DNA of 64,000 bases from Dehalococcoidia bacterium (GCA_964291495.2 OZ219871.1:1592922-1656921); one strand, 5' to 3'. Shown: positions 1-64,000, counted from the first letter of the stretch. Notes: generated by a model not told the origin, from the sequence alone. Numbers and translations: made by a program.

Positions 1-82
1 GGCCTCCGGGCTTACCGCTCTCCCCCACCCCACCCTGTCACCACGTGAGAGGCGCAACAGCGTCCGGTGCTAGACTCGCTGC

Positions 83-1528
83 ATGGCGAATGAGGCGCTG
101 ATCCGCGAGCTGCAGGACGCCCTCGGCGAGGCGCATGTGCTGCACCTGCCCGAGGATCTGATCGGCTACGAATACGACGCGACGATCGAGCGCGCGCGCC
201 CGGACGCCGTCGTGCTCCCCGACAGCGCCGAGGAGGTCGCGGCGGCGGTCGAGATCGCGAGCCGGCACCGCGTGCCGGTGGTGCCTCGGGGCTCCGGGAC
301 GGGGCTGGCGGGCGGCGCGGTGCCGGTCCTCGGCGGCGTGGCGCTCGTGATGACGCGCATGAACCGCATCCTCGAGCTGGACCCGGTGAACCGCGTCGCC
401 GTCCTCGAGCCGGGGGTGATCAACCTTGATCTGCAGGACCGCTGCGCCAAGTACGGGCTGCGCTACGCGCCCGACCCCTCCTCGCAGCGGATCTGCACGA
501 TCGGCGGCAACGTCGGGACGAACGCCGGCGGGCCGCACACGCTCGCGCACGGGAGCACCGTCAACCACGTGCTCGGCATCGAGGTGGTCCTGCCGGACGG
601 GCGGCTGACCTGGCTCGGCGGGCGGCAACCTGACGTGCCGGGGCCGGACCTGCGCGGCGTCCTCTGTGGCTCCGAGGGCACGCTCGGCATTGTCACCAAG
701 GTCTGCGTCGCGCTCGTCAGCCTGCCGCCCGACGTACGCACCATGCTCGCGATCTTCGACAGCGTCGACGACGCCTCGGAGGCCGTCTCGGCGGTGATCC
801 GCGGCGGCGTGCTGCCGGTGGCGATGGAGATGCTGGACCAGGCGATCATCCGCATCGTCGAGCCGCAGATGCACGTCGGCTACCCGCTCGACGCCGGCGC
901 GGTGCTGCTGATCGAGGTCGAGGGCGTCCCGGAGTCGGTCGCCGCCGACGTGGAGCGCGTCGAGGAAGCCTGCCGCGGCGCGGGCGCGCGCGAGATCCGC
1001 GTCGCCGAGTCCGAGCAGGAGCGAGCGCGGCTCTGGGAGGGTCGGAAGGGCGGGATCGGCGCGATCGGCGCCAGCTCGCCGAACTTCTACATCCTCGACG
1101 GCGTCGTGCCGCGCACGAAGCTGCCGGAGGTGATGGCGGCGGTGAACGGGCTGGCCGACGAGTACGGCTTCCGCTGCGCCAACATCTTCCACGCCGGCGA
1201 CGGCAACCTGCACCCCAACATCATGTTCGACGAGCTCGACGAGGGCGCGACCGAGCGCGTGCTCGACCTCGGCGGGGAGATCATGCGCGTTTGCGTCGAG
1301 GCCGGCGGCTCGATCACCGGCGAGCACGGCATCGGCTTCGAGAAGCGCTCCTACATGGAGTGGATCTTCGCCCCCCAGGACATCGAGGCGATGGAGCACC
1401 TGCGCATCGCGTTCGGCACGGGCGACACATTCAACCCCTGCAAGGTGATGCCCTCCGGACACGGCTGCGCCTCCGGGCATGCCGCCGAGCTGCGCCAGCA
1501 CATCGCGACGCCCGGCGTCTACATCTAG
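83..1528 (+). CDS. glcD: FAD-linked oxidase, glycolate oxidase subunit GlcD-like
   Basis: PRGSGTGLAGG FAD-binding motif, PDPSS..CTIGGN, FHAGDGNLHP and ITGEHGIG motifs; first of a glcDEF-like triplet. Confidence 0.9.
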   Translation: MANEALIRELQDALGEAHVLHLPEDLIGYEYDATIERARPDAVVLPDSAEEVAAAVEIASRHRVPVVPRGSGTGLAGGAVPVLGGVALVMTRMNRILELDPVNRVAVLEPGVINLDLQDRCAKYGLRYAPDPSSQRICTIGGNVGTNAGGPHTLAHGSTVNHVLGIEVVLPDGRLTWLGGRQPDVPGPDLRGVLCGSEGTLGIVTKVCVALVSLPPDVRTMLAIFDSVDDASEAVSAVIRGGVLPVAMEMLDQAIIRIVEPQMHVGYPLDAGAVLLIEVEGVPESVAADVERVEEACRGAGAREIRVAESEQERARLWEGRKGGIGAIGASSPNFYILDGVVPRTKLPEVMAAVNGLADEYGFRCANIFHAGDGNLHPNIMFDELDEGATERVLDLGGEIMRVCVEAGGSITGEHGIGFEKRSYMEWIFAPQDIEAMEHLRIAFGTGDTFNPCKVMPSGHGCASGHAAELRQHIATPGVYI

Positions 1529-1538
1529 GCCGCGCGCC

Positions 1539-2761
1539 ATGAGCAACGAGGCAGCGCCGGACCCGGCGGCGTACTCGATCGACGGCGTCACGCCCGACCG
1601 GGCCTGGCGGCCCGGCTCCGCCGAGGAGGTCGCGGAGCTGCTCGCCTCGGCCGCCGCCGAAGGGCAGGTAGTCTCGCCCCAGGGCGGCCGCACGGCGCTC
1701 TCGCTCGGCCGCCCGCTCGAGCGCTACGACGTGGCATTGGACCTCACCGGCCTCGATCGCACCGTCGCCTACGAGCCGGACGACCTGACCGTGACCGTCG
1801 GCGCGGGGATGAGCCTGCGCGCGTTGCAGTCGATGCTCGCCGAGTACGGCCAGTACCTCCCGATCGACCCGCCGCCCGACGGCAGCGTCTCGATCGGCGG
1901 GCTGCTGGCGACGGCGCGGCCGGGCGCCTGGCGCGGGCAACTGCCGGCGGCCCGCGACCTGCTGCTCGGCGCGACGGTCGCGACGCCCTCGGGCGAGCTC
2001 GTGACCACGGGCGGGCGCGTCGTCAAGAACGTCAGCGGCTACGACCTGCACCGCCTGCACACCGGTGCGCTCGGCGTCTTCGGCGTGATCGTCGAGGCCT
2101 CGTTCAAGCTCGCCACGCTGCCCCCCGGCACGCGCTCGCTGGCCGTGCCCCGCGAGACCGTCGAGGACGCCGCCGCGCTCGCCTTCGAGCTGCGCGAGCT
2201 TGCGCTGCCGCTGCGCGCGCTCTCCGTGCTCTCGCCGCAGGCGTCCGCCGTCGCCGGCCTCGACGAGCGCCCGCACGTGCTGATCGAGGCGATGGGCGAC
2301 GAGGCGACGCTCGACCGCTGCGCGGCGGCGATCGACGAGGTGGCCGCAGGCGAGGCGATCGAGCCGCTTGCCGGCGCATGGGACCGCCTGCGCGCCCTCG
2401 CGGGCAGCGATCAGGGCGTCGTGCTGCGCCTCGGCGTGCCGGCGGCTGAGCTTGCCGCGACGATCGACGCGATCGAGGACAGCGCGGGCAGTTCCAGGGA
2501 CGCGCGAGGCCTCATGGCCTGGGGGCACCTCACGGCGGGCAGCGTGATCGCGGCGGGCGCGGCCGTCGAGACGTCGGACGTGCTCGCGCTGCGCGCCCGC
2601 GCCGAGCAGCGCGGCGGCTTCCTGCAGATCGAGGCTGGCCCACCCGAACTGCGGGCGCAGGTCGACCCCTTCGGCGAGGCCGAGCGCACGCTCGTGCGTG
2701 CGCTGCGGCGTCAGTTCGATCCGGGGCGTACCATCAACCGTGGACGCTGGGAGGCGGAATC

Positions 2762-2765
<4 letters not shown>
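1539..2765 (+). CDS. glcE: FAD-binding oxidoreductase, glycolate oxidase subunit GlcE-like
   Basis: YEPDDLTVTV, GGRVVKNVSGYDL, FDP..INRG motifs; start moved to ATG 1539 just after the glcD stop. Confidence 0.85.
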
Positions 2766-4078
<1,313 letters not shown>

Positions 4079-4104
4079 CCGCCCTCACGCGCAGCCGCAG
4101 CGCC

Positions 4105-4491
4105 TGTCCGGTCCCCTCTCCGCTCGCGGGCTCTCCCCTCCCGTCATTCCGGCGAAAGCCGGAATCCAGTCGGGGCATCGGCCGATCGGGGCGCAACAAC
4201 CGATCGATGCGGCAGCTCCGCCGGCGAGCCCCCTCACCCCAACCCTCTCCCCCAGGAGAGGGGGCCGGGTCGGCGCACCAACCTCCGAGGGCGGATTCGG
4301 TTCCCTCTCCCCTCGCGGGAGAGGGCGGAGGGTGAGGGGGAGCGGGCGCAGCCCGCCAGCCCCGCCGGGCACGGGGCCCCGGGGGCAACGACCCCATCGA
4401 GGCGGCAGCTCCGCCGGCGAGCCCCCTCACCCCCACCCTCTCCCCCAGGAGAGGGGGCCGGAGCGGCGCACGAACCTTCCGAGGACCGGAT
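4105..4491. repeat. Mosaic REP-like palindromic repeat cluster R1
   Basis: GTCATTCCGGCGAAAGCCGGAATCCAG at 4143-4169 and three CCCTCACCC..CCCTCTCCC..GGAGAGGG modules; lies between convergent genes. Confidence 0.9.
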
Positions 4492-4496
4492 CGCCC

Positions 4497-5000
4497 TCAG
4501 AGCAGCCGCGGCGCCTGCGGCGCGGCCTCGATGAGGGAGCCGTCCTTGAGCAGGTGGCGGATGCGCGCGCCGCGCGCGAGCAGGGCGGGGGCGACGAGCA
4601 GTGTGCGGTGGCAGCGCTCCGGCGCGCCCTCGGAGCACATGATCGCCGTCGGCGTCGCCTCGGCGGCGGCGACCAGGCGCTCAACGGCCTCGAGGAAGGG
4701 TGGGTGCTGCGCCATCAGCCTGTAGTCGGGCTCGCCGTCCGCCGTGCGCAGCGCGGGGTCATCGGGGCGTCCGCCGAGCGCGGGCTCCCACTCGTAGGCG
4801 ATGCCCGCCGCCTCCGAGGCGGCCTCGATGGACTTGCGGTTGAACTGAGGGTGCCAGCGGCTGTACGGCGTCGAGCGCACGTCGACGAGCCGCCCGACGC
4901 CGGCACGCCGCAGGTTGCCGATCAGCACCTCGAGCGCGAGATTGCCGTGCCCGACCGTCAGGATCACCGGCGCAGCGTGCGGCATCGGCCCGCGGGTCAC
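4497..5000 (-). CDS. DUF488 family protein
   Basis: ILTVGHGN, LVDVRSTPYSR, LGGR, IMCSE..P.RCHR motifs typical of DUF488. Confidence 0.85.
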   Translation of the reverse strand: MTRGPMPHAAPVILTVGHGNLALEVLIGNLRRAGVGRLVDVRSTPYSRWHPQFNRKSIEAASEAAGIAYEWEPALGGRPDDPALRTADGEPDYRLMAQHPPFLEAVERLVAAAEATPTAIMCSEGAPERCHRTLLVAPALLARGARIRHLLKDGSLIEAAPQAPRLL

Positions 5001-6913
5001 CCCGCCCGGATCTGGCGCACCAGCGCGGCGGCCACCTCGTAGCGGCCGAACGAGGGCATGACGTAGACGCCGGAAACCCAGTCGAGGGCGCGCGCCTCCT
5101 CGATCTGCTCGGTCGCGATCTCCAGGCCAGCGTCGGCGCCGGCCTCGCCTGCCGCGCGCATCCGCTCACGGATCGCGTCGGGGATGATCACGCCCTCCAG
5201 CTCGTTGTGGATGAACTCCGTGTGGCGCGAGGACATGAGCGGCAGGATGCCGAGCAGCACCGGCGCCTCGACGGCGCCGAGGCGCTCGAAGAAGTCCTCG
5301 AGCGTCGCGAGGTCGTAGACGGGCTGCGTCATCAGCAGGTCCGCGCCCGCGTTCAGCTTCGCGCGCACGCGGCCCAGCTCGACCGGGATGTCGCCGGCCG
5401 TCGGGTTCGCCGCGCTGGCGATCAGGAAATCGGTGGGGCGGCCGAGCGAGTTGCCGGCGACGTCCACGCCCTCGTTGAGCCGCTTGAGGATGCGGATGAA
5501 CCCGATCGCGTCCACGTCCCAGACCGCCGAGGACTGCGAGGCCTCTGGCGGCGGGTCGCCGGTGAGCGCGATCACGTTGCGCACGCCCAGCGCGTGCGCG
5601 CCCAGCAGGTCGGCCTGCAGCGCCATCAGGTTCCGGTCGCGCGTCGTCTGGTGGATGATCGTCTCGATCCCCGCCTCGCGCTGGATCTCGACCGCGAGGG
5701 CGAGCGCGCTCATCCGCACGCGCGCCATCGGCGAGTCGCCGATGTTGATCGCGTCGGCGCCCGCCTCGCGCAGCAGCCGCGCGCCCTCGACGGCCTTGCG
5801 CGGGTTGATGCCGCGCGGAGGATCGATCTCGACCGAGACGACGTAGGCGCCGGCGGCGAGCTTGTCGCGCAGCCGCGCCGTCTCGCCGTCCGGCTCGATC
5901 TCCGCGGCCTCGCCGTCCGCGCCCTCGGCGGGCTCGTCGGCCGGGGGTAGTCCCGTGTCGAGGCCGCCGCCGCGCGTGTCGGTCACTGCGAGCGGTACGC
6001 CCCCGCCCTCGGAAGCGCCGTCCGCGTCGTCGCCGCTCGCGCCGTCGAGCGCCTCGCGCATCGCGCGGATGTGCGCGGGCGTGGCGCCGCAGCAGCCGCC
6101 GACGACGGCGGCGCTGAGGTCCTTGGCGCGCAGCGCGAAGTTGGCGAAGTAGTCGGGCGACGAGGGGTAGAGCGGCTGCCCGCCGGTGATGCGCGGCAGG
6201 CCGGCGTTGGGCTTGACGAACAGCGGCGCCTCGATGCCCGCGGCCGCCAGTTCCTGCAGGATGTCGAGCGTCGCGCGCGGGCCGACGCCGCAGTTGACGC
6301 CGACCACGTCCGCACCGCCCTCGGCCGCGAGCAGCTCCGCCACCTCGCGCGGCGACTCGCCCGCCGGCGTCGTCAGCGCCGCGACGAAATCGAGCGCGGC
6401 GATCACCGGCAGGTCCGTGACCGCGCGCACCGCGTCGAGGGCGATGCGCACTTCGGCGAGCGAGGGGAAGGTCTCCAGCACGATCGCGTCGACGCCGCCC
6501 TCGACGAGCGCGCCGACCTGCTCGCGGACGGCCTCGCCGGCCTCCTCCGGTGTGACGCTGCCGACGGCGAGGTCGCGCCCGAAGGGGCCGATCGAGCCGC
6601 CGATAAAGGCGGGCGCGCCGATGATCTCGCGGGCGTCGCGGGCGATCCGGGCGGCCTGGAAGTTCACGTCGCGCACGCGCTCGCCGTAGCCGCGGCGCGC
6701 CAGCTGGATGCGCGTCGCCTCGAAGGTGTCGGTCAGGATCAGGTCGGCGCCGGCGCGCAGGTACTCCTCGTGCAGCGCGCGCACGCGGTCCGGTTCCTCG
6801 AGGACAGCAAGCGCGCCGTGGCCGCGCCAGCCTCGGGCGCGCAGCTCCGTGCCGGTCGCCCCGTCGGCGAGCAGCACGCGCTCACGAATCGCCTCGATGA
6901 AGGGATGGGCCAC
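4997..6913 (-). CDS. yitJ: Bifunctional homocysteine S-methyltransferase / methylenetetrahydrofolate reductase (YitJ-like)
   Basis: N-terminal DGATGT, GVNC and GGCCG Zn-ligand motifs; C-terminal MTHFR domain (VEIDPP, RDRN..LQ, TGDPP, TQPVYD). Confidence 0.9.
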   Translation of the reverse strand: MAHPFIEAIRERVLLADGATGTELRARGWRGHGALAVLEEPDRVRALHEEYLRAGADLILTDTFEATRIQLARRGYGERVRDVNFQAARIARDAREIIGAPAFIGGSIGPFGRDLAVGSVTPEEAGEAVREQVGALVEGGVDAIVLETFPSLAEVRIALDAVRAVTDLPVIAALDFVAALTTPAGESPREVAELLAAEGGADVVGVNCGVGPRATLDILQELAAAGIEAPLFVKPNAGLPRITGGQPLYPSSPDYFANFALRAKDLSAAVVGGCCGATPAHIRAMREALDGASGDDADGASEGGGVPLAVTDTRGGGLDTGLPPADEPAEGADGEAAEIEPDGETARLRDKLAAGAYVVSVEIDPPRGINPRKAVEGARLLREAGADAINIGDSPMARVRMSALALAVEIQREAGIETIIHQTTRDRNLMALQADLLGAHALGVRNVIALTGDPPPEASQSSAVWDVDAIGFIRILKRLNEGVDVAGNSLGRPTDFLIASAANPTAGDIPVELGRVRAKLNAGADLLMTQPVYDLATLEDFFERLGAVEAPVLLGILPLMSSRHTEFIHNELEGVIIPDAIRERMRAAGEAGADAGLEIATEQIEEARALDWVSGVYVMPSFGRYEVAAALVRQIRAG

Positions 6914-6975
6914 GGGGAAGTCCTGTCCGCGGTCCGCTCGGCCGCCGCGCCCGCCCGAGGTCGCCGGGCGTCGGC

Positions 6976-7431
6976 TCAGCTGACGGCCGCCCGCTCCTCG
7001 AGCAGGCTCTCGATCTGGCGGTAGTCGGCGTCCGAGATCTTGTGCAGGTTGCCGCGGAAGGCCATGCCCAGCTTCTTCGGGCCGAAGTTGCGGGTCTTGT
7101 CCAGCAGTTCAGTGATCTCGCGCACATCCACGTAGTCGCCGGGCTCCGGGATCACCAGCGGCTTCGTCTGCACGCGGTAGGGGAAGCTCTCGACCTCGCC
7201 CTTCGACTCCGAATGCAGCCCGATGTCCGTCTCGTCCTCGAAGGCTTCCGAGGTGATCTCGGCGATCCCGCCGAACTGCACGACCTTGGTGAGGTAGAAG
7301 ACGATGCGGTCGCCCGGCTGCATGTCCGCGCTCTGCTTGCGGCGCGAGGACTTGAAGGCGGCGAGGTCGAAGCCGCGCTCGCGCAGCAACTCGAAGTTCT
7401 CGGCGGAGCCGACGGCGATCCAGGCCTGCAT
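6976..7431 (-). CDS. EVE (PUA-like) domain protein
   Basis: W..V...NF, MQPGDRIVFY, FPYRV pattern; strong AAGGAGG RBS. Confidence 0.8.
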   Translation of the reverse strand: MQAWIAVGSAENFELLRERGFDLAAFKSSRRKQSADMQPGDRIVFYLTKVVQFGGIAEITSEAFEDETDIGLHSESKGEVESFPYRVQTKPLVIPEPGDYVDVREITELLDKTRNFGPKKLGMAFRGNLHKISDADYRQIESLLEERAAVS

Positions 7432-7577
7432 CTGGTTCCTCCTTGGCTGGTCACGCCCTCTGGGGGGCGGCTTGAGGCTGTGGTGTCAGGATAGCGCGCG
7501 GCGGCGTGCATCCGCCCGCGGTGCGTTGCCGCTTGCTCGCTGTGTGTCTCCGAGGGCGGGCAGTCCCGCCGGCGCTC

Positions 7578-7973
7578 CTAGGTGCAGGCGCGGGGCGTGC
7601 CTTGCGGCTGGCCGGACTGGGCCTGGAAGGACGAGCCGCAGGCGCAGGCCGCCGTGGCGTTCGGGTTGTAGATCGTGAAGCCGGACTTCATGAGGTCCTC
7701 GACGTAGTCGACCTCGGCGCCGTGCAGCATCGGGACCGACTCCTCGTCGACGAGGATGCGCACGCCCTCGGCGGCGTGGATCTCGGTGTCGTCCGGCTCG
7801 ACCTCCTTCGCGAGGGCCATGCCGTACTGCCAGCCTGAGCAGCCGCCGCCGACGACGAAGACGCGCAGCGCGGCGTCCGGCATCTCCTTCTCCACGAGCA
7901 GGGCGCGCGCCTTTTCGGCGGCGCGGTCGGTGATCGACACGAGGCTGCTGATCGGTTCGAACGTGGTGGTCAT
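7578..7973 (-). CDS. A-type Fe-S carrier (IscA/ErpA/HesB family)
   Basis: GGGCSGWQY and NPNA..CACGSSF; true start ATG 7973, the upstream ORF extension is repeat DNA. Confidence 0.9.
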   Translation of the reverse strand: MTTTFEPISSLVSITDRAAEKARALLVEKEMPDAALRVFVVGGGCSGWQYGMALAKEVEPDDTEIHAAEGVRILVDEESVPMLHGAEVDYVEDLMKSGFTIYNPNATAACACGSSFQAQSGQPQGTPRACT

Positions 7974-8030
7974 CACATCCCCCGGATCTTCCTGGGCACC
8001 ATGATAGCACCCTCCGGCTTCCCTTCCCTC

Positions 8031-8315
8031 CGGCCCCCTCTCCTGGGAGCCGGCGCCCCTCCCGTCACTCCGGCGAAAGCCGGAATCCAGCCGTAGGGCA
8101 GCGAGCGCTCGTTGCCCCACGGAGCTCCGGCGTGCCGGCCGCGCTGGCGCGCGGCGCCCCCTCACCCCCGCCCTCTCCCGCGAGGGGAGAGGGGGTCGGA
8201 TTGGGACCCTCCCGGCCTCTCCCGCGAGGGGAGAGGGAGTCCGCCTCCGGTCCCCTCTCCCCCGGCGGGAGAGGGTTAGGGTGAGGGGGACTCCGAGGGC
8301 GCCGGAGGGTGCGCC
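8031..8315. repeat. Mosaic REP-like repeat cluster R2
   Basis: GTCACTCCGGCGAAAGCCGGAATCCAG at 8064-8090 plus several CCCTCTCCC..GGGAGAGGG hairpins; right part is an inverted copy of about 41572-41645. Confidence 0.9.
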
Positions 8316-8329
8316 TTCGAGCGTCGCTG

Positions 8330-9022
8330 TCAGCCGGCCCGCACGAGAAACGCGCAAACCTCGCCGCCGGAAGCCTCGAGGCCCGGTTCAGCCTCGACCG
8401 GCGCACCGATCAGCGCGGCCAGCAGCTCGCAATCGCGCTTGCAGTCGGCGTGCGCGTCGGCGTCGCCGAACTCGCCGCGCAGCCGCCTGCTCGGGCAGCC
8501 GCGCGCCAGCATCCGCAGGTCGCCTCCGCGCTCCGCCGCCTCGACCTCGACCTCGAAGCCCTCGTCCTCGAGCAGGGCGGCGACGGCGCGCGCGCGCTCC
8601 TCGATGTCGCGTCCGCCGACGCGAGGCGCGTACTCGGCGGCGAGCCGGTTGCTGAGCTTCGCGAAGACGAGGTCGGCGATCTCCTCGCCGCCGCGCCCGG
8701 CGGTCTCCTCCGCGGTGAGTTCGGAGATCTCGTGCAGCAGGCGGCGGGTGATGCGCACGTAGTGGCGGCCGAACAGCTCGGCGCCGGCCTCGGTCAGCGA
8801 GAAGACGTAGCGGGGGCGCCCGGTGCGCCCTCGGAGCTGGCTGACGGCGACGTAGCCGTCGCGCAGCAGCACGTCGAGGTGGCGGCGCACGGTCGCCCCG
8901 GCGAGCCCGAGTTCCCCCGCGAGATCGTCGACCGAGCGTTCGTCGTGCCGCCGCAGGATGTCGAGGATCGCCTCGCGCGTGCCGCCGGTGCGGCTGCGCG
9001 TGCCGTCAGGGCGCGCAGTCAT
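8330..9022 (-). CDS. ArsR/DeoR-type HTH regulator, SufR-like
   Basis: TREAILDIL..LAGELGL..TVRRHL..GRP wHTH, C-terminal CP..C..C Cys; directly upstream of the A-type Fe-S carrier. Confidence 0.75.
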   Translation of the reverse strand: MTARPDGTRSRTGGTREAILDILRRHDERSVDDLAGELGLAGATVRRHLDVLLRDGYVAVSQLRGRTGRPRYVFSLTEAGAELFGRHYVRITRRLLHEISELTAEETAGRGGEEIADLVFAKLSNRLAAEYAPRVGGRDIEERARAVAALLEDEGFEVEVEAAERGGDLRMLARGCPSRRLRGEFGDADAHADCKRDCELLAALIGAPVEAEPGLEASGGEVCAFLVRAG

Positions 9023-9047
9023 CCATTCGAGGTTAGCAGATCGGGGG

Positions 9048-9317
9048 TTGGGGGAGCGGCCGGAGAAGACCACCTGGTACTTCGACAATAGAGTGCTGCC
9101 CAAGCGGCCCGAGATTGATCCGGCGTGGTGCCTCGACGTGATCAGTGATCCGCTCCACACGGAAGTTCAGGCGGACGGTCGTATCCGCTTCTGGGGCGAG
9201 GTCTTGCTCCGTGACGAGGACGAACCGCGTATCATGCGAGTGGTGACGCTCGAGGATGGCGAAACGATCCACAACGCGTTCCTCGACAGGGACTTCCGGA
9301 GGGCAGGCACCCCGTGA
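9048..9317 (+). CDS. Small putative toxin (RelE/DUF4258-like) paired with DUF2283
   Basis: KTTWYF..KRP.I..DGRIRFW..RVVTLEDGETIHNAF.DR; GTGA-coupled to DUF2283 gene; TTG start uncertain. Confidence 0.6.
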   Translation: MGERPEKTTWYFDNRVLPKRPEIDPAWCLDVISDPLHTEVQADGRIRFWGEVLLRDEDEPRIMRVVTLEDGETIHNAFLDRDFRRAGTP

Positions 9318-9529
9318 AGGTAAGCCACGACCCCGAGACGGACATGCTGTACATCGAGTTCGAGGACCGTCCCAGCCTCGAATCGTTCGAGTTGTGCGAC
9401 GGGATCGTCGTCGACCTCGACGCGGATGAGCACGTCGTCGGCATCGAGGTCGAGTGGGCCTCGCAGAAGCTCGACATCGAGCGGCTGCGGGCTGTCCTTG
9501 AGCCGGAGCCCGCCGCTCGCCCTGCCTGA
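9314..9529 (+). CDS. DUF2283 domain protein (putative antitoxin)
   Basis: MKVSHDPETDMLYIEF...VVDLD...VVGIEV signature. Confidence 0.85.
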   Translation: MKVSHDPETDMLYIEFEDRPSLESFELCDGIVVDLDADEHVVGIEVEWASQKLDIERLRAVLEPEPAARPA

Positions 9530-9547
9530 CCCGCGCCGTCGGCGCGT

Positions 9548-9593
9548 CCCCCTCACCCCAACCCTCTCCCTCCAGGGAGGGGGAGCCGGATCC
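9548..9593. repeat. Single REP-like module R3
   Basis: CCCCTCACCCCAACCCTCTCCCTCCAGGGAGGGGGAGCCGGATCC. Confidence 0.8.
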
Positions 9594-9658
9594 GCCTTCG
9601 GATGGCCGGAGGAGCGCGCGGCGGGCCGGGCGCGGCGCGGGCGGGTATTCTGGTAGCG

Positions 9659-10888
9659 ATGACCTCAGCCGCCGCGCGACGCGTTTACCTGGACCACGCC
9701 GCCACCACGCCGCCCGACCCGGCCGTGGTCGAGGCGATGCGGCCGTGGTTCGAGGAGCGCTGGCACAATCCGTCCTCGATTTACGTCGAGGCGCAGCGCG
9801 CGCAGCAGGCGCTCGACGAGGCGCGGGCGACCGTCGCGGCCTGGCTCGGCGCGACTCCGGGGGAGATCGTCTTCACCTCGGGCGGGTCGGAGTCGAACAG
9901 CCTCGCTTTGCGCGGGGCGCTGGGCGCGGCGCGCGGGCGCCGTCACCTCGTCACCACCGCCGTCGAGCACCACGCCGTGCTCGACACCGCCGAGCAGCTC
10001 GAGCGCGAGGGCGCCGAACTGACGATCGTCGGCGTCGACGCCGAGGGCCGCGCCGACCCAGCCGAGGTCGAGGCGGCCGTGCGCGACGACACGGCGCTCG
10101 TCTCGGTGATGCACGCCAACAACGAGGTCGGCGTGCTGAACGACATCGCCGAGATCAGCCGCCGCGTCCACGCGCGCAACCCGCGCACGCTGGTGCACAC
10201 CGACGCCGTGCAGTCGGCGGCGCACCTCGGCGTGCACGCCGGACGGCTCGGCGTCGACCTGCTGACGGCGACGGCGCACAAGCTCTACGGACCTCGAGGC
10301 GCGGGCGTGCTCTACCAGCGCGCCGGTACGCCGGTCACGCCGCAGATCCTCGGCGGCGGCCAGGAGGAGGGGCGGCGCGCCGGCACCGAGAACACGCCGG
10401 CCGTCGTCGGCCTCGCCCGCGCGGCCGCGATCGCGCAGGCCCGCCGCGAGGATGACCTCGCGCACGAGCGCGCGCTGCAGCAGCGGCTGATCGAGGAGCT
10501 GCCGAGGCGCGTGCCGATGCTCGGCGTGACCGGCCCGCGCGACCTCGACGAGCGGCTGCCGGGCAACGTCTCGGTCGTCGTCGCCTTCGTCGAGGGCGAG
10601 TCGATCCTGCTGGCGCTCGACCTCGCGGGCATCGCGGCCTCCTCGGGCTCGGCCTGCACGACGGGGTCGGTGGAGCCGAGCCACGTGCTGGTGGCGATGG
10701 GCCTGCCGCCGGAGCTGGCGCGCGGCTCGCTGCGCTTCACGCTCGGGCGCGACAACACCGACGAGGACGTCGACCGCCTGCTCGAGGTACTGCCGGGCGC
10801 CGTCGAACGGCTGCGCGCGCTCTCGCCGGTGCCGGCGACGGAGCCGCCGCCGGACTGGAGGCCGTGGCTGGACGGCGCGACCCGTTGA
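9659..10888 (+). CDS. iscS: Cysteine desulfurase (IscS/NifS family)
   Basis: YLDHAATT, HTDAVQ, AHKLYGP (PLP Lys), SSGSACT (catalytic Cys). Confidence 0.93.
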   Translation: MTSAAARRVYLDHAATTPPDPAVVEAMRPWFEERWHNPSSIYVEAQRAQQALDEARATVAAWLGATPGEIVFTSGGSESNSLALRGALGAARGRRHLVTTAVEHHAVLDTAEQLEREGAELTIVGVDAEGRADPAEVEAAVRDDTALVSVMHANNEVGVLNDIAEISRRVHARNPRTLVHTDAVQSAAHLGVHAGRLGVDLLTATAHKLYGPRGAGVLYQRAGTPVTPQILGGGQEEGRRAGTENTPAVVGLARAAAIAQARREDDLAHERALQQRLIEELPRRVPMLGVTGPRDLDERLPGNVSVVVAFVEGESILLALDLAGIAASSGSACTTGSVEPSHVLVAMGLPPELARGSLRFTLGRDNTDEDVDRLLEVLPGAVERLRALSPVPATEPPPDWRPWLDGATR

Positions 10889-10981
10889 GGGATCTCGGGC
10901 GCGTCCGGGCCTGCGCGGCGCTGTCGTTTGCCGCCTCACCGCCCCTCCGCTACGATCGCCGCGCGAAGGCGGGAGTTCCCC

Positions 10982-11677
10982 GTGGTGACTACGGACGGCG
11001 ATACCCGGCAGCGCCTCGCGCTCTTCGACCAGGCGCGCGACATGGCCCCGCTCGACCTCGAGGAAGAGGTGCGCAAGAACGTGCTCCTGTCCTCGGTGGA
11101 CGGGATGCTGAACTGGGCGCGCTCGTCCTCGCTGTGGCCGGCGATGTTCGGGCTGGCCTGCTGCGCGATCGAGATGATCGCGACGGCGACCTCGCGCTAC
11201 GACATCGCACGCTTCGGGTCCGAGGTGTTCCGCGCATCGCCGCGGCAGGCGGACCTGATGATCGTGGCCGGCACGGTGACCTGGAAGATGGCGCCGGCGG
11301 TGCGGCGGGTCTACCTGCAGATGGCCGAGCCGAAGTGGGTCATCTCGATGGGCGGTTGCGCGATCATGGGCGGGCCGTTCGCCTACGGCTACTCGGTGCT
11401 GCCGGGCGTGAACCTCGTCTGCCCGGTCGACGTCTACGTGCCGGGCTGCCCGCCGCGGCCGGAGTCGCTGCTGCAGGGCCTGATGATGCTGCAGGACAAG
11501 ATCAACGCCTTCGGCATCGAGGGCCGCCGCGACCGCCTCCAGCCGGACGGCGACTTCTCCCCCTACCTGCCCGAGGGCGACCCGATCCGGCGCGAGCTGG
11601 AGTCGCTGTTCCCGCCCTACGAGGGCCTCGAGGACCCGGAGCGCCGCTCGGGCGGGGTGCCGCTGCTGCAGCGCTAA
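10982..11677 (+). CDS. nuoB: NADH-quinone oxidoreductase subunit B
   Basis: [37 protein letters not shown]; GTG start after GGGAG. Confidence 0.93.
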
Positions 11678-11736
11678 CGCGCGCCCGTTCCACGCTCGGA
11701 CAGACGGCGCCTCGCGACACCGCGCGCCCGTGGCAC

Positions 11737-11765
11737 TTGCGCAGTGGGGCGGGATTGGGTACAAA
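11737..11765 (+). promoter_or_regulatory. Putative sigma70-type promoter of groEL
   Basis: TTGCGC-17 bp-TACAAA immediately before the CIRCE. Confidence 0.55.
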
Positions 11766-11768
11766 CGA

Positions 11769-11795
11769 TTAGCACTCGACAGGTGAGAGTGCTAA
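11769..11795 (+). promoter_or_regulatory. CIRCE element (HrcA operator)
   Basis: Exact TTAGCACTC-N9-GAGTGCTAA upstream of groEL. Confidence 0.97.
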
Positions 11796-11902
11796 CAACT
11801 GCGCACAGTGATGGAGCACGGAACGTCGCACGGCACGGAGGGCGGCCCGGCGAGGATGCTGGATCGCCCCTCAACCAAGCGAGCGAGAGGGAGTGGACAC
11901 GC

Positions 11903-13525
<1,623 letters not shown>

Positions 13526-13545
13526 CCCCGACTCAGGGCTCCAAC

Positions 13546-13578
13546 CCACGAGGGGCCGGCATCGCCGGCCCCTCGTGG
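13546..13578. terminator. Strong hairpin between convergent groEL and MFS genes
   Basis: CCACGAGGGGCCGGC-ATC-GCCGGCCCCTCGTGG perfect 15-bp stem; no U tract. Confidence 0.7.
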
Positions 13579-13601
13579 CGTCCGGGGGCAGGTGCTGTGG
13601 A

Positions 13602-15089
13602 TCAGTGCGCCTCCCACCAAGAACCCGGCGCCTCGCCGGATTCGCGGGGGCGGCGGCCGATCAGCCAGGTGAGGACGCCGGCGGCGACCATCACGAGGGC
13701 GGCGACGGCCCAGACCTCGCGGAAGGTCGCGACCTGCGCCTCGGCGACCAGCGCCGTGAACTCCGGCGACCCGAACTCGATCGCGCCCGCCCGCGCGTAG
13801 AAGCGGCCGAGGCCGTTCGAGGTCAGCAGCGCCGCGCCGACCAGCATCCCCGCGACGCGGCTGAGCGTGAGCCAGGAGGCCGCCGTCGCGCGCTCGCCCT
13901 CGCGGACCTGGGCGAGGACGGCGGCGCTGAGCGGCGCGATCACGAGGCCGAAGCCGAAGCCGCCGGCGAGCTGCGGGAGGCTGCGCCAGGCCTCGCTCAG
14001 CTCGCGATCCCAGGCGAGTAGCCCGGCGAAGCCGAGCGCGCCGAGCCACATCCCGATCGTCGCCGTCGCGCGCAGGCCGATCCGGCCCGCCAGCCAGCCG
14101 CCGGCGAGCGCGCCGGCCGGCACGGCGATCGTGAAGCGCAGCAGCGTCAGGCCTCCGTCGATCGGGCTCTCCACCAGTACGAGGTTCACGAACAGCGGGA
14201 CGCTGATCAGCATCGTGATCAGCCCGCCGCCGAGCAGCAGCGTCGCCGCGTTCGAGGCCCAGGCCGCGCGCGGCCGGAACATCGCCAGCCTCAGCATCGG
14301 CTCGGGCGCGGCGCGCTGGCGCAGCAGGAAGGCGGCGCCCAGCGCCGCGACCACCGCGAACAGCAGCAGGGTCAGCGGCCAGGCGCGGCGCTCGAGCGGA
14401 TCGTCGGCGAGGGTGATCGCGAGCAGCGCGAGGCCGAGCGCGAGCAGCGCCGCGCCGGGCCAGTCGATCGCGCCGCCAGCGCGCTCGCGTCCGGCCCAGC
14501 GCCAGGCGCCGAGCATGAAGGGCAGCGAGAGCGGGAGGTTGATCCAGAACACCCAGCGCCAGCCCAGCAGCTCCGTGATCGCGCCGCCCCAGAGCGGTCC
14601 GACGAGCGCCCCCGCCTCCGAGGCGGCGGCGATCGCGCCGAGGCCGAGCAGGCGCCGCCCGGGCGGCAGCTCCGTGACGACGATCGCCATCGCCACCGGC
14701 ACGACCGCGCCGCCGCCGACGGCCTGGAGCGCCCTCGATGCGACGAGCCACTCGAAGCCGGGCGCGGCGGCGACGAGCGCGCTGCCCACCATGAACACCA
14801 CCAGCGAGGCCGCGTAGATGCGCGCGTGCCCGTACACGTCGGCGATGCGCCCGACGATCGGCAGCGCCGCGATGTAACCGATCAGGTAGCCGTTGACGAC
14901 CCAGGAGGCGAGGTAGAGATCGTCGACGGTGAGGCCGATGTCGCCGATCAGCGTGGGCAGCACGGTGACGACGGCGGTCTGGTCGTCGGCGGCGATGAAG
15001 ACGCCGCCCGCGACCGCGATCAGCAGCCAGGTTCCTCGCCGGTCCCGCTCCTTGGGCGAAGCGCCGTGCGCCTCAGCGCGGCGGGACAA
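13602..15089 (-). CDS. MFS transporter, P55/Rv1410c-like (DHA2)
   Basis: Multi-TM; D.T.VVT..W.V..YL.GYIAALP..GR..D and SR..GML.G.A.L...GL.RF segments resemble mycobacterial P55. Confidence 0.8.
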   Translation of the reverse strand: MSRRAEAHGASPKERDRRGTWLLIAVAGGVFIAADDQTAVVTVLPTLIGDIGLTVDDLYLASWVVNGYLIGYIAALPIVGRIADVYGHARIYAASLVVFMVGSALVAAAPGFEWLVASRALQAVGGGAVVPVAMAIVVTELPPGRRLLGLGAIAAASEAGALVGPLWGGAITELLGWRWVFWINLPLSLPFMLGAWRWAGRERAGGAIDWPGAALLALGLALLAITLADDPLERRAWPLTLLLFAVVAALGAAFLLRQRAAPEPMLRLAMFRPRAAWASNAATLLLGGGLITMLISVPLFVNLVLVESPIDGGLTLLRFTIAVPAGALAGGWLAGRIGLRATATIGMWLGALGFAGLLAWDRELSEAWRSLPQLAGGFGFGLVIAPLSAAVLAQVREGERATAASWLTLSRVAGMLVGAALLTSNGLGRFYARAGAIEFGSPEFTALVAEAQVATFREVWAVAALVMVAAGVLTWLIGRRPRESGEAPGSWWEAH

Positions 15090-15795
15090 TGTCCACGTCC
15101 TGATCGAAGTTGCTCAGGTCGAGCCGCCGCACGATCGTGTCGAGCTCGCTGGCGCTGATCGGCCCGTACAGCTCGATGCGGTGCACGAGTGGGTCGTCGA
15201 CGCCGATCCAGACCTTCGCCCTGACCTCGAACCCCGCCTCGACGCCCCGGAAGAAGACCAGCTCGCCGGAGTCGGTGCTCGCCTCGACGACCCAGCAGTC
15301 GGCGCCGCGGAGGCTCTCGCGATCACCGAGGGCGGTCGCGGTCGCCGTGCGCATCAGGGCGACGGCGCCCTGCTGCGGGTCGAAGAGCGCGCTGACGGTG
15401 ATCTCCTCGCGCTGCCAGCGTTGGGTGAGCGGGTTGCGGAGCCAGCCCTGGTCGGGGAGCACCACGATGCCGGTCTCGAACGCGAGCGTGCCGAGGCGGC
15501 CGTCGATCTCCGCCTGCAGCCGATCCTCGCCGGCGATGTCGCCCTCGGCGCGCACCATCTCGATGCCCTGCACGATCTCGCTCGTGCCGTTCTCGTGTTC
15601 GAGCACGAAGTGGAACTTCTCGACGGCGCCCATGCGGTCGGCGGCGGCGAGCATCAGCTGGGCGGGGTCCGGCAGTGCCTCGGTCGGCGTCGGCGTCGGC
15701 GTCGGGGCTGGCTCCTCCTCGCCCGGGCAGGCGACGAGCAGCAGCGCGGTCGCCACGAGGACGGCGAGCGCCGCGAGGCGCGCGCGGGCGCTCAC
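15073..15795 (-). CDS. LppX/LprAFG-family lipoprotein
   Basis: Lipobox LVAC, Pro/Thr linker, FHFVL..AEGD..LFDP..G..KVWIG..V.I.PP pattern; directly upstream of P55-like MFS. Confidence 0.75.
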   Translation of the reverse strand: MSARARLAALAVLVATALLLVACPGEEEPAPTPTPTPTEALPDPAQLMLAAADRMGAVEKFHFVLEHENGTSEIVQGIEMVRAEGDIAGEDRLQAEIDGRLGTLAFETGIVVLPDQGWLRNPLTQRWQREEITVSALFDPQQGAVALMRTATATALGDRESLRGADCWVVEASTDSGELVFFRGVEAGFEVRAKVWIGVDDPLVHRIELYGPISASELDTIVRRLDLSNFDQDVDIVPPR

Positions 15796-16844
15796 CGCGC
15801 CACCACCAGCGGCGGCCCGGCCTCGGCGCGCCCGATTCGCCAGCAGCCGCCCGTCTGCGCCTCGATCTCGAGCCGCAATGCCTCAGCGCCGTCCGCGGGC
15901 AGCGCGATCAGCAGGCCGCCCGAGGTCTGCGGGTCGTACAGCAGATCGATGATCGCGTCGGACGGATCGCCCTCGATTCGGACGCGATCGCCGAGGCCGT
16001 CGCGGTTGCGCGCGCCGCCGCCCGTCGCGCCGCCGAGTTCGGCGAAGCGCTCCGCGCCGGGCAGCAGCGGCAGCGCGGCGAGGTCGAGGGCGAGCGTGAC
16101 GCCGCTCTGCGAGGCGATCTCGGCGGCGTGGCCGGCGAGCCCGAAGCCCGTCACGTCCGTCATCGCGTGCACGCCCGCCGCCCGCGCGAGGTGCGCGGCG
16201 TGGCGGTTGAGCTGCGTCATCGAGGCGACCGCGGCCTCGAGGCCTTCCTCGAAGCCGTCGCGCTGCTGCCCGGCGGCGCTCATCACGATGCCGGTGCCGA
16301 GCGGCTTGGTCAGCAGCAGCGCGTCGCCGGGCTGCGCGCCACTGGTCCGGATCACGGCGTCCGGGTGGATCACGCCCATCACGGACAGCCCGTACTTCGG
16401 CTCCGCGTCGATCACCGTGTGGCCGCCGGCGATCACGCCGCCGGCCTCGGCGACGGCGTCCGCGCCGCCTCGGAAGATCTCGGCGAGCAGCGAGGGGTCG
16501 AGGTCGTCCGGGAAGGCGGCGATGTTCAGCGCGAGGCGCACCTCGCCGCCCATCGCGTAGACGTCGGACATCGCGTTCGCAGCGGCGATGCGGCCGTAGT
16601 CGTAGGGGTCGTCGACGACCGGCGGGAAGAAGTCGAGCGTCTGGATCACCGCGAGATCGTCGCTCAGCCGGTAGATCGCGGCGTCATCCGGGCGCGCGAG
16701 GCCGACGAGCAGCTCCGGGTGCTCGTTCGCGGCGAACGTCTCCTGCAGCGGGCGCAGCACCTGCGCCAGGGTCGAGAGACCCAGCTTGCCCGCTCAGCCG
16801 CCGCAGGATGCGAGGTCGGTGAGCCGAATCTGCTCCCGAGTCAC
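15792..16844 (-). CDS. selD: Selenide, water dikinase SelD, selenocysteine-containing (UGA at 16796-16794, residue 17)
   Basis: Reading through TGA gives MTREQIRLTDLASCGGUAGKLG, the canonical SelD N-terminus; DDAA, TLDFFPP, AANAMSDVYAMGG, DVTGFGL, DPQTSGGLL. Confidence 0.95.
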
Positions 16845-16948
16845 GCCCGGACCTCCGTCCCGCCTCGGCGCGATCGCGCCGTGCGGGACCATCCTACGAC
16901 GGGCGCGGGCGCTACGATGGCCGCCGCAGCGGATCTTCGGGAGGAGAC

Positions 16949-17635
16949 GTGGTGGCTGGAGCGCAGTGGCGGCCATCCGAGCTGATCGCGATCCTCGGTG
17001 AGGCGTACGGGCGCGTCGAGGCGCGCCCGCACCACGACGCGATCTCCGAGCTGGTGCTGACCCTGCTCTCGCAGAACACCTCGGACCACAACTCCGGCCA
17101 CGCCTTCCACCGCCTGCTCGAGCGCTTTGCGAGCTGGGACGAGGTGATCGACGCGCCGACGTCCGAGGTGGAGGACGCGATCCGCCCGGGCGGGCTCGCG
17201 CCGACGAAGGCGCCGCGCATCCAGGCCCTGCTCGCCGAGGTGCGCGAGCAGGCCCCCGGCTACGACCTCGGATTCCTCGAGACGATGTCGCTGGAGGAGG
17301 CCAAGGCGTGGCTGCGCGCGCTGCCGGGCGTGGGTCCGAAGACGGCGGCGATCGTGCTGCTGTTCGCCCTCGGACGGCCCGCGCTGCCGGTCGACACGCA
17401 CGTCGAACGAGTGGCGAAGCGCCTCGGCCTCGCCCCCGCTCGCATGCCGGTCGTGAAGGTGCACGACGAGCTGGAGGCGCAGCTCGAGCCGGGCGAGATG
17501 TATCCCTTCCACGTCGACCTGATCCAGCACGGCCGCCGCACCTGCCACGCCCGCTCACCCGGCTGCGGGCGCTGCCTGCTGCTGGAGCGCTGCCCGCGCG
17601 TCGGGCTGCCGCCCCTTCCCGGCGAGGGCGCGTAG
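16949..17635 (+). CDS. nth: Endonuclease III-family HhH-GPD glycosylase
   Basis: LLSQNTSD, LPGVGPKTA, PVDTHV, C-x6-C-x2-C-x5-C Fe-S motif. Confidence 0.85.
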   Translation: MVAGAQWRPSELIAILGEAYGRVEARPHHDAISELVLTLLSQNTSDHNSGHAFHRLLERFASWDEVIDAPTSEVEDAIRPGGLAPTKAPRIQALLAEVREQAPGYDLGFLETMSLEEAKAWLRALPGVGPKTAAIVLLFALGRPALPVDTHVERVAKRLGLAPARMPVVKVHDELEAQLEPGEMYPFHVDLIQHGRRTCHARSPGCGRCLLLERCPRVGLPPLPGEGA

Positions 17636-17715
17636 CGTCCCCGGCGCTCGCTCTGTCGCCCGCTGTCGAAGCCTCGGATACACTCGCCGATCGGACCGAA
17701 GTGAGGGATCCGGGC

Positions 17716-18948
17716 GTGGTAGACGTCGACTCGCAACCGCAGCTGGAGGAGCTTCCGGGCGGCCTGACCGCGCCCGCGGGCTGGACCGCCGGAGGCACGT
17801 ACACCGGCATCCGCAGCTACGGCCCGGAGCCGCGCTTCGACCTCGGACTGCTGCTCTCCGAGCGGCCGGCGACCGCCGCCGCGCTCTTCACCCGCAACGC
17901 CGTCGTCGGCGCCCCGGTCACGCTCACGCGCGCGCGCGTCGCGCGAGGCGTCGCGCGGGCCCTCGTCGTCAACTCGGGCAACTCGAACGTCGCCACCGGC
18001 GCGGCCGGCGAGGCCGACGCGGAGCGCATGGCGGAGCTCGCGGCGGCGGCGCTCGGCGTCGATCCGGCCGACGTGCTCGTCGCCTCGACCGGCGTGATCG
18101 GCCGCCGCCTGCCGATGGACCGCATCGAGGCCGGCATCGCCGCCGTCGAGCTGAGCCGCGAGGGCGGCGCGCAGTTCGCGCGCGCGATGATGACGACCGA
18201 CACGCGCCCCAAGGAGCACGCGCTGCGCGTCGAGGCGGGCGGACGCGCCTACATCGTGGGTGGCGCGGCCAAGGGCGCGGGCATGATCCACCCGGACATG
18301 GCGACGATGTTCGGCTTCCTCACCACCGACGCCCCGGTCGAGCGCGACTGGCTGCAGGACACCCTCCGCGAGGTCACCGACCGCTCCTTCAACATGATCG
18401 ACGTGGACATGGACACCTCCACCTCGGACATGGTGATCGCCCTCGCGAACGGCGCCGCAGGCGGCGAGCCGATCGCCGCCGGGCACCCCGCCGCCGCGCC
18501 GCTGGCGAGCGCCATCGAGGCGGTCGCGGTGCGGCTCGCGCGCGAGCTGGCGCGCGACGGCGAGGGCGCGCGCACGCTGATCGAGGTGGTCGCGGAGGGG
18601 GCGGCCTCGGACGCGGACGCGCGGATCGCGGCCCGCACGATCAGCGCCTCGCCGCTCGTCAAGACGATGATCACCGGCCGCGACCCGAACTGGGGCCGCG
18701 TGCTGATGGCGGCCGGCCGCTCCGGCGCGGCGCTCGACCTCGACCGTACCGAGGTCTGGATCGGCGAGTTCTGCGCCTTCGAGCAGGGCGCGCCGACCGC
18801 GACGCCGGAGGCCGACATCTCCGCGGCGATGGACCGCGACGAGGTCCAGATCCGCATCGACCTCGGCTGCGGCGAGGCGAGCGCGACCGCCTGGGGCTGC
18901 GATCTGACCGAGGAGTACGTGCGCATCAACGCGGACTACACGACATGA
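17716..18948 (+). CDS. argJ: Ornithine acetyltransferase ArgJ
   Basis: NSGNSN, STGVIG, MTTDT, KGAGMIHPDMATM, DTSTSD, DGEGA, YVRINADYTT; start approximate. Confidence 0.95.
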   Translation: MVDVDSQPQLEELPGGLTAPAGWTAGGTYTGIRSYGPEPRFDLGLLLSERPATAAALFTRNAVVGAPVTLTRARVARGVARALVVNSGNSNVATGAAGEADAERMAELAAAALGVDPADVLVASTGVIGRRLPMDRIEAGIAAVELSREGGAQFARAMMTTDTRPKEHALRVEAGGRAYIVGGAAKGAGMIHPDMATMFGFLTTDAPVERDWLQDTLREVTDRSFNMIDVDMDTSTSDMVIALANGAAGGEPIAAGHPAAAPLASAIEAVAVRLARELARDGEGARTLIEVVAEGAASDADARIAARTISASPLVKTMITGRDPNWGRVLMAAGRSGAALDLDRTEVWIGEFCAFEQGAPTATPEADISAAMDRDEVQIRIDLGCGEASATAWGCDLTEEYVRINADYTT

Positions 18949-19727
18949 GCTCCGCCGCGTCCGGGCAGGGCCCCATCGTGGTCAAGATCGGCGGCTCCAC
19001 GCTCGGCGACGAGGACACCACGCTCGAGGACGTCGTCGCCCTGCGCGCGCGGGGTGAGCGCGTCGTCGTCGTGCATGGCGGCGGCGCGATGATCACGGAC
19101 TGGCTCGACCGCCTCGAGGTGCCCTCGGTGTTCATCGAGGGGCTGCGATCGACGAGCGAGGAGGCGCTGGACGTGGTGATCGGCGTGCTGCGTGGCGTGG
19201 TCAACACGCGCTTCGTCGCCGCGATCGAGCGCCTCGGCGGCAGCGCGACGGGCGTCTCCGGCGTGGACGGCGGGCTGGTCCAGGCGCGCCGGAACGACGA
19301 GCGGCTCGGCTTCGTCGGCGAGGTGACGGGCATCGACGGCGAGGCGCTGGGCGCGCTCCTCGAGGGCGACGCGACGCCCGTGATCGCGCCGATCGGGCTG
19401 GAGCCGCCGGGGCAGCCGCTGAACATCAACGCCGACACCGTCGCCGGGGAGATCGCGCGCGCCGCCGGCGCGGGCAGCCTGGTCTTCCTCACCGACGTCG
19501 ACGGGGTGCTCGATGGCGACGGAACGCTGGTCGAGGAGCTCGACGCGTCGGGCGCGGCCGCGCTGCGCGAAGCGGGCATCCTGGACGGTGGTATGATTCC
19601 GAAGATCGACGCCGCCCTCCGCGCCGCGGAGCGCGGTGTTGTGGCGCATGTGGCCAATGGCCGCCTTCCGCATACACTGGAACGGATCGCCTCCGGGGAG
19701 GCCCCGGGCACGCGAGTGAGGAGCTGA
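18945..19727 (+). CDS. argB: Acetylglutamate kinase
   Basis: VVKIGG, VHGGG, NINADTVA, LTDVDG, GGMIPKI. Confidence 0.95.
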   Translation: MSSAASGQGPIVVKIGGSTLGDEDTTLEDVVALRARGERVVVVHGGGAMITDWLDRLEVPSVFIEGLRSTSEEALDVVIGVLRGVVNTRFVAAIERLGGSATGVSGVDGGLVQARRNDERLGFVGEVTGIDGEALGALLEGDATPVIAPIGLEPPGQPLNINADTVAGEIARAAGAGSLVFLTDVDGVLDGDGTLVEELDASGAAALREAGILDGGMIPKIDAALRAAERGVVAHVANGRLPHTLERIASGEAPGTRVRS

Positions 19728-19729
19728 AA

Positions 19730-22519
19730 CTGGGCTTCTTCGACGACCGCGACGACCGCGATGATCTGGGCCCGCCGCCCGAACCGTTCCGCATCGGCGG
19801 ATCGGGCTTCCGCTCCCCCGTGCCCCTGCGCTGGGTCGGTGTCGCCGCCGCGTTCGTCGTGCTGTTCGTCGTCGCCAGCTGGGCGAAGTCGATCTACGTC
19901 GACTTCCTCTGGTTCGAGTCGGTCGAGTACGAGGGCAACTTCCGGCGCGTCCTGACGGCGCGCATCGCGCTGCTCGCGATCGGCACCGTCGTCTCCGCGC
20001 TCGTGCTCGGGCTCAACCTCTGGCTGGCCCGCCGCCTCGCCCCGCAGGGCGTCGAGGAATCGTTCATCGAGGACATCGACGCGACGGCGATCCGCCGCGT
20101 CGTCACGGTCGGTCTGACGGCGCTGACGATCTTCATCGCGATCATCTTCGGCGGCGTGGCGGCGGGGTCGTGGGAGACGATCCTGATCTGGCTCAACGGC
20201 GTGGAGTTCGGCATCGAGGAACCGGCGTTCGGGCGCGACGTCTCCTTCTACCTCTTCACCCTGCCGGCCTACCACCTGATCCAGGGCTGGGTGCTCTCGC
20301 TGCTGGTGCTCTCCGTGCTGGGGGCGGGCGCGGTCTACGGGCTGACGTTCTCCTTGCAGCGCTTCGAGGTGCGCATGACGCGCGGGATGCGCATCCACCT
20401 CTCGCTGCTTGGCGGGCTGATCCTGCTCGTGATCGCCTTTGGATCGTACCTCGGCGTGTTCGACCTCGTGACTTCGCCGGGCGGGATCGTGACGGGGGCG
20501 ACGTTCACGGACATCAACGCGCGGCTGCCGGCGCGCTACGTGCTGGTCGCGCTCGGGGCCGTCGCCGGGCTGGTCACGATCGCCAACTCGGTGCTCAGCA
20601 ACAGCTGGCGCGCGCCCGCCTTCTTCGTCAGCCTCTGGGTGGTTGCCGGCATCGTCGGCGGGCTCATCTACCCCTCCTTCGTCCAGTCCTTCCAGGTCGA
20701 CCCCAACGAGCTGGAGAAGGAGCAGCGCTTCATCGGCCGCAACATCGAGGGCACCCGCCTCGCCTGGGGTCTCAACGAGGTCGTCGAGACCACCTTCCCC
20801 GCCGAGCCGTCCGTGACCGAGGCGGAGCTCAGCGCCAACCAGGCGACGCTCGACAATGTGCGGCTGCTCGACCCGCGGCCGATGCGAGACACGTTCAACC
20901 AGATCCAGTCGATCCGGCCGCTCTACCAGTTCGACGACATCGACGTCGATCGCTACACGATCAACGACAACTTGCAGCAGGTGATGCTGGCGCCGCGTGA
21001 ACTCGACCTGCGGCGCGCCACCCAGACCGGCGGGTCCGGCTGGACGCAGCAGAGGCTGCAGTTCACCCACGGCTACGGCGCGGTCGTCGCGCGTGTCAAC
21101 GAGGTCACGGACGAGGGCCTGCCGGTCCTCATCACCCGCGACATCCCGCCCGTCGGCGAGGACATTCCGATCTCGGAGAGCGGCGCCCGCATCTACTTCG
21201 GCGAGCTGACCAATCACTACGTGATCGTCAACACGAACGAGCCGGAGTTCGATTACCCGACGGGCGACACAACCGTCGAGACGTTCTACGAGCCGGATCG
21301 CGGCATCGCGCTCTCCAGCATCCTGCGGCGCTTCGCGCTGGCCTGGGAGCTGGGCGATCGGAACGTGCTGATCTCCGGTCAGCTGAACTCCGACTCGCGG
21401 TTGCTGATCCACCGCGCACTCGGCGACCGCATCCGCAAGGTGGCGCCGTTCCTCGAGCTGGATTCGGACCCCTACCTGGTGGTGATCGACGGCGAGCTGA
21501 CGTGGATCCAGGACGCCTACACGACGTCCGGGAGCTTCCCCTACTCGCAGCACGTCGGATCCATCAACTACGTGCGCAACAGCGTGAAGGTCGTCGTCGA
21601 CGCGCAGACCGGCGACCTGACCTTCTACCTGATCGACGAGGACGACCCGATCGTCCAGACGTGGGCGAAGATCTTCCCGGACATGTTCACGCCCTCCAGC
21701 GAGATGCCGCAGTCGCTCCGCCAGCACCTGCGCTACCCGGAGGACCTGTTCCGGCTGCAGGCCGAGCAGTACCTGCGCTACCACATCCAGGATCCCCGCA
21801 CCTTCTTCATCGGCGAGGACCTCTGGGCCGTGCCCACGGAGAAGTTCCGCCAGCAAGAGCAGCCGCTCGAGCCGTACTACGTGATCATGAAGCTGCCCGG
21901 CGAGGAGACCGAGGAGTTCTCGCTGATCCTGCCGTTCACGCCGCGCAACAAGCAGAACACCATCGCCTGGCTTGCCGGGCGCTCGGACGGCGACAACCTC
22001 GGCAAGCTGCGCGCCTACCGCTTCCCCACCGACGACCTCGTCTTCGGGCCGGCGCAGATCGAGGCGCGCATCGACCAGGATCCGGGCATCTCCGCGCAGC
22101 TCACGCTGTGGGAGGGCGCGGGCTCCGAGGTGATCCGCGGCAACCTGCTGATGATCCCGATCGGCGAGTCGTTCCTCTTCATCGAGCCGATCTATCTGCA
22201 GGCGGACAGCTCGCGCATTCCCGAACTGCGCCGCGTGGTGGTGGCGAACGGCAACAACATCGCCATGGAGCGGACCTTCGAGCGCTCGCTGGACGTGGTC
22301 TTCGGCCGCCGCGCGTCGAGCCTGCCGGGCAGCGACGGCACTATCGTGCCGCAGCCGGCGGGCGGCGGCGATGACTCCGGCGACGCCAGGCCGGTGGCGC
22401 CCTCGGGCGACTTCGACGAGTTGCTGCGCCAGGCGCAGGAGGCGGCGGACGCCGCCCAGGCGGAGCTGGACCGGCTGCGCGCGATCCTCGAGCGGCTCGA
22501 GCAGAGCGAGTCCCAGTAG
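19730..22519 (+). CDS. UPF0182 family membrane protein
   Basis: D.LWF.SV.Y, D.SFY.F.LP, PNE..KE..I.RNI..TR.A, YQF.DIDVDRY, THGYG, NYVRNSVK, RGNLL.IP; start either CTG 19730 or GTG 19820. Confidence 0.9.
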   Translation: MGFFDDRDDRDDLGPPPEPFRIGGSGFRSPVPLRWVGVAAAFVVLFVVASWAKSIYVDFLWFESVEYEGNFRRVLTARIALLAIGTVVSALVLGLNLWLARRLAPQGVEESFIEDIDATAIRRVVTVGLTALTIFIAIIFGGVAAGSWETILIWLNGVEFGIEEPAFGRDVSFYLFTLPAYHLIQGWVLSLLVLSVLGAGAVYGLTFSLQRFEVRMTRGMRIHLSLLGGLILLVIAFGSYLGVFDLVTSPGGIVTGATFTDINARLPARYVLVALGAVAGLVTIANSVLSNSWRAPAFFVSLWVVAGIVGGLIYPSFVQSFQVDPNELEKEQRFIGRNIEGTRLAWGLNEVVETTFPAEPSVTEAELSANQATLDNVRLLDPRPMRDTFNQIQSIRPLYQFDDIDVDRYTINDNLQQVMLAPRELDLRRATQTGGSGWTQQRLQFTHGYGAVVARVNEVTDEGLPVLITRDIPPVGEDIPISESGARIYFGELTNHYVIVNTNEPEFDYPTGDTTVETFYEPDRGIALSSILRRFALAWELGDRNVLISGQLNSDSRLLIHRALGDRIRKVAPFLELDSDPYLVVIDGELTWIQDAYTTSGSFPYSQHVGSINYVRNSVKVVVDAQTGDLTFYLIDEDDPIVQTWAKIFPDMFTPSSEMPQSLRQHLRYPEDLFRLQAEQYLRYHIQDPRTFFIGEDLWAVPTEKFRQQEQPLEPYYVIMKLPGEETEEFSLILPFTPRNKQNTIAWLAGRSDGDNLGKLRAYRFPTDDLVFGPAQIEARIDQDPGISAQLTLWEGAGSEVIRGNLLMIPIGESFLFIEPIYLQADSSRIPELRRVVVANGNNIAMERTFERSLDVVFGRRASSLPGSDGTIVPQPAGGGDDSGDARPVAPSGDFDELLRQAQEAADAAQAELDRLRAILERLEQSESQ

Positions 22520-22594
22520 CGCGCCGACAGACCGCGCCCGGCCGCACACGGACGGCGTGACGACAGCGGAAGCGATCAGCACGGGAGCGTACGC

Positions 22595-23785
22595 GTGAGC
22601 GATGAGATTCAGGCCCTGGAAGCACAGCTCTACATGCAGGCCGCGCGGCGGCTGCCGGTCACCCTCGTGCGTGGCGAGGGCACGCGCGTCTGGGACAGCG
22701 ACGGCAAGGAGTACCTCGACTTCGTCGCCGGCATCTCGACCAACACCTTCGGCCACGCGGACCCGGGTCTGGCTCAGGCGATCAGCGAGCAGGCAGGCAC
22801 CCTGATCCACTGCTCCAACATCTTCTTCAGCGAGCCGCAGATCGAGCTCGCGCAGCTGCTGATCGACAACTCGCCGATGGACCGCGTCTTCTTCGCGAAC
22901 TCCGGGGCCGAGGCCAACGAGGGCGCGCTCAAGCTGGCGCGCAAGTGGGGTCGCGTCCGCAAGGACGGGGCCGGCGAGATCATCGTGACCCACAACGGCT
23001 TCCTCGGCCGCACGATGGCGACTGTCGCCGCGACCGGCACCCCCGCCTACCGCGAGCCGTTCGAGCCGCTGGTGCCCGGCTTCGTCCACGTCGACTTCGA
23101 CGACATCGAGGCGGTGCAGGCGGCGACCTCGCCGCAGACCGCGGCGGTGATGGTGGAGCCGATCCAGGCCGAGGGCGGCATCATCGTTCCCAGCGACGAC
23201 TACCTGCGGAAGCTGCGCGAGTGGTGCGACGAGCAGCAGATGCTCCTGATGCTCGACGAGATCCAGGTCGGCATGGGCCGCACGGGCACCCTCTGGGCGC
23301 ATGAGCAGGCCGGCATCGAGCCCGATGTCATGACGAGCGCGAAGGCGTTGGGAGGCGGCGTGCCGATCGGCGCGCTGCTCTGCAAGGAGAGCGCCAACGT
23401 CTTCGAGCCGGGCGACCACGGCAGCACCTTCGGCGGGCAGCCGCTGGCCACTGCCGCCGCCGCCCACGTGGTGCGGCGCGTCATCGAGGGCGACATCCTG
23501 CAGAACGTGCGCGAGCGAGGCGCCCAGGCGGCGGCCGCCCTTAGCGCGCTCGGCGAGAAGCACGCTGCGGTGAAGGGCGTGCGCGGCCGCGGCCTGCTGA
23601 TCGGCCTCGAGCTCAACGACGCGATCGCGCCCGACGTGGTCGTCAACTCGGTGGGTCGCGGCCTGCTGCTCAACCCCGTGCGCCCGGACGTCGTGCGGCT
23701 GATGCCGCCGTTGAACGTCAGCGCCGAGGAGATCGACCGCTGCGTCGAGATCATCGACGCCGCGATCAGCGAGGTCACCGCCTGA
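22595..23785 (+). CDS. argD: Acetylornithine aminotransferase
   Basis: YLDF.AGI, NSGAEANE, EPIQAEGG, DEIQVGMGRTG, AKALGGG, HGSTFGG. Confidence 0.93.
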   Translation: MSDEIQALEAQLYMQAARRLPVTLVRGEGTRVWDSDGKEYLDFVAGISTNTFGHADPGLAQAISEQAGTLIHCSNIFFSEPQIELAQLLIDNSPMDRVFFANSGAEANEGALKLARKWGRVRKDGAGEIIVTHNGFLGRTMATVAATGTPAYREPFEPLVPGFVHVDFDDIEAVQAATSPQTAAVMVEPIQAEGGIIVPSDDYLRKLREWCDEQQMLLMLDEIQVGMGRTGTLWAHEQAGIEPDVMTSAKALGGGVPIGALLCKESANVFEPGDHGSTFGGQPLATAAAAHVVRRVIEGDILQNVRERGAQAAAALSALGEKHAAVKGVRGRGLLIGLELNDAIAPDVVVNSVGRGLLLNPVRPDVVRLMPPLNVSAEEIDRCVEIIDAAISEVTA

Positions 23786-23813
23786 CCGGGAGCGCCGTCG
23801 GGAGCCTCGAGCC

Positions 23814-24212
23814 ATGGAGCTGGGCTGGACGATCGTCTACGTCAAGAGCGTCGAGGCGGCCGTGCGCTTCTACCGGCGCGCCTTCGGCCTGGAGCTGCGC
23901 TTCATCGTCGAGACGAAGGACTACGCGGAGATGGAGACGGGCTCGACGGCGCTCGCCTTCGCCTCGAACCGCTTCGCCGCGGTGCACATGCCCGCGCCGA
24001 TCCGCGAGAGCGACCCGGACGAGCCGGCCCCCGGCTTCACCATCTCCTTCCGCAGCAACGATGTGGCGGCGGACTACGAGCGGGCGATCGAGGCCGGCGC
24101 CACGCCGCTGGCGCCGCCGAGCGAGCAACCCTGGGGCCAGACCACCGCCTGCGTGCGCGATCCCGATGGCGTCATGATCGAGATCGCCTCGCCGCTGGTG
24201 GTCGGCGCATGA
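23814..24212 (+). CDS. VOC/glyoxalase family protein
   Basis: IVYV..V..A..FY..AFG, PWGQ...VRDPDG..IEI. Confidence 0.85.
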   Translation: MELGWTIVYVKSVEAAVRFYRRAFGLELRFIVETKDYAEMETGSTALAFASNRFAAVHMPAPIRESDPDEPAPGFTISFRSNDVAADYERAIEAGATPLAPPSEQPWGQTTACVRDPDGVMIEIASPLVVGA

Positions 24213-24242
24213 GCGGAGCCACAGTTTGAGCGGAGACACAGT

Positions 24243-25481
<1,239 letters not shown>

Positions 25482-25522
25482 CCGGCTCGCATGCCGCGGG
25501 CACGCGGTGCTAAACTCGTGTC

Positions 25523-25900
25523 ATGGCAGCCGTCGATCCCGTCGAGGTAGCGGACCACGCCGCGCAGGCGCGTGAGTTCCTGGCGAAGGCCCGGGAGTAC
25601 CTAGCCTCGGACGACCTGCATCAGGCGTCCGAGAAGGGCTGGGGAGCGGCCTCGCACATGGCGAAGGCCGTGGCCGCGGCCCAGGGCTGGGAATATGAGA
25701 CCCACGCAGACTTCAGCGTCGTGCTCAACCGCGCCCGGCGGCTGACCGGTGACGCCCGCCTCGGCAGCCTCCGCGCCATCGCCAACGATCTGCACGGCAA
25801 CTACTACCGTCGCAAGCGGCATCTCGACGCCGCGGTCATAGGCGAGGACGTCGAGAGCATGGCTGAGCTGCTCGAGTTGCTGGCGCCGCTCGCTGCCTGA
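25523..25900 (+). CDS. PaREP1-like HEPN-superfamily protein
   Basis: FL.KA..YL...DL.QASEK.WGA...KA...A..LH.NYY. Confidence 0.75.
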   Translation: MAAVDPVEVADHAAQAREFLAKAREYLASDDLHQASEKGWGAASHMAKAVAAAQGWEYETHADFSVVLNRARRLTGDARLGSLRAIANDLHGNYYRRKRHLDAAVIGEDVESMAELLELLAPLAA

Positions 25901-25944
25901 CCCCCCGCTCGCGCGTCGCACGCGCGCGGTGCTAGCCTCGAACG

Positions 25945-27357
25945 ATGGCGGACGAGGCTGGGCAGCAGGGGGGCGACAAGCTCTGGGGCGGGCGCTTCAG
26001 CGCGCCTACCGACGCGCTCGTCGAGGCCTACACCGCGTCCATCGCCTTCGATAGGCGGCTCTACCGCGAGGACATCGCGGGCTCGATCGCGCACGCCCGG
26101 ATGCTCGCGAAGCAGGGGATCATCGCCGACGCCGACCGCGACGCGATCGTCGAGGGACTGCGTGCCATCGAGGCGGAGATCGAGGCGGGTAGCTTCGAGT
26201 TCCGCGAGGATCGCGAGGACATCCATCTCAACATCGAGGCAGCCCTCGCCGAGCGCATCGGCGAACCGGCGCGGCGGCTGCACACCGCCCGCTCGCGCAA
26301 CGACCAGGTGGCGACCGACCTGCGCATGTTCGTGCGCGCCGCCTGCGACGAGGCCGCCGCGCGCCTGCGCGCGCTGCGAGGCGCGCTGATCGACCTCGCC
26401 GAGCGGGAGGTGGGGACGGTCGTGCCCGGCTACACGCACCTCCAGCGCGCGCAGCCCGTGCTGCTCGCCCATCACCTGCTCGCCTACGAGGAGATGTTCG
26501 CGCGCGACGCCGAGCGGCTGCGGCAGGCGCGAGGGCGCGCCAACGTGCTGCCGCTCGGCTCGGGCGCCCTCGCCGGCGTCGGCTACCCGATCGATCGCGA
26601 GTTCGTCGCGCGCGAGTTGGGCTTCGAGGCGGTCTCCGCGAACTCGCTCGACGCCGTCTCCGACCGCGACTTCGTGGTCGATGTCCACGCGGCGGCGGCG
26701 CTGGCGATGACGCACCTCTCGCGGCTGTCCGAGGAGATCGTGCTCTGGGCCTCGGCCGAGTTCGGCCTCGTGAGCCTCGACGACGCCTTCTCGACGGGGT
26801 CGAGCATCATGCCGCAGAAGCGCAACCCGGACGTGGCGGAGCTGGCGAGGGGCAAGAGCGCGCGCGTGATCGGCAACCTCGTGCAGGCGCTGACCCTGCT
26901 CAAGGGCCAGCCGCTGGCCTACAACCGCGACCTGCAGGAGGACAAGGAGCCGCTCTTCGACACGGTCGACACGCTGCTCGACTCGCTGGCGGTGATGGCC
27001 GCGATGCTGCCCTCGCTGCAATTCGACGCCGAGCGCGGGCGCGCGGCGGCGGTCGCGAACTTCGCGCTCGCGACCGACCTCGCCGACCAGCTCGTGCGCA
27101 ACGGCGTGCCCTTCCGTGAGGCGCACGAGGTGATCGGCGCGCTCGTCGCACGCTGCGAGCAGGAGGGCCGCACCTTCGAGGACCTCACGCCCGAGGAGTT
27201 CGCCGAAGCGCACCCGGTCTTCGCCGCGGAGCCGCCCGCCCTCGGCCTCGAGGCGGCGCTGGCCGCGCGCGCCGCCACTGGCGGCACCGCGCCGGAGGCG
27301 GTGGCGCGCCAGCGCGAGGCCGCCCGCGCGCGGCTCGCGGCCGAGGAGGCGGAGTGA
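25945..27357 (+). CDS. argH: Argininosuccinate lyase
   Basis: KLWGGRF, LHTARSRNDQ, PGYTHLQRAQP, GSSIMPQKRNPD. Confidence 0.97.
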   Translation: MADEAGQQGGDKLWGGRFSAPTDALVEAYTASIAFDRRLYREDIAGSIAHARMLAKQGIIADADRDAIVEGLRAIEAEIEAGSFEFREDREDIHLNIEAALAERIGEPARRLHTARSRNDQVATDLRMFVRAACDEAAARLRALRGALIDLAEREVGTVVPGYTHLQRAQPVLLAHHLLAYEEMFARDAERLRQARGRANVLPLGSGALAGVGYPIDREFVARELGFEAVSANSLDAVSDRDFVVDVHAAAALAMTHLSRLSEEIVLWASAEFGLVSLDDAFSTGSSIMPQKRNPDVAELARGKSARVIGNLVQALTLLKGQPLAYNRDLQEDKEPLFDTVDTLLDSLAVMAAMLPSLQFDAERGRAAAVANFALATDLADQLVRNGVPFREAHEVIGALVARCEQEGRTFEDLTPEEFAEAHPVFAAEPPALGLEAALAARAATGGTAPEAVARQREAARARLAAEEAE

Positions 27358-28037
27358 GCGGCGAGGCGCCAGCGCGGCGCGCCGGCATCGCGCCCTCGAT
27401 CCTCACGGCCGACCTCGGACGCCTCGCCGACGCGGTCGCGGCCGCCGAGGCGGGCGGCGCCGACGTGATGCACATCGACGTGATGGACGGGCAGTTCGTC
27501 CCGCAGATCAGCTTCGGCCCGCTGATCGTCGAGGCCGTGCGCGAGGCGGTCTCGCTGCCGATCGAGGCGCACATGATGGTCGCCGACCCGCTTGAGCAGC
27601 TCGAGCCGCTGGCAGAGGCGGGCGCCGGGAGGCTGATCTTCCACCTCGAGGCGACGGACGAGCCGCAGCGCGAGATCGCGCGGGCGCGCGAGCTGTCCTG
27701 CGAGGTGGGCATCGCGATCAGCCCGCTCACGCCCGTCGCGGCGCTGGAGCCGTGGCTGCCGCAGCTCGACGAGGTGACGGTGATGCTTGTCTACCCCGGG
27801 CGCGGTGGGCAGGAGCTGATCCCGGAGCTGCTGGACAAGGTCCGCGAGCTGCGGGCCGCCCTCGACGCGCTCGGCAGCGACGCGGAGATCGAGGTCGACG
27901 GCGGCGTGAAGGCGCACAATGCGCTGGAGTGCGTCCACGCGGGCGCGAGCCTGCTGGTCGCCGGCTCGGCCGTCTACAACCCCAACGAGACGCCGCAAGA
28001 GGCGCTCGCCACGCTGCGCGCCGCCCTCGAGGCGTGA
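27354..28037 (+). CDS. rpe: Ribulose-phosphate 3-epimerase
   Basis: IAPSIL.AD, HIDVMDG.FVP, V.PG.GGQ, IEVDGG, VAGSA. Confidence 0.95.
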   Translation: MSGEAPARRAGIAPSILTADLGRLADAVAAAEAGGADVMHIDVMDGQFVPQISFGPLIVEAVREAVSLPIEAHMMVADPLEQLEPLAEAGAGRLIFHLEATDEPQREIARARELSCEVGIAISPLTPVAALEPWLPQLDEVTVMLVYPGRGGQELIPELLDKVRELRAALDALGSDAEIEVDGGVKAHNALECVHAGASLLVAGSAVYNPNETPQEALATLRAALEA

Positions 28038-28074
28038 TAGAAGCGCGGACTTCTCGGCGACGTCCGCCGCGCGC

Positions 28075-29147
28075 TCACCCCCCGAACTGGCGGCACCACG
28101 GTAGGTCGAGTCGCTCGTAGTCGGCGATGGCGTCCTTCAATCGCAAGGAAACGCAGCCGCTCAACCTGTTGGCCGAGAGGTACAGCGCTCTCAAGTTGGT
28201 GAGGCCATCCAACTCGGGCGGGACGGCCCCGCTCAACTCGTTGTACTCGAGGTCGAGCAACCGCAGATTCGCGAGCTGGCCAAGTTCCGGCGGGATTGAC
28301 CCGCTCAGATTGTTGTGCGAAAGGAACAAGGACCGCAGGTTGGTGAGGCTGCCCAGCTCAGCTGGGATCGGGCCACTCAACTGGTTCGGTGTGAGGCCCA
28401 GTGTTTCCAGGCGCGCGAGGTCACCCAACGTGGGCGGGATGGGTCCGGTCAGCTTGTTCGCCCCGAGCTCCAGCTCCTTCAGGCGAGCGAGCATGCCCAA
28501 CTCGGGCGGGATCGGTCCACTCAACTGGTTGCTGACGAGGTACAGCCTCTCGAGGTGGACCAGGTCGCCCAACTCCGCCGGGATTGGTCCGCTCAGCTTG
28601 TGCTCCAGCAGGAACAGCTCCTTGAGGCGAGTGAGCATGCCCAGCTCGGGCGGGATCGGCCCGCTCAGGTCGCTGTGCGAGGGAGCCGTGTGAGGGCGGT
28701 GATGCCCAATAATCAGCCGCTCAAGGCGCGTCAGGCGACCCAACTCGGGCGGGATCGTGCCGCTAACTCCAGTTCGTACCCAGACGCGCAACTCGGTCAC
28801 GCGGCCTTCGCCATCGGTCGTGACCCCGGACCACGAGCCGAGCGGTCTGCTGCTCAACCAGTTCGTGCTCTCAGCCCAGCCCCAACCGCCTGCGGCGCGG
28901 TAGAGCGCAACGAGGGCGGCGCGGTCGGCGGCGACCTCCGCCGACTCCGGAGTCCTGCTTGGGGCCGGCGTCGTGGGCACGGGCGCGGGGGGGGGTTCGC
29001 GGGCCGAGCCCGAACGGTGATCTGTGTCGGCGTAGCGGTGGCCGTCGCCTCGCCCGCGCCGGCCTCCTCCCCGCCGCCCGTGCAGGCCACGAGGGCCGAC
29101 GCGGCGAGCAGCAGCGCTGCCAGCAAAGCCGCCAGTCGTGCGTCCAT
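28075..29147 (-). CDS. Plant-type leucine-rich-repeat lipoprotein, split by a one-base shift at a C9 tract
   Basis: Signal peptide/lipobox (LVAC) in the frame starting 29147; LRRNT-like cap plus eight LSGPIP.ELG.L..L..L.L..N repeats in the other frame; frames join at G9 28987-28995. Confidence 0.8.
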
Positions 29148-29278
29148 ACGCGCCCCTCACCCGACAATACGCCGAGGGCTCGCATTCGGTTCCCCCAGAA
29201 GCCGATCGGACGTGAGGTCGCCCGGCTGACGGGCGCGCGGAACCCGGGTCGAGGTCGGGTCCGGGAGTAGGCGTCGGC

Positions 29279-29536
29279 TCAGACGGTGGCGGTGCTGGCC
29301 GAGGGGATGGCGGGCTTGCCCTCGGAGAGGCGCTTGAGCTGGGTGCGCAGGCAGCGCGTGCAGACGTTGACGCGCTTCCAGCGGCCGTCGATCAGCAGCC
29401 GCTTCTTGTGCACGTTGGGGCGGAACTCGCGGTTGGTGCGCTGGGCCTTGCGCTCCCAGCGCCCGGAGTGCTTGTGCCGGATGTTGCGGCCGAAGGCGGT
29501 GCGCTTCGGGCAGAGGTCGCACTTTCCGGAGGCCAT
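29279..29536 (-). CDS. rpmB: 50S ribosomal protein L28 (Zn-ribbon form)
   Basis: CDLC..FGRNI.H..T.R.F.PN..NVCTRCLR; divergent from DAK2 gene as usual. Confidence 0.92.
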   Translation of the reverse strand: MASGKCDLCPKRTAFGRNIRHKHSGRWERKAQRTNREFRPNVHKKRLLIDGRWKRVNVCTRCLRTQLKRLSEGKPAIPSASTATV

Positions 29537-29664
29537 GAGACGCCATCTCTCGTTGTCGCGGCTCGCGCTATGCTTGAGCGGGATCAGAGCGTAGCACCGG
29601 ACCCGGTGCTGCGCTACGCCGCCGCAGACGCGGCGGGGCGCGAGGAACGAGGACGCAGCAGCCA

Positions 29665-31293
29665 ATGACCTCGACCGGCACCGACACCGCGACAGCCCTC
29701 GACGGGGCGGACCTGCGCCACGCGCTCCAGGTCGCCGAACTCTGGCTCGAGGCCAACCGCGAGGCGCTCAACGCGATCAACGTCTACCCCGTGCCGGACG
29801 GCGACACCGGGACCAACATGCTGCTCACCCTGCGCGCCGCGAACGCCACCCTGCCCGAGACGGGCGGCGTCGGCGTGATCAGCAAGGCGCTCGCCGACGC
29901 GGCGCTGCTCGGCGCGCGCGGCAACAGCGGCGTGATCCTCTCGCAGATGCTGCGCGGCTTCGCCGACGGCCTCGAGGGCGTCGAGACGCTCGGGCCCGCG
30001 GAGCTGCGCACCGCCCTCAGCACTGCCTCGGACGTCGCCTACGGCGCCGTGCCCGAGCCCGTCGAGGGCACGATGCTGACGGTCATGCGCGAGGCCGCCG
30101 CGGTCGCGGCGGAGGCCGACGCCGCGCTCGCCCTCGACGAGCTGCTGGCCGTCGCGCTCGAGGAGGCGGAGGCGAGCGTGGAGCGCACGCCGGATCTGCT
30201 GCCGCGGCTGCAGGAGGCCGGCGTCGTCGACGCCGGTGGGCAGGGCGTCGCCGTCGTGCTGGCGGGCCTGCTCTACGGCGTGCGCGGCGAGGCGCTGCCG
30301 GAGCCGCCGCCCGCCCCGACCGGCGCGGTCGACCTCGGCGGCGTCGAGCACGAGGGGCACGGCTACTGCGTCGAGTACATCGTGCAGGGGCAGGGCCTCG
30401 AGCGCGCCGTGCTGGCCGCCGAGCTGAGCGAGGCCGAGGGCGAGTCCGTGCTCGTCGTCGGCGACCCCTCGGCGTTGCGCGTGCACGTGCACATGGAGGA
30501 CCCCGGCGTCGCCCTCTCGAAGGGCGCCGCCCACGGCGGGCTGCAGAGCGTCAAGGTCGACAACATGCAGGCCCAGCACGAGACCTGGGCCGCGGGCCAC
30601 GAGGATGCCGAGGACGACGACGCTCCGGCGCCTCCGGTCGGCCTCGTCGCCGTCGTACAGGGGCCGGGGTTGACGGCGCACTTCCGCGACCTCGGCGTTA
30701 CCCGGATCGTGAGCGGCGGCGCGACGAACAACCCCAGCGCCGGCGAGCTGCTCGAGGCGGCGCGCCGGGCCGGCCGGGAGCGGGTCTTCATCCTCCCCAA
30801 CGACTCCAACGTGCTGCTCGCCGCCGAGCAGGCGGCGCAGCAGGAGCCGGACCTGATCAGCGTCGTCCCCGCCCGCACCGTCGCCGCCGGGCTCGCGGCG
30901 GCTCTTAGCTTCGTGCCCAGCGAGCCACCCGAGGTACTCGAAGAGGCGCTCGGCAACGCCGCCGCTTCCGCCCGCTGCGTCGAGGTCACGCGCGCCGTGC
31001 GCGACGCGACCGCCGACGGCGTGAGCGTGACGGCGGGCGATGCGATCGCGATCGTCGACGGCCGTCTCGTCGCGCGCGCGGAGGACATCGACGACGCGCT
31101 GCTCGCCGGCGTTACGCAGGCGCTTGAGTCCGACGAGATGCTCGAGCTGGCGACCGTGTACCTCGGTGTGGACGCGCCCGCCGGGTCGGCGGATCGGGTG
31201 CCCGAACTGCTCGAGGACGCACACGAAGATCTTGAGGTCGAGGTGTACACGGGCGGGCAGCCGCACTACCCGTACCTCGTGAGCCTCGAGTAG
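29665..31293 (+). CDS. DAK2 domain protein (fatty acid kinase FakA-like)
   Basis: INVYPVPDGDTGTNM, GARGNSGVILSQ, EGTMLTV, VDAGG, GGQPHYPYLVSLE. Confidence 0.92.
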   Translation: MTSTGTDTATALDGADLRHALQVAELWLEANREALNAINVYPVPDGDTGTNMLLTLRAANATLPETGGVGVISKALADAALLGARGNSGVILSQMLRGFADGLEGVETLGPAELRTALSTASDVAYGAVPEPVEGTMLTVMREAAAVAAEADAALALDELLAVALEEAEASVERTPDLLPRLQEAGVVDAGGQGVAVVLAGLLYGVRGEALPEPPPAPTGAVDLGGVEHEGHGYCVEYIVQGQGLERAVLAAELSEAEGESVLVVGDPSALRVHVHMEDPGVALSKGAAHGGLQSVKVDNMQAQHETWAAGHEDAEDDDAPAPPVGLVAVVQGPGLTAHFRDLGVTRIVSGGATNNPSAGELLEAARRAGRERVFILPNDSNVLLAAEQAAQQEPDLISVVPARTVAAGLAAALSFVPSEPPEVLEEALGNAAASARCVEVTRAVRDATADGVSVTAGDAIAIVDGRLVARAEDIDDALLAGVTQALESDEMLELATVYLGVDAPAGSADRVPELLEDAHEDLEVEVYTGGQPHYPYLVSLE

Positions 31294-31318
31294 ATAGCAG
31301 ACGGAAGGACCACGCCCG

Positions 31319-32173
31319 ATGAGCATCCGCATCGTCACCGACTCGACCTGTGACATCCCGCGCGACCTCGCCGAGAAGCACGGAATCACCATCGTCCCCG
31401 CGAGCGTCTTCTTCGGCGACGAGCACCTGCTCGACGGCGTGGACATCGACTCCGACACGTTCTTCGAGCGGCTCGCCCGCGAGTCCCAGCTGCCGACCAC
31501 CTCGCAGCCCTCGCCCGGCGCGTTCCGCGACGTCTACCAGCAACTCAAAGATGAGGGCGCGACGGAGATCCTGTCGCTCCACGTCTCCGAGAAGCTGAGC
31601 GGGACCCTCGCCTCGGCGCGCCAGGGCGCGCAACAGGTCGAGGGCGTGCGCATCGAGACTGTCGATTCGGAGAGCGCGACGCTGGCGCTCGGGCTGGGTG
31701 CGATCACGGCGGCCGAGGCGGTTGCGGACGGTGCGAGCCTCGACGAGGCGCGTGACCGGGTGCTGGAGCAGTTCGGGCGCACGCAGAACTTCATCCTCGT
31801 CGATACGCTCGAATACCTGCGCCGCGGTGGCCGCATCGGGCGCGCGCAGGAGATGCTCGGCGGCCTGATGCGTGTCAAGCCGCTGCTCGCGATCCAGGAC
31901 GGCGTGATCGTCCCGGTCGGCCGCGTGCGCACGAAGAAGAAGGCGGTCGCCGAAGTGATCCGCCGCACAGCCGCGCTCGGCTCGATCGAGCAGCTCGCCG
32001 TGCTCCACTCGACCACCCCGGACGAAGCGGCCGACCTCGCCAGCCGACTCGGCGAGAACGCGCCCGGTGCGCCCGTGATGCAGGGCCAGGTCGGCCCCGC
32101 CATCGGCGTGCACGTCGGTCCCGGGCTGCTCGCCGTCGTCGCAGTACTCTCCCCGGTCGCCCCTGCGGCATGA
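31319..32173 (+). CDS. DegV family fatty-acid-binding protein (FakB-like)
   Basis: IVTDSTCD, PTTSQPS, S.KLSGT, L.YLRRGGRIG, IG.HVGPG. Confidence 0.93.
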   Translation: MSIRIVTDSTCDIPRDLAEKHGITIVPASVFFGDEHLLDGVDIDSDTFFERLARESQLPTTSQPSPGAFRDVYQQLKDEGATEILSLHVSEKLSGTLASARQGAQQVEGVRIETVDSESATLALGLGAITAAEAVADGASLDEARDRVLEQFGRTQNFILVDTLEYLRRGGRIGRAQEMLGGLMRVKPLLAIQDGVIVPVGRVRTKKKAVAEVIRRTAALGSIEQLAVLHSTTPDEAADLASRLGENAPGAPVMQGQVGPAIGVHVGPGLLAVVAVLSPVAPAA

Positions 32174-34689
32174 CCGCCGACCTCGAGCGCCTCGCGGGGG
32201 TGCTCGAAGGAGAACTCCGCTCGGGCTGCCGCGACACGCTCGTCGAGGGAGGGCTCGACGAGCTGTTGCGCCGCCAGGCGCGCGACGAGCCGCCGCGCTC
32301 ACCGCTGCTGCGGATGGTCGCGGCACTCCCCGCAGCCGGGTACCGCTCGCTCGACGCCGAGGGGCGGAGGCAGTGGCTGCGCCGAGCACGCGCGACGATC
32401 GCGCAGGAACAGGCCCGCGCCTCGAATGGCTCGCCGCCGGCCCGCCCTCGCAAGCGCGCCCCGGCCGCGACTGCCGAGGGCGCCGCGCCGCGCAGCAAGC
32501 CCGCGCGCCGGAAGCCGCCGCCCGACCCGATCCCCGAGGGCGAGGCCGCCCTCGAGTGGCCGATCGCGCGCGCCGGGACGCGGCTCGGGGCGAAGAACCT
32601 GGAGCGCCTCGAACGGCTCGGCCTCGCGACCGTCGGTGACGCGCTGCGCCACTACCCGCACCGCTTCCACGACTTCTCCGTGACCGTGCCGATCGCCGCG
32701 CTGCGCGTCGGCGAGGAGCAGACGGTGCGCGGCACCGTCGACCGTGCGCGCCCGGTGCGGATGGGCCGCGGCGGCCGCATGCAGGTCTGCGAGGCGATGA
32801 TCAGCGACGAGACCGGCGCGCGGCTGCGCGTCGTCTGGTTCAACCAGCCGTGGCTCGCCTCGCAGCTCCCGGCGGGCACCGAGATCGCGCTCTCCGGGAC
32901 GGTCAAGGCCTACCGGGGCCGCCCGACGATCGACAACCCCGCCTTCGAGAAGCTTGGCGGCGAGCAGCGCGAGACGGGCCGCCTGGTGCCGGTCTACCCC
33001 TCGACGCAGGGGCTGGCGCAGCGAACGCTCCGCACGACGATCGCCGGGCTGCTCGATCGCTTTGCCGATCGGCTGCCGGAGACGCTGCCCGAGGAGCTGC
33101 GCGCGAAGCACGATCTGCCCGGCATCGTCGAGGCCACGCGGCAGATGCACTACCCCGACAGCAAGGCGGCGCTCGACGTCGCGCGGCGGCGCATCGCCTT
33201 CGACGAGCTGCTCGCGATCCAGATCGGCGTCGTGCGGCGCAAGCGCGAGTGGCGCTCGCTCGGCGACGCGCCTGCCTTCGCCGGCCGTGAGGCTATCGAG
33301 GCCTTCCTCGGAACGCTGCCGTTCGAGCTGACCAAGGCGCAGCGGGCCGCCCTTGACGCGATGCTCGAGGATCTCGCGCGGGAGCAGCCGATGGCGCGGC
33401 TGCTGCAAGGGGATGTCGGATCGGGCAAGACGGTCGTCGCCCTCGCGGCGATGATCGGCGCGGTCGCCGCGGGCCACCAGGCCGTCCTGATGGCGCCCAC
33501 CGAGGTGCTCGCCGAGCAGCACTTCCGCACGATCTGCGGCGTGCTCTCGGGCGAGCCCGAGCCGCCGCTCAACGGTGTCGTCAGCCTGCCCTTCCTGCCG
33601 CTCCCGCTCCGCGTCGTCCTGCTCACCGGCTCGACGCGCGCGAAGGAGCGCCGCGACGCCCTCGAGGCGATCCGCCACGGTGGCGCGAACCTGATCGTCG
33701 GCACGCACGCGCTGATCCAGCAGGGCGTCGAGTTCCAGCGGCTCGGCCTCGCCGTCGTCGACGAGCAGCACCGCTTCGGCGTGATGCAGCGCTCCGCGCT
33801 GCGCCAGCCCGAGCGCTCGGGCGACGAGGGCGTCGAGGCCGCCTCGACCGCGCACCTGCTGGTGATGACCGCCACGCCGATCCCGCGCTCGCTCGCGCTC
33901 ACGATCTACGGCGACCTCGATCTCACGGTGATCGACGAGCTGCCGCCCGGCCGCACGCCGATCGAGACCACGTGGCTGCCGCCGCACGACCGCGGCGAGG
34001 CCTTCGCCGCGCTGCGCGCCGAGGTCGAGGCGGGCCGCCAGGGCTTCGTGATCTGCCCGCTCGTGGAGGGCTCGGACGCCGTCGTCTCGCGCGCGGCCAC
34101 CGAGGAGTACGAGCGGCTCTGCCGCGAGCAGTTCCCGGACCTCGCGGACCGCATCGCGCTGCTGCACGGGCGCATGTCCGGCCGCGACAAGGACGCCGTG
34201 ATGCAGCGCTTCGCGCGGGGCGAGGCCTCAATCCTCGTCTCGACCGCCGTCGTGGAGGTCGGCATCGACGTGCCGAACGCGACGGTGATGCTGATCGAGG
34301 GGGCGGACCGCTTCGGACTCTCGCAGCTGCACCAGTTCCGCGGGCGTGTCGGGCGCGGCGAGCACCCCTCGACCTGCTACCTGCTGGCGGACGATCCCTC
34401 GCCCGAGGCGCAGGAGCGGCTCTCGCTGGTGGCGCGCAACCGCGACGGGTTCGCGCTCGCGCAGGCGGACCTGGAGCTGCGCGGGCCGGGCGAGCTGTTC
34501 GGCACGCGCCAGGCGGGGACGCCCTCGCTGCGCGTCGCCTCGCTGCTCGATGCGCGCCTGATCGCCACCACCCGCGTCGAGGCGGAGGCGCTGCTCGAGG
34601 CGGATCCGCAGCTCGCCGCCCCACCGCACGCCGCGCTGCGCACCCTCGTCGAGCGCGCCGAGGCGGGCCTCGTCGCGGAGGCGCACTGA
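32170..34689 (+). CDS. recG: ATP-dependent DNA helicase RecG
   Basis: RLLQGDVGSGKT, MAPTEVLAEQH, DEQHRFG, MTATPIPRSL, QLHQFRGRVGRG. Confidence 0.97.
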   Translation: MTADLERLAGVLEGELRSGCRDTLVEGGLDELLRRQARDEPPRSPLLRMVAALPAAGYRSLDAEGRRQWLRRARATIAQEQARASNGSPPARPRKRAPAATAEGAAPRSKPARRKPPPDPIPEGEAALEWPIARAGTRLGAKNLERLERLGLATVGDALRHYPHRFHDFSVTVPIAALRVGEEQTVRGTVDRARPVRMGRGGRMQVCEAMISDETGARLRVVWFNQPWLASQLPAGTEIALSGTVKAYRGRPTIDNPAFEKLGGEQRETGRLVPVYPSTQGLAQRTLRTTIAGLLDRFADRLPETLPEELRAKHDLPGIVEATRQMHYPDSKAALDVARRRIAFDELLAIQIGVVRRKREWRSLGDAPAFAGREAIEAFLGTLPFELTKAQRAALDAMLEDLAREQPMARLLQGDVGSGKTVVALAAMIGAVAAGHQAVLMAPTEVLAEQHFRTICGVLSGEPEPPLNGVVSLPFLPLPLRVVLLTGSTRAKERRDALEAIRHGGANLIVGTHALIQQGVEFQRLGLAVVDEQHRFGVMQRSALRQPERSGDEGVEAASTAHLLVMTATPIPRSLALTIYGDLDLTVIDELPPGRTPIETTWLPPHDRGEAFAALRAEVEAGRQGFVICPLVEGSDAVVSRAATEEYERLCREQFPDLADRIALLHGRMSGRDKDAVMQRFARGEASILVSTAVVEVGIDVPNATVMLIEGADRFGLSQLHQFRGRVGRGEHPSTCYLLADDPSPEAQERLSLVARNRDGFALAQADLELRGPGELFGTRQAGTPSLRVASLLDARLIATTRVEAEALLEADPQLAAPPHAALRTLVERAEAGLVAEAH

Positions 34690-34730
34690 CGGTGGCCGCA
34701 GCTCGCGGACGGTAGCGGAGCGCATCCCTC

Positions 34731-35062
34731 CGGTCCCCTCTCCCCGAGGGAGAGGGTCAGGGTGAGGGAGGATCCGCCCGCTGGAGTTCGTTGCGCCGTC
34801 GGGGCTTTCGATGGGGCGCGGGAGTCCTCCCCCTCACCCCCGCCCTCTCCCCAGGGAGAGGGGGCCGGATCGCTCATGGGCGGTTCCCCAACCCCGTCAT
34901 TCCGGCGAAAGCCGGAATCCAGCCGAGCCGCGCAGCGCGCTCGTCCGACGCCCGTAGGGCAGGAGCTCACGGGGGCGCAACAACCGATCGAGGTGGGGAG
35001 CATCCGCGGGCGAGCCCCCTCACCCCCCACCCTCTCCCCAGGGAGAGGCGGCCGGATCGCTC
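34731..35062. repeat. Mosaic REP-like repeat cluster R4
   Basis: Three CCCTCTCCC..GGGAGAGG modules and GTCATTCCGGCGAAAGCCGGAATCCAG at 34896-34922; between convergent genes. Confidence 0.9.
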
Positions 35063-35077
35063 ATGCGCGGTTGCCCC

Positions 35078-36493
35078 CTACCCCCCGTTGGCGCGCGAGG
35101 CGTACCAGCTGCGGGCGGCGGCGAGGGCGCGCGCGCCGCGATCGTAGCTCTCGAAGCTGGCGATGCCCTGCTCGGCGAGCATCCCGGAGATCTCGCGGAT
35201 CGCCTCGGCGTGGGCCAGCGGCTTGGGCGAGTGAAGCAGCGCGATGTGCGGCTTCGCGGAGCGCTCCTTCGAGCGCACCAGCGCCTCCACCAGCTCCTCC
35301 AGCAGCTCGCGGTCCGGGTCGTCCTGGGGCCGCGGGCGGATCTGCATCACGACCGCGTCGATGTTCGTGTCGCGGTCGAGGATGCCGAAGATCTGCTCCA
35401 GCTCGGTGCGGTTCGAGCCCATGTCGATCGGGTTGCGGAAGCTCGCGCCGACGAGGCTGAACCACTCCTCGAGCTGCGCGTAGGACTCGTCCGTCAGCGT
35501 CGGCACGCGCAGCCCGGCCGTGGAGAAGGCGTCCGCCATCGCCACCGACTGCCCGCCGGATCCGCCCGCGATGCCGACGCCGTCGCCCGTGAAGGGCGAG
35601 ATCAGCGTCAGCGCCTTGAGGATGTCGACCAGTTCGGTGAGGTTGCGCGCCTGCAGCGCGCCCGCTTGGCGGCAGGCGGCGTCCCAGACCTCCGTCGACC
35701 CGGCCAGCGAGGCGGTGTGCGAGCGCGTGGCGCGCCCGCCATCCTCGGTGCGGCCGCCCTTCCAGAGCACCACGGGCTTGTGGCGCGTCGTCTCGCGCAG
35801 CGTGCGGAAGAAGCGCGGCCCGTCCTGCAGGCCCTCGACGTACATCGCGAGGATGTCGGTGTTGGGGTCGCCGGCGAAGTACTCGAGGTAGTCGGCGTTC
35901 TCCAGCACGATGCCGTTGCCGAAGCTGACGGCCTTGCCGAGCAGGACGCCGGCGTCGTGGGAGGCCTCGATCAGGTCGCCGGTGTGCGCGCCGCTCTGCG
36001 CGGCGAAGCTGATCCGGCCCTCGAAGCCCGAGGGCTGGTTGGGGCCGAAGCGCACGCCGACCCCGGGGTTGTAGAGGCCCATGCAGTTCGGCCCGATCAG
36101 CGCGAGGCCGGAGTCGCGCGCCAGCTCGGTGAGCGTCGCCTGCAACTCGACGCCGTCCGCGGTGTCGGTCTCGGAGAAGCCCGAGGTGAAGAACGCCGCC
36201 CCCGCCACGTCCTTCTCGACGCAGTGCCGCAGGATGAACGGGGCGACGTTGCGCGGCACGGCGACGAGCACGAAGTCGATCTCGTCGGGGATCTCGAGGA
36301 GGCTCGAGTAGTTGGGGATGCCCATCTCCTCGATGTTCGGGATCTCGTTGGGGTCGACCTGCACGGAGTAGACGGGGCCCTGGAAGGTCTCCATGCTCTT
36401 CAGCCAGCGGTAGTTGCGGATCTTGGCGTCGCCGACCACCGCGACGGTGCGCGGATTGATCGTGCGGTCCAGCCGTTCGCGTTCGACCCTCAT
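35078..36493 (-). CDS. Acyl-CoA synthetase (NDP-forming) alpha-type CoA-binding protein
   Basis: P.TVAVVG, GF.E, IGPNCMG, QSGA, SFGN, KGG.T..G.RA..SHTASLAG, NPID; no ATP-grasp domain. Confidence 0.85.
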   Translation of the reverse strand: MRVERERLDRTINPRTVAVVGDAKIRNYRWLKSMETFQGPVYSVQVDPNEIPNIEEMGIPNYSSLLEIPDEIDFVLVAVPRNVAPFILRHCVEKDVAGAAFFTSGFSETDTADGVELQATLTELARDSGLALIGPNCMGLYNPGVGVRFGPNQPSGFEGRISFAAQSGAHTGDLIEASHDAGVLLGKAVSFGNGIVLENADYLEYFAGDPNTDILAMYVEGLQDGPRFFRTLRETTRHKPVVLWKGGRTEDGGRATRSHTASLAGSTEVWDAACRQAGALQARNLTELVDILKALTLISPFTGDGVGIAGGSGGQSVAMADAFSTAGLRVPTLTDESYAQLEEWFSLVGASFRNPIDMGSNRTELEQIFGILDRDTNIDAVVMQIRPRPQDDPDRELLEELVEALVRSKERSAKPHIALLHSPKPLAHAEAIREISGMLAEQGIASFESYDRGARALAAARSWYASRANGG

Positions 36494-36497
36494 GCCT

Positions 36498-37400
36498 CTA
36501 CCTCCCTGCGTCGGCCGCCGCCGCCGCGCGCTTCGCCCGGTCGGCCTCGCCGATCGCCCTCATCTTCGCCAGCACCTCGGACCCGTCGGCCGGCACGATG
36601 CCGGACAGGTAACGGTCGAGGAACAGCGCCCCGGTGTTCATGCCATGGCGGCCCATCGTTCGCGAGAGATCGAACGAGTGCGGCTGCCCGGCGAGGATCA
36701 GCAGCTCCGTCGCTACGCCCGCCTCGCGCAGCGCCTCGTACATCAGCGTGCTCTGCTCCACGGGGACGGTCGCGTCGTCCGAGCCGTGGATCAGCGCCGT
36801 CGGCGGGTACGCCCCCGTGACGTAGCTGAGCGGGCTGGCGGCGTCGATCTGCTCGCCTGTGGGGTGCTCGCCGAGCAGGACGTCGATCGGGCTGAAGCCG
36901 TCCTCCGAGCGCCACAGCCGCGCCGGCCCGTAGTAGGCGACGACGGTCGCGACGTCGGTGCCCGCGCCGGGGTTACCGCCCTCGCCCTCCCAGGCCGGGT
37001 CGTTCTGCGTGCCGCCGGCGAAGAGCGCGAGGTGCGCGCCGGCCGAGTGCCCCCAGACGGCGATGCGCTCGCGGTTGATGTCGAGCTCGTCGGCGCTGGC
37101 GCGCATCCAGCGTAGCGCCGTCTTGATGTCGTGGATCTGCGCGGGCCAGGCAGCCTCCGACACGAGGCGGTACTCGCAGGTGACGCAGAGGTAGCCGCGC
37201 CGCCCGAGCATCAGCCCGTACCACTTGAGCTGCTCGCGATCGCCCATCTGGAAGCCGCCACCGTGGATCAGCAGCACCGCCGGCCGCGTCTCGATGTGCG
37301 CGGGCGGTCGGTAGATGTCGACGAGCAGCTCGCGATCGCCGCCGTGGCCGACCGGCACGGCCTCCTCGATCGTGACCAGGCCCTCGCTGGATTCGCTCAC
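36498..37400 (-). CDS. Alpha/beta hydrolase (HSL/BD-FAE-like esterase)
   Basis: HGGGF, EYRL, GHSAG, HGSDD.TVP, His near C-terminus; GTG start at 37400 inferred. Confidence 0.85.
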   Translation of the reverse strand: MSESSEGLVTIEEAVPVGHGGDRELLVDIYRPPAHIETRPAVLLIHGGGFQMGDREQLKWYGLMLGRRGYLCVTCEYRLVSEAAWPAQIHDIKTALRWMRASADELDINRERIAVWGHSAGAHLALFAGGTQNDPAWEGEGGNPGAGTDVATVVAYYGPARLWRSEDGFSPIDVLLGEHPTGEQIDAASPLSYVTGAYPPTALIHGSDDATVPVEQSTLMYEALREAGVATELLILAGQPHSFDLSRTMGRHGMNTGALFLDRYLSGIVPADGSEVLAKMRAIGEADRAKRAAAAADAGR

Positions 37401-37516
37401 GTAGCGGCCTTCCCATCGACCCGGCGGCACGGCGTCCGCGCCGGCGGTCAGGCTACAGCATGGCGGGCTGGCGGGGCATGGCTGGCATGATGTGCGGGCG
37501 GGTGAGGAGGACGGCG

Positions 37517-38104
37517 ATGACGCAGCAGGGGAGTGAAGCGCCTCGACGCGACGTGCTGTCCTCGTTCTGGTCGCCGCTCTGCGCGATCGGCGCGCGCGGC
37601 CTCGGGGCGGGCGCGCCGCCCGGGGCAGTACTGAACGCACAGATCTGCGTCTCCGTCTTCGGCGCCTCGATCGTGCCGGAGCGGCCGCGCGTGCTCGTCT
37701 CGCTCTCGAAGACGAACTACACGCACGAGCTGGTGATCGCCTCGGGCACGCTCTCCGTCACCGCGCTCGCGGCCGGGCAGCTTCCGTTGCTCGAGCCGCT
37801 CGGCCTGCGATCCGGTCGCGACGGCGACAAGCTCGCCGGCCTCGAGGTCGCGCTGACCGAGGCCGGCGACCCGTGGTTCCCCGGCTGCGTCGGCTACCTC
37901 GGTTGCGAGGTGATCGAGCGCCACGACCTCGGCGACGCGACGGCCTTCCTCTGTGCCGTGCGCGAGCGCGAGACGCTGAGCGCGGAGCCGGCGCTGCGCT
38001 GGCCGGACGCGCAGCAGGTCGTGGGGGCGGAGTTCCTGGAGCGCTGGGCGGAGAAGAGCCGCCGCGAGCAGGCCGCCGCGCGCGCCTCGATGCGCTGGGT
38101 GTAG
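37517..38104 (+). CDS. Flavin reductase-like (split-barrel) protein
   Basis: AS..PE.PRV.VSL.K.NYTHEL, GLRSGRDGDK, CEV...D.GD. Confidence 0.75.
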   Translation: MTQQGSEAPRRDVLSSFWSPLCAIGARGLGAGAPPGAVLNAQICVSVFGASIVPERPRVLVSLSKTNYTHELVIASGTLSVTALAAGQLPLLEPLGLRSGRDGDKLAGLEVALTEAGDPWFPGCVGYLGCEVIERHDLGDATAFLCAVRERETLSAEPALRWPDAQQVVGAEFLERWAEKSRREQAAARASMRWV

Positions 38105-38127
38105 GCGTCGGCGCGGGCGCGAGCCGC

Positions 38128-38649
38128 TCAGCCTCCGAACAGGCGGCCTATGAGGTCGGAGCGGTCGATGTTGGCGACGTGCGTGACGAACTCATCCTGA
38201 AGCTTGTACGCGATCACCAGCACCCAGATCACGACCGCGTGCCGAGCGAAGAACGCGGGCGCAGCGTCCCGCTTGAAGAACAGGATCGTGGCGTAGACGA
38301 GGAACAGCGGCTCGAGGAAGTTCGGGAACAGGAAGAACACGATCTCGTTGCTCGTGATGAAGAACAGCGCTTGCCCGACCGTACGCAGCGCGAACAGGGC
38401 GATGACGGCTCGACGCAGCGGCCACTTCCACGCCGCGACCACCATGCAGACATAGGTCACGTAGTCCGCCGACTTGTCGACGTTCTGGTACACGGGGTCG
38501 GAGAGCCCGAGCGGGATCAGGAGATCGCCGTCCAGGGAGTCGAGGACGAAGTTGGCCCACCCGGCGAGGAACGGGAACGGGATGAGCAGCAAGGGCAGCA
38601 AGTACTTGGCCACGACGATCAGTACGGAGTCGACGCTGGACTCAGCCAT
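38128..38649 (-). CDS. Hypothetical membrane protein with degenerate CDP-alcohol phosphotransferase-like motif
   Basis: Hydrophobic, several TM segments; DSLDG...DKSAD. Confidence 0.65.
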   Translation of the reverse strand: MAESSVDSVLIVVAKYLLPLLLIPFPFLAGWANFVLDSLDGDLLIPLGLSDPVYQNVDKSADYVTYVCMVVAAWKWPLRRAVIALFALRTVGQALFFITSNEIVFFLFPNFLEPLFLVYATILFFKRDAAPAFFARHAVVIWVLVIAYKLQDEFVTHVANIDRSDLIGRLFGG

Positions 38650-38869
38650 GGTCGCCTCGACTGCAACACGGGCAGCTACGCGGTCTGTGCACTTGAGGGG
38701 ACGCTACCATGCCCGCTCCCGGCCACCAATCCGCCGGTCCTCCGCAGTTCACTCAGGCAACGCGCCGCCCGCGCGCTGCGAGGCGTCGCTCAGGCGCGCG
38801 GCGCGGTATCATGCGCGGGAACAGGCAGACGACGCGCCTTCCGGGGCGCGCTATGTGAAGGAGTACAGC

Positions 38870-41161
38870 GTGGTCGCGACCGAGCGAAACAAGGTCATCG
38901 GCACCCGGCCGGTACGCCCGGACGGCGCGGACAAGGTCACCGGACGGGCCGAGTACGGCGCGGACGTGCGCCTGCCCCGCATGCTCTACGGCCGCGTGCT
39001 GCGCAGCCCGCACGCGCACGCCCGCATCCTCAGCATCGACGCCTCGAAGGCGCTCGCCCTCGAGGGCGTGCACGCCGTCGTCACCAACGAGGACTTCCCG
39101 CGGCTCGGCGACGACCTCGTCGACCTCGGCGAGACGTTCGCGCCGTTCAAGTACATCCGCGACAACGTGCTCGCCTCGGACAAGGCGCTCTACGCCGGAC
39201 ACGCGGTCGCCGCCGTCTGCGCCAGCGACCCGCACATCGCCGAGGACGCGCTCGCGCTGATCGAGGTGGAGTACGAGCCGCTCGGCACGGTGCTGAGCGT
39301 CCACGAGGCGATGGCGGACGGCGCGCCGCTCGTGCACGAGCACATGCACACCACGGAGATGGCCGCCCGCTTCGTGCCCAGCGACAACCGCTCCGAGGAC
39401 TCTTCGAACGTCGCCAGCCACCTGCGCTTCGAGCTGGGCGACGTCGAGCAGGGCTTCGCCGAGGCCGACATCGTCCTCGAGCGTGAGTTCGAGACCTCGA
39501 TGGCGCACCAGGGCTACATCGAGCCGCACAACGGCACGGCGTTCTGGAACAACGACGGCGAGATCACGGTCTGGGTCAGCACGCAGGGCCCGTTCGCCGT
39601 GCGCATGCAGGTCGCCAAGCTGTGCGACGTGCCGGTCTCGAAGGTGAAGGTCGTCCCGATGGAGATCGGCGGCGGCTTCGGCGGCAAGATCAATACCTAC
39701 ATGGAGCCGATGGCCGCGATCCTCTCGAAGAAGACCGGACGCCCGGTGAAGATGATCATGACGCGCGAGGAGGTGCTGATCGGCACCGGGCCGACCTCGG
39801 CCACCTACGTGCGCTGCAAGATCGGCGCGAAGCGCGACGGCACGATCGTCGCCGGCGAGGCCTATCTCGCCTACGAGGCCGGCGCCTTCCCCGGCTCGCC
39901 CGTCGGCGCGGGCGCGGGCTGCATGTTCTCCTCGTACGACATCCCGAACCTGGTCACCGACGCCTACGACGTGATCACGAACAAGCCGAAGGTTTCCGCC
40001 TACCGCGCGCCCGGCTCGCCGCAGGGCACCTACGCCGTGGAGTCGCTCATCGACGAGCTGGCGGAGCGCCTCGAGCTGGAGCCGATGGAGCTGCGGCTCA
40101 AGAACGCCGCCAGCCAGGGCTCGCGCCGCGTCGATGGCGTCGCGCAGGGCCGGATCGGCTCCGAGGAGGTGATGCGGGCAGCGATGGAGAGCCCGCACTA
40201 CCGCTCCGAGCTGCAGGGCAAGAACCAGGGCCGCGGCGTCTCGATGGGCTTCTGGCACAACGCCGGGATGGAGTCGAGCGCCTACGGCTCGCTCAACGCC
40301 GACGGCACGGCCAGCCTCGTGCTCGGCTCGGTCGACATCGGCGGGCAGCGCGCGGCGCTGGCGATGCAGTTCGCCGAGACGCTCGGCATCAGCTACGAGC
40401 AGGTCAAGCCGCTGGTCGTCGACACCGACTCGGTCGGCTTCAACGGCGTCACCGGCGGCAGCCGCACCACCTTCGCGACCGGCTGGGCCGTGTACGAGGC
40501 GGCGATGGACGTCCGCCGCCAGCTCGAGGAGCGCGCCGCGCAGATCTGGGAGGTCGACCGCGACGACGTCAGCTACGGCGACGACGGCGTGCTGCGCGGC
40601 CCCGCCGGCGATGACGGCGAGGCGCGCTCGATGACCTTCGCCGAGATCTGCGGGAAGCTCGGCGGCAGCGGCGGCATGATCCAGGGCCGCGCCGACGTGG
40701 CGCCCACCACCGTCGGGGCCGCCTTCGGCTGCCACATCGTGGACGTCGAGGTGGACCCGGAGACGGGCAAGGTGGACGTGCTGCGCTACACGGCCGTGCA
40801 GGACGTGGGCACCGCGATCCACCCCTCGTACGTCGAGGGGCAGATCCAGGGCGGGGCCGCGCAGGGCGCGGGCATGGCGCTGACGGAGGAGTACTTCTAC
40901 CGCGAGGATGGGAGCATGGCGAACTCGAGCCTGCTCGACTACCGCATGCCGACGGCGCTCGACCTGCCGGAGATCGAGACGATCCTCGTCGAGGTTCCGA
41001 ACCCCGGGCACCCCTACGGCGTGCGCGGGGTCGGCGAGGTGCCGATCGTGCCGCCGCTGGCGGCGGTCGCGAACGCGATCCACGACGCCACCGACCTGCG
41101 CATCACCTCGCTCCCGGCGTCGCCGCGAGCGCTGCTTGAGCAGCTGCAACCGGAGGAGTAG
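38870..41161 (+). CDS. Xanthine dehydrogenase/CoxL-family molybdopterin-binding subunit
   Basis: DKVTGRA.Y..D, RSPHAHA, IGGGFGGK, AYRAPG, VEGQIQGG, GVGE; AAGGAG RBS before GTG 38870. Confidence 0.92.
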   Translation: MVATERNKVIGTRPVRPDGADKVTGRAEYGADVRLPRMLYGRVLRSPHAHARILSIDASKALALEGVHAVVTNEDFPRLGDDLVDLGETFAPFKYIRDNVLASDKALYAGHAVAAVCASDPHIAEDALALIEVEYEPLGTVLSVHEAMADGAPLVHEHMHTTEMAARFVPSDNRSEDSSNVASHLRFELGDVEQGFAEADIVLEREFETSMAHQGYIEPHNGTAFWNNDGEITVWVSTQGPFAVRMQVAKLCDVPVSKVKVVPMEIGGGFGGKINTYMEPMAAILSKKTGRPVKMIMTREEVLIGTGPTSATYVRCKIGAKRDGTIVAGEAYLAYEAGAFPGSPVGAGAGCMFSSYDIPNLVTDAYDVITNKPKVSAYRAPGSPQGTYAVESLIDELAERLELEPMELRLKNAASQGSRRVDGVAQGRIGSEEVMRAAMESPHYRSELQGKNQGRGVSMGFWHNAGMESSAYGSLNADGTASLVLGSVDIGGQRAALAMQFAETLGISYEQVKPLVVDTDSVGFNGVTGGSRTTFATGWAVYEAAMDVRRQLEERAAQIWEVDRDDVSYGDDGVLRGPAGDDGEARSMTFAEICGKLGGSGGMIQGRADVAPTTVGAAFGCHIVDVEVDPETGKVDVLRYTAVQDVGTAIHPSYVEGQIQGGAAQGAGMALTEEYFYREDGSMANSSLLDYRMPTALDLPEIETILVEVPNPGHPYGVRGVGEVPIVPPLAAVANAIHDATDLRITSLPASPRALLEQLQPEE

Positions 41162-41218
41162 CCGCGGAAGCGGAAGCAACAACGCAGCGGGCCGCCATGG
41201 GGCGGCCCGCTCGCTGTC

Positions 41219-41700
41219 CGACCCCCTCTCCCCGCGGGAGAGGGCGGGGGTGAGGGAGGCGCAGGCCGGACGAGCAGGCGCTGCGCGCCGCTCGGGCCCA
41301 CCCACCCGCCCTCAATGGATGCGGGGCTGCGCCCCGCGCCCGCTTCGTGGGGGCCCCACACCCCCACCCGGAACCATCGAGGGCGCACAACCCATCGAGG
41401 CATGGAGCAGCCGCGGGCGAGCCCCCTCACCCCAACCCTCTCCCCCAGGAGAGGGGGCCGGATCGAGGGCGCCCCCACCTCGGGAAGGCTGTCCGGCCCC
41501 CTCGAGGGCGTCCGCTCCGGCTCCCTCCCCCCTGGCGGGGGAGGGCGGGGGGTGAGGGGGAGCGCGCCCCCGGCGCGCCCTCCGGCTCCGCCGGAGTCCC
41601 CCTCACCCTAACCCTCTCCCGCCGGGGGAGAGGGGATCGGAGGCGCACCCAACCTCCGAGGGCGGATCCGGCCTCTCTCCCCCAGGAGAGGGGGCCGGAC
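41219..41700. repeat. Mosaic REP-like repeat cluster R5 (largest)
   Basis: Five CCCTC..GAGGG hairpin modules, GGGGCTGCGCCCC module and shared linkers; 41300-41375 resembles 59164-59240. Confidence 0.9.
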
Positions 41701-41819
41701 CGAGCGCGCCCCGGCGTGCCCTCCGGCGTCGCCCACGCGCGCGGTTTGACGCGCCCGGCGAGGCGTGACCATCATCGCGGCCCCGCCCGCGCGGCGGGGC
41801 GCGACCGCCGGGAGCGCCG

Positions 41820-43001
41820 ATGACGGCTACGCAACCCGCGCCCACCGTCCTGCCCGATGTCCGCGTCGTCGAGATCGCCTCCGGCGTGGCCGTCGCCTAT
41901 GCGGCGCAGCTGCTCGGCCAGCTTGGCGCCGAGGTGACCCGCATCGAGCCGCCCGAGGGCGACGCGGTGCGCCTCGCCGGACCGTTCCCCGAGGGCCAGC
42001 CGGACGGCTCGCCCGACCTCGACAGCGGGGGCCTGCACCGCTACCTCAACGGCGGCAAGCGCAGCGTCGCGCTCGACCTCGCCTCGGAAGACGACGCCGG
42101 CCTCGCCGCCGGGCTGATCGCCCGCAGCAACCTGCTCGTCGGCGACTGGCGCGAGGGCGGCCTGCTGCCCTTCGACGACCAGGACGCGATGCGCGAGCGC
42201 TTCCCGGAGACGACCTGTGTATCGATCAGCGACTTCGGGATGGACGGGCCGCGCGTCGACTGGCGGGCGGACTCGCTGATCCACGAGGCGCTCTCCGGCA
42301 TCACCTACGTGAGCGGCGCTCCGGACCGCGAGCCGCTCGCGCTCGGCGTCGACGTCGCCGACTATTTCGCGGGGCTGGTGGGCTGGATCTCCTCGCTGAC
42401 TGCGCTCGCGCAGGCGAGCGTCGGCGAGCGGCCCGGCTTCATCGACATCTCGGCGCACGAGGTGATCGGCTCCTCGGACGACCACAGCCTCTCGCTCTAC
42501 GCCGGGACGGGGGCGGTGCGGCGGCGCTTCTACTCACGGGTGCTGGGCGGCTACCCCTCCGACATCATGCCCTGCAAGGGCGGCCACATCTCCTTCGTGA
42601 CGCCGCAGAGCGCGTTCCCGGCGAGGGTCGCCGAGCTGATCGGGCGGCCCGATCTCGTGGACGACCCGCTGCTCAACACGCGCCGCGAGCGCGCCGTGCG
42701 CTGGCGCGAATTCGATGCGCTCGTCGGGCCCTACCTGCAGGCGCACACCCGGGAGGAGCTGCTGCGCCGCTCGGACGAGTTGCACCTCGCGTTCGCGATG
42801 TTGCCCAGCGTCGCCGACCTGCTCGCGGACGAGCACCTGCGCGAGCGCGGCTTCTGGATGGAGGGCCCCGACGGCGAGGACGTGATCGGCCCGCCGCTGC
42901 GCCTCCCGGCCGCGCCGCTGCGGGCGGGGCGGCCCGCGCCCACGCTCGGCTCGTCGAGCGTCGAGGACCTCGACGCCGGCGCTGCGGAGCGGGAGGCCTG
43001 A
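41820..43001 (+). CDS. Family III CoA-transferase (CaiB/BaiF)
   Basis: VRVVE, LGAEV.RIEPPEGD..R, LNGGKRSV.LDL, ISDFG..GP, DY.AG. Confidence 0.88.
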   Translation: MTATQPAPTVLPDVRVVEIASGVAVAYAAQLLGQLGAEVTRIEPPEGDAVRLAGPFPEGQPDGSPDLDSGGLHRYLNGGKRSVALDLASEDDAGLAAGLIARSNLLVGDWREGGLLPFDDQDAMRERFPETTCVSISDFGMDGPRVDWRADSLIHEALSGITYVSGAPDREPLALGVDVADYFAGLVGWISSLTALAQASVGERPGFIDISAHEVIGSSDDHSLSLYAGTGAVRRRFYSRVLGGYPSDIMPCKGGHISFVTPQSAFPARVAELIGRPDLVDDPLLNTRRERAVRWREFDALVGPYLQAHTREELLRRSDELHLAFAMLPSVADLLADEHLRERGFWMEGPDGEDVIGPPLRLPAAPLRAGRPAPTLGSSSVEDLDAGAAEREA

Positions 43002-43002
43002 G

Positions 43003-44388
43003 ATGCGCTTCTTCGAGGGCCTGCGCGCGCTGGACCTGACCCACGTCTGGATCGGGCCGCTCGTGACGCGCGTCCTCTCCGACCTCGGGGCGGACATCAT
43101 CAAGGTCGAGCACGGCAGTCATCCGGACAACACGCGCATCGCCTTCTTCGCCAACAACGACTCGAGCGGCGAGTACTGGCACCACAGCGTCTACTTCACC
43201 AAGCGCAACGCCGGCAAGCGCGCGATCCAGGTGAACCTGCAGCAACCCGAGGGCAAGGAGTTGTTCCTGCGCCTGGTCCGCGAGGCGGACATGGTGGTCG
43301 AGAACTTCACGCCGGGAGTGATGGAGCGGCTGGGCCTCGGCTACGAGGCGCTGCGCGAGCACAACCCCTCGATCATCATGTGCTCGCTCTCCGGCTACGG
43401 GCAGACCGGACCGCACTCGCACCGCCCCGCCTACGGCATGAGCATGGAGCCGGCCTCGGGCATCGCGACGCTGACCGGCTACCGCGGGATGGGGCCGATG
43501 AAGACCGGGCAGACCTGGATCGACCACTACGGCGGCTACCAGGGCACGGGCGGCGCGATCGCGGCGCTGATCCACCGCGCCCGCACCGGCGAAGGTCAGC
43601 ACGTCGAGGTCTCGATGCAGGAGGCGGCGATCCCGATGCTCGCCGCGCACATCGCCGAGTACCAGCAACACGGCCGCCTCCACGGGCCCAACAACCCGCG
43701 CCGCGAGGGCAAGGTGCGCGGCTACTACGAGTGCGAGGGCGTCGACGCATGGGTCGCCGTCTCCGTCCGCGATGAGGCCGAGTGGCAGGCCTGCTGCCAC
43801 GCCGTCGGCCACCCGGAGTGGCTCGAGGACCCGCGCTTCGCCACAGCCGCCGGCCGCTACAAGCATCACGACGCCCTCGACGAGGGCCTTGCCGAGTGGG
43901 CCGCGAACCGTACGAAGTTCGAGGCGGCGGAGCTGCTGCAGGAGGCGGGCGTGCCGGCCGCGCCGGTGCTTGCCGGCGACGAGGTGCTCGCCGACGAGCA
44001 GCTCGAGGCGCGCGAGTTCTTCGACCCGCTCGAGCTCGTAGACATCGGAGAGGTTCCGATCGAGCGCTACTTCAGCCCTCGCATCGACGGTCGCGGCGTC
44101 CCGGCGCGCGGCCGCGCGCCCAAACTCGGCGAGCACACCGACGAGGTGCTGCGCGAGCTGCTCGGCCTGGGCGACGAAGAGCTGGCCGGCCTCGCCGCGC
44201 GCGGCGTCACCCGCGGGGAGCCCGAGGCGCTGATGAGCCCGGCCGCGCGCGAGGGCTCGCCGCTCCCCCTCGACCAGTTGATCGAGCAGGGCTCGATCCT
44301 GCGAATCGACGAGGACTTCCGCGAGGTGATCGACGCGCAGGTCGCGCGCCTCAAGGCACGCGACGCGAGCGTCGCCGGCGAGCGCTGA
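43003..44388 (+). CDS. Family III CoA-transferase (CaiB/BaiF)
   Basis: LDLTHVWIGP, DLGADIIKVE, NAGKR, ENFTPGVM.RLGL, SGYGQTGP, APKLGEH. Confidence 0.92.
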   Translation: MRFFEGLRALDLTHVWIGPLVTRVLSDLGADIIKVEHGSHPDNTRIAFFANNDSSGEYWHHSVYFTKRNAGKRAIQVNLQQPEGKELFLRLVREADMVVENFTPGVMERLGLGYEALREHNPSIIMCSLSGYGQTGPHSHRPAYGMSMEPASGIATLTGYRGMGPMKTGQTWIDHYGGYQGTGGAIAALIHRARTGEGQHVEVSMQEAAIPMLAAHIAEYQQHGRLHGPNNPRREGKVRGYYECEGVDAWVAVSVRDEAEWQACCHAVGHPEWLEDPRFATAAGRYKHHDALDEGLAEWAANRTKFEAAELLQEAGVPAAPVLAGDEVLADEQLEAREFFDPLELVDIGEVPIERYFSPRIDGRGVPARGRAPKLGEHTDEVLRELLGLGDEELAGLAARGVTRGEPEALMSPAAREGSPLPLDQLIEQGSILRIDEDFREVIDAQVARLKARDASVAGER

Positions 44389-44406
44389 CGGCGGCCGGGG
44401 AGCCGC

Positions 44407-45585
<1,179 letters not shown>

Positions 45586-45665
45586 CGCGATCCTCCTCGA
45601 GCGTCCATCCGGCGGCTTCGCGCCTCATGCTAACGCACTCGCGCGGGATGCGAGGGCGCCATGCT

Positions 45666-45712
45666 TGTCAAGGACGCTTGACAGCTGCGAGAGATGTCAA
45701 GCACACTTGACT
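45666..45712. promoter_or_regulatory. Tandem palindromic operators TGTCAAG-N4-CTTGAC(A/T), likely bound by the adjacent XRE regulator
   Basis: Copies at 45666-45683 and 45695-45712; the first contains a perfect TTGACA. Confidence 0.75.
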
Positions 45713-45744
45713 CTCGAAAGTGCTCCCGAGTCCGGGGAGGTCGC

Positions 45745-46137
45745 ATGAGGTCCGAACGGCACGCCGGCAAGCGGCGCTATACCCGCGACGTGCTGATCGC
45801 ACTCCTTGCCTACGGGATCCTGCTCGCCGCCTCCGGGTACATCGTCGATGCGAATCGCGACGCGGCGTGGCGCTACGCCGTCGCCGTGCTGCCGATGATT
45901 CCCGCCGCCTTCGTGGCCGTCGCCTGGGTGCGCTACTACCGGACGGTGGACGAGCTCCAGCAGCGCATCGCGCTGGAGGCGCTCGCCTTCGCCTTCGGCG
46001 GCACGGCGCTGATCACCTTCGGCTACGGCTTCCTCGACGCGGCCGGGCTGCCGCGCATCAGCTGGTGGTGGGTCTGGCCGGTGATGGCGATCCTCTGGAT
46101 CGTCGGCGGCTGGCTCGCGAGGAGGCGTTGGCTGTGA
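45745..46137 (+). CDS. Small four-TM membrane protein partnered with an XRE regulator
   Basis: Hydrophobic with DE.Q.RI..EA motif; GGGGAGG RBS; GTGA overlap with XRE gene. Confidence 0.75.
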   Translation: MRSERHAGKRRYTRDVLIALLAYGILLAASGYIVDANRDAAWRYAVAVLPMIPAAFVAVAWVRYYRTVDELQQRIALEALAFAFGGTALITFGYGFLDAAGLPRISWWWVWPVMAILWIVGGWLARRRWL

Positions 46138-46331
46138 GGAACGCCCTCCGCGAGCTGCGCGCGGAGCGAGGCTGGACCCAGGCCGATCTCGCGCGCGAGC
46201 TGGAGGTGAGCCGGCAGACCGTCAACTCGATCGAGACCGGCAAGTACGACCCCAGCCTCCCGCTCGCCTTCCGCATTGCGGCGATCTTCGAGCGGCCGAT
46301 CGAGGCGGTATTCGAGCCCGAGGACCGCTGA
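46134..46331 (+). CDS. XRE-family HTH transcriptional regulator
   Basis: N.LRELR..RGWTQ.DLA..L.VSRQT.NSIE.GKYDPSL.LAF.IA..F. Confidence 0.92.
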   Translation: MRNALRELRAERGWTQADLARELEVSRQTVNSIETGKYDPSLPLAFRIAAIFERPIEAVFEPEDR

Positions 46332-46345
46332 GGCCGGCGAATGTC

Positions 46346-46669
46346 TCAGCCGCTCGTGCGGAGCTCGCCCGGCTCCTGCGTGAACAGCCCTTCGTAGAGC
46401 GAGACCTCCGGGTGTTCGGCGAGGATGCCGCGCAGCGAGCCCTGGCGGTGGCCGAGCGTGAACGCCTCGCTCTGCGTCCAGGCATCGAACGCCTCGCGCG
46501 ACTCCCAGGTGCTGTGGCTCAGGTACTCACCGGGGCGGTCCCCGCGCAGCAGCGCGAAGCGCACGAAGCCGGGCACGTCGCCGAGGTACGTCTCGCGATC
46601 GCGCCAGCGCGCCTCGAAGGCCTCTTCCTGGCCCGGCACGACGATGAAGCGGTTCATCGCGACAAACAC
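46346..46669 (-). CDS. Antibiotic biosynthesis monooxygenase (IsdG/HmoA-like) protein
   Basis: F.AMNRF.V..G.E..FE..W..R...L..VPGF..F.LLRG..W.S...F..WT.SEAF...H; AAGGAG RBS. Confidence 0.85.
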   Translation of the reverse strand: MFVAMNRFIVVPGQEEAFEARWRDRETYLGDVPGFVRFALLRGDRPGEYLSHSTWESREAFDAWTQSEAFTLGHRQGSLRGILAEHPEVSLYEGLFTQEPGELRTSG

Positions 46670-46699
46670 GGCGTGCTCCTTTCCCCCCTCAGCGTAGCC

Positions 46700-46975
46700 C
46701 GCTCCCACCGGCGGGGGAGAGGGGCGCGTCCCGCCGATGCCCGGCTGGATTCCGGCAGTGGCGTCCCGTCATTCCGGCGAAAGCCGGAATCCAGGCGGGG
46801 GGCAGCGATCGGGAGTTGCGCCCTCGGAAGGCTCGTGCGCCCTTGTGGCGTCCGGTGAGCGCCTCCCTCACCCTCCGCCCTCTCCCTCGGGGAGAGGGGA
46901 CCGGATCTGGCCCCGACAGTCGGGTGCGCCCTCGATGGTTCCGAGCGAGGCGTGGGGGCGCAGCCCCCACAAGGG
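46700..46975. repeat. Mosaic REP-like repeat cluster R6
   Basis: GTCATTCCGGCGAAAGCCGGAATCCAG at 46768-46794, one CCCTCACCC module, GTGGGGGCGCAGCCCCCAC palindrome. Confidence 0.85.
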
Positions 46976-46984
46976 ACGCACGGA

Positions 46985-47701
46985 CTACCCCTCGCCCGCC
47001 AGCGCGGCGTTCTCCGCCAGCACGCGCTCGACGTCCTCGCGGTAGAGCGCGCCGAGCAGCTTGCCGCCCTCGTGGTACCCGCGCGAGGTCACGAGGACGC
47101 TCGGGTGAGGGTTGCGGCTCAGCCGTTCGACGAGGCTGTGCAGGAACGTGTCCGGCTTCTCCGTTGGCGGCTGCGGCTCCATCACGTCGCCGGCCCGGGC
47201 GGCCGGGTCGCCATCGAGGGCGCCGCCGTCGATGCGGCCGAGCAGCACGCCGGAGTCGTCGACCACCGCACAGAGCGGGTCGCCGCTCTCGTCGGTCAAC
47301 GCGCGCGCCTCGCCCAGCGTCGCGTCGGGGCCGCAGGTGGCGGGCACGCGCATCACGTCCAGCGCGCGTCGCCGCCCGGCGCTGCGCCCGGCCAGCGGCA
47401 GGCCCTCCAGCACCCAGTCCGACTTGCCCGGCACGTAGTCGTGGACGGCCTCGAAGCCCAGTTGTTCGAGCCGCGCCGCGGCTCGGGGTGAGGCGTCTCA
47501 TTCGCGATCGTAGCAGTAGACGATGAGCGGCCGATCGCGGCGCAGCGCGCCGACGGTGTCCGGGCCGATCGCCGTGGCGGGGACGTTCACGGCGCCCTCG
47601 AGGTGCTCGTCGGCGTACTCGCGCTCCGGCAGCACGTCCACCAGCTGCGCGCCGTCCGCGAGCAGCGCCCGCAGCTCGTCGCGCTCGATCTGCTTGACCA
47701 T
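46985..47701 (-). CDS. Rhodanese-CBS fusion protein, probable selenoprotein (UGA at 47500-47498, residue 68)
   Basis: ORFs 47498..47701 and 46985..47434 are in one frame separated only by TGA; readthrough gives LIVYCYDRE-U-DASPRAAARLEQLGFEAVHDYVPGKSDW, completing the rhodanese fold, then a CBS pair. Confidence 0.85.
47467..47485 (-). promoter_or_regulatory. Candidate bacterial SECIS element
   Basis: mRNA CGAGCCGC-GGC-GCGGCUCG, 8-bp stem starting 13 nt after the UGA, G first in the loop. Confidence 0.7.
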
Positions 47702-47751
47702 GGGGTTCTCCTCGTGTGTGTCCGTTCGTGGACAGTGTACGGAGCCGGAGC

Positions 47752-47788
47752 TCCCTCACCCTAACCCTCTCCCTCGGGGAGAGGGGAC
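47752..47788. repeat. Single REP-like module R7
   Basis: CCCTCACCCTAACCCTCTCCCTCGGGGAGAGGGGAC. Confidence 0.85.
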
Positions 47789-47800
47789 AGCCGCCGCACC

Positions 47801-49249
47801 TCAGTCCGCCCCCCAGCGCCAGTAGACGGCGATCGCGGAGGCGACGATGGCGGCGGTGAGCAGTAGGCCGGCCTGCAGGCCGTCGATAATCGCGAGCGAG
47901 CGCAGCGGGCTGCCCTCGGCGGCGGCCGTGAGGTTGGCGCCCGCGAAGACGGTGAAGACTGCGCCGGAAACCGCGATGCCGCCCGCCTGCCCGATGCGCC
48001 GCGCCGTCACGATCGCCGCCGAGGCCATGCCGAGCCGCTGCATCGGTACGGAGCCCATGATCGTCGAGTTGTTCGGCGACTGGAACAGCGCCATGCCGAG
48101 CCCGATCAGCGACAGCCTCGCGGCCACGTCCGGCACCGCGGTGCCGCCGTCCGCGAGCGCGAGCAGCGTGATGCCGAGGCTGGACGAGGCGAGGCCGAGC
48201 GGCACGAGCAGCCTCGGCCCGACGCGGTCGGCGAGGCGGCCGGTCAGCGGGGCGAAGACGAACAGCGTGAGCGGCTGCGCGGCGATGATCGCGCCCGCCT
48301 CCAGCGTGCTGAAGCCGCGCGCGCCGACGAGGTAGAAGGGCGTCAGCACCATCACGGCGGCGAAGCCCCAGTAGAAAAGAATCGCCGTGCCGACCGATCC
48401 GCTGAAGGCGCGGATGCGCAGCAGCTCCAGCGACACCACCGGGCTCGCCGCGCGCCGCTCGATCCACACGAACAGCGGCGCGAGCGCCAGGCCGAGGACG
48501 AACAGCGCGATGATCCACGGGCTGTCCCAGCCCCAGGCGTTGCCGCGGTTGACGGCCAGCGTGAGGCTCGCGAGGGAGCCGAAGATCGTGAGCGAACCGG
48601 GGATGTCCAGCCCGCGCTCGCGGCCCTCGGCGGACGTGCTGCGCAGCACCAGCAGCAGCACGGCGGTCAGCGTGACGCTCAGCGGCAGCCGCGTGAGGAA
48701 GATCGCGCGCCAGTCCAGCAGCTCGATGAGCACGCCGCCCAGCACCGGACCGGCGGCGAGGCCGAAGCCGACCGTGCCGCCCATGATGCCGAGCGCCTGC
48801 CCTCGGCGCTCCGGGGGCACGAAGGAGGTGACGATCGCGTTGCCGTTGGAGACGACCATCGAGTTGCCGATGGCCTGTAGCCCTCGCGCCGCCACGAGCG
48901 CGGGCAACGAGGGCGCCGCTGCCGCCGCCAGCAGCGACAGCGCGACGATCGCGTTGCCGCCGACGAAGAAGCGCTTGCGCCCGTAGAGGTCGCCGAGCCG
49001 CCCGAACGGCAGCGCGAGGCCGGTGCCGAGCAGCACAAAGACCAGCATGACCCAGACCACGGCGTCGATCGTCGTCTCGAACTCGGAGGCGAGGGTGGGC
49101 AGCGCGATGTTGACGATCGAGGTGTCCATCGTGCTGAGCAGCACGGAGCCGGCGACGGGCGCGAGCACGAGCCACGGCAGGCGCGGGGCGCGTCGCCGCG
49201 CGACGCCCGAGGCGTCGGCGCTGCGCTGTCCGTCGCTGTCGTCGGGCAT
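47801..49249 (-). CDS. MFS transporter (DHA2/EmrB-QacA type)
   Basis: MDTSIVNIALP, GRLGD.YGRK, ARGLQAIG, GPVLGG, F.SPNN. Confidence 0.9.
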   Translation of the reverse strand: MPDDSDGQRSADASGVARRRAPRLPWLVLAPVAGSVLLSTMDTSIVNIALPTLASEFETTIDAVVWVMLVFVLLGTGLALPFGRLGDLYGRKRFFVGGNAIVALSLLAAAAAPSLPALVAARGLQAIGNSMVVSNGNAIVTSFVPPERRGQALGIMGGTVGFGLAAGPVLGGVLIELLDWRAIFLTRLPLSVTLTAVLLLVLRSTSAEGRERGLDIPGSLTIFGSLASLTLAVNRGNAWGWDSPWIIALFVLGLALAPLFVWIERRAASPVVSLELLRIRAFSGSVGTAILFYWGFAAVMVLTPFYLVGARGFSTLEAGAIIAAQPLTLFVFAPLTGRLADRVGPRLLVPLGLASSSLGITLLALADGGTAVPDVAARLSLIGLGMALFQSPNNSTIMGSVPMQRLGMASAAIVTARRIGQAGGIAVSGAVFTVFAGANLTAAAEGSPLRSLAIIDGLQAGLLLTAAIVASAIAVYWRWGAD

Positions 49250-49295
49250 CGCGCGATGATAGGGGGAGCGTGCCGCCGGGGTCCGGGGAGGCGGC

Positions 49296-49691
49296 TTAGC
49301 GGTCCTGGTCCATGCGGCGGTGCGCGAACTTCCAGGCGCCGTCCACCTTGCGCACGGTGTGGCGGTACATGCCCGTGTGGTGGATGCGCGAGTCCTCGTG
49401 GGGCCGCAGCAGCATCAGGTAGCACGTCACCTGCGCCACCCCGGCGTCGCCCTCGATGAGCACGTTGTTGATCCAGTGCCGCGAGACCGCCCGGTCCGGG
49501 TCGTTCGCGCGCGAAGCAGCGACCTCGCGCAGCTGCTCGATGCCCTCCCAGCGGCGGTCGGGCGGGAACTCGTAGACGGCGTCCTCGGTGAAGCAGTCGA
49601 GCCAGGCCTCGCTGTCGCCGCCGTCGATCGCGTGGTTGTAGCGGGACAGCAGATCGAGGATCGCCATCCGGTCCTCGTTGGAGATCGCCAT
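49296..49691 (-). CDS. SnoaL/NTF2-like protein
   Basis: EDR.AI.DL..RY..A.D...W..CFTED, RH...N, G.Y...V.K..G.W.F..R. Confidence 0.85.
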   Translation of the reverse strand: MAISNEDRMAILDLLSRYNHAIDGGDSEAWLDCFTEDAVYEFPPDRRWEGIEQLREVAASRANDPDRAVSRHWINNVLIEGDAGVAQVTCYLMLLRPHEDSRIHHTGMYRHTVRKVDGAWKFAHRRMDQDR

Positions 49692-49712
49692 GTCGCCTCG
49701 CCCCCTCGCGCG

Positions 49713-50144
49713 CTATTCGCCCTCGCGGGCGTCCCAGTCGACCGTCTCGCCGCGCGCCAGCGCCTCGATCTCCTCGAGGATGTAGAGCAGCTCGCGGTCG
49801 TCGCGGCGGGCGATGTCGGGGATGTGATAGCCGTGATCGAAGGCGGCGACGACCTGCGAGTGGTCGTCGATCACGTAGTCCGGCATCACGGTCACGTCCA
49901 TCTCCTCGAGCCGCTCGCGGTAGCGGTAGAGCGGCTTGACGAAGTAGTCGTCGACGTAGCCGTCGAGGCCGTGCAGGCGCATGTCGAAGCGCCGGATGCC
50001 GACGCCGGACCAAATGTAGATCGAGTGGCCGGCCTGCTTGAGGCGGCTGAACACCTCCTCGGTGTGATTGCGCAGCCGCCCGTCGGCCATGATCAGCGTG
50101 TAGTCGACGTCGAAGAAGACGTTCAGGCGTCGATCCTCGGCCAT
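49713..50144 (-). CDS. Minimal capless HAD-superfamily hydrolase
   Basis: FFDVDYTL (DxD), IWSG, KP, IDD motifs I-IV in 143 aa. Confidence 0.75.
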   Translation of the reverse strand: MAEDRRLNVFFDVDYTLIMADGRLRNHTEEVFSRLKQAGHSIYIWSGVGIRRFDMRLHGLDGYVDDYFVKPLYRYRERLEEMDVTVMPDYVIDDHSQVVAAFDHGYHIPDIARRDDRELLYILEEIEALARGETVDWDAREGE

Positions 50145-50269
50145 GGCGCCTCGCTCACCGCTGCGGCGGCGCCGCGCGGCGCCCTGCCTGGCCCCTCCGG
50201 CCCGGGGCACGCGCGCTAGCATACCGTGAGCCCGCCTCACGCTCGATAGCCTCCCTCCGGCTCCCGCAT

Positions 50270-50432
50270 CCGGCCCCCTCTCCTGGGGGAGAGGGTTGGG
50301 GTGAGGGGGCTCGCCGGCGGAGCTGCCGCCTCGATGGGGTGTTTGCCCCCGGAGCCCCGTGCCCGGCGGGGCTGGCGGGCTGCGCCCGCTCTCTCTCACC
50401 CTCCGCCCTCTCCCGCGGGGAGAGGGGACCGG
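50270..50432. repeat. Composite repeat R8, inverted near-copy of 4298-4460
   Basis: About 160 bp aligning by eye almost base for base with part of R1. Confidence 0.9.
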
Positions 50433-50517
50433 CTCCGTCCTCGGGGATCGGGCGTGGCGTGAGCGCTTGGCCCTCGCATGTTGTCGGAGCGAGGCGCCGG
50501 GCCGTAGGCTGGCGGCC

Positions 50518-51729
50518 GTGGGCACGTCCGGGACTTCTTCGTGGGACGAGGCTGCGATCGAGGCACGGGTCGCGCCGTTCCTGCGCGACCTCGCCCCGCC
50601 GACCTCGCTCTCCGTCCTGCAGTACGACCTCAACGCAGGCGTGCCGGACCGCGCCTCGCTGCCCTCGGCGGAGATCGCCGAGGCCGCAGCCCGCGCGCTG
50701 CGCGACGATCCCGCCGGTGCGCTCACCTACGGCGGGAACCAGGGCTACGAACCGCTGCGCGCCTGGATTGCCGAGCGGCATTGCGCCGAGGGCCTGACCA
50801 TCGGACCGGAGCACGTCACGCTCTGCTCCGGCAGCGCGCACGCCCTCGACAACATCGCCGCCGCCTTCCTTGGCCCCGGCGACGGCGCCGTCGTCGGCGC
50901 CCCCACATACCCGGGCGCGATCCGCGCCTTCCGCGCGCGCGGCGCGAGGCTGATCGACGTCCCGCAGGACGCCGACGGCCTGCGCCCCGACGCGCTCATC
51001 GAGGCACTCACCGCCTGGGGCGGGCCCGCGCCCAAGCTGCTCTACCTGATCCCCACCTACGACAACCCGAGCGGCAGCACGATGCCGCTCGCGCGCCGCG
51101 AGGAGCTGCTGCGCATCGCCGGGGAGCACGGCCTGCTGATCGTCGAGGACGACGCCTACGCGGGGCTCGACCTCGACGGCCCGCCGCCGCCCTCGCTGTT
51201 CTCGCTCGCGCGGGGGCAGGGCGTGCTGTACGTCGGCACCGCCTCGAAGACGATCGCGACCGGCTTGCGGCTCGGCTGGACCGTGGCGGCGCCCGAGGTG
51301 GTCCGCCAACTGGTCTTCGCGCGGCTGGACAACGGCGCCTCGCCCTTCGTGCACCGCACGGTGCTGGAGTACCTGAACGCGGGCGGCTACGACGCGCACG
51401 TCGAGCGGCTGCGCGCGATCTACCGCGAGCGCCGCGACGCCGCGGTCGAGACCGCGGCCGAGGTGTTCGGCGACCTCGTGCGCTTCGATCCGCCGGCGGG
51501 TGGCTTCTACCTCTGGCTGCACCTCGGCGAGGGCATCGGGGCCAACTCGTTCGCGCGGGAGGCGGCGGCACGCGGCGTGGCGGTCACGCCCGGCCCGCTC
51601 TACTTCGCGAACGAGGGCGGCGAGCGCAACGTCCGCCTCGCCTGGCCCGCGCTGCCGCCCGAGCAGCTGCGCGACGCGATCACGCGCCTCGGCGAGGCGG
51701 CGTCGGCGGCCGCGCCTGAGGGCGTGTGA
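50518..51729 (+). CDS. PLP-dependent class I/II aminotransferase (LysN/MocR-domain-like)
   Basis: YG...G..PLR, PTYPGA, Y.IP...NPSG, EDDAY, SKT...GLRLGW; GTG start 50518 inferred. Confidence 0.88.
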   Translation: MGTSGTSSWDEAAIEARVAPFLRDLAPPTSLSVLQYDLNAGVPDRASLPSAEIAEAAARALRDDPAGALTYGGNQGYEPLRAWIAERHCAEGLTIGPEHVTLCSGSAHALDNIAAAFLGPGDGAVVGAPTYPGAIRAFRARGARLIDVPQDADGLRPDALIEALTAWGGPAPKLLYLIPTYDNPSGSTMPLARREELLRIAGEHGLLIVEDDAYAGLDLDGPPPPSLFSLARGQGVLYVGTASKTIATGLRLGWTVAAPEVVRQLVFARLDNGASPFVHRTVLEYLNAGGYDAHVERLRAIYRERRDAAVETAAEVFGDLVRFDPPAGGFYLWLHLGEGIGANSFAREAAARGVAVTPGPLYFANEGGERNVRLAWPALPPEQLRDAITRLGEAASAAAPEGV

Positions 51730-51775
51730 CCGCGGCTCTACGAGGACTCGCGAGCGCTCAGCTTGAACAGGGCTG

Positions 51776-52015
51776 CTAGCTGGATCCCTCGAAGGTCTCT
51801 TCGACTTCCTTGGCGCCCATGCGGTCGAAGTCGGTCGGCACGGAGATGCCTTGCAGGAACCCGGTGCGCCGTACACCGGCGGTCGGCGCATCGAGCGATA
51901 CGACCTTCACCAGGGGCTTCCCGGAGCGCGCGATGATGAACGGCTCGCCATCGGCGGCGGCCTGTACCAGCTTCGAGAACTGCGACCTGGCTTCACTCAT
52001 GCTGGCGACGCGCAT
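51776..52015 (-). CDS. Phd/YefM-family antitoxin (no adjacent toxin)
   Basis: SM.EA.SQFSKLV..A..GE...IAR.GKP.VK.V...RR.GFL.G..P.DFD. Confidence 0.85.
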   Translation of the reverse strand: MRVASMSEARSQFSKLVQAAADGEPFIIARSGKPLVKVVSLDAPTAGVRRTGFLQGISVPTDFDRMGAKEVEETFEGSS

Positions 52016-52048
52016 GGCAGCCCCCCGGCAACGTTCCGACTCGATGGA

Positions 52049-52870
52049 TCAACTGTAACCCCCATCACACTCGCGCACGGCGACGACGCGCAGCCGCCGG
52101 TAGTCGACGACCCAGCGCCCGTTCTCGTCGCCGTCCTCGCGCCAGAGCCGGGGGCGCACCGCCGCCTCCACGCGCGCGATCACAGCAGCGGAGAGGTCAG
52201 GCGGCAGCTCCGCGAGCCAGGGATGGCCGAACATGCGCAGCCAGCCCGCCATCCCGGCCGCGCCGTCCTCGAGCGTGGTCGGGCGGTCGAACAGCGTCAT
52301 CACCCGGGGCTCGAAGCCGTGTTGCTCCAGCAGTGCGGCGTACTCGGCGAGGCCGGGGAAGTACCACGGACTCGGCTGCTGCTCGCGCGGCACGCCCTCG
52401 GCCTCGAGGGCGTCGCGCAGCGCGCCTTCGACGATCGCGACGTTGCCGCGCCCGCCCAGCTCGGCGACGAGCCGCCCGCCGGGGCGGAGCAGCGCGCGCA
52501 GGCCGCGCAGCACCGCCTCGGGGCGCGTCATCCAGTGCAGCGCGGCGTTGGAGAAGACGGCGTCGAAGGGCCCCGCCAGCGAGCACTCCTCGAGCGCCTC
52601 GCCGTGTCCCTGCACGAACTCGAGCCCCGGGTGATCCGAGGCGGGGAACTGCGCCCGCGCTGCCTCGATCATCGCGGCGTCGCTGTCGAGGCCGGTGACC
52701 GAGGCGCCGCGTTCGGCGATCGAGGCCGCGAGCAGCCCGGTCCCGCAGCCGAGGTCGAGGATGCGCTCCCCCGGTTGCGGATCGAGCAGCGCGACGAGAT
52801 CCCCGGCGTGATCGGAGACGAAGCGGAAGCTCTCGTCGTAGGCGCGCGCGTCCCAGCCCGCGCTGCTCAT
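52049..52870 (-). CDS. Class I SAM-dependent methyltransferase (Tam-like)
   Basis: ILDLGCGTG, FDAVFSNAALHW, LRPGGR, DY.RLR. Confidence 0.9.
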   Translation of the reverse strand: MSSAGWDARAYDESFRFVSDHAGDLVALLDPQPGERILDLGCGTGLLAASIAERGASVTGLDSDAAMIEAARAQFPASDHPGLEFVQGHGEALEECSLAGPFDAVFSNAALHWMTRPEAVLRGLRALLRPGGRLVAELGGRGNVAIVEGALRDALEAEGVPREQQPSPWYFPGLAEYAALLEQHGFEPRVMTLFDRPTTLEDGAAGMAGWLRMFGHPWLAELPPDLSAAVIARVEAAVRPRLWREDGDENGRWVVDYRRLRVVAVRECDGGYS

Positions 52871-52892
52871 CGCCGGGCCGCGAGGGCGTCCG

Positions 52893-53948
52893 CTAGACGG
52901 CCGCCCCGACGCGCTTCGCCGAGCCGGTCAGCTCCGCCATCAGGTGGATCGCCTCGAGCGAGGTGTTCAGACCCATGTTGATCATCGTGATGCGGGAGTC
53001 CTCCCAGTCGCGGTAGCGCTCGCGGATGCGGTCGGGCGGACCGACGAGGGCGAGCTCGTCGCAGAGCTCATCGGGCACGGCCTCCTCGGCCTCGCGCTTG
53101 CGGCCGGAGAGGAAGAGCTCCTGGATGCGCTCGGCGGCCTCGGCGTAGCCGAGGCGGCGGACCTGGTCGTTGTGGAAGTTCATGTTCCGCGCGCCCATCC
53201 CGCCGACATAGAGCGCGAGGTTCTCCTTCATCATGTCCAACCCGGCCTGCACATCGTCGGTGACGATCACCTGCGTGGAGGCGGCGATCTCGAAGTCGTC
53301 CTTGCTCTTGCCGGCGCGACGCAGGCCCTCGTCGATGTACTTCTCGTAGACGCCCATGCGCCTCGGAGGACAGCGCGAGGTGACCCAGCCGTCGCCGAAC
53401 TCGGCAGCGTTGCGCACGTTAATCGGGCCCATCGCGCCGACGTAGATGGGCAGGCGGCGGGGGTGCAGCACGGACTTGAGCGGCTTGCCGAGGCCGGTCG
53501 CGTCCGGACCGTCGTAGGGCAGCCGGTACTCCTCGCCGTCGAAGGAGAGCGGCTGCTCGCGGTCCCAGACGATGCGCATGATCTGCATGTACTCGGCCAC
53601 CCGCTTCGCGGGCTTGCCGAAGGGCTGCCCGTGCCAGCCCTCGATCACCTGCGGGCCGGAGAGCCCGATGCCCACGCCCTTCACGCGCCCGCCGGAGAGC
53701 ATGTCGATGGTGGTCATTGTGTTCGCCGCCAGCGCCGGCGAGCGTCCGTGCAGCTGCAGGATGTTCGTCCCGAGGCCGATGCGCTCCGTGTTCGCGGCGA
53801 TCCAGGTCAGCGGCACGACCGCGTCGTGCCCCCAGATCTCCGCGCACCAGACCATGTCGAAGCCCAGTTCCTCGGCAAGTCTGATCCGCTCCCAGGGGAT
53901 GTCGATCGACGTCGACCCGAGGTGTCCCAGTCCCAGTCCCAGCTTCAT
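52893..53948 (-). CDS. LLM-class (probably F420-dependent) oxidoreductase
   Basis: AE.WG.DA, GIGLSGPQVIEGWHG, GLGKPLKS, ALYVGGMGA. Confidence 0.88.
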   Translation of the reverse strand: MKLGLGLGHLGSTSIDIPWERIRLAEELGFDMVWCAEIWGHDAVVPLTWIAANTERIGLGTNILQLHGRSPALAANTMTTIDMLSGGRVKGVGIGLSGPQVIEGWHGQPFGKPAKRVAEYMQIMRIVWDREQPLSFDGEEYRLPYDGPDATGLGKPLKSVLHPRRLPIYVGAMGPINVRNAAEFGDGWVTSRCPPRRMGVYEKYIDEGLRRAGKSKDDFEIAASTQVIVTDDVQAGLDMMKENLALYVGGMGARNMNFHNDQVRRLGYAEAAERIQELFLSGRKREAEEAVPDELCDELALVGPPDRIRERYRDWEDSRITMINMGLNTSLEAIHLMAELTGSAKRVGAAV

Positions 53949-53985
53949 GCCTGCTCCCTTTCGTGCTCAGTCGCGGTCCGCGCCG

Positions 53986-55173
53986 TCAGGCGACCACGCC
54001 GGACGCGCACAACTCCTCGATCTGCTCGTTCGCGAGGCCAAGGTCGGCCTCCAGCACCTCGCTCGTGTGCTGGCCGTACGCCGGGGCCAGCTCGATCGGC
54101 ACCTTCGAGGCCGACATGCGCACCGGCTGGCGCATCAGCTCGATCGTCCCGTACTCGGGGTGCTCGTGGTGCTCGAAGAGGCCGCGCTCGCAGAGGTGCG
54201 GGTCGGTCCGCAGGTCGCGGGTGGAGAGCACGGCGGTGCAGGGCACCCCGGCGCTCGCGAGGACGTGCATCGCCTCGTACTTCGTGCGCTGCCGCGTCCA
54301 CTGCTCGACCTCGGCGTAGAGCTCGTCCCGGTGCTCGCCGCGGCTGGCCGCCGTCGCGAAGCGCGGGTCCGTCGCCAGGTCGGGCCGCTCGAGGGCCACG
54401 CAGAACGTGTCCCACATCCGCGAGGTAACGACGCAGATGTGGACGTAGTCGTTCTTGCCTCCCGGCTCGCAGGGGTAGACGTTCGTCGGCGCGCCCAGGC
54501 CGTTCCCGAGGCGCCGCGCCTCCTTGTCCGTGCCCCAGGCATCGCGGCCCATCGTCTTCATGAAGAAGGTGACTGCCTCCTGCATCGAAAGCTCGATCAG
54601 CTGGCCTTCGCCGGTGCGCTGCTGCTGCACGTAGGCGGAGACGATGGCGAGCGCCATCTGCAGGCCCGTGCCGGTGTCGCCGTACGAGGCGCCCGGGCGC
54701 ATCGGCGGCCCGTCCGGCTCGCCGTTGATCGAGTAAGCCCCGCCCGCCGCCAGCGCGACGCTGTCGAAGCACTTGAAGTCGGCGTACGGCCCGCTCAGCC
54801 CGAAGCCCTTGATGCGCGCGTAGATGATCGAGGGGTTCCGCTCGCGCAGCACCTCGTAGCCGATGTTCAGCTTCTCGATCACGCCCGGCCCGTAGTTCTC
54901 GACGAAGACGTCGAAGCGCGGCGCGAGGTCGAGCAGCAGCTCGCGCCCGCGGTCGCTGGCGAGGTCGATCACGATGCTGCGCTTGTTGCTGTTGTAGTTG
55001 AGGAAGTACTGGGGCGGGCGGCCCTCGGTGGTCAGTCCGCGGCCGGGGTCGCCGACGCCGGGCGGCTCCACCTTGACCACGTCGGCGCCCTGCCAGGCGA
55101 GGGCCTGGGTGCAGGACGTACCGGCCTCGTACTGCGTCATATCGAGGACGCGCATGCCATCGAGCGCGGGCAT
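53986..55173 (-). CDS. Family III CoA-transferase, formyl-CoA transferase-like
   Basis: LDMTQYEAG.SCTQ.LAW.GADVVKVE, N.NKRS, ENYGPG, IKGFG, GDTGTG. Confidence 0.9.
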   Translation of the reverse strand: MPALDGMRVLDMTQYEAGTSCTQALAWQGADVVKVEPPGVGDPGRGLTTEGRPPQYFLNYNSNKRSIVIDLASDRGRELLLDLAPRFDVFVENYGPGVIEKLNIGYEVLRERNPSIIYARIKGFGLSGPYADFKCFDSVALAAGGAYSINGEPDGPPMRPGASYGDTGTGLQMALAIVSAYVQQQRTGEGQLIELSMQEAVTFFMKTMGRDAWGTDKEARRLGNGLGAPTNVYPCEPGGKNDYVHICVVTSRMWDTFCVALERPDLATDPRFATAASRGEHRDELYAEVEQWTRQRTKYEAMHVLASAGVPCTAVLSTRDLRTDPHLCERGLFEHHEHPEYGTIELMRQPVRMSASKVPIELAPAYGQHTSEVLEADLGLANEQIEELCASGVVA

Positions 55174-55313
55174 CGTGGCGCCTCCTTCCGTGCGGCGGCG
55201 AGCCGGGGAGCGGCGTCGCCGCGTCGTCGTCGGCATCCTACCGTGCGCGGGCGGGGGGTGCAGCGGGGGGCTGCGACCCGCGGGCGCGGAGATCGAGTAG
55301 TGCTGCGCCGAAC

Positions 55314-55511
55314 CTACCGAGGAGGCTCGTCAGGATCGTCGTAGACCCATGTCCCCTTCGGCAGGCCGCGCTCGTCGTAGAGCAGTTCGGCGTGGTCGAT
55401 GGGTGGCCCGCCCTTGCGGACCAGTGCAGCGCAGCGCTTGGAGATGGCTCGTATCGCCTGGAGCCGGGCTTCAATGTCAGCGTGGCGCTCGTTGTCGTCA
55501 TCGAGGCCCAT
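55314..55511 (-). CDS. Truncated VapB/Rv0623-like antitoxin remnant
   Basis: C-terminal DH.ELLYDERGLPK typical of PSK_trans_fac antitoxins; lacks the N-terminal DNA-binding part; no vapC. Confidence 0.5.
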   Translation of the reverse strand: MGLDDDNERHADIEARLQAIRAISKRCAALVRKGGPPIDHAELLYDERGLPKGTWVYDDPDEPPR

Positions 55512-55641
55512 CGGAGCTCCTCCGAGCGAATCGCAGCAAGACATCCAGCGTACGGGCTTCCGTCGTACGAGCAGCACATCCCCTCGCGCACCGCCGCGGT
55601 GTGGCAGACTGCGCGGCGGGCGCGGGACGAGGGGGCGCAGC

Positions 55642-56600
55642 GTGCAGTTCGGCATCCACATCATCATCAACCACCTCACGCTCTCGCCCGCCGAGGTCGC
55701 CCGCGCGGTCGAGGAGCGCGGCTTTGACTCGCTCTTCCTCGGGAGCACACGCACATCCCCGTGCAGCGCGAGACCGCCTACATCGGCCTCGGAGACCGCA
55801 CCCCGCCGCAGCCGGGCGAGGGCGCCGACGAGCTGCGCAAGCGCCGCCCGGACCTGCGCGCCAACTTCTGGTACCTCTACGACCCCTTCATCGCTCTCGC
55901 CGCCGCCGCGACGGTGACCGAGCAGATCAAGCTCGGCACCGCAATCTGCCTCATTCCCGAGCGCGACCCGATCACGCTCGCGCAGGAGATCGCGACGCTC
56001 GACCAGATCTCGGGCGGCCGCGTGGTCATCGGCATCGGCAGCGGCTGGAACCGCGAGGAGATGGCCAACCACGGCGTCGCCTGGAACGACCGCCACAAGG
56101 TCACTCGCGAGCGCGTCGAGGCGATGAAGGTGCTGTGGAGCGAGGAGGAGGCCGAGTACCACGGCGAGACGGTCGACTTCGACCCCGTCTGGTGCTACCC
56201 GAAGCCCGTCCAGGACGGCGGCCCGCCGATCCTGATGGGCCAGAACAGCCCGAGGACGTTCGAGCGCATCGTGCGCTACTGCGACGGCTGGATCCCCTAC
56301 CGCATCCCGGTCGGCGACCCGGACATCCTCCCCGCCATCGCCCGGCTGCGAAGCCAGTGGGCCGAGGCCGGGCGCGACCCGGACGCGCTGCACGTCAGCA
56401 TGAACGGCCCCGCCATCCCGCCCGCGGGCGACGACCCTGCCGAGGCCGATCCCGCCGTCCTCGACGCGGCGGCCGCGGAGGTCGAGCGCCTGCGCGAGGG
56501 CGGCGTCGACCGGCTGCTCTTCAACCTCGGCAGCCCCAAGCGCGACCTCGGCTACCCGACACTCGACCGCTACGCCAGCTTCCTCAAGCGCATCAGCTAG
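55642..56600 (+). CDS. LLM-class F420-dependent oxidoreductase, split by a one-base deletion at 55741-55743
   Basis: MQFGIH..A.AVEERGFDSLFLG in one frame, EHTHIPV..DPF.ALAAAA..GWNREE..HG..PKP.Q in the next; one extra G restores 319 aa. Confidence 0.85.
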
Positions 56601-56620
56601 ACCGGGAGAGGACCACCGAG

Positions 56621-57424
56621 ATGCCGACCGCCCGTATCGACGACACGCTGGAGATGCATTACGAGCTCGACGACTTCACGCCGCCCTGGGAGGACGACGC
56701 GGAGGCGATCCTGCTCCACCACGGCGCGGGCAAGAGCGGCAAGCTCTGGTACTTCTGGGTGCCAGGCCTCGCGACCGACTACCGCGTGATCCGGCCGGAC
56801 GCGCGCGGCTTCGGTCACTCCTCGCCGATTCCCGAGGGCTATCGCTACAGCCTCAGCGGTCTCGCCAACGACCTGCGGCTGCTGCTCGACTCGCTCGGCA
56901 TCGAGAAGACACATCTCGTCGGCGAGACGGTCGGCGGGCCGATCTGCCTGCAGTTCGCCTACGAGTACCCGGACCGCACGCACAGCCTCACGCTCTGCGG
57001 CGCGCCCTATCGCCTCGACAGGTTGCCGGAGCACTTCCTGCACTCCGCCGAGATCATCCATGAGCAGGGAGTCGAGGCGTGGGCGACCGGCAACGGGGAC
57101 CGCCGCTTCGGCGACAAGGCCGATCCCGAGATGGTGCGCTGGTACCACCACGAGATGGGGAAGACCTCGGCGCGCACGCTGATCGCGCTGTTCGACTACG
57201 TGCCGACGGTCGACCTGACGGACATCCTGCCGCACATCCGCGTGCCGACGCTGGTCTTCGCGGGCCTCGAGAGCGGCATCACGCCGCCGGACGATTCGCG
57301 CTTCATCGCGGCGACGATTCCGAACGCGCAGCTCGTGGAGATCGAGGGCGCGCCGACGCAGTTGCACATCACGCATCAGGATGTCGCGCTGCCGAAGTTC
57401 CGGGAGTTCCTCGCGAGCCTCTGA
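56621..57424 (+). CDS. Alpha/beta fold hydrolase
   Basis: LLHHG, D.RGFG.S, LVGETVGG elbow, I.VPTLV..G; GAGAGG RBS. Confidence 0.85.
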   Translation: MPTARIDDTLEMHYELDDFTPPWEDDAEAILLHHGAGKSGKLWYFWVPGLATDYRVIRPDARGFGHSSPIPEGYRYSLSGLANDLRLLLDSLGIEKTHLVGETVGGPICLQFAYEYPDRTHSLTLCGAPYRLDRLPEHFLHSAEIIHEQGVEAWATGNGDRRFGDKADPEMVRWYHHEMGKTSARTLIALFDYVPTVDLTDILPHIRVPTLVFAGLESGITPPDDSRFIAATIPNAQLVEIEGAPTQLHITHQDVALPKFREFLASL

Positions 57425-57509
57425 GCGCGGCTCCGCGGACGGCGCCTGCCGCGTATCGCTACGAGAGACCCTTGCGAGACCCTCTCCTCAGGCAGCGAGC
57501 GTATCCCTT

Positions 57510-57687
57510 CCGGTCCCCTCTCCCCGAGGGAGAGCCAGTGCCTTGTGGGGGGATTCCCCCCACACCCCCCGCGGGTGAGGGAGGGTCCGCCCTCCGGAAT
57601 TGCGTTGCATCGTCGGGGTTCTCGGAGGCGCGCGGGAGTCCTCCCCCTCACCCCCGCCCTCTCCCCAGGGAGAGGGAGCCGGATCGG
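57510..57687. repeat. Composite repeat R9, copy of 34731-34872 with a nested insert
   Basis: Same flanking modules and linker as R4, with 38 bp extra at 57535-57572. Confidence 0.88.
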
Positions 57688-57712
57688 GCGTGTGGGAGTT
57701 TCGCAAGGGTCT

Positions 57713-59017
57713 CTACGCGGGCGCGGCGTCCCGTGCGCGGGCCTCGACGGGAAGTGAGGGCTTGACGGCGAGCCAGAAGAAGAGCGCACCCACCACGGCG
57801 GCGCCGGCCAGCACCATGAAGGCTCCGCGGTAGCTGCCGGTCACGTCGTAGACCACGCCGGCGAAGACCGGCCCGAAGATCATCCCGAACATGATCACGA
57901 GCGACGAGAAGCCCATGATCCTTCCGAACGCCTTGCCTCCGAAGTAGTCGGCGCGCAGCGCCTGCATCGCCGGCACGCGCGCGCCCCAGCCGACGCCGGC
58001 GAGGATCCCGAAGACGATCAACATCCAGTAGGCGTTGGCCAGCGCCAGCACCACAAGGCTGATCGCCTGCGCGAGCAAGGCGCAGACGATCATCAGCCGC
58101 TTGTTGGTCCGGTCGGCGAGGTAGCCGCCACCGAGCTGCCCGACCACCGTCGACACGGTCATCAGCAGGATCACGAACGCGCCCTCGCTCAGCGTGAAGC
58201 CCAGCGAGGCGTTCGAGTAGAACTGGAAGTGCACGAAGATCACGCCGATCACGAGCGCCGCCATCCCGTGCCCGAGGGCGAGGAACCAGAACGCGCGGGT
58301 GCGCAGCGCCTGCTGCGTGGTGAAGTTGACCTCCTCGGGCGGCGCCGCGTACTCCGTCTCGCCGTCGCCCGGGCCGCCGTCCATCTGGTAGCCGTGGTCC
58401 TCGGGGCGGTGGCGCACGGCGGCGGCGAGCGGGACGCCGATCGCGATGACCAGCAGGCCGGAGACGAAGGCGCCGCTGCGCCAGCCGAACTCCTCCAGCG
58501 CCGGCACGACGACGGGCTGCAGCAGGCCGCCCGCGGCGGTGCCCGTCATCAGCAGCGCCAGCGCCCAGGAGCGGCGCCGATAGAACCAGTGCACCACCGC
58601 CACCGTGACACCGAGGTGCGTGCCCAGGCTCGCTCCCACCGCGATCACGAGGTACGCGATGTAGAAGCCTTCGATCGTGTCGATGCGGCTGAGCAGCATG
58701 AAGCCGGCGCCGAAGATCACCATCCCGGCGATCATCACGCGCCGCGGCCCCCAGTTGTCGATCATCCAGCCCTGCGCCGGGCCCAGCAGCCCGCTCTCGA
58801 CGCGCTGCATCGCGAAGGCGCCGGCGAGGGCCGCCCGGCTCCAGCCGAACTCGTCCCCGAGCAGCACGACATAGGTGCCGAAGGCGTGGAAGAGCAGCGC
58901 GCCGTTGATCGTGTGCGTCCCGAAGCCGGCCGCGACGATCCACCAGCCGTAGAAGATCCTCGTGCGCCCCGTTGCGAGGTCCCGTGCCGCCTCGATGCGC
59001 GAGGCCAGCGTCGTCAC
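57713..59017 (-). CDS. MFS transporter (OFA/MCT-like)
   Basis: IFYGWWIV, EFGWSR, G..ID.WGPR, WF.RRR..A, LRT.AFW, DYFG..FG. Confidence 0.9.
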   Translation of the reverse strand: MTTLASRIEAARDLATGRTRIFYGWWIVAAGFGTHTINGALLFHAFGTYVVLLGDEFGWSRAALAGAFAMQRVESGLLGPAQGWMIDNWGPRRVMIAGMVIFGAGFMLLSRIDTIEGFYIAYLVIAVGASLGTHLGVTVAVVHWFYRRRSWALALLMTGTAAGGLLQPVVVPALEEFGWRSGAFVSGLLVIAIGVPLAAAVRHRPEDHGYQMDGGPGDGETEYAAPPEEVNFTTQQALRTRAFWFLALGHGMAALVIGVIFVHFQFYSNASLGFTLSEGAFVILLMTVSTVVGQLGGGYLADRTNKRLMIVCALLAQAISLVVLALANAYWMLIVFGILAGVGWGARVPAMQALRADYFGGKAFGRIMGFSSLVIMFGMIFGPVFAGVVYDVTGSYRGAFMVLAGAAVVGALFFWLAVKPSLPVEARARDAAPA

Positions 59018-59117
59018 CGCGCCCGCCCGGGCCGCGCGACGCCTCGATCCGTCCGAACCACCATGCCCGCAACTCTACAGGGCTGGCCGGTGGGGTCATC
59101 CCTTGGGGCCGGGAGGG

Positions 59118-59472
59118 GTCCGGTCCCCTCTCCGGGCGAGCACACTGCGCGGCTCAGGCCCGCCCACCCGCCCTCAGTGGATGCGGGGCGGCGCCCCGCG
59201 CCCCCCTCGTGGGGCTGCGCCCCCACACCCCCACTCGGAACTTCCGAGGGCGCATAGAACCTCCCGAGGGCGGATCCGGTCCTCTCCCGTCATCCAGCCC
59301 CTTCCCGTCATTCCGGCGAAAGCCGGAATCCAGGCACGCCCACCCACCGCCGAGTCCCGAGAGCGCCGCTGGCGCAAGAGGCCAGGCTGCCGCAGCGTGG
59401 CCCGAAGGCGCACCGAACCTCGCAAGGCCCTGTCCGGTCCCCTCTCCCCGAGGGAGAGGGTTAGGGTGAGGG
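59118..59472. repeat. Mosaic REP-like repeat cluster R10
   Basis: GGGGC.GCGCCCC modules, GTCATTCCGGCGAAAGCCGGAATCCAG at 59307-59333, CCCTCTCCC..GGGAGAGGGTTAGGGTGAGGG. Confidence 0.88.
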
Positions 59473-59597
59473 CGGTCCGGCGCGGAGCGGAGCAGGGAAT
59501 CGCCCGATCGGCCCGGTTGGCTGCCTTGTACAGTCAGGCCGCGACGGGCAGCCCGCCAGGGGACCGGACCGTCGGGGCGGCCAAGGAGGAACTGGCG

Positions 59598-60674
59598 ATG
59601 AGCGATGTCAGGGCGATGGTGCTGACCGGGCCGGACCAGATCGAGCTGCGGCGCTTTCCGCGACCCGAGACCGACGAGGACAGCGCGCTGCTGCGCATCG
59701 AGGCGTCCGGGATCTGCGGCACGGACTACGAGTCGCTGAGCGGCGAGTACTCGCGCGAGTACCCGGTGATCCTCGGCCACGAGCCGCTCGGCGTGATCGA
59801 GGAGATCGGCGATCGCGCCGCCGCGCGCTGGGGCGTCGCGGCCGGCGACCGCGTCGTCGTGCAGCCGAACCACGGCTGCGGCGCCTGCCGCCGCTGCAAC
59901 GACGGCGCGCGCTGCAACCTTGTCGAGGGCGGCTACGGCTCCACGCCCGCGGCCGTCGCGCCCGCGCTCTGGGGCGGGTTCGCCGAGTACATGCACCTCG
60001 CGCGCGGCTCGAAGCTGCACAAGGTGCCGGACGGGTTGCCGCTCCACCTGGCCGCGCTCGCGAACCCGATCGCCGCCGGGTTCGGCTGGGCCGTCCGCGC
60101 CGGCGGGCTGCAGGCCGGCGACCGCATCGCGATCCTTGGCGCAGGCCAGCGAGGGCTCGCCTCCACGGTCGCCGCCAGCCACGCCGGAGCCGACTTCATC
60201 GCCGTCTCCGGCCTCGCGCGCGACGAGCACAAGCTCGCGCTCGCGCGCCAGCTCGGCGCGCACGCGACGATCGACGTCGACGCCGAGGACCCCGTCGACG
60301 CCGTCCTCGATCGCACCGACGGCGAGGGCGTCGACGTGGTCGTGGACCTCACGCCGTACTCGACGCAGCCCGTCGTGCAGGGCATCGAGATGCTGCGCCC
60401 GGGCGGGACGATGGTGCTGGCCGGGCTCAAGGGCACGCACCGCGTCGCCGAGTTCGACTCGGACGCGATCATCCGCCACGAGGCGAACGTGCGCGGCGTG
60501 CGCGGCGTCCCCCGCGAGTCGTTCGTGCGCGCGCTGCGGCTGATCGCCTCGGGGCGCTACCCGATCGAGCGGATGCACACGCACGAATTCCCTCTCGAGG
60601 AGGTCGAGCGCGGGATCCGAACGCTCTCCGGCGAGACCGGCGAGCCGGCGATCTCGATCACGGTGGAGCCGTAG
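59598..60674 (+). CDS. Zinc-dependent medium-chain alcohol dehydrogenase
   Basis: GICGTD, GHE..G, CGAC..C...C, GAGQRG; AAGGAGG RBS. Confidence 0.9.
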   Translation: MSDVRAMVLTGPDQIELRRFPRPETDEDSALLRIEASGICGTDYESLSGEYSREYPVILGHEPLGVIEEIGDRAAARWGVAAGDRVVVQPNHGCGACRRCNDGARCNLVEGGYGSTPAAVAPALWGGFAEYMHLARGSKLHKVPDGLPLHLAALANPIAAGFGWAVRAGGLQAGDRIAILGAGQRGLASTVAASHAGADFIAVSGLARDEHKLALARQLGAHATIDVDAEDPVDAVLDRTDGEGVDVVVDLTPYSTQPVVQGIEMLRPGGTMVLAGLKGTHRVAEFDSDAIIRHEANVRGVRGVPRESFVRALRLIASGRYPIERMHTHEFPLEEVERGIRTLSGETGEPAISITVEP

Positions 60675-61109
60675 GTGGGCGGCGCGACGGACGAGGCCGA
60701 ACGCGCGGCGCTCGAGGCGTATCGCGCCTGGCAGGACGCCTTCAACGCGCGCGACGTCGAGGGCATGCTCGCGCGGATGCACTTCCCCCACGTCCGCCTC
60801 GCCGGCGCGAGCCTGCATGTCTGGGAGAGCGGCGAGGAGTTCGCGGCTGGCCAGGAGCGGATGACGGCGCAGCTTGAGGCGGAGGGTTGGGCGCGGACCG
60901 ACAATCTCTCAGCCGCAGTCGTCCACGCCTCGGAGGACAAGGTGCACCTCTCGCTGCGCAACGCCCGCGTCGACCCGGACGGCAACGCCTACCACGCCTT
61001 CGACGCGCTCTGGATCTTCACGCTGATCGACGGGCGCTGGGGCGTGCAGTTCCGCTCCTCGTACATCGAGGGCGTCGTGCACGCCCTCGGGGCGGCCGCG
61101 ATCGGCTGA
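60675..61109 (+). CDS. NTF2/SnoaL-like hypothetical protein
   Basis: AFNARD..HFPHVR...GW..T...DKVH...LWI.T..DGRWGVQ.RSS. Confidence 0.7.
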   Translation: MGGATDEAERAALEAYRAWQDAFNARDVEGMLARMHFPHVRLAGASLHVWESGEEFAAGQERMTAQLEAEGWARTDNLSAAVVHASEDKVHLSLRNARVDPDGNAYHAFDALWIFTLIDGRWGVQFRSSYIEGVVHALGAAAIG

Positions 61110-61122
61110 GCTCGGGCCGCCG

Positions 61123-61707
61123 TCAGGCGGCGGCGGCGCGCATCCTTCGGCCGCGGTCCCAGGCGACGATCAACACGACGGCGGTCACCGTCATGTAGAA
61201 CTTGCCGACCACCTGCCCGGTCAGGAACTCGAGCGAGCCGAACGCGAGCGAGAGGAAGAGCGCCGAGTCGACGACCAGGCCGACCGTGTTGCTGCCGATG
61301 ATCGCGAGCAGCCGCGAGTGCTGCCGGATGCGCTCGTAGACGAGCGCGTCGGAGAACTCGGAGACGGCGAACGCGGCGGCGGAGGCGATCGCGATCCTCG
61401 CGATCAGATCGCCGTCCTGCCGGACCTCGAGGATGTAGCTGAGGATCGCGCCGATGGCGATGGCGAGAAGCGCGCCTTTGAAGCCGAGGCGCTCCCGCAA
61501 GCCGTCACGGAAGGTGAACGTGAGCCCGACGAAGTAGACGCTGGCCGGCGCGTCCAGCCCGAAGCCGATCGGGACGATGCCGTAGGTCAGCAACGCCCAG
61601 TTCGCGCCGACCACCGTGATCACGAAGGCGATTAGGAAGCCGATGCCGATCGTCTTGTCGCGATCCTCGAGGGTGGACGTGACGACGCGTCTCAGTTCGG
61701 CTGCCAT
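61123..61707 (-). CDS. VUT family (YhhQ-like, queuosine precursor/vitamin uptake) transporter
   Basis: V.ANW, G.TF..RD, RIA.AS..AF.VSE..D..VY, SN..G..VDS..FL.LAFG, GQ..GK. Confidence 0.82.
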   Translation of the reverse strand: MAAELRRVVTSTLEDRDKTIGIGFLIAFVITVVGANWALLTYGIVPIGFGLDAPASVYFVGLTFTFRDGLRERLGFKGALLAIAIGAILSYILEVRQDGDLIARIAIASAAAFAVSEFSDALVYERIRQHSRLLAIIGSNTVGLVVDSALFLSLAFGSLEFLTGQVVGKFYMTVTAVVLIVAWDRGRRMRAAAA

Positions 61708-61759
61708 CGGACTACGCTCGCCTCGTCTGTTCCCTCGTGCGTTTGGAGTACGACCGAGG

Positions 61760-62551
61760 TCAGCCGCGGCTCCGCACCTGCCCCTGCTCGAGCCGCCCGA
61801 GGAAGTTGCGCAGCAGCACGTTGACCTGCTCGGGCACCTCGAGCTGCGGGAAGTGACCGGTGCCGATTACCCACGCCTGCTCGGCGTGGGGTAGCAGGTC
61901 GCGCAGGAAGCTGAGGCTCGGGCGTGTCGAGTTGATCCAGAGCGTCGGCTGCTGGATGCGGCGCAGCAGCGCGGCGTGGCTGAACTGCGTCGAGCCCACG
62001 CGGTTCGCCATCGCCACGTGGCGAGGCGTGCGCGCGGCCTCGGCGGCCCAGCCGCGGACCTTGTGCTGGTTGACGTGCGGTCCGAAGAAGCCCTCGTAGC
62101 GCGTCGCCAGCACCTGCTCGTAGCCCTCATCCTCGGTGGGGAGTTCGCCGACGCGGCCGCGGCGCTCGCGCAGCGGGCGCAGGTCGGGGCCCCAGTCGAT
62201 GACGACGTTGGCCTTGATCAGCTGCGGGTGGCGCGCCGCGAGCTGCAGCGTCGCAGGCGTCCCGCCGGCGTGGCCGATCGCGACGAGGTCGCGCAGCCCG
62301 AGGGACTCGATCAGGCCCGCCATCTCGTCGGCCTGGTCGCGCGGGTCGTAGCCGCCCGGTGGAGCGTCGGAGCGCCCGTCGCCGCGCCGGTCGACACGCA
62401 GCACGCGGTGCGTGCGCGCGAAGGCGCGGGCCTGCGGCTCCCAGTGCTCGGTGTTGCCACACCAGCCGTGGATGAAGACCAGCCCCTGCTCGCCCGAGCC
62501 CGCGAGGCGGTAGTGGATCCGGGTTCCGTCCGGCGACTCATGGAACGGCAT
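61760..62551 (-). CDS. Alpha/beta fold protein with atypical nucleophile elbow
   Basis: LVFIHGW, D.RG.G.S, IGHAGG, GHFPQLE.P; GGGAGGAG RBS. Confidence 0.8.
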   Translation of the reverse strand: MPFHESPDGTRIHYRLAGSGEQGLVFIHGWCGNTEHWEPQARAFARTHRVLRVDRRGDGRSDAPPGGYDPRDQADEMAGLIESLGLRDLVAIGHAGGTPATLQLAARHPQLIKANVVIDWGPDLRPLRERRGRVGELPTEDEGYEQVLATRYEGFFGPHVNQHKVRGWAAEAARTPRHVAMANRVGSTQFSHAALLRRIQQPTLWINSTRPSLSFLRDLLPHAEQAWVIGTGHFPQLEVPEQVNVLLRNFLGRLEQGQVRSRG

Positions 62552-62567
62552 CGCGCTCTCCTCCCTG

Positions 62568-63350
62568 CTACCCGGCGTGGAAGCGCACCCCCAGCAGCCT
62601 CTCCGCCTCCGCCGCCGCATCCGAGGGCAGCCCGGCGGCCGCAACCCCGAGCGTGCAGTCGCGGATCACGGGCGCGCCCGCACCCGCCTCGCCGCGCAGC
62701 TCCAGCAGCACTCCGCCGGCCGTCGTCAGGGTCGCCGCGCCGTCGCGAACCTCGGGCGGGTCGAGGCCGAGCACGCGCGCCCAGCCGTCGGCAGCGGAGG
62801 CCACGTCCGCCGCGGCGAAGCCGATCGCGGCGAGCCGTGGGGCGTCCGCTGCCGGATCCGGCGTCGCGATGCCGCCCGGCGCGGCGCGCCCGGGCAGGAT
62901 CTCGAGGTAGACGCCGAGCGCCTCGCGGGCGTCGCCGTAGCCATAGAGCGCGCCGCCGCCCGTGCGCCCCGTCTGCACGGTCGGGTAGCCGAGCGCGGCG
63001 AGCGCCTCGAGGGTGGCGGCCGAGTCGGAGACGGCGAAGGCGAGGTAGCAGGCGCCCGGCCCGAGCGTATCGAGGTGGTCGCTCCAGGGGCTGGGGCCGC
63101 CGTTAGGGGCCATCAGGTTGACGCCGGCGGCGGCGAGGCTGAACCAGGCAGCGTATGTGCCGCCGCCGATCGGTTCGCCTCGGTACCGCACGCCGCGCGC
63201 GCGCATCCCCTCGCCGTGGTTGTCTCGGATCTGCGGAACCGGCAGACCGGTCAGCGCGGAGAACACCCCGGCGCTCTCGGGCGCGTCGGCGACGACGATC
63301 CCGAGGTGGTCGAGCGCCCCGATGCCGGTCGTGGTCACGGCGAACTCCAT
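62568..63350 (-). CDS. VOC family protein (methylmalonyl-CoA epimerase-like)
   Basis: LDHLGIVV.D, L..P..GPSPW..HL...G.G...LAF.V, Y.D....LG..LE. Confidence 0.65.
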   Translation of the reverse strand: MEFAVTTTGIGALDHLGIVVADAPESAGVFSALTGLPVPQIRDNHGEGMRARGVRYRGEPIGGGTYAAWFSLAAAGVNLMAPNGGPSPWSDHLDTLGPGACYLAFAVSDSAATLEALAALGYPTVQTGRTGGGALYGYGDAREALGVYLEILPGRAAPGGIATPDPAADAPRLAAIGFAAADVASAADGWARVLGLDPPEVRDGAATLTTAGGVLLELRGEAGAGAPVIRDCTLGVAAAGLPSDAAAEAERLLGVRFHAG

Positions 63351-63514
63351 CGCTGCGCGCGGATCGCTACCGCGCGCGCGATGCTACAACGTTCGCCGCC
63401 GTCTGGTCGGGCGGCATGCCGATCGGTTCGCCGGGCGCGTGCGGACCGCGCCCGGCTGGCGTGGAGGAGTGCGCCGGCGACCGCGCGCTCACGGCCGCCG
63501 GCCGGGCCTTGCGG

Positions 63515-63799
63515 TTAGCCGTCGACGCGGTCGCGGAGGGCGCGTGCGGCCTTGAAGGCGGGGACGGTCTTCGCGGCGATCATCACGGACTCGCCGGTCG
63601 CCGGGTTGCGGCCCTCGCGCGCGGCGCGCTCACGCGCCTCGAACTTGCCGAAGCCTGCGATGGTGACGGCGTCGCCGCCCGCGAGCGCACCCGCGATCAG
63701 GCCGTCGCCGCCGAAGATCGCGTCCACGGCCGCGGCCGCGCTCGCCTGGGTCAGGCCGGTCTCGGCCGCGACCTGCATCGCCAGATCTGATTTGTTCAT
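63515..63799 (-). CDS. hup: HU family DNA-binding protein
   Basis: MNKSDL..VA, GFGKF..R.R.AREGRNPATGE..I.A..VP.FK....L. Confidence 0.93.
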   Translation of the reverse strand: MNKSDLAMQVAAETGLTQASAAAAVDAIFGGDGLIAGALAGGDAVTIAGFGKFEARERAAREGRNPATGESVMIAAKTVPAFKAARALRDRVDG

Positions 63800-64000
63800 G
63801 CCTCGCTCCTGTCCTGCGCCACCTGGTTGCCGATGTGCGGCGGTTCACCCCGCTGCCGCTAGCCTAACGTCAGTCGCGAGTTTGTGCGAGTGGGTATGCG
63901 AGTGATCAGTCGCGCGATCTGCCAACGATAGATGCACAAATCCGGGCTCGGGGCCGCGAACCTGAGCGGCGGGAGTGGTAACGTGTGCCCTCGGAGCGGC

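What the first reader, a model, noticed from the sequence alone, without database searches (positions are those of the whole stretch)
46985..47701. Hidden selenoprotein: rhodanese (CxxxxU) fused to a CBS pair, with a SECIS-like hairpin
Seen: two ORFs that the track lists separately are one reading frame broken only by TGA at 47500-47498. Readthrough gives a 238-aa protein: rhodanese domain (LVDVLP..EY..EHL.GAVNVP...LIVYCYDRE-U-DASPRAA..L..LGF..V.DY..GK.DW) followed by two CBS-like motifs. The TGA lies in the active-site loop five residues after the catalytic Cys. A perfect 8-bp hairpin with a G-starting loop begins 13 nt downstream. The gene has its own -10 box (TACACT) and GAGGAG RBS. Known: bacterial Sec insertion needs UGA plus an adjacent 3' SECIS and SelD, and a Sec-type selD is in this window; Sec-containing rhodaneses have been predicted computationally. 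Inference: a Cys/Sec two-centre sulfur- or selenium-transferase whose activity may be gated by adenylate binding to the CBS pair. I know of no functional description of this fusion.
Basis: partly seen in the sequence, partly recalled or inferred. Interest (0 to 1): 0.82.

Follow-up and report, generated by a model that had tools for sequence, protein, structure and literature searches.

The report
Unannotated selenocysteine rhodanese–CBS protein
Two small genes listed separately are really one gene for a sulfur-handling enzyme domain joined to a sensor module, in which a stop codon is read as the rare amino acid selenocysteine, and gene-calling software splits this family in many related bacteria.

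Summary
Reading TGA at 47500-47498 through joins a 67-aa and a 149-aa ORF into one 238-aa protein with a rhodanese domain and a CBS pair.

It is a real selenoprotein gene, for five reasons:
- The genome has selA, selB, tRNA-Sec and a Sec-type selD.
- The TGA sits at the same codon in 29 loci from 23 genomes of 11 families of the class, down to about 40% identity.
- 69 of 73 uninterrupted homologues have Cys there.
- Codon periodicity continues past the TGA.
- A hairpin that meets the published bacterial SECIS constraints is kept in 28 of 28 Sec forms, with frozen synonymous sites. Only 3 of 82 Cys forms keep it.

The motif is YCxDxx[C/U]DxSxR. Two paralogues have UxxxxU.

No NCBIfam model claims the family. 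A 2026 review lists five rhodanese selenoprotein forms and none has a CBS pair. Databases hold the 3' fragments as "CBS domain-containing protein".

The function is inferred, not shown: a Cys63/Sec68 redox or sulfur/selenium-transfer centre. Nucleotide gating by the CBS pair is speculative.

The parts
46985..47701 (-). Complete coding sequence of the 238-aa rhodanese-CBS selenoprotein, from ATG 47701-47699 to stop TAG 46987-46985
47498..47500 (-). In-frame TGA, selenocysteine codon 68
   Evidence: It is at the same codon in 29 loci. It aligns to Cys in 69 of 73 uninterrupted homologues.
47513..47515 (-). TGC, Cys63, the rhodanese catalytic-loop cysteine
   Evidence: It is invariant in the alignments. 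It is TGA in two paralogues of G345.
47467..47485 (-). SECIS hairpin: 8-bp stem and 3-nt loop GGC, 12 nt after the TGA, inside the codons for R73-E79
   Evidence: It meets the four bSECIS constraints quoted.
47411..47683 (-). Rhodanese homology domain (residues 7-97)
   Evidence: Pfam PF00581 at 48.5 bits. The fold matches BH2092 3NHV with TM 0.71-0.74.
46994..47365 (-). CBS pair (about residues 113-236), including the conserved Cys123 codon at 47335-47333
   Evidence: Pfam PF00571 with two stretches. The fold matches AcuB, CBSX and other CBS pairs. Cys123 is conserved in 94% of 106 members.
47708..47713 (-). Shine-Dalgarno-like GAGGAG, six nt upstream of the ATG
   Evidence: Read directly from the sequence. 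AGGAG-type sequences stand upstream in genus orthologues.
15891..16826 (-). selD (selenophosphate synthetase), itself Sec-containing, with TGA at 16796-16794. It is part of the Sec machinery and lies in the same window.
   Evidence: TIGR00476 at 368 bits with one TGA. The translation reads SCGGUAGK.

Best explanation
Window 47701-46985(-) is one gene for a 238-aa selenoprotein. It has an N-terminal rhodanese domain whose seven-residue active-site loop carries Cys63 and selenocysteine 68 (motif Y-C-x-D-x-x-U-D-x-S-x-R), followed by a CBS pair.

Shown by comparison: UGA68 is recoded by SelB and tRNA-Sec. Recoding is directed by a 7-8-bp GC-rich hairpin with a G[G/U]N triloop, placed 20 nt after the UGA inside the codons for R73-E79.

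Inferred: Cys63 and Sec68 work as a pair. Cys63 is the usual rhodanese persulfide- or perselenide-carrying nucleophile. Sec68 is a resolving or relay centre that forms a transient selenenylsulfide, which a thiol reductant recycles. A third conserved cysteine (Cys123, at the start of the CBS pair) may take part.

The CBS pair is a regulatory or dimerising module, and its ligand is unknown.

The confidence given is for the identity as a genuine selenoprotein gene. The redox-pair mechanism alone I put at about 0.4, and nucleotide gating at about 0.2.
For: - **Sec machinery.** The genome has SelA (424.9 bits), SelB (301.7 bits, above cut-off), tRNA-Sec (77 bits, cut-off 47) and SelD with a Sec codon. 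SelA was found in 21 of 22 other genomes with a TGA form. The one without it is 71% complete.
- **TGA conservation.** All 13 of 13 full-length matches among 61 relatives carry TGA at codon 68. In a sample of 401 genomes of the class, 22 of 24 matches carry it and 2 have Cys.
- **Cys/Sec pair.** 69 of 73 uninterrupted Rhodanese+CBS homologues have Cys at the aligned column. So do all 80 genome loci found with a Cys-containing pattern, in Actinomycetota, Chloroflexota and Acidobacteriota.
- **Translation beyond the TGA.** Among 10 genus orthologues, differences at codon positions 1/2/3 in residues 69-89 are 0.057/0.000/0.236. The coding regions on either side show the same pattern.
- **SECIS.** 28 of 28 Sec forms keep at least 7 loop-proximal pairs, and 23 of 28 keep all 8. 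Only 3 of 82 Cys forms keep all 8, at equal G+C (0.722 against 0.726). Synonymous sites are frozen in Sec forms: A74 is GCC in 28/28, A75 is GCG in 28/28, R77 is CGG in 27/28, and residue 76 ends in G in 28/28. The adjacent S71 and P72 each use 7 codons. RNAalifold finds the same 7 pairs, kept in 27 of 27. Loop, stem, spacing and energy meet the bSECIS constraints.
- **TGA is an ordinary stop here.** It ends 1531 of 2809 long open frames.
- **Mechanism hints.** Two paralogues have UxxxxU. One homologue is fused to an AhpC/TSA domain. The nearest solved rhodanese, BH2092, has CxxxxC at the aligned positions. The AF2 model has pLDDT 94.5 and pTM 0.83.
Against: - There is no direct evidence of selenium incorporation or of expression. 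No RNA run was listed.
- The stem shows no double compensatory change (0 of 7 pairs). Its support is conservation at synonymous sites, and the Sec forms are kin.
- The hairpin overlaps strongly conserved codons (RAAxRLE).
- Three database homologues show Trp at the column. Their DNA was not seen.
- For the mechanism, the model's coordinates could not be read, so the Cys63-Sec68-Cys123 distances are unknown.
- The loop is acidic (D65 99%, D69 100%), which is unlike anion-binding rhodanese loops.
- No conserved neighbouring gene was found across 111 loci, by a crude open-frame clustering.
- The CBS ribose-binding Asp is only 65% conserved.
Confidence: 0.9

Rival explanations
1. It is a pseudogene or two separate genes. 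A nonsense mutation split a rhodanese-CBS gene, or a 67-aa fragment and an independent 149-aa CBS protein are the true products.
For: Gene callers report it that way. The window's own 149-aa ORF and 39 further database clusters are 3' fragments, some named "CBS domain-containing protein". A few orthologues do look damaged: L025 has an extra TAG, and L052 and L056 are frameshifted.
Against: The same TGA is kept in 29 loci down to about 40% identity. Residues 69-89, which would be non-coding under this reading, evolve with codon periodicity and hold the invariant D69, S71 and R73. A 67-aa product would lack half of the rhodanese fold. Cys homologues are continuous.
Confidence: 0.02
2. The TGA is read through, but not as selenocysteine. 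It could be read as Trp, Cys or Gly by near-cognate suppression or a local code change.
For: Three of 73 database homologues have W at the column. These could equally be TGA called under another code, since they lie on contigs of about 1 kb.
Against: The full Sec machinery is present. A SECIS-type hairpin is kept only in the TGA forms. Cys, the Sec analogue, stands in 69 of 73 homologues. TGA is the commonest stop of long open frames in this genome.
Confidence: 0.03
3. It is a selenoprotein, but the C63-x-D65-x-x-U68-D69 loop is a metal- or metalloid-binding site rather than a persulfide-relay or redox pair. It might bind a thiophilic metal or arsenite- or selenite-type ligand, so the protein would be a sensor, chaperone or reductase for that ligand.
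For: Two invariant or near-invariant Asp residues flank the two chalcogen residues. The loop has seven residues like Cdc25/Acr2-type CX5R loops, which is a recalled comparison and not a tool result. Sec is a metal ligand in other selenoenzymes, which is established knowledge. An MFS transporter gene lies directly upstream in the window.
Against: The MFS neighbour is not conserved beyond close relatives. No arsenic or metal genes were seen nearby. The only fusion partner found is a thiol peroxidase-type domain.
Confidence: 0.15

Closest known systems
Rhodanese-like selenoprotein forms 1-5 in the 2026 review PMC13188914. I saw the table passages and the SECIS section, not the whole text. Form 1 is UxxS, forms 2 and 4 are UxxG, form 3 is CxU (NF041203), and form 5 is TsoB with UxxxxU (NF045694).
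   Same: All have a rhodanese domain with Sec in or next to the catalytic loop. TsoB has the same four-residue spacing between its two chalcogen residues, and two paralogues found here are UxxxxU. This protein's U-D-A-S also fits the bare pattern UxxS.
   Different: This protein scores 26.0 bits against NF041203 (cut-off 115) and 25.9 bits against NF045694 (cut-off 805). It has no DsbD part. Its motif is C-x4-U, not CxU or UxxG. It carries a CBS pair, and 'CBS' occurs 0 times in that review. I could not test whether form 1 has Sec at the equivalent loop position, because I could not reach its sequence.
Cys-type 'CBS/Rhodanese-like domain-containing protein' of Actinomycetota, Chloroflexota and Acidobacteriota, including Streptomyces species
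   Same: Same two-domain architecture and the same invariant Y-C-x-D-x-x-C-D-x-S-x-R loop, at 35-47% identity over the full length.
   Different: These have Cys (TGC 73, TGT 9) instead of Sec, and as a rule no hairpin (3 of 82 keep it). No function is given in any source name seen.
BH2092 of Bacillus halodurans (PDB 3NHV, 3O3W), a structural-genomics single-domain rhodanese
   Same: It is the best sequence and fold match to the rhodanese half (E 8.8e-10, TM 0.71-0.74). Its YCWGPAC motif aligns to YCYDREU.
   Different: It has no CBS pair and no Sec, its loop lacks the two Asp residues, and the entry title gives no function.
Stand-alone and fused CBS pairs (AcuB with AMP/ADP/ATP, Arabidopsis CBSX1/2, MgtE and OpuCA CBS modules)
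   Same: The fold of residues 113-236 matches at TM 0.5-0.8 on the target.
   Different: Sequence identity is 12-24%. The ligand-binding residues are only partly kept. No solved chain covers both domains, and the best TM on the query is 0.48.

Membership tests
Bacterial selenoprotein gene (SelB/SECIS-dependent UGA recoding) | In-frame UGA with conserved coding sequence on both sides | tested here: met
   Codon periodicity holds in residues 69-89.
Bacterial selenoprotein gene (SelB/SECIS-dependent UGA recoding) | Cys in homologues at the position of the UGA (Cys/Sec pair), and the UGA conserved in orthologues | tested here: met
   69 of 73 homologues have Cys. 29 loci have TGA at the same codon.
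Bacterial selenoprotein gene (SelB/SECIS-dependent UGA recoding) | [quoted passage not shown] | tested here: met
   The loop is GGC, GUG, GGU or GUU. The stem has 7-8 bp. The spacing is 20 nt. The mean MFE is -14.1 kcal/mol. It is kept in 28 of 28 Sec forms against 3 of 82 Cys forms.
Bacterial selenoprotein gene (SelB/SECIS-dependent UGA recoding) | selA, selB, selC (tRNA-Sec) and selD in the genome | tested here: met
Bacterial selenoprotein gene (SelB/SECIS-dependent UGA recoding) | Selenium shown in the protein | not testable with these tools
   This needs 75Se labelling or mass spectrometry.
Rhodanese homology domain (PF00581) | Profile match above the gathering score, the fold, and a Cys at the start of the active-site loop after the central strand | tested here: met
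   48.5 bits against a cut-off of 22.2. TM is 0.71-0.74 to 3NHV. Strand 59-62 is followed by C63, and a helix starts at residue 70.
Rhodanese homology domain (PF00581) | Sulfurtransferase activity (persulfide on the loop Cys) | not testable with these tools
   This needs an enzyme assay.
CBS pair / Bateman module (PF00571) | Two tandem CBS repeats with the CBS-pair fold | tested here: met
   Two stretches at 37.5 bits against a cut-off of 24. The fold matches many CBS pairs.
CBS pair / Bateman module (PF00571) | Adenosyl-ligand binding residues (ribose-binding Asp and Thr/Ser after the last strand of each repeat; the motif is recalled) | tested here: inconclusive
   The CBS2 Asp (D223) is kept in 65% of 106 members. 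CBS1 has no such Asp (the numbers printed there are +2).
NF041203 rhodanese_LYCAU (seleno)protein (review form 3) | Profile score above 115 bits and a CxU motif | tested here: not met
   26.0 bits. The motif here is C-x4-U.
NF045694 TsoB rhodanese/DsbD fusion-like selenoprotein (review form 5) | Profile score above 805 bits, a DsbD-like part and a UxxxxU motif | tested here: not met
   25.9 bits, over the rhodanese part only. The protein has 238 aa and no DsbD part. The spacing is the same, but the window protein has Cys at the first position.

The most novel reading that the evidence does not exclude
This is a sixth, so far uncatalogued form of rhodanese selenoprotein, and the first selenoprotein joined to a CBS sensor module. 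Its loop holds a selenenylsulfide centre, or a diselenide centre in the UxxxxU paralogues. That centre turns the rhodanese fold from a simple sulfur carrier into a redox enzyme or selenium/sulfur relay, with output set by a small-molecule ligand of the CBS pair. It is widespread in Dehalococcoidia-type Chloroflexota, including relatives seen in runs labelled sponge metagenome. Annotation splits it systematically.
Probability: 0.25. Interest if true: 0.75.

Novelty: new variant of a known kind. Interest (0 to 1): 0.58.

Why it matters
Rhodanese-type selenoproteins are known only from computation, and none has a defined reaction. This family offers a well-defined case to study:
- a strict Cys/Sec pair, and Sec/Sec variants, in one loop;
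- a confident structural model;
- cultivable Cys-form relatives in Streptomyces;
- an unusually uniform SECIS that could serve as a search model.

It also exposes a systematic annotation error. 40 of the 120 best database clusters are 3' fragments filed as CBS proteins. Selenoproteome counts for this class of Chloroflexota are therefore too low. A CBS module on a selenoenzyme would link selenium or sulfur chemistry to a metabolite signal, which has not been described in the papers I could search.

Tried and rejected
- **Rfam.** No family reached significance over 46700-47900 at E up to 10. Bacterial SECIS elements are not represented there in a way that matched.
- **Neighbour conservation.** Open frames of 90 aa or more from 111 loci were clustered by BLASTP. 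Apart from the gene itself and frames overlapping it, no cluster was shared by more than 12 loci. The method is crude in 70% G+C DNA, so this is weak evidence that there is no fixed operon partner.
- **Longer fused forms.** None was found at E of 1e-10 or lower. The tool itself calls this weak evidence.
- **Tree of 106 family members.** The tree was FastTree, midpoint-rooted, and held 27 Sec and 79 Cys forms. Rows shorter than 180 aa were dropped. 24 Sec forms make one clade and 3 fall among Cys forms. Fitch parsimony gives a minimum of 4 changes. Supports were not examined, so I draw no conclusion on the number or direction of Sec/Cys switches.
- **Sequencing runs.** No RNA holder was listed. 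Only contigs could be laid. Contigs of four runs cover the codon, and none of the 40 difference rows shown falls on 47498-47500, but 82 rows were not shown, so this is not proof.
- **G002 partial match at a contig end.** It diverges before the motif and is uninformative.
- The paper PMC12013261 (Haft and Tolstoy 2025, TsoB) is not held.
- **Not reachable.** I could not obtain the sequence of review form 1 (WP_010941598.1), any TsoB sequence, the DNA of the three Trp-bearing homologues, or the coordinates of the structural model.
- **Complex prediction.** I did not use it, because I make no binding claim.
- **Supplements.** Supplements of the cited papers were not seen. They may list candidate selenoproteins that include this family.

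Full report
**What is in the sequence**

On the minus strand, an ATG at 47701 opens a frame that meets TGA at 47500-47498 after 67 codons. The same frame then continues to TAG at 46987-46985. The ORF list shows the two pieces as separate ORFs of 67 aa and 149 aa, the second from a GTG at 47434. Reading TGA as U gives a 238-residue protein with one recoded codon, U68.

Pfam places a Rhodanese domain at residues 7-97 (48.5 bits, cut-off 22.2) and a CBS pair in the C-terminal half (37.5 bits, cut-off 24, two stretches). The active-site region reads V-Y-C63-Y-D-R-E-U68-D-A-S-P-R-A-A.

Twelve nucleotides after the TGA there is a perfect 8-bp hairpin, CGAGCCGC-GGC-GCGGCUCG, at 47485-47467. The 60 nt from the UGA fold to -28.2 kcal/mol with z = -2.49, and 4 of 200 shuffles fold as well. 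GAGGAG lies six nt before the ATG.

**Is the organism able to insert selenocysteine?**

Yes. The window lies in a 3.08-Mb genome of 71% G+C. That genome holds:
- SelA (424.9 bits);
- SelB (301.7 bits, above the curated cut-off);
- a tRNA-Sec (77 bits, gathering score 47);
- SelD (368.3 bits) with one in-frame TGA.

The SelD gene lies in this window at 15891-16826(-). Its TGA at 16796-16794 gives SCGGUAGK.

TGA is not reassigned genome-wide. It ends 1531 of 2809 open frames of 400 codons or more.

**Is the TGA conserved, and what do homologues have there?**

Among 61 related genomes, 13 full-length matches were found, the window's own included. Ten are in the genus at 84-100% identity, and three are in other genera or families at 42-54%. 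All 13 have TGA at codon 68. A fourteenth, partial match at a contig end (G002) diverges before the motif and says nothing.

In an even sample of 401 genomes of the class, 18 genomes gave 24 matches at E of 1e-20 or lower. Of these, 22 carry the TGA and 2 have Cys. Together that is 29 TGA loci in 23 genomes of 11 GTDB families.

Some genomes hold two or three paralogues. Two paralogues of G345 have TGA at both loop positions (Y-U-M-D-x-x-U-D-M-S). A few copies look damaged: L025 has an extra TAG at codon 19, and L052 and L056 are frameshifted.

SelA was found in 21 of the 22 other TGA-form genomes. The exception is 71% complete. Both Cys-form genomes of the class also have SelA.

In the protein collection, 73 uninterrupted homologues of 195 aa or more were aligned. 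The column under U68 holds Cys in 69, Trp in 3 and Asp in 1. The Asp protein also lacks Cys63. The three Trp proteins come from contigs of about 1 kb. They may be TGA codons called under another code, but I could not see their DNA.

A scan of species-representative genomes used the pattern YC[YWA]DxxCD[LM]S, which by construction finds only Cys forms. It returned 80 loci in Solirubrobacterales, Acidimicrobiia, Streptomyces species, several classes of Chloroflexota and Acidobacteriota. Two of these loci are identical to the two Cys forms of the class sample. Their record titles name Dehalococcoidia and Chloroflexota, from which I infer the class of the window's organism.

**Is the stretch after the TGA translated?**

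Among the ten genus orthologues, pairwise differences per site at codon positions 1/2/3 are:
- 0.036/0.038/0.169 before the TGA;
- 0.057/0.000/0.236 in residues 69-89, between the TGA and the GTG of the 149-aa ORF;
- 0.063/0.074/0.209 afterwards.

Residues 69-89 hold D69, S71 and R73, which are conserved in 99-100% of 106 family members. The two-gene and pseudogene readings therefore fail.

**Is the hairpin a SECIS or a by-product of conserved codons?**

The stem lies in the codons for R73-A-A-x-R-L-E79, which are conserved in the protein. I therefore compared Sec forms with Cys forms at the same positions. L056 fell out of this count because its motif has Ser for Tyr62.

- All 28 Sec forms keep at least the seven loop-proximal pairs, and 23 keep all eight.
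- Of 82 Cys forms, 3 keep all eight.
- G+C of the stretch is the same in the two sets (0.722 and 0.726).
- Restricted to sequences with R-A-A-x-R-L, the counts are 22 of 27 against 3 of 51. Fisher p is 1e-11, overstated because the sequences are kin.

The synonymous sites tell the same story. In Sec forms A74 is GCC in 28/28, A75 is GCG in 28/28, R77 is CGG in 27/28 and residue 76 ends in G in 28/28. Yet S71 and P72, just upstream in the same sequences, use seven codons each. In Cys forms all these sites vary.

RNAalifold on 27 distinct Sec-form segments predicts the same seven pairs. All are kept in 27 of 27, with one-sided changes only (G-C to G-U, G-U to A-U) and no double compensatory change.

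The element meets the four bacterial SECIS constraints quoted in the 2026 review:
- a loop of 3 nt (allowed 3-9) beginning with G followed by G or U;
- a stem of 7-8 bp (allowed 4-16);
- 20 nt from the UGA to the loop (allowed 16-37);
- a mean folding energy of -14.1 kcal/mol (-7.5 or lower required).

The three Cys forms that keep the whole stem include two of the nine TGT forms (L072, L090). TGT is one substitution from TGA, so these may be recent Sec-to-Cys changes with a fossil SECIS. This is an inference.

**What the protein looks like**

AlphaFold2 with a 25-sequence alignment gives a confident two-domain model (pLDDT 94.5, pTM 0.83). Strand 59-62 leads into the loop C63-D69, and a helix runs from residue 70 to 80.

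The rhodanese half matches BH2092 of Bacillus halodurans (3NHV; TM 0.71-0.74 on the target). In that protein YCWGPAC aligns with YCYDREU. The second half matches CBS pairs such as AcuB with AMP, ADP or ATP, Arabidopsis CBSX1/2, and the MgtE and OpuCA modules. No solved chain covers both domains, and the best TM on the query is 0.48.

Across 106 members the following residues are conserved in 94-100%: Y62, C63, D65, C/U68, D69, S71, R73, G155 and a third cysteine, C123, at the start of the CBS pair. The usual ribose-binding Asp of CBS2 is kept in 65%, and CBS1 has none (the numbers printed there are two too high).

One homologue carries an extra C-terminal AhpC/TSA domain with its Cys. No longer fusions were found.

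The neighbours in the window are an MFS transporter upstream and an ABM-family monooxygenase downstream. Further out lie an HTH_3 regulator, an acyl-CoA dehydrogenase and a SnoaL-like protein. None is conserved beyond close relatives, by a crude test.

**How it most likely works**

Shown by comparison: UGA68 is decoded as Sec with the help of the in-frame hairpin.

Inferred: Cys63 is the rhodanese nucleophile, and Sec68, five residues on in the same loop, is a second reactive centre. The strict Cys/Sec pairing, the UxxxxU paralogues, the TsoB family with the same spacing and the peroxiredoxin-type fusion all point to thiol/selenol redox or relay chemistry. The likely form is a transient selenenylsulfide resolved by a thiol reductant. 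Simple thiosulfate cleavage is less likely.

The acidic loop argues against a classical anion-binding rhodanese site. It keeps a metal- or metalloid-binding reading alive, at about 0.15. The CBS pair is probably regulatory or dimerising, and adenylate binding is not supported beyond the fold.

**Comparison with what is known**

The 2026 review of prokaryotic selenoproteomes lists five rhodanese-like selenoprotein forms: UxxS, UxxG, CxU (NF041203), UxxG, and TsoB with UxxxxU (NF045694). 'CBS' and 'Chloroflex' each occur 0 times in its text. The 2022 review lists three forms. Earlier surveys list rhodanese-related sulfurtransferase selenoproteins without a CBS pair (passages only).

This protein is far below the cut-offs of both NCBIfam selenoprotein models (26.0 against 115, and 25.9 against 805). 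No other NCBIfam model reaches its cut-off either.

Two full-text searches bear on prior description. One for selenoprotein + Chloroflexota + rhodanese found 0 papers. One for five phrases naming a rhodanese-CBS fusion found 2 papers that share only the phrase 'rhodanese domain fused'. The Atlas names the Cys clusters only 'CBS/Rhodanese-like domain-containing protein'.

By the field's own rule, the same domain with a different Sec site or motif counts as a different form. On that rule this is a further form. I could not compare it with form 1, whose bare pattern UxxS it also fits.

**Annotation consequence**

Of the 120 best database clusters, 40 are 3' fragments:
- 22 are close relatives that start at or near the G-K-S-D-W motif;
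- 18 are more distant and start at the Met of U-D-M-S-P-R-A-A, two codons after the TGA.

Where a source gives a name, it is 'CBS domain-containing protein' or 'hypothetical protein'.

**Verdict**

This is a genuine, unannotated selenoprotein gene of a family that is common in this class of Chloroflexota. It has a well-defined SECIS and a Cys/Sec two-centre rhodanese loop joined to a CBS pair. Its reaction and the role of the CBS pair are unknown. I rate it a new variant of a known kind, with interest 0.58.

Noticed in passing
window 46878-46898 and 47765-47785 (both on the minus strand); also 34736, 41224, 50406, 57516, 59440: A REP-like palindrome, CCCTCTCCCCGAGGGAGAGGG, brackets the gene on both sides. 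There are 7 copies in the window against 0 in 100 shuffles, and 74 in a plus-strand scan of the genome. Contigs of runs labelled sponge metagenome pile up on it to summed depths of 30,000-42,000, so it is a very abundant intergenic repeat in such samples.
   Followed up: partly
window 15891-16826 (-), TGA at 16796-16794: selD is itself a selenoprotein gene (SCGGUAGK). A hairpin with its loop about 20 nt after the UGA follows it, with a different sequence from the rhodanese one.
   Followed up: partly
L053 (G345:C310) and L057 (G345:C145): Two paralogues have TGA at both loop positions (YUMDxxUDMS), giving a UxxxxU motif like TsoB. G345 and G193 each hold three paralogues.
   Followed up: partly
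L072, L090 (TGT codon) and L082 (TGC codon): Three Cys forms keep the complete 8-bp hairpin. Two of them use TGT, which is one substitution from TGA. This may be a fossil SECIS after a Sec-to-Cys change.
   Followed up: no
L025 (G009), L052 (G367), L056 (G127:C60), L034 (G002): Some orthologues look damaged or are cut. L025 has an extra in-frame TAG at codon 19. L052 and L056 have frameshifts. L034 is a contig-end fragment that diverges before the motif.
   Followed up: no
window 47335-47333 (Cys123): A third cysteine, at the start of the CBS pair (consensus D-V-P-T-C), is conserved in 94% of 106 family members. Its distance to the active-site loop could not be read from the model.
   Followed up: no
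P0026 (395 aa, one metagenome contig): This is a Rhodanese-CBS-AhpC/TSA triple fusion whose peroxiredoxin-type Cys is kept.
   Followed up: partly
P0027, P0030, P0038: Three database homologues from contigs of about 1 kb show Trp where the family has Cys or Sec. They may be TGA codons called under another genetic code. Their DNA was not seen.
   Followed up: no
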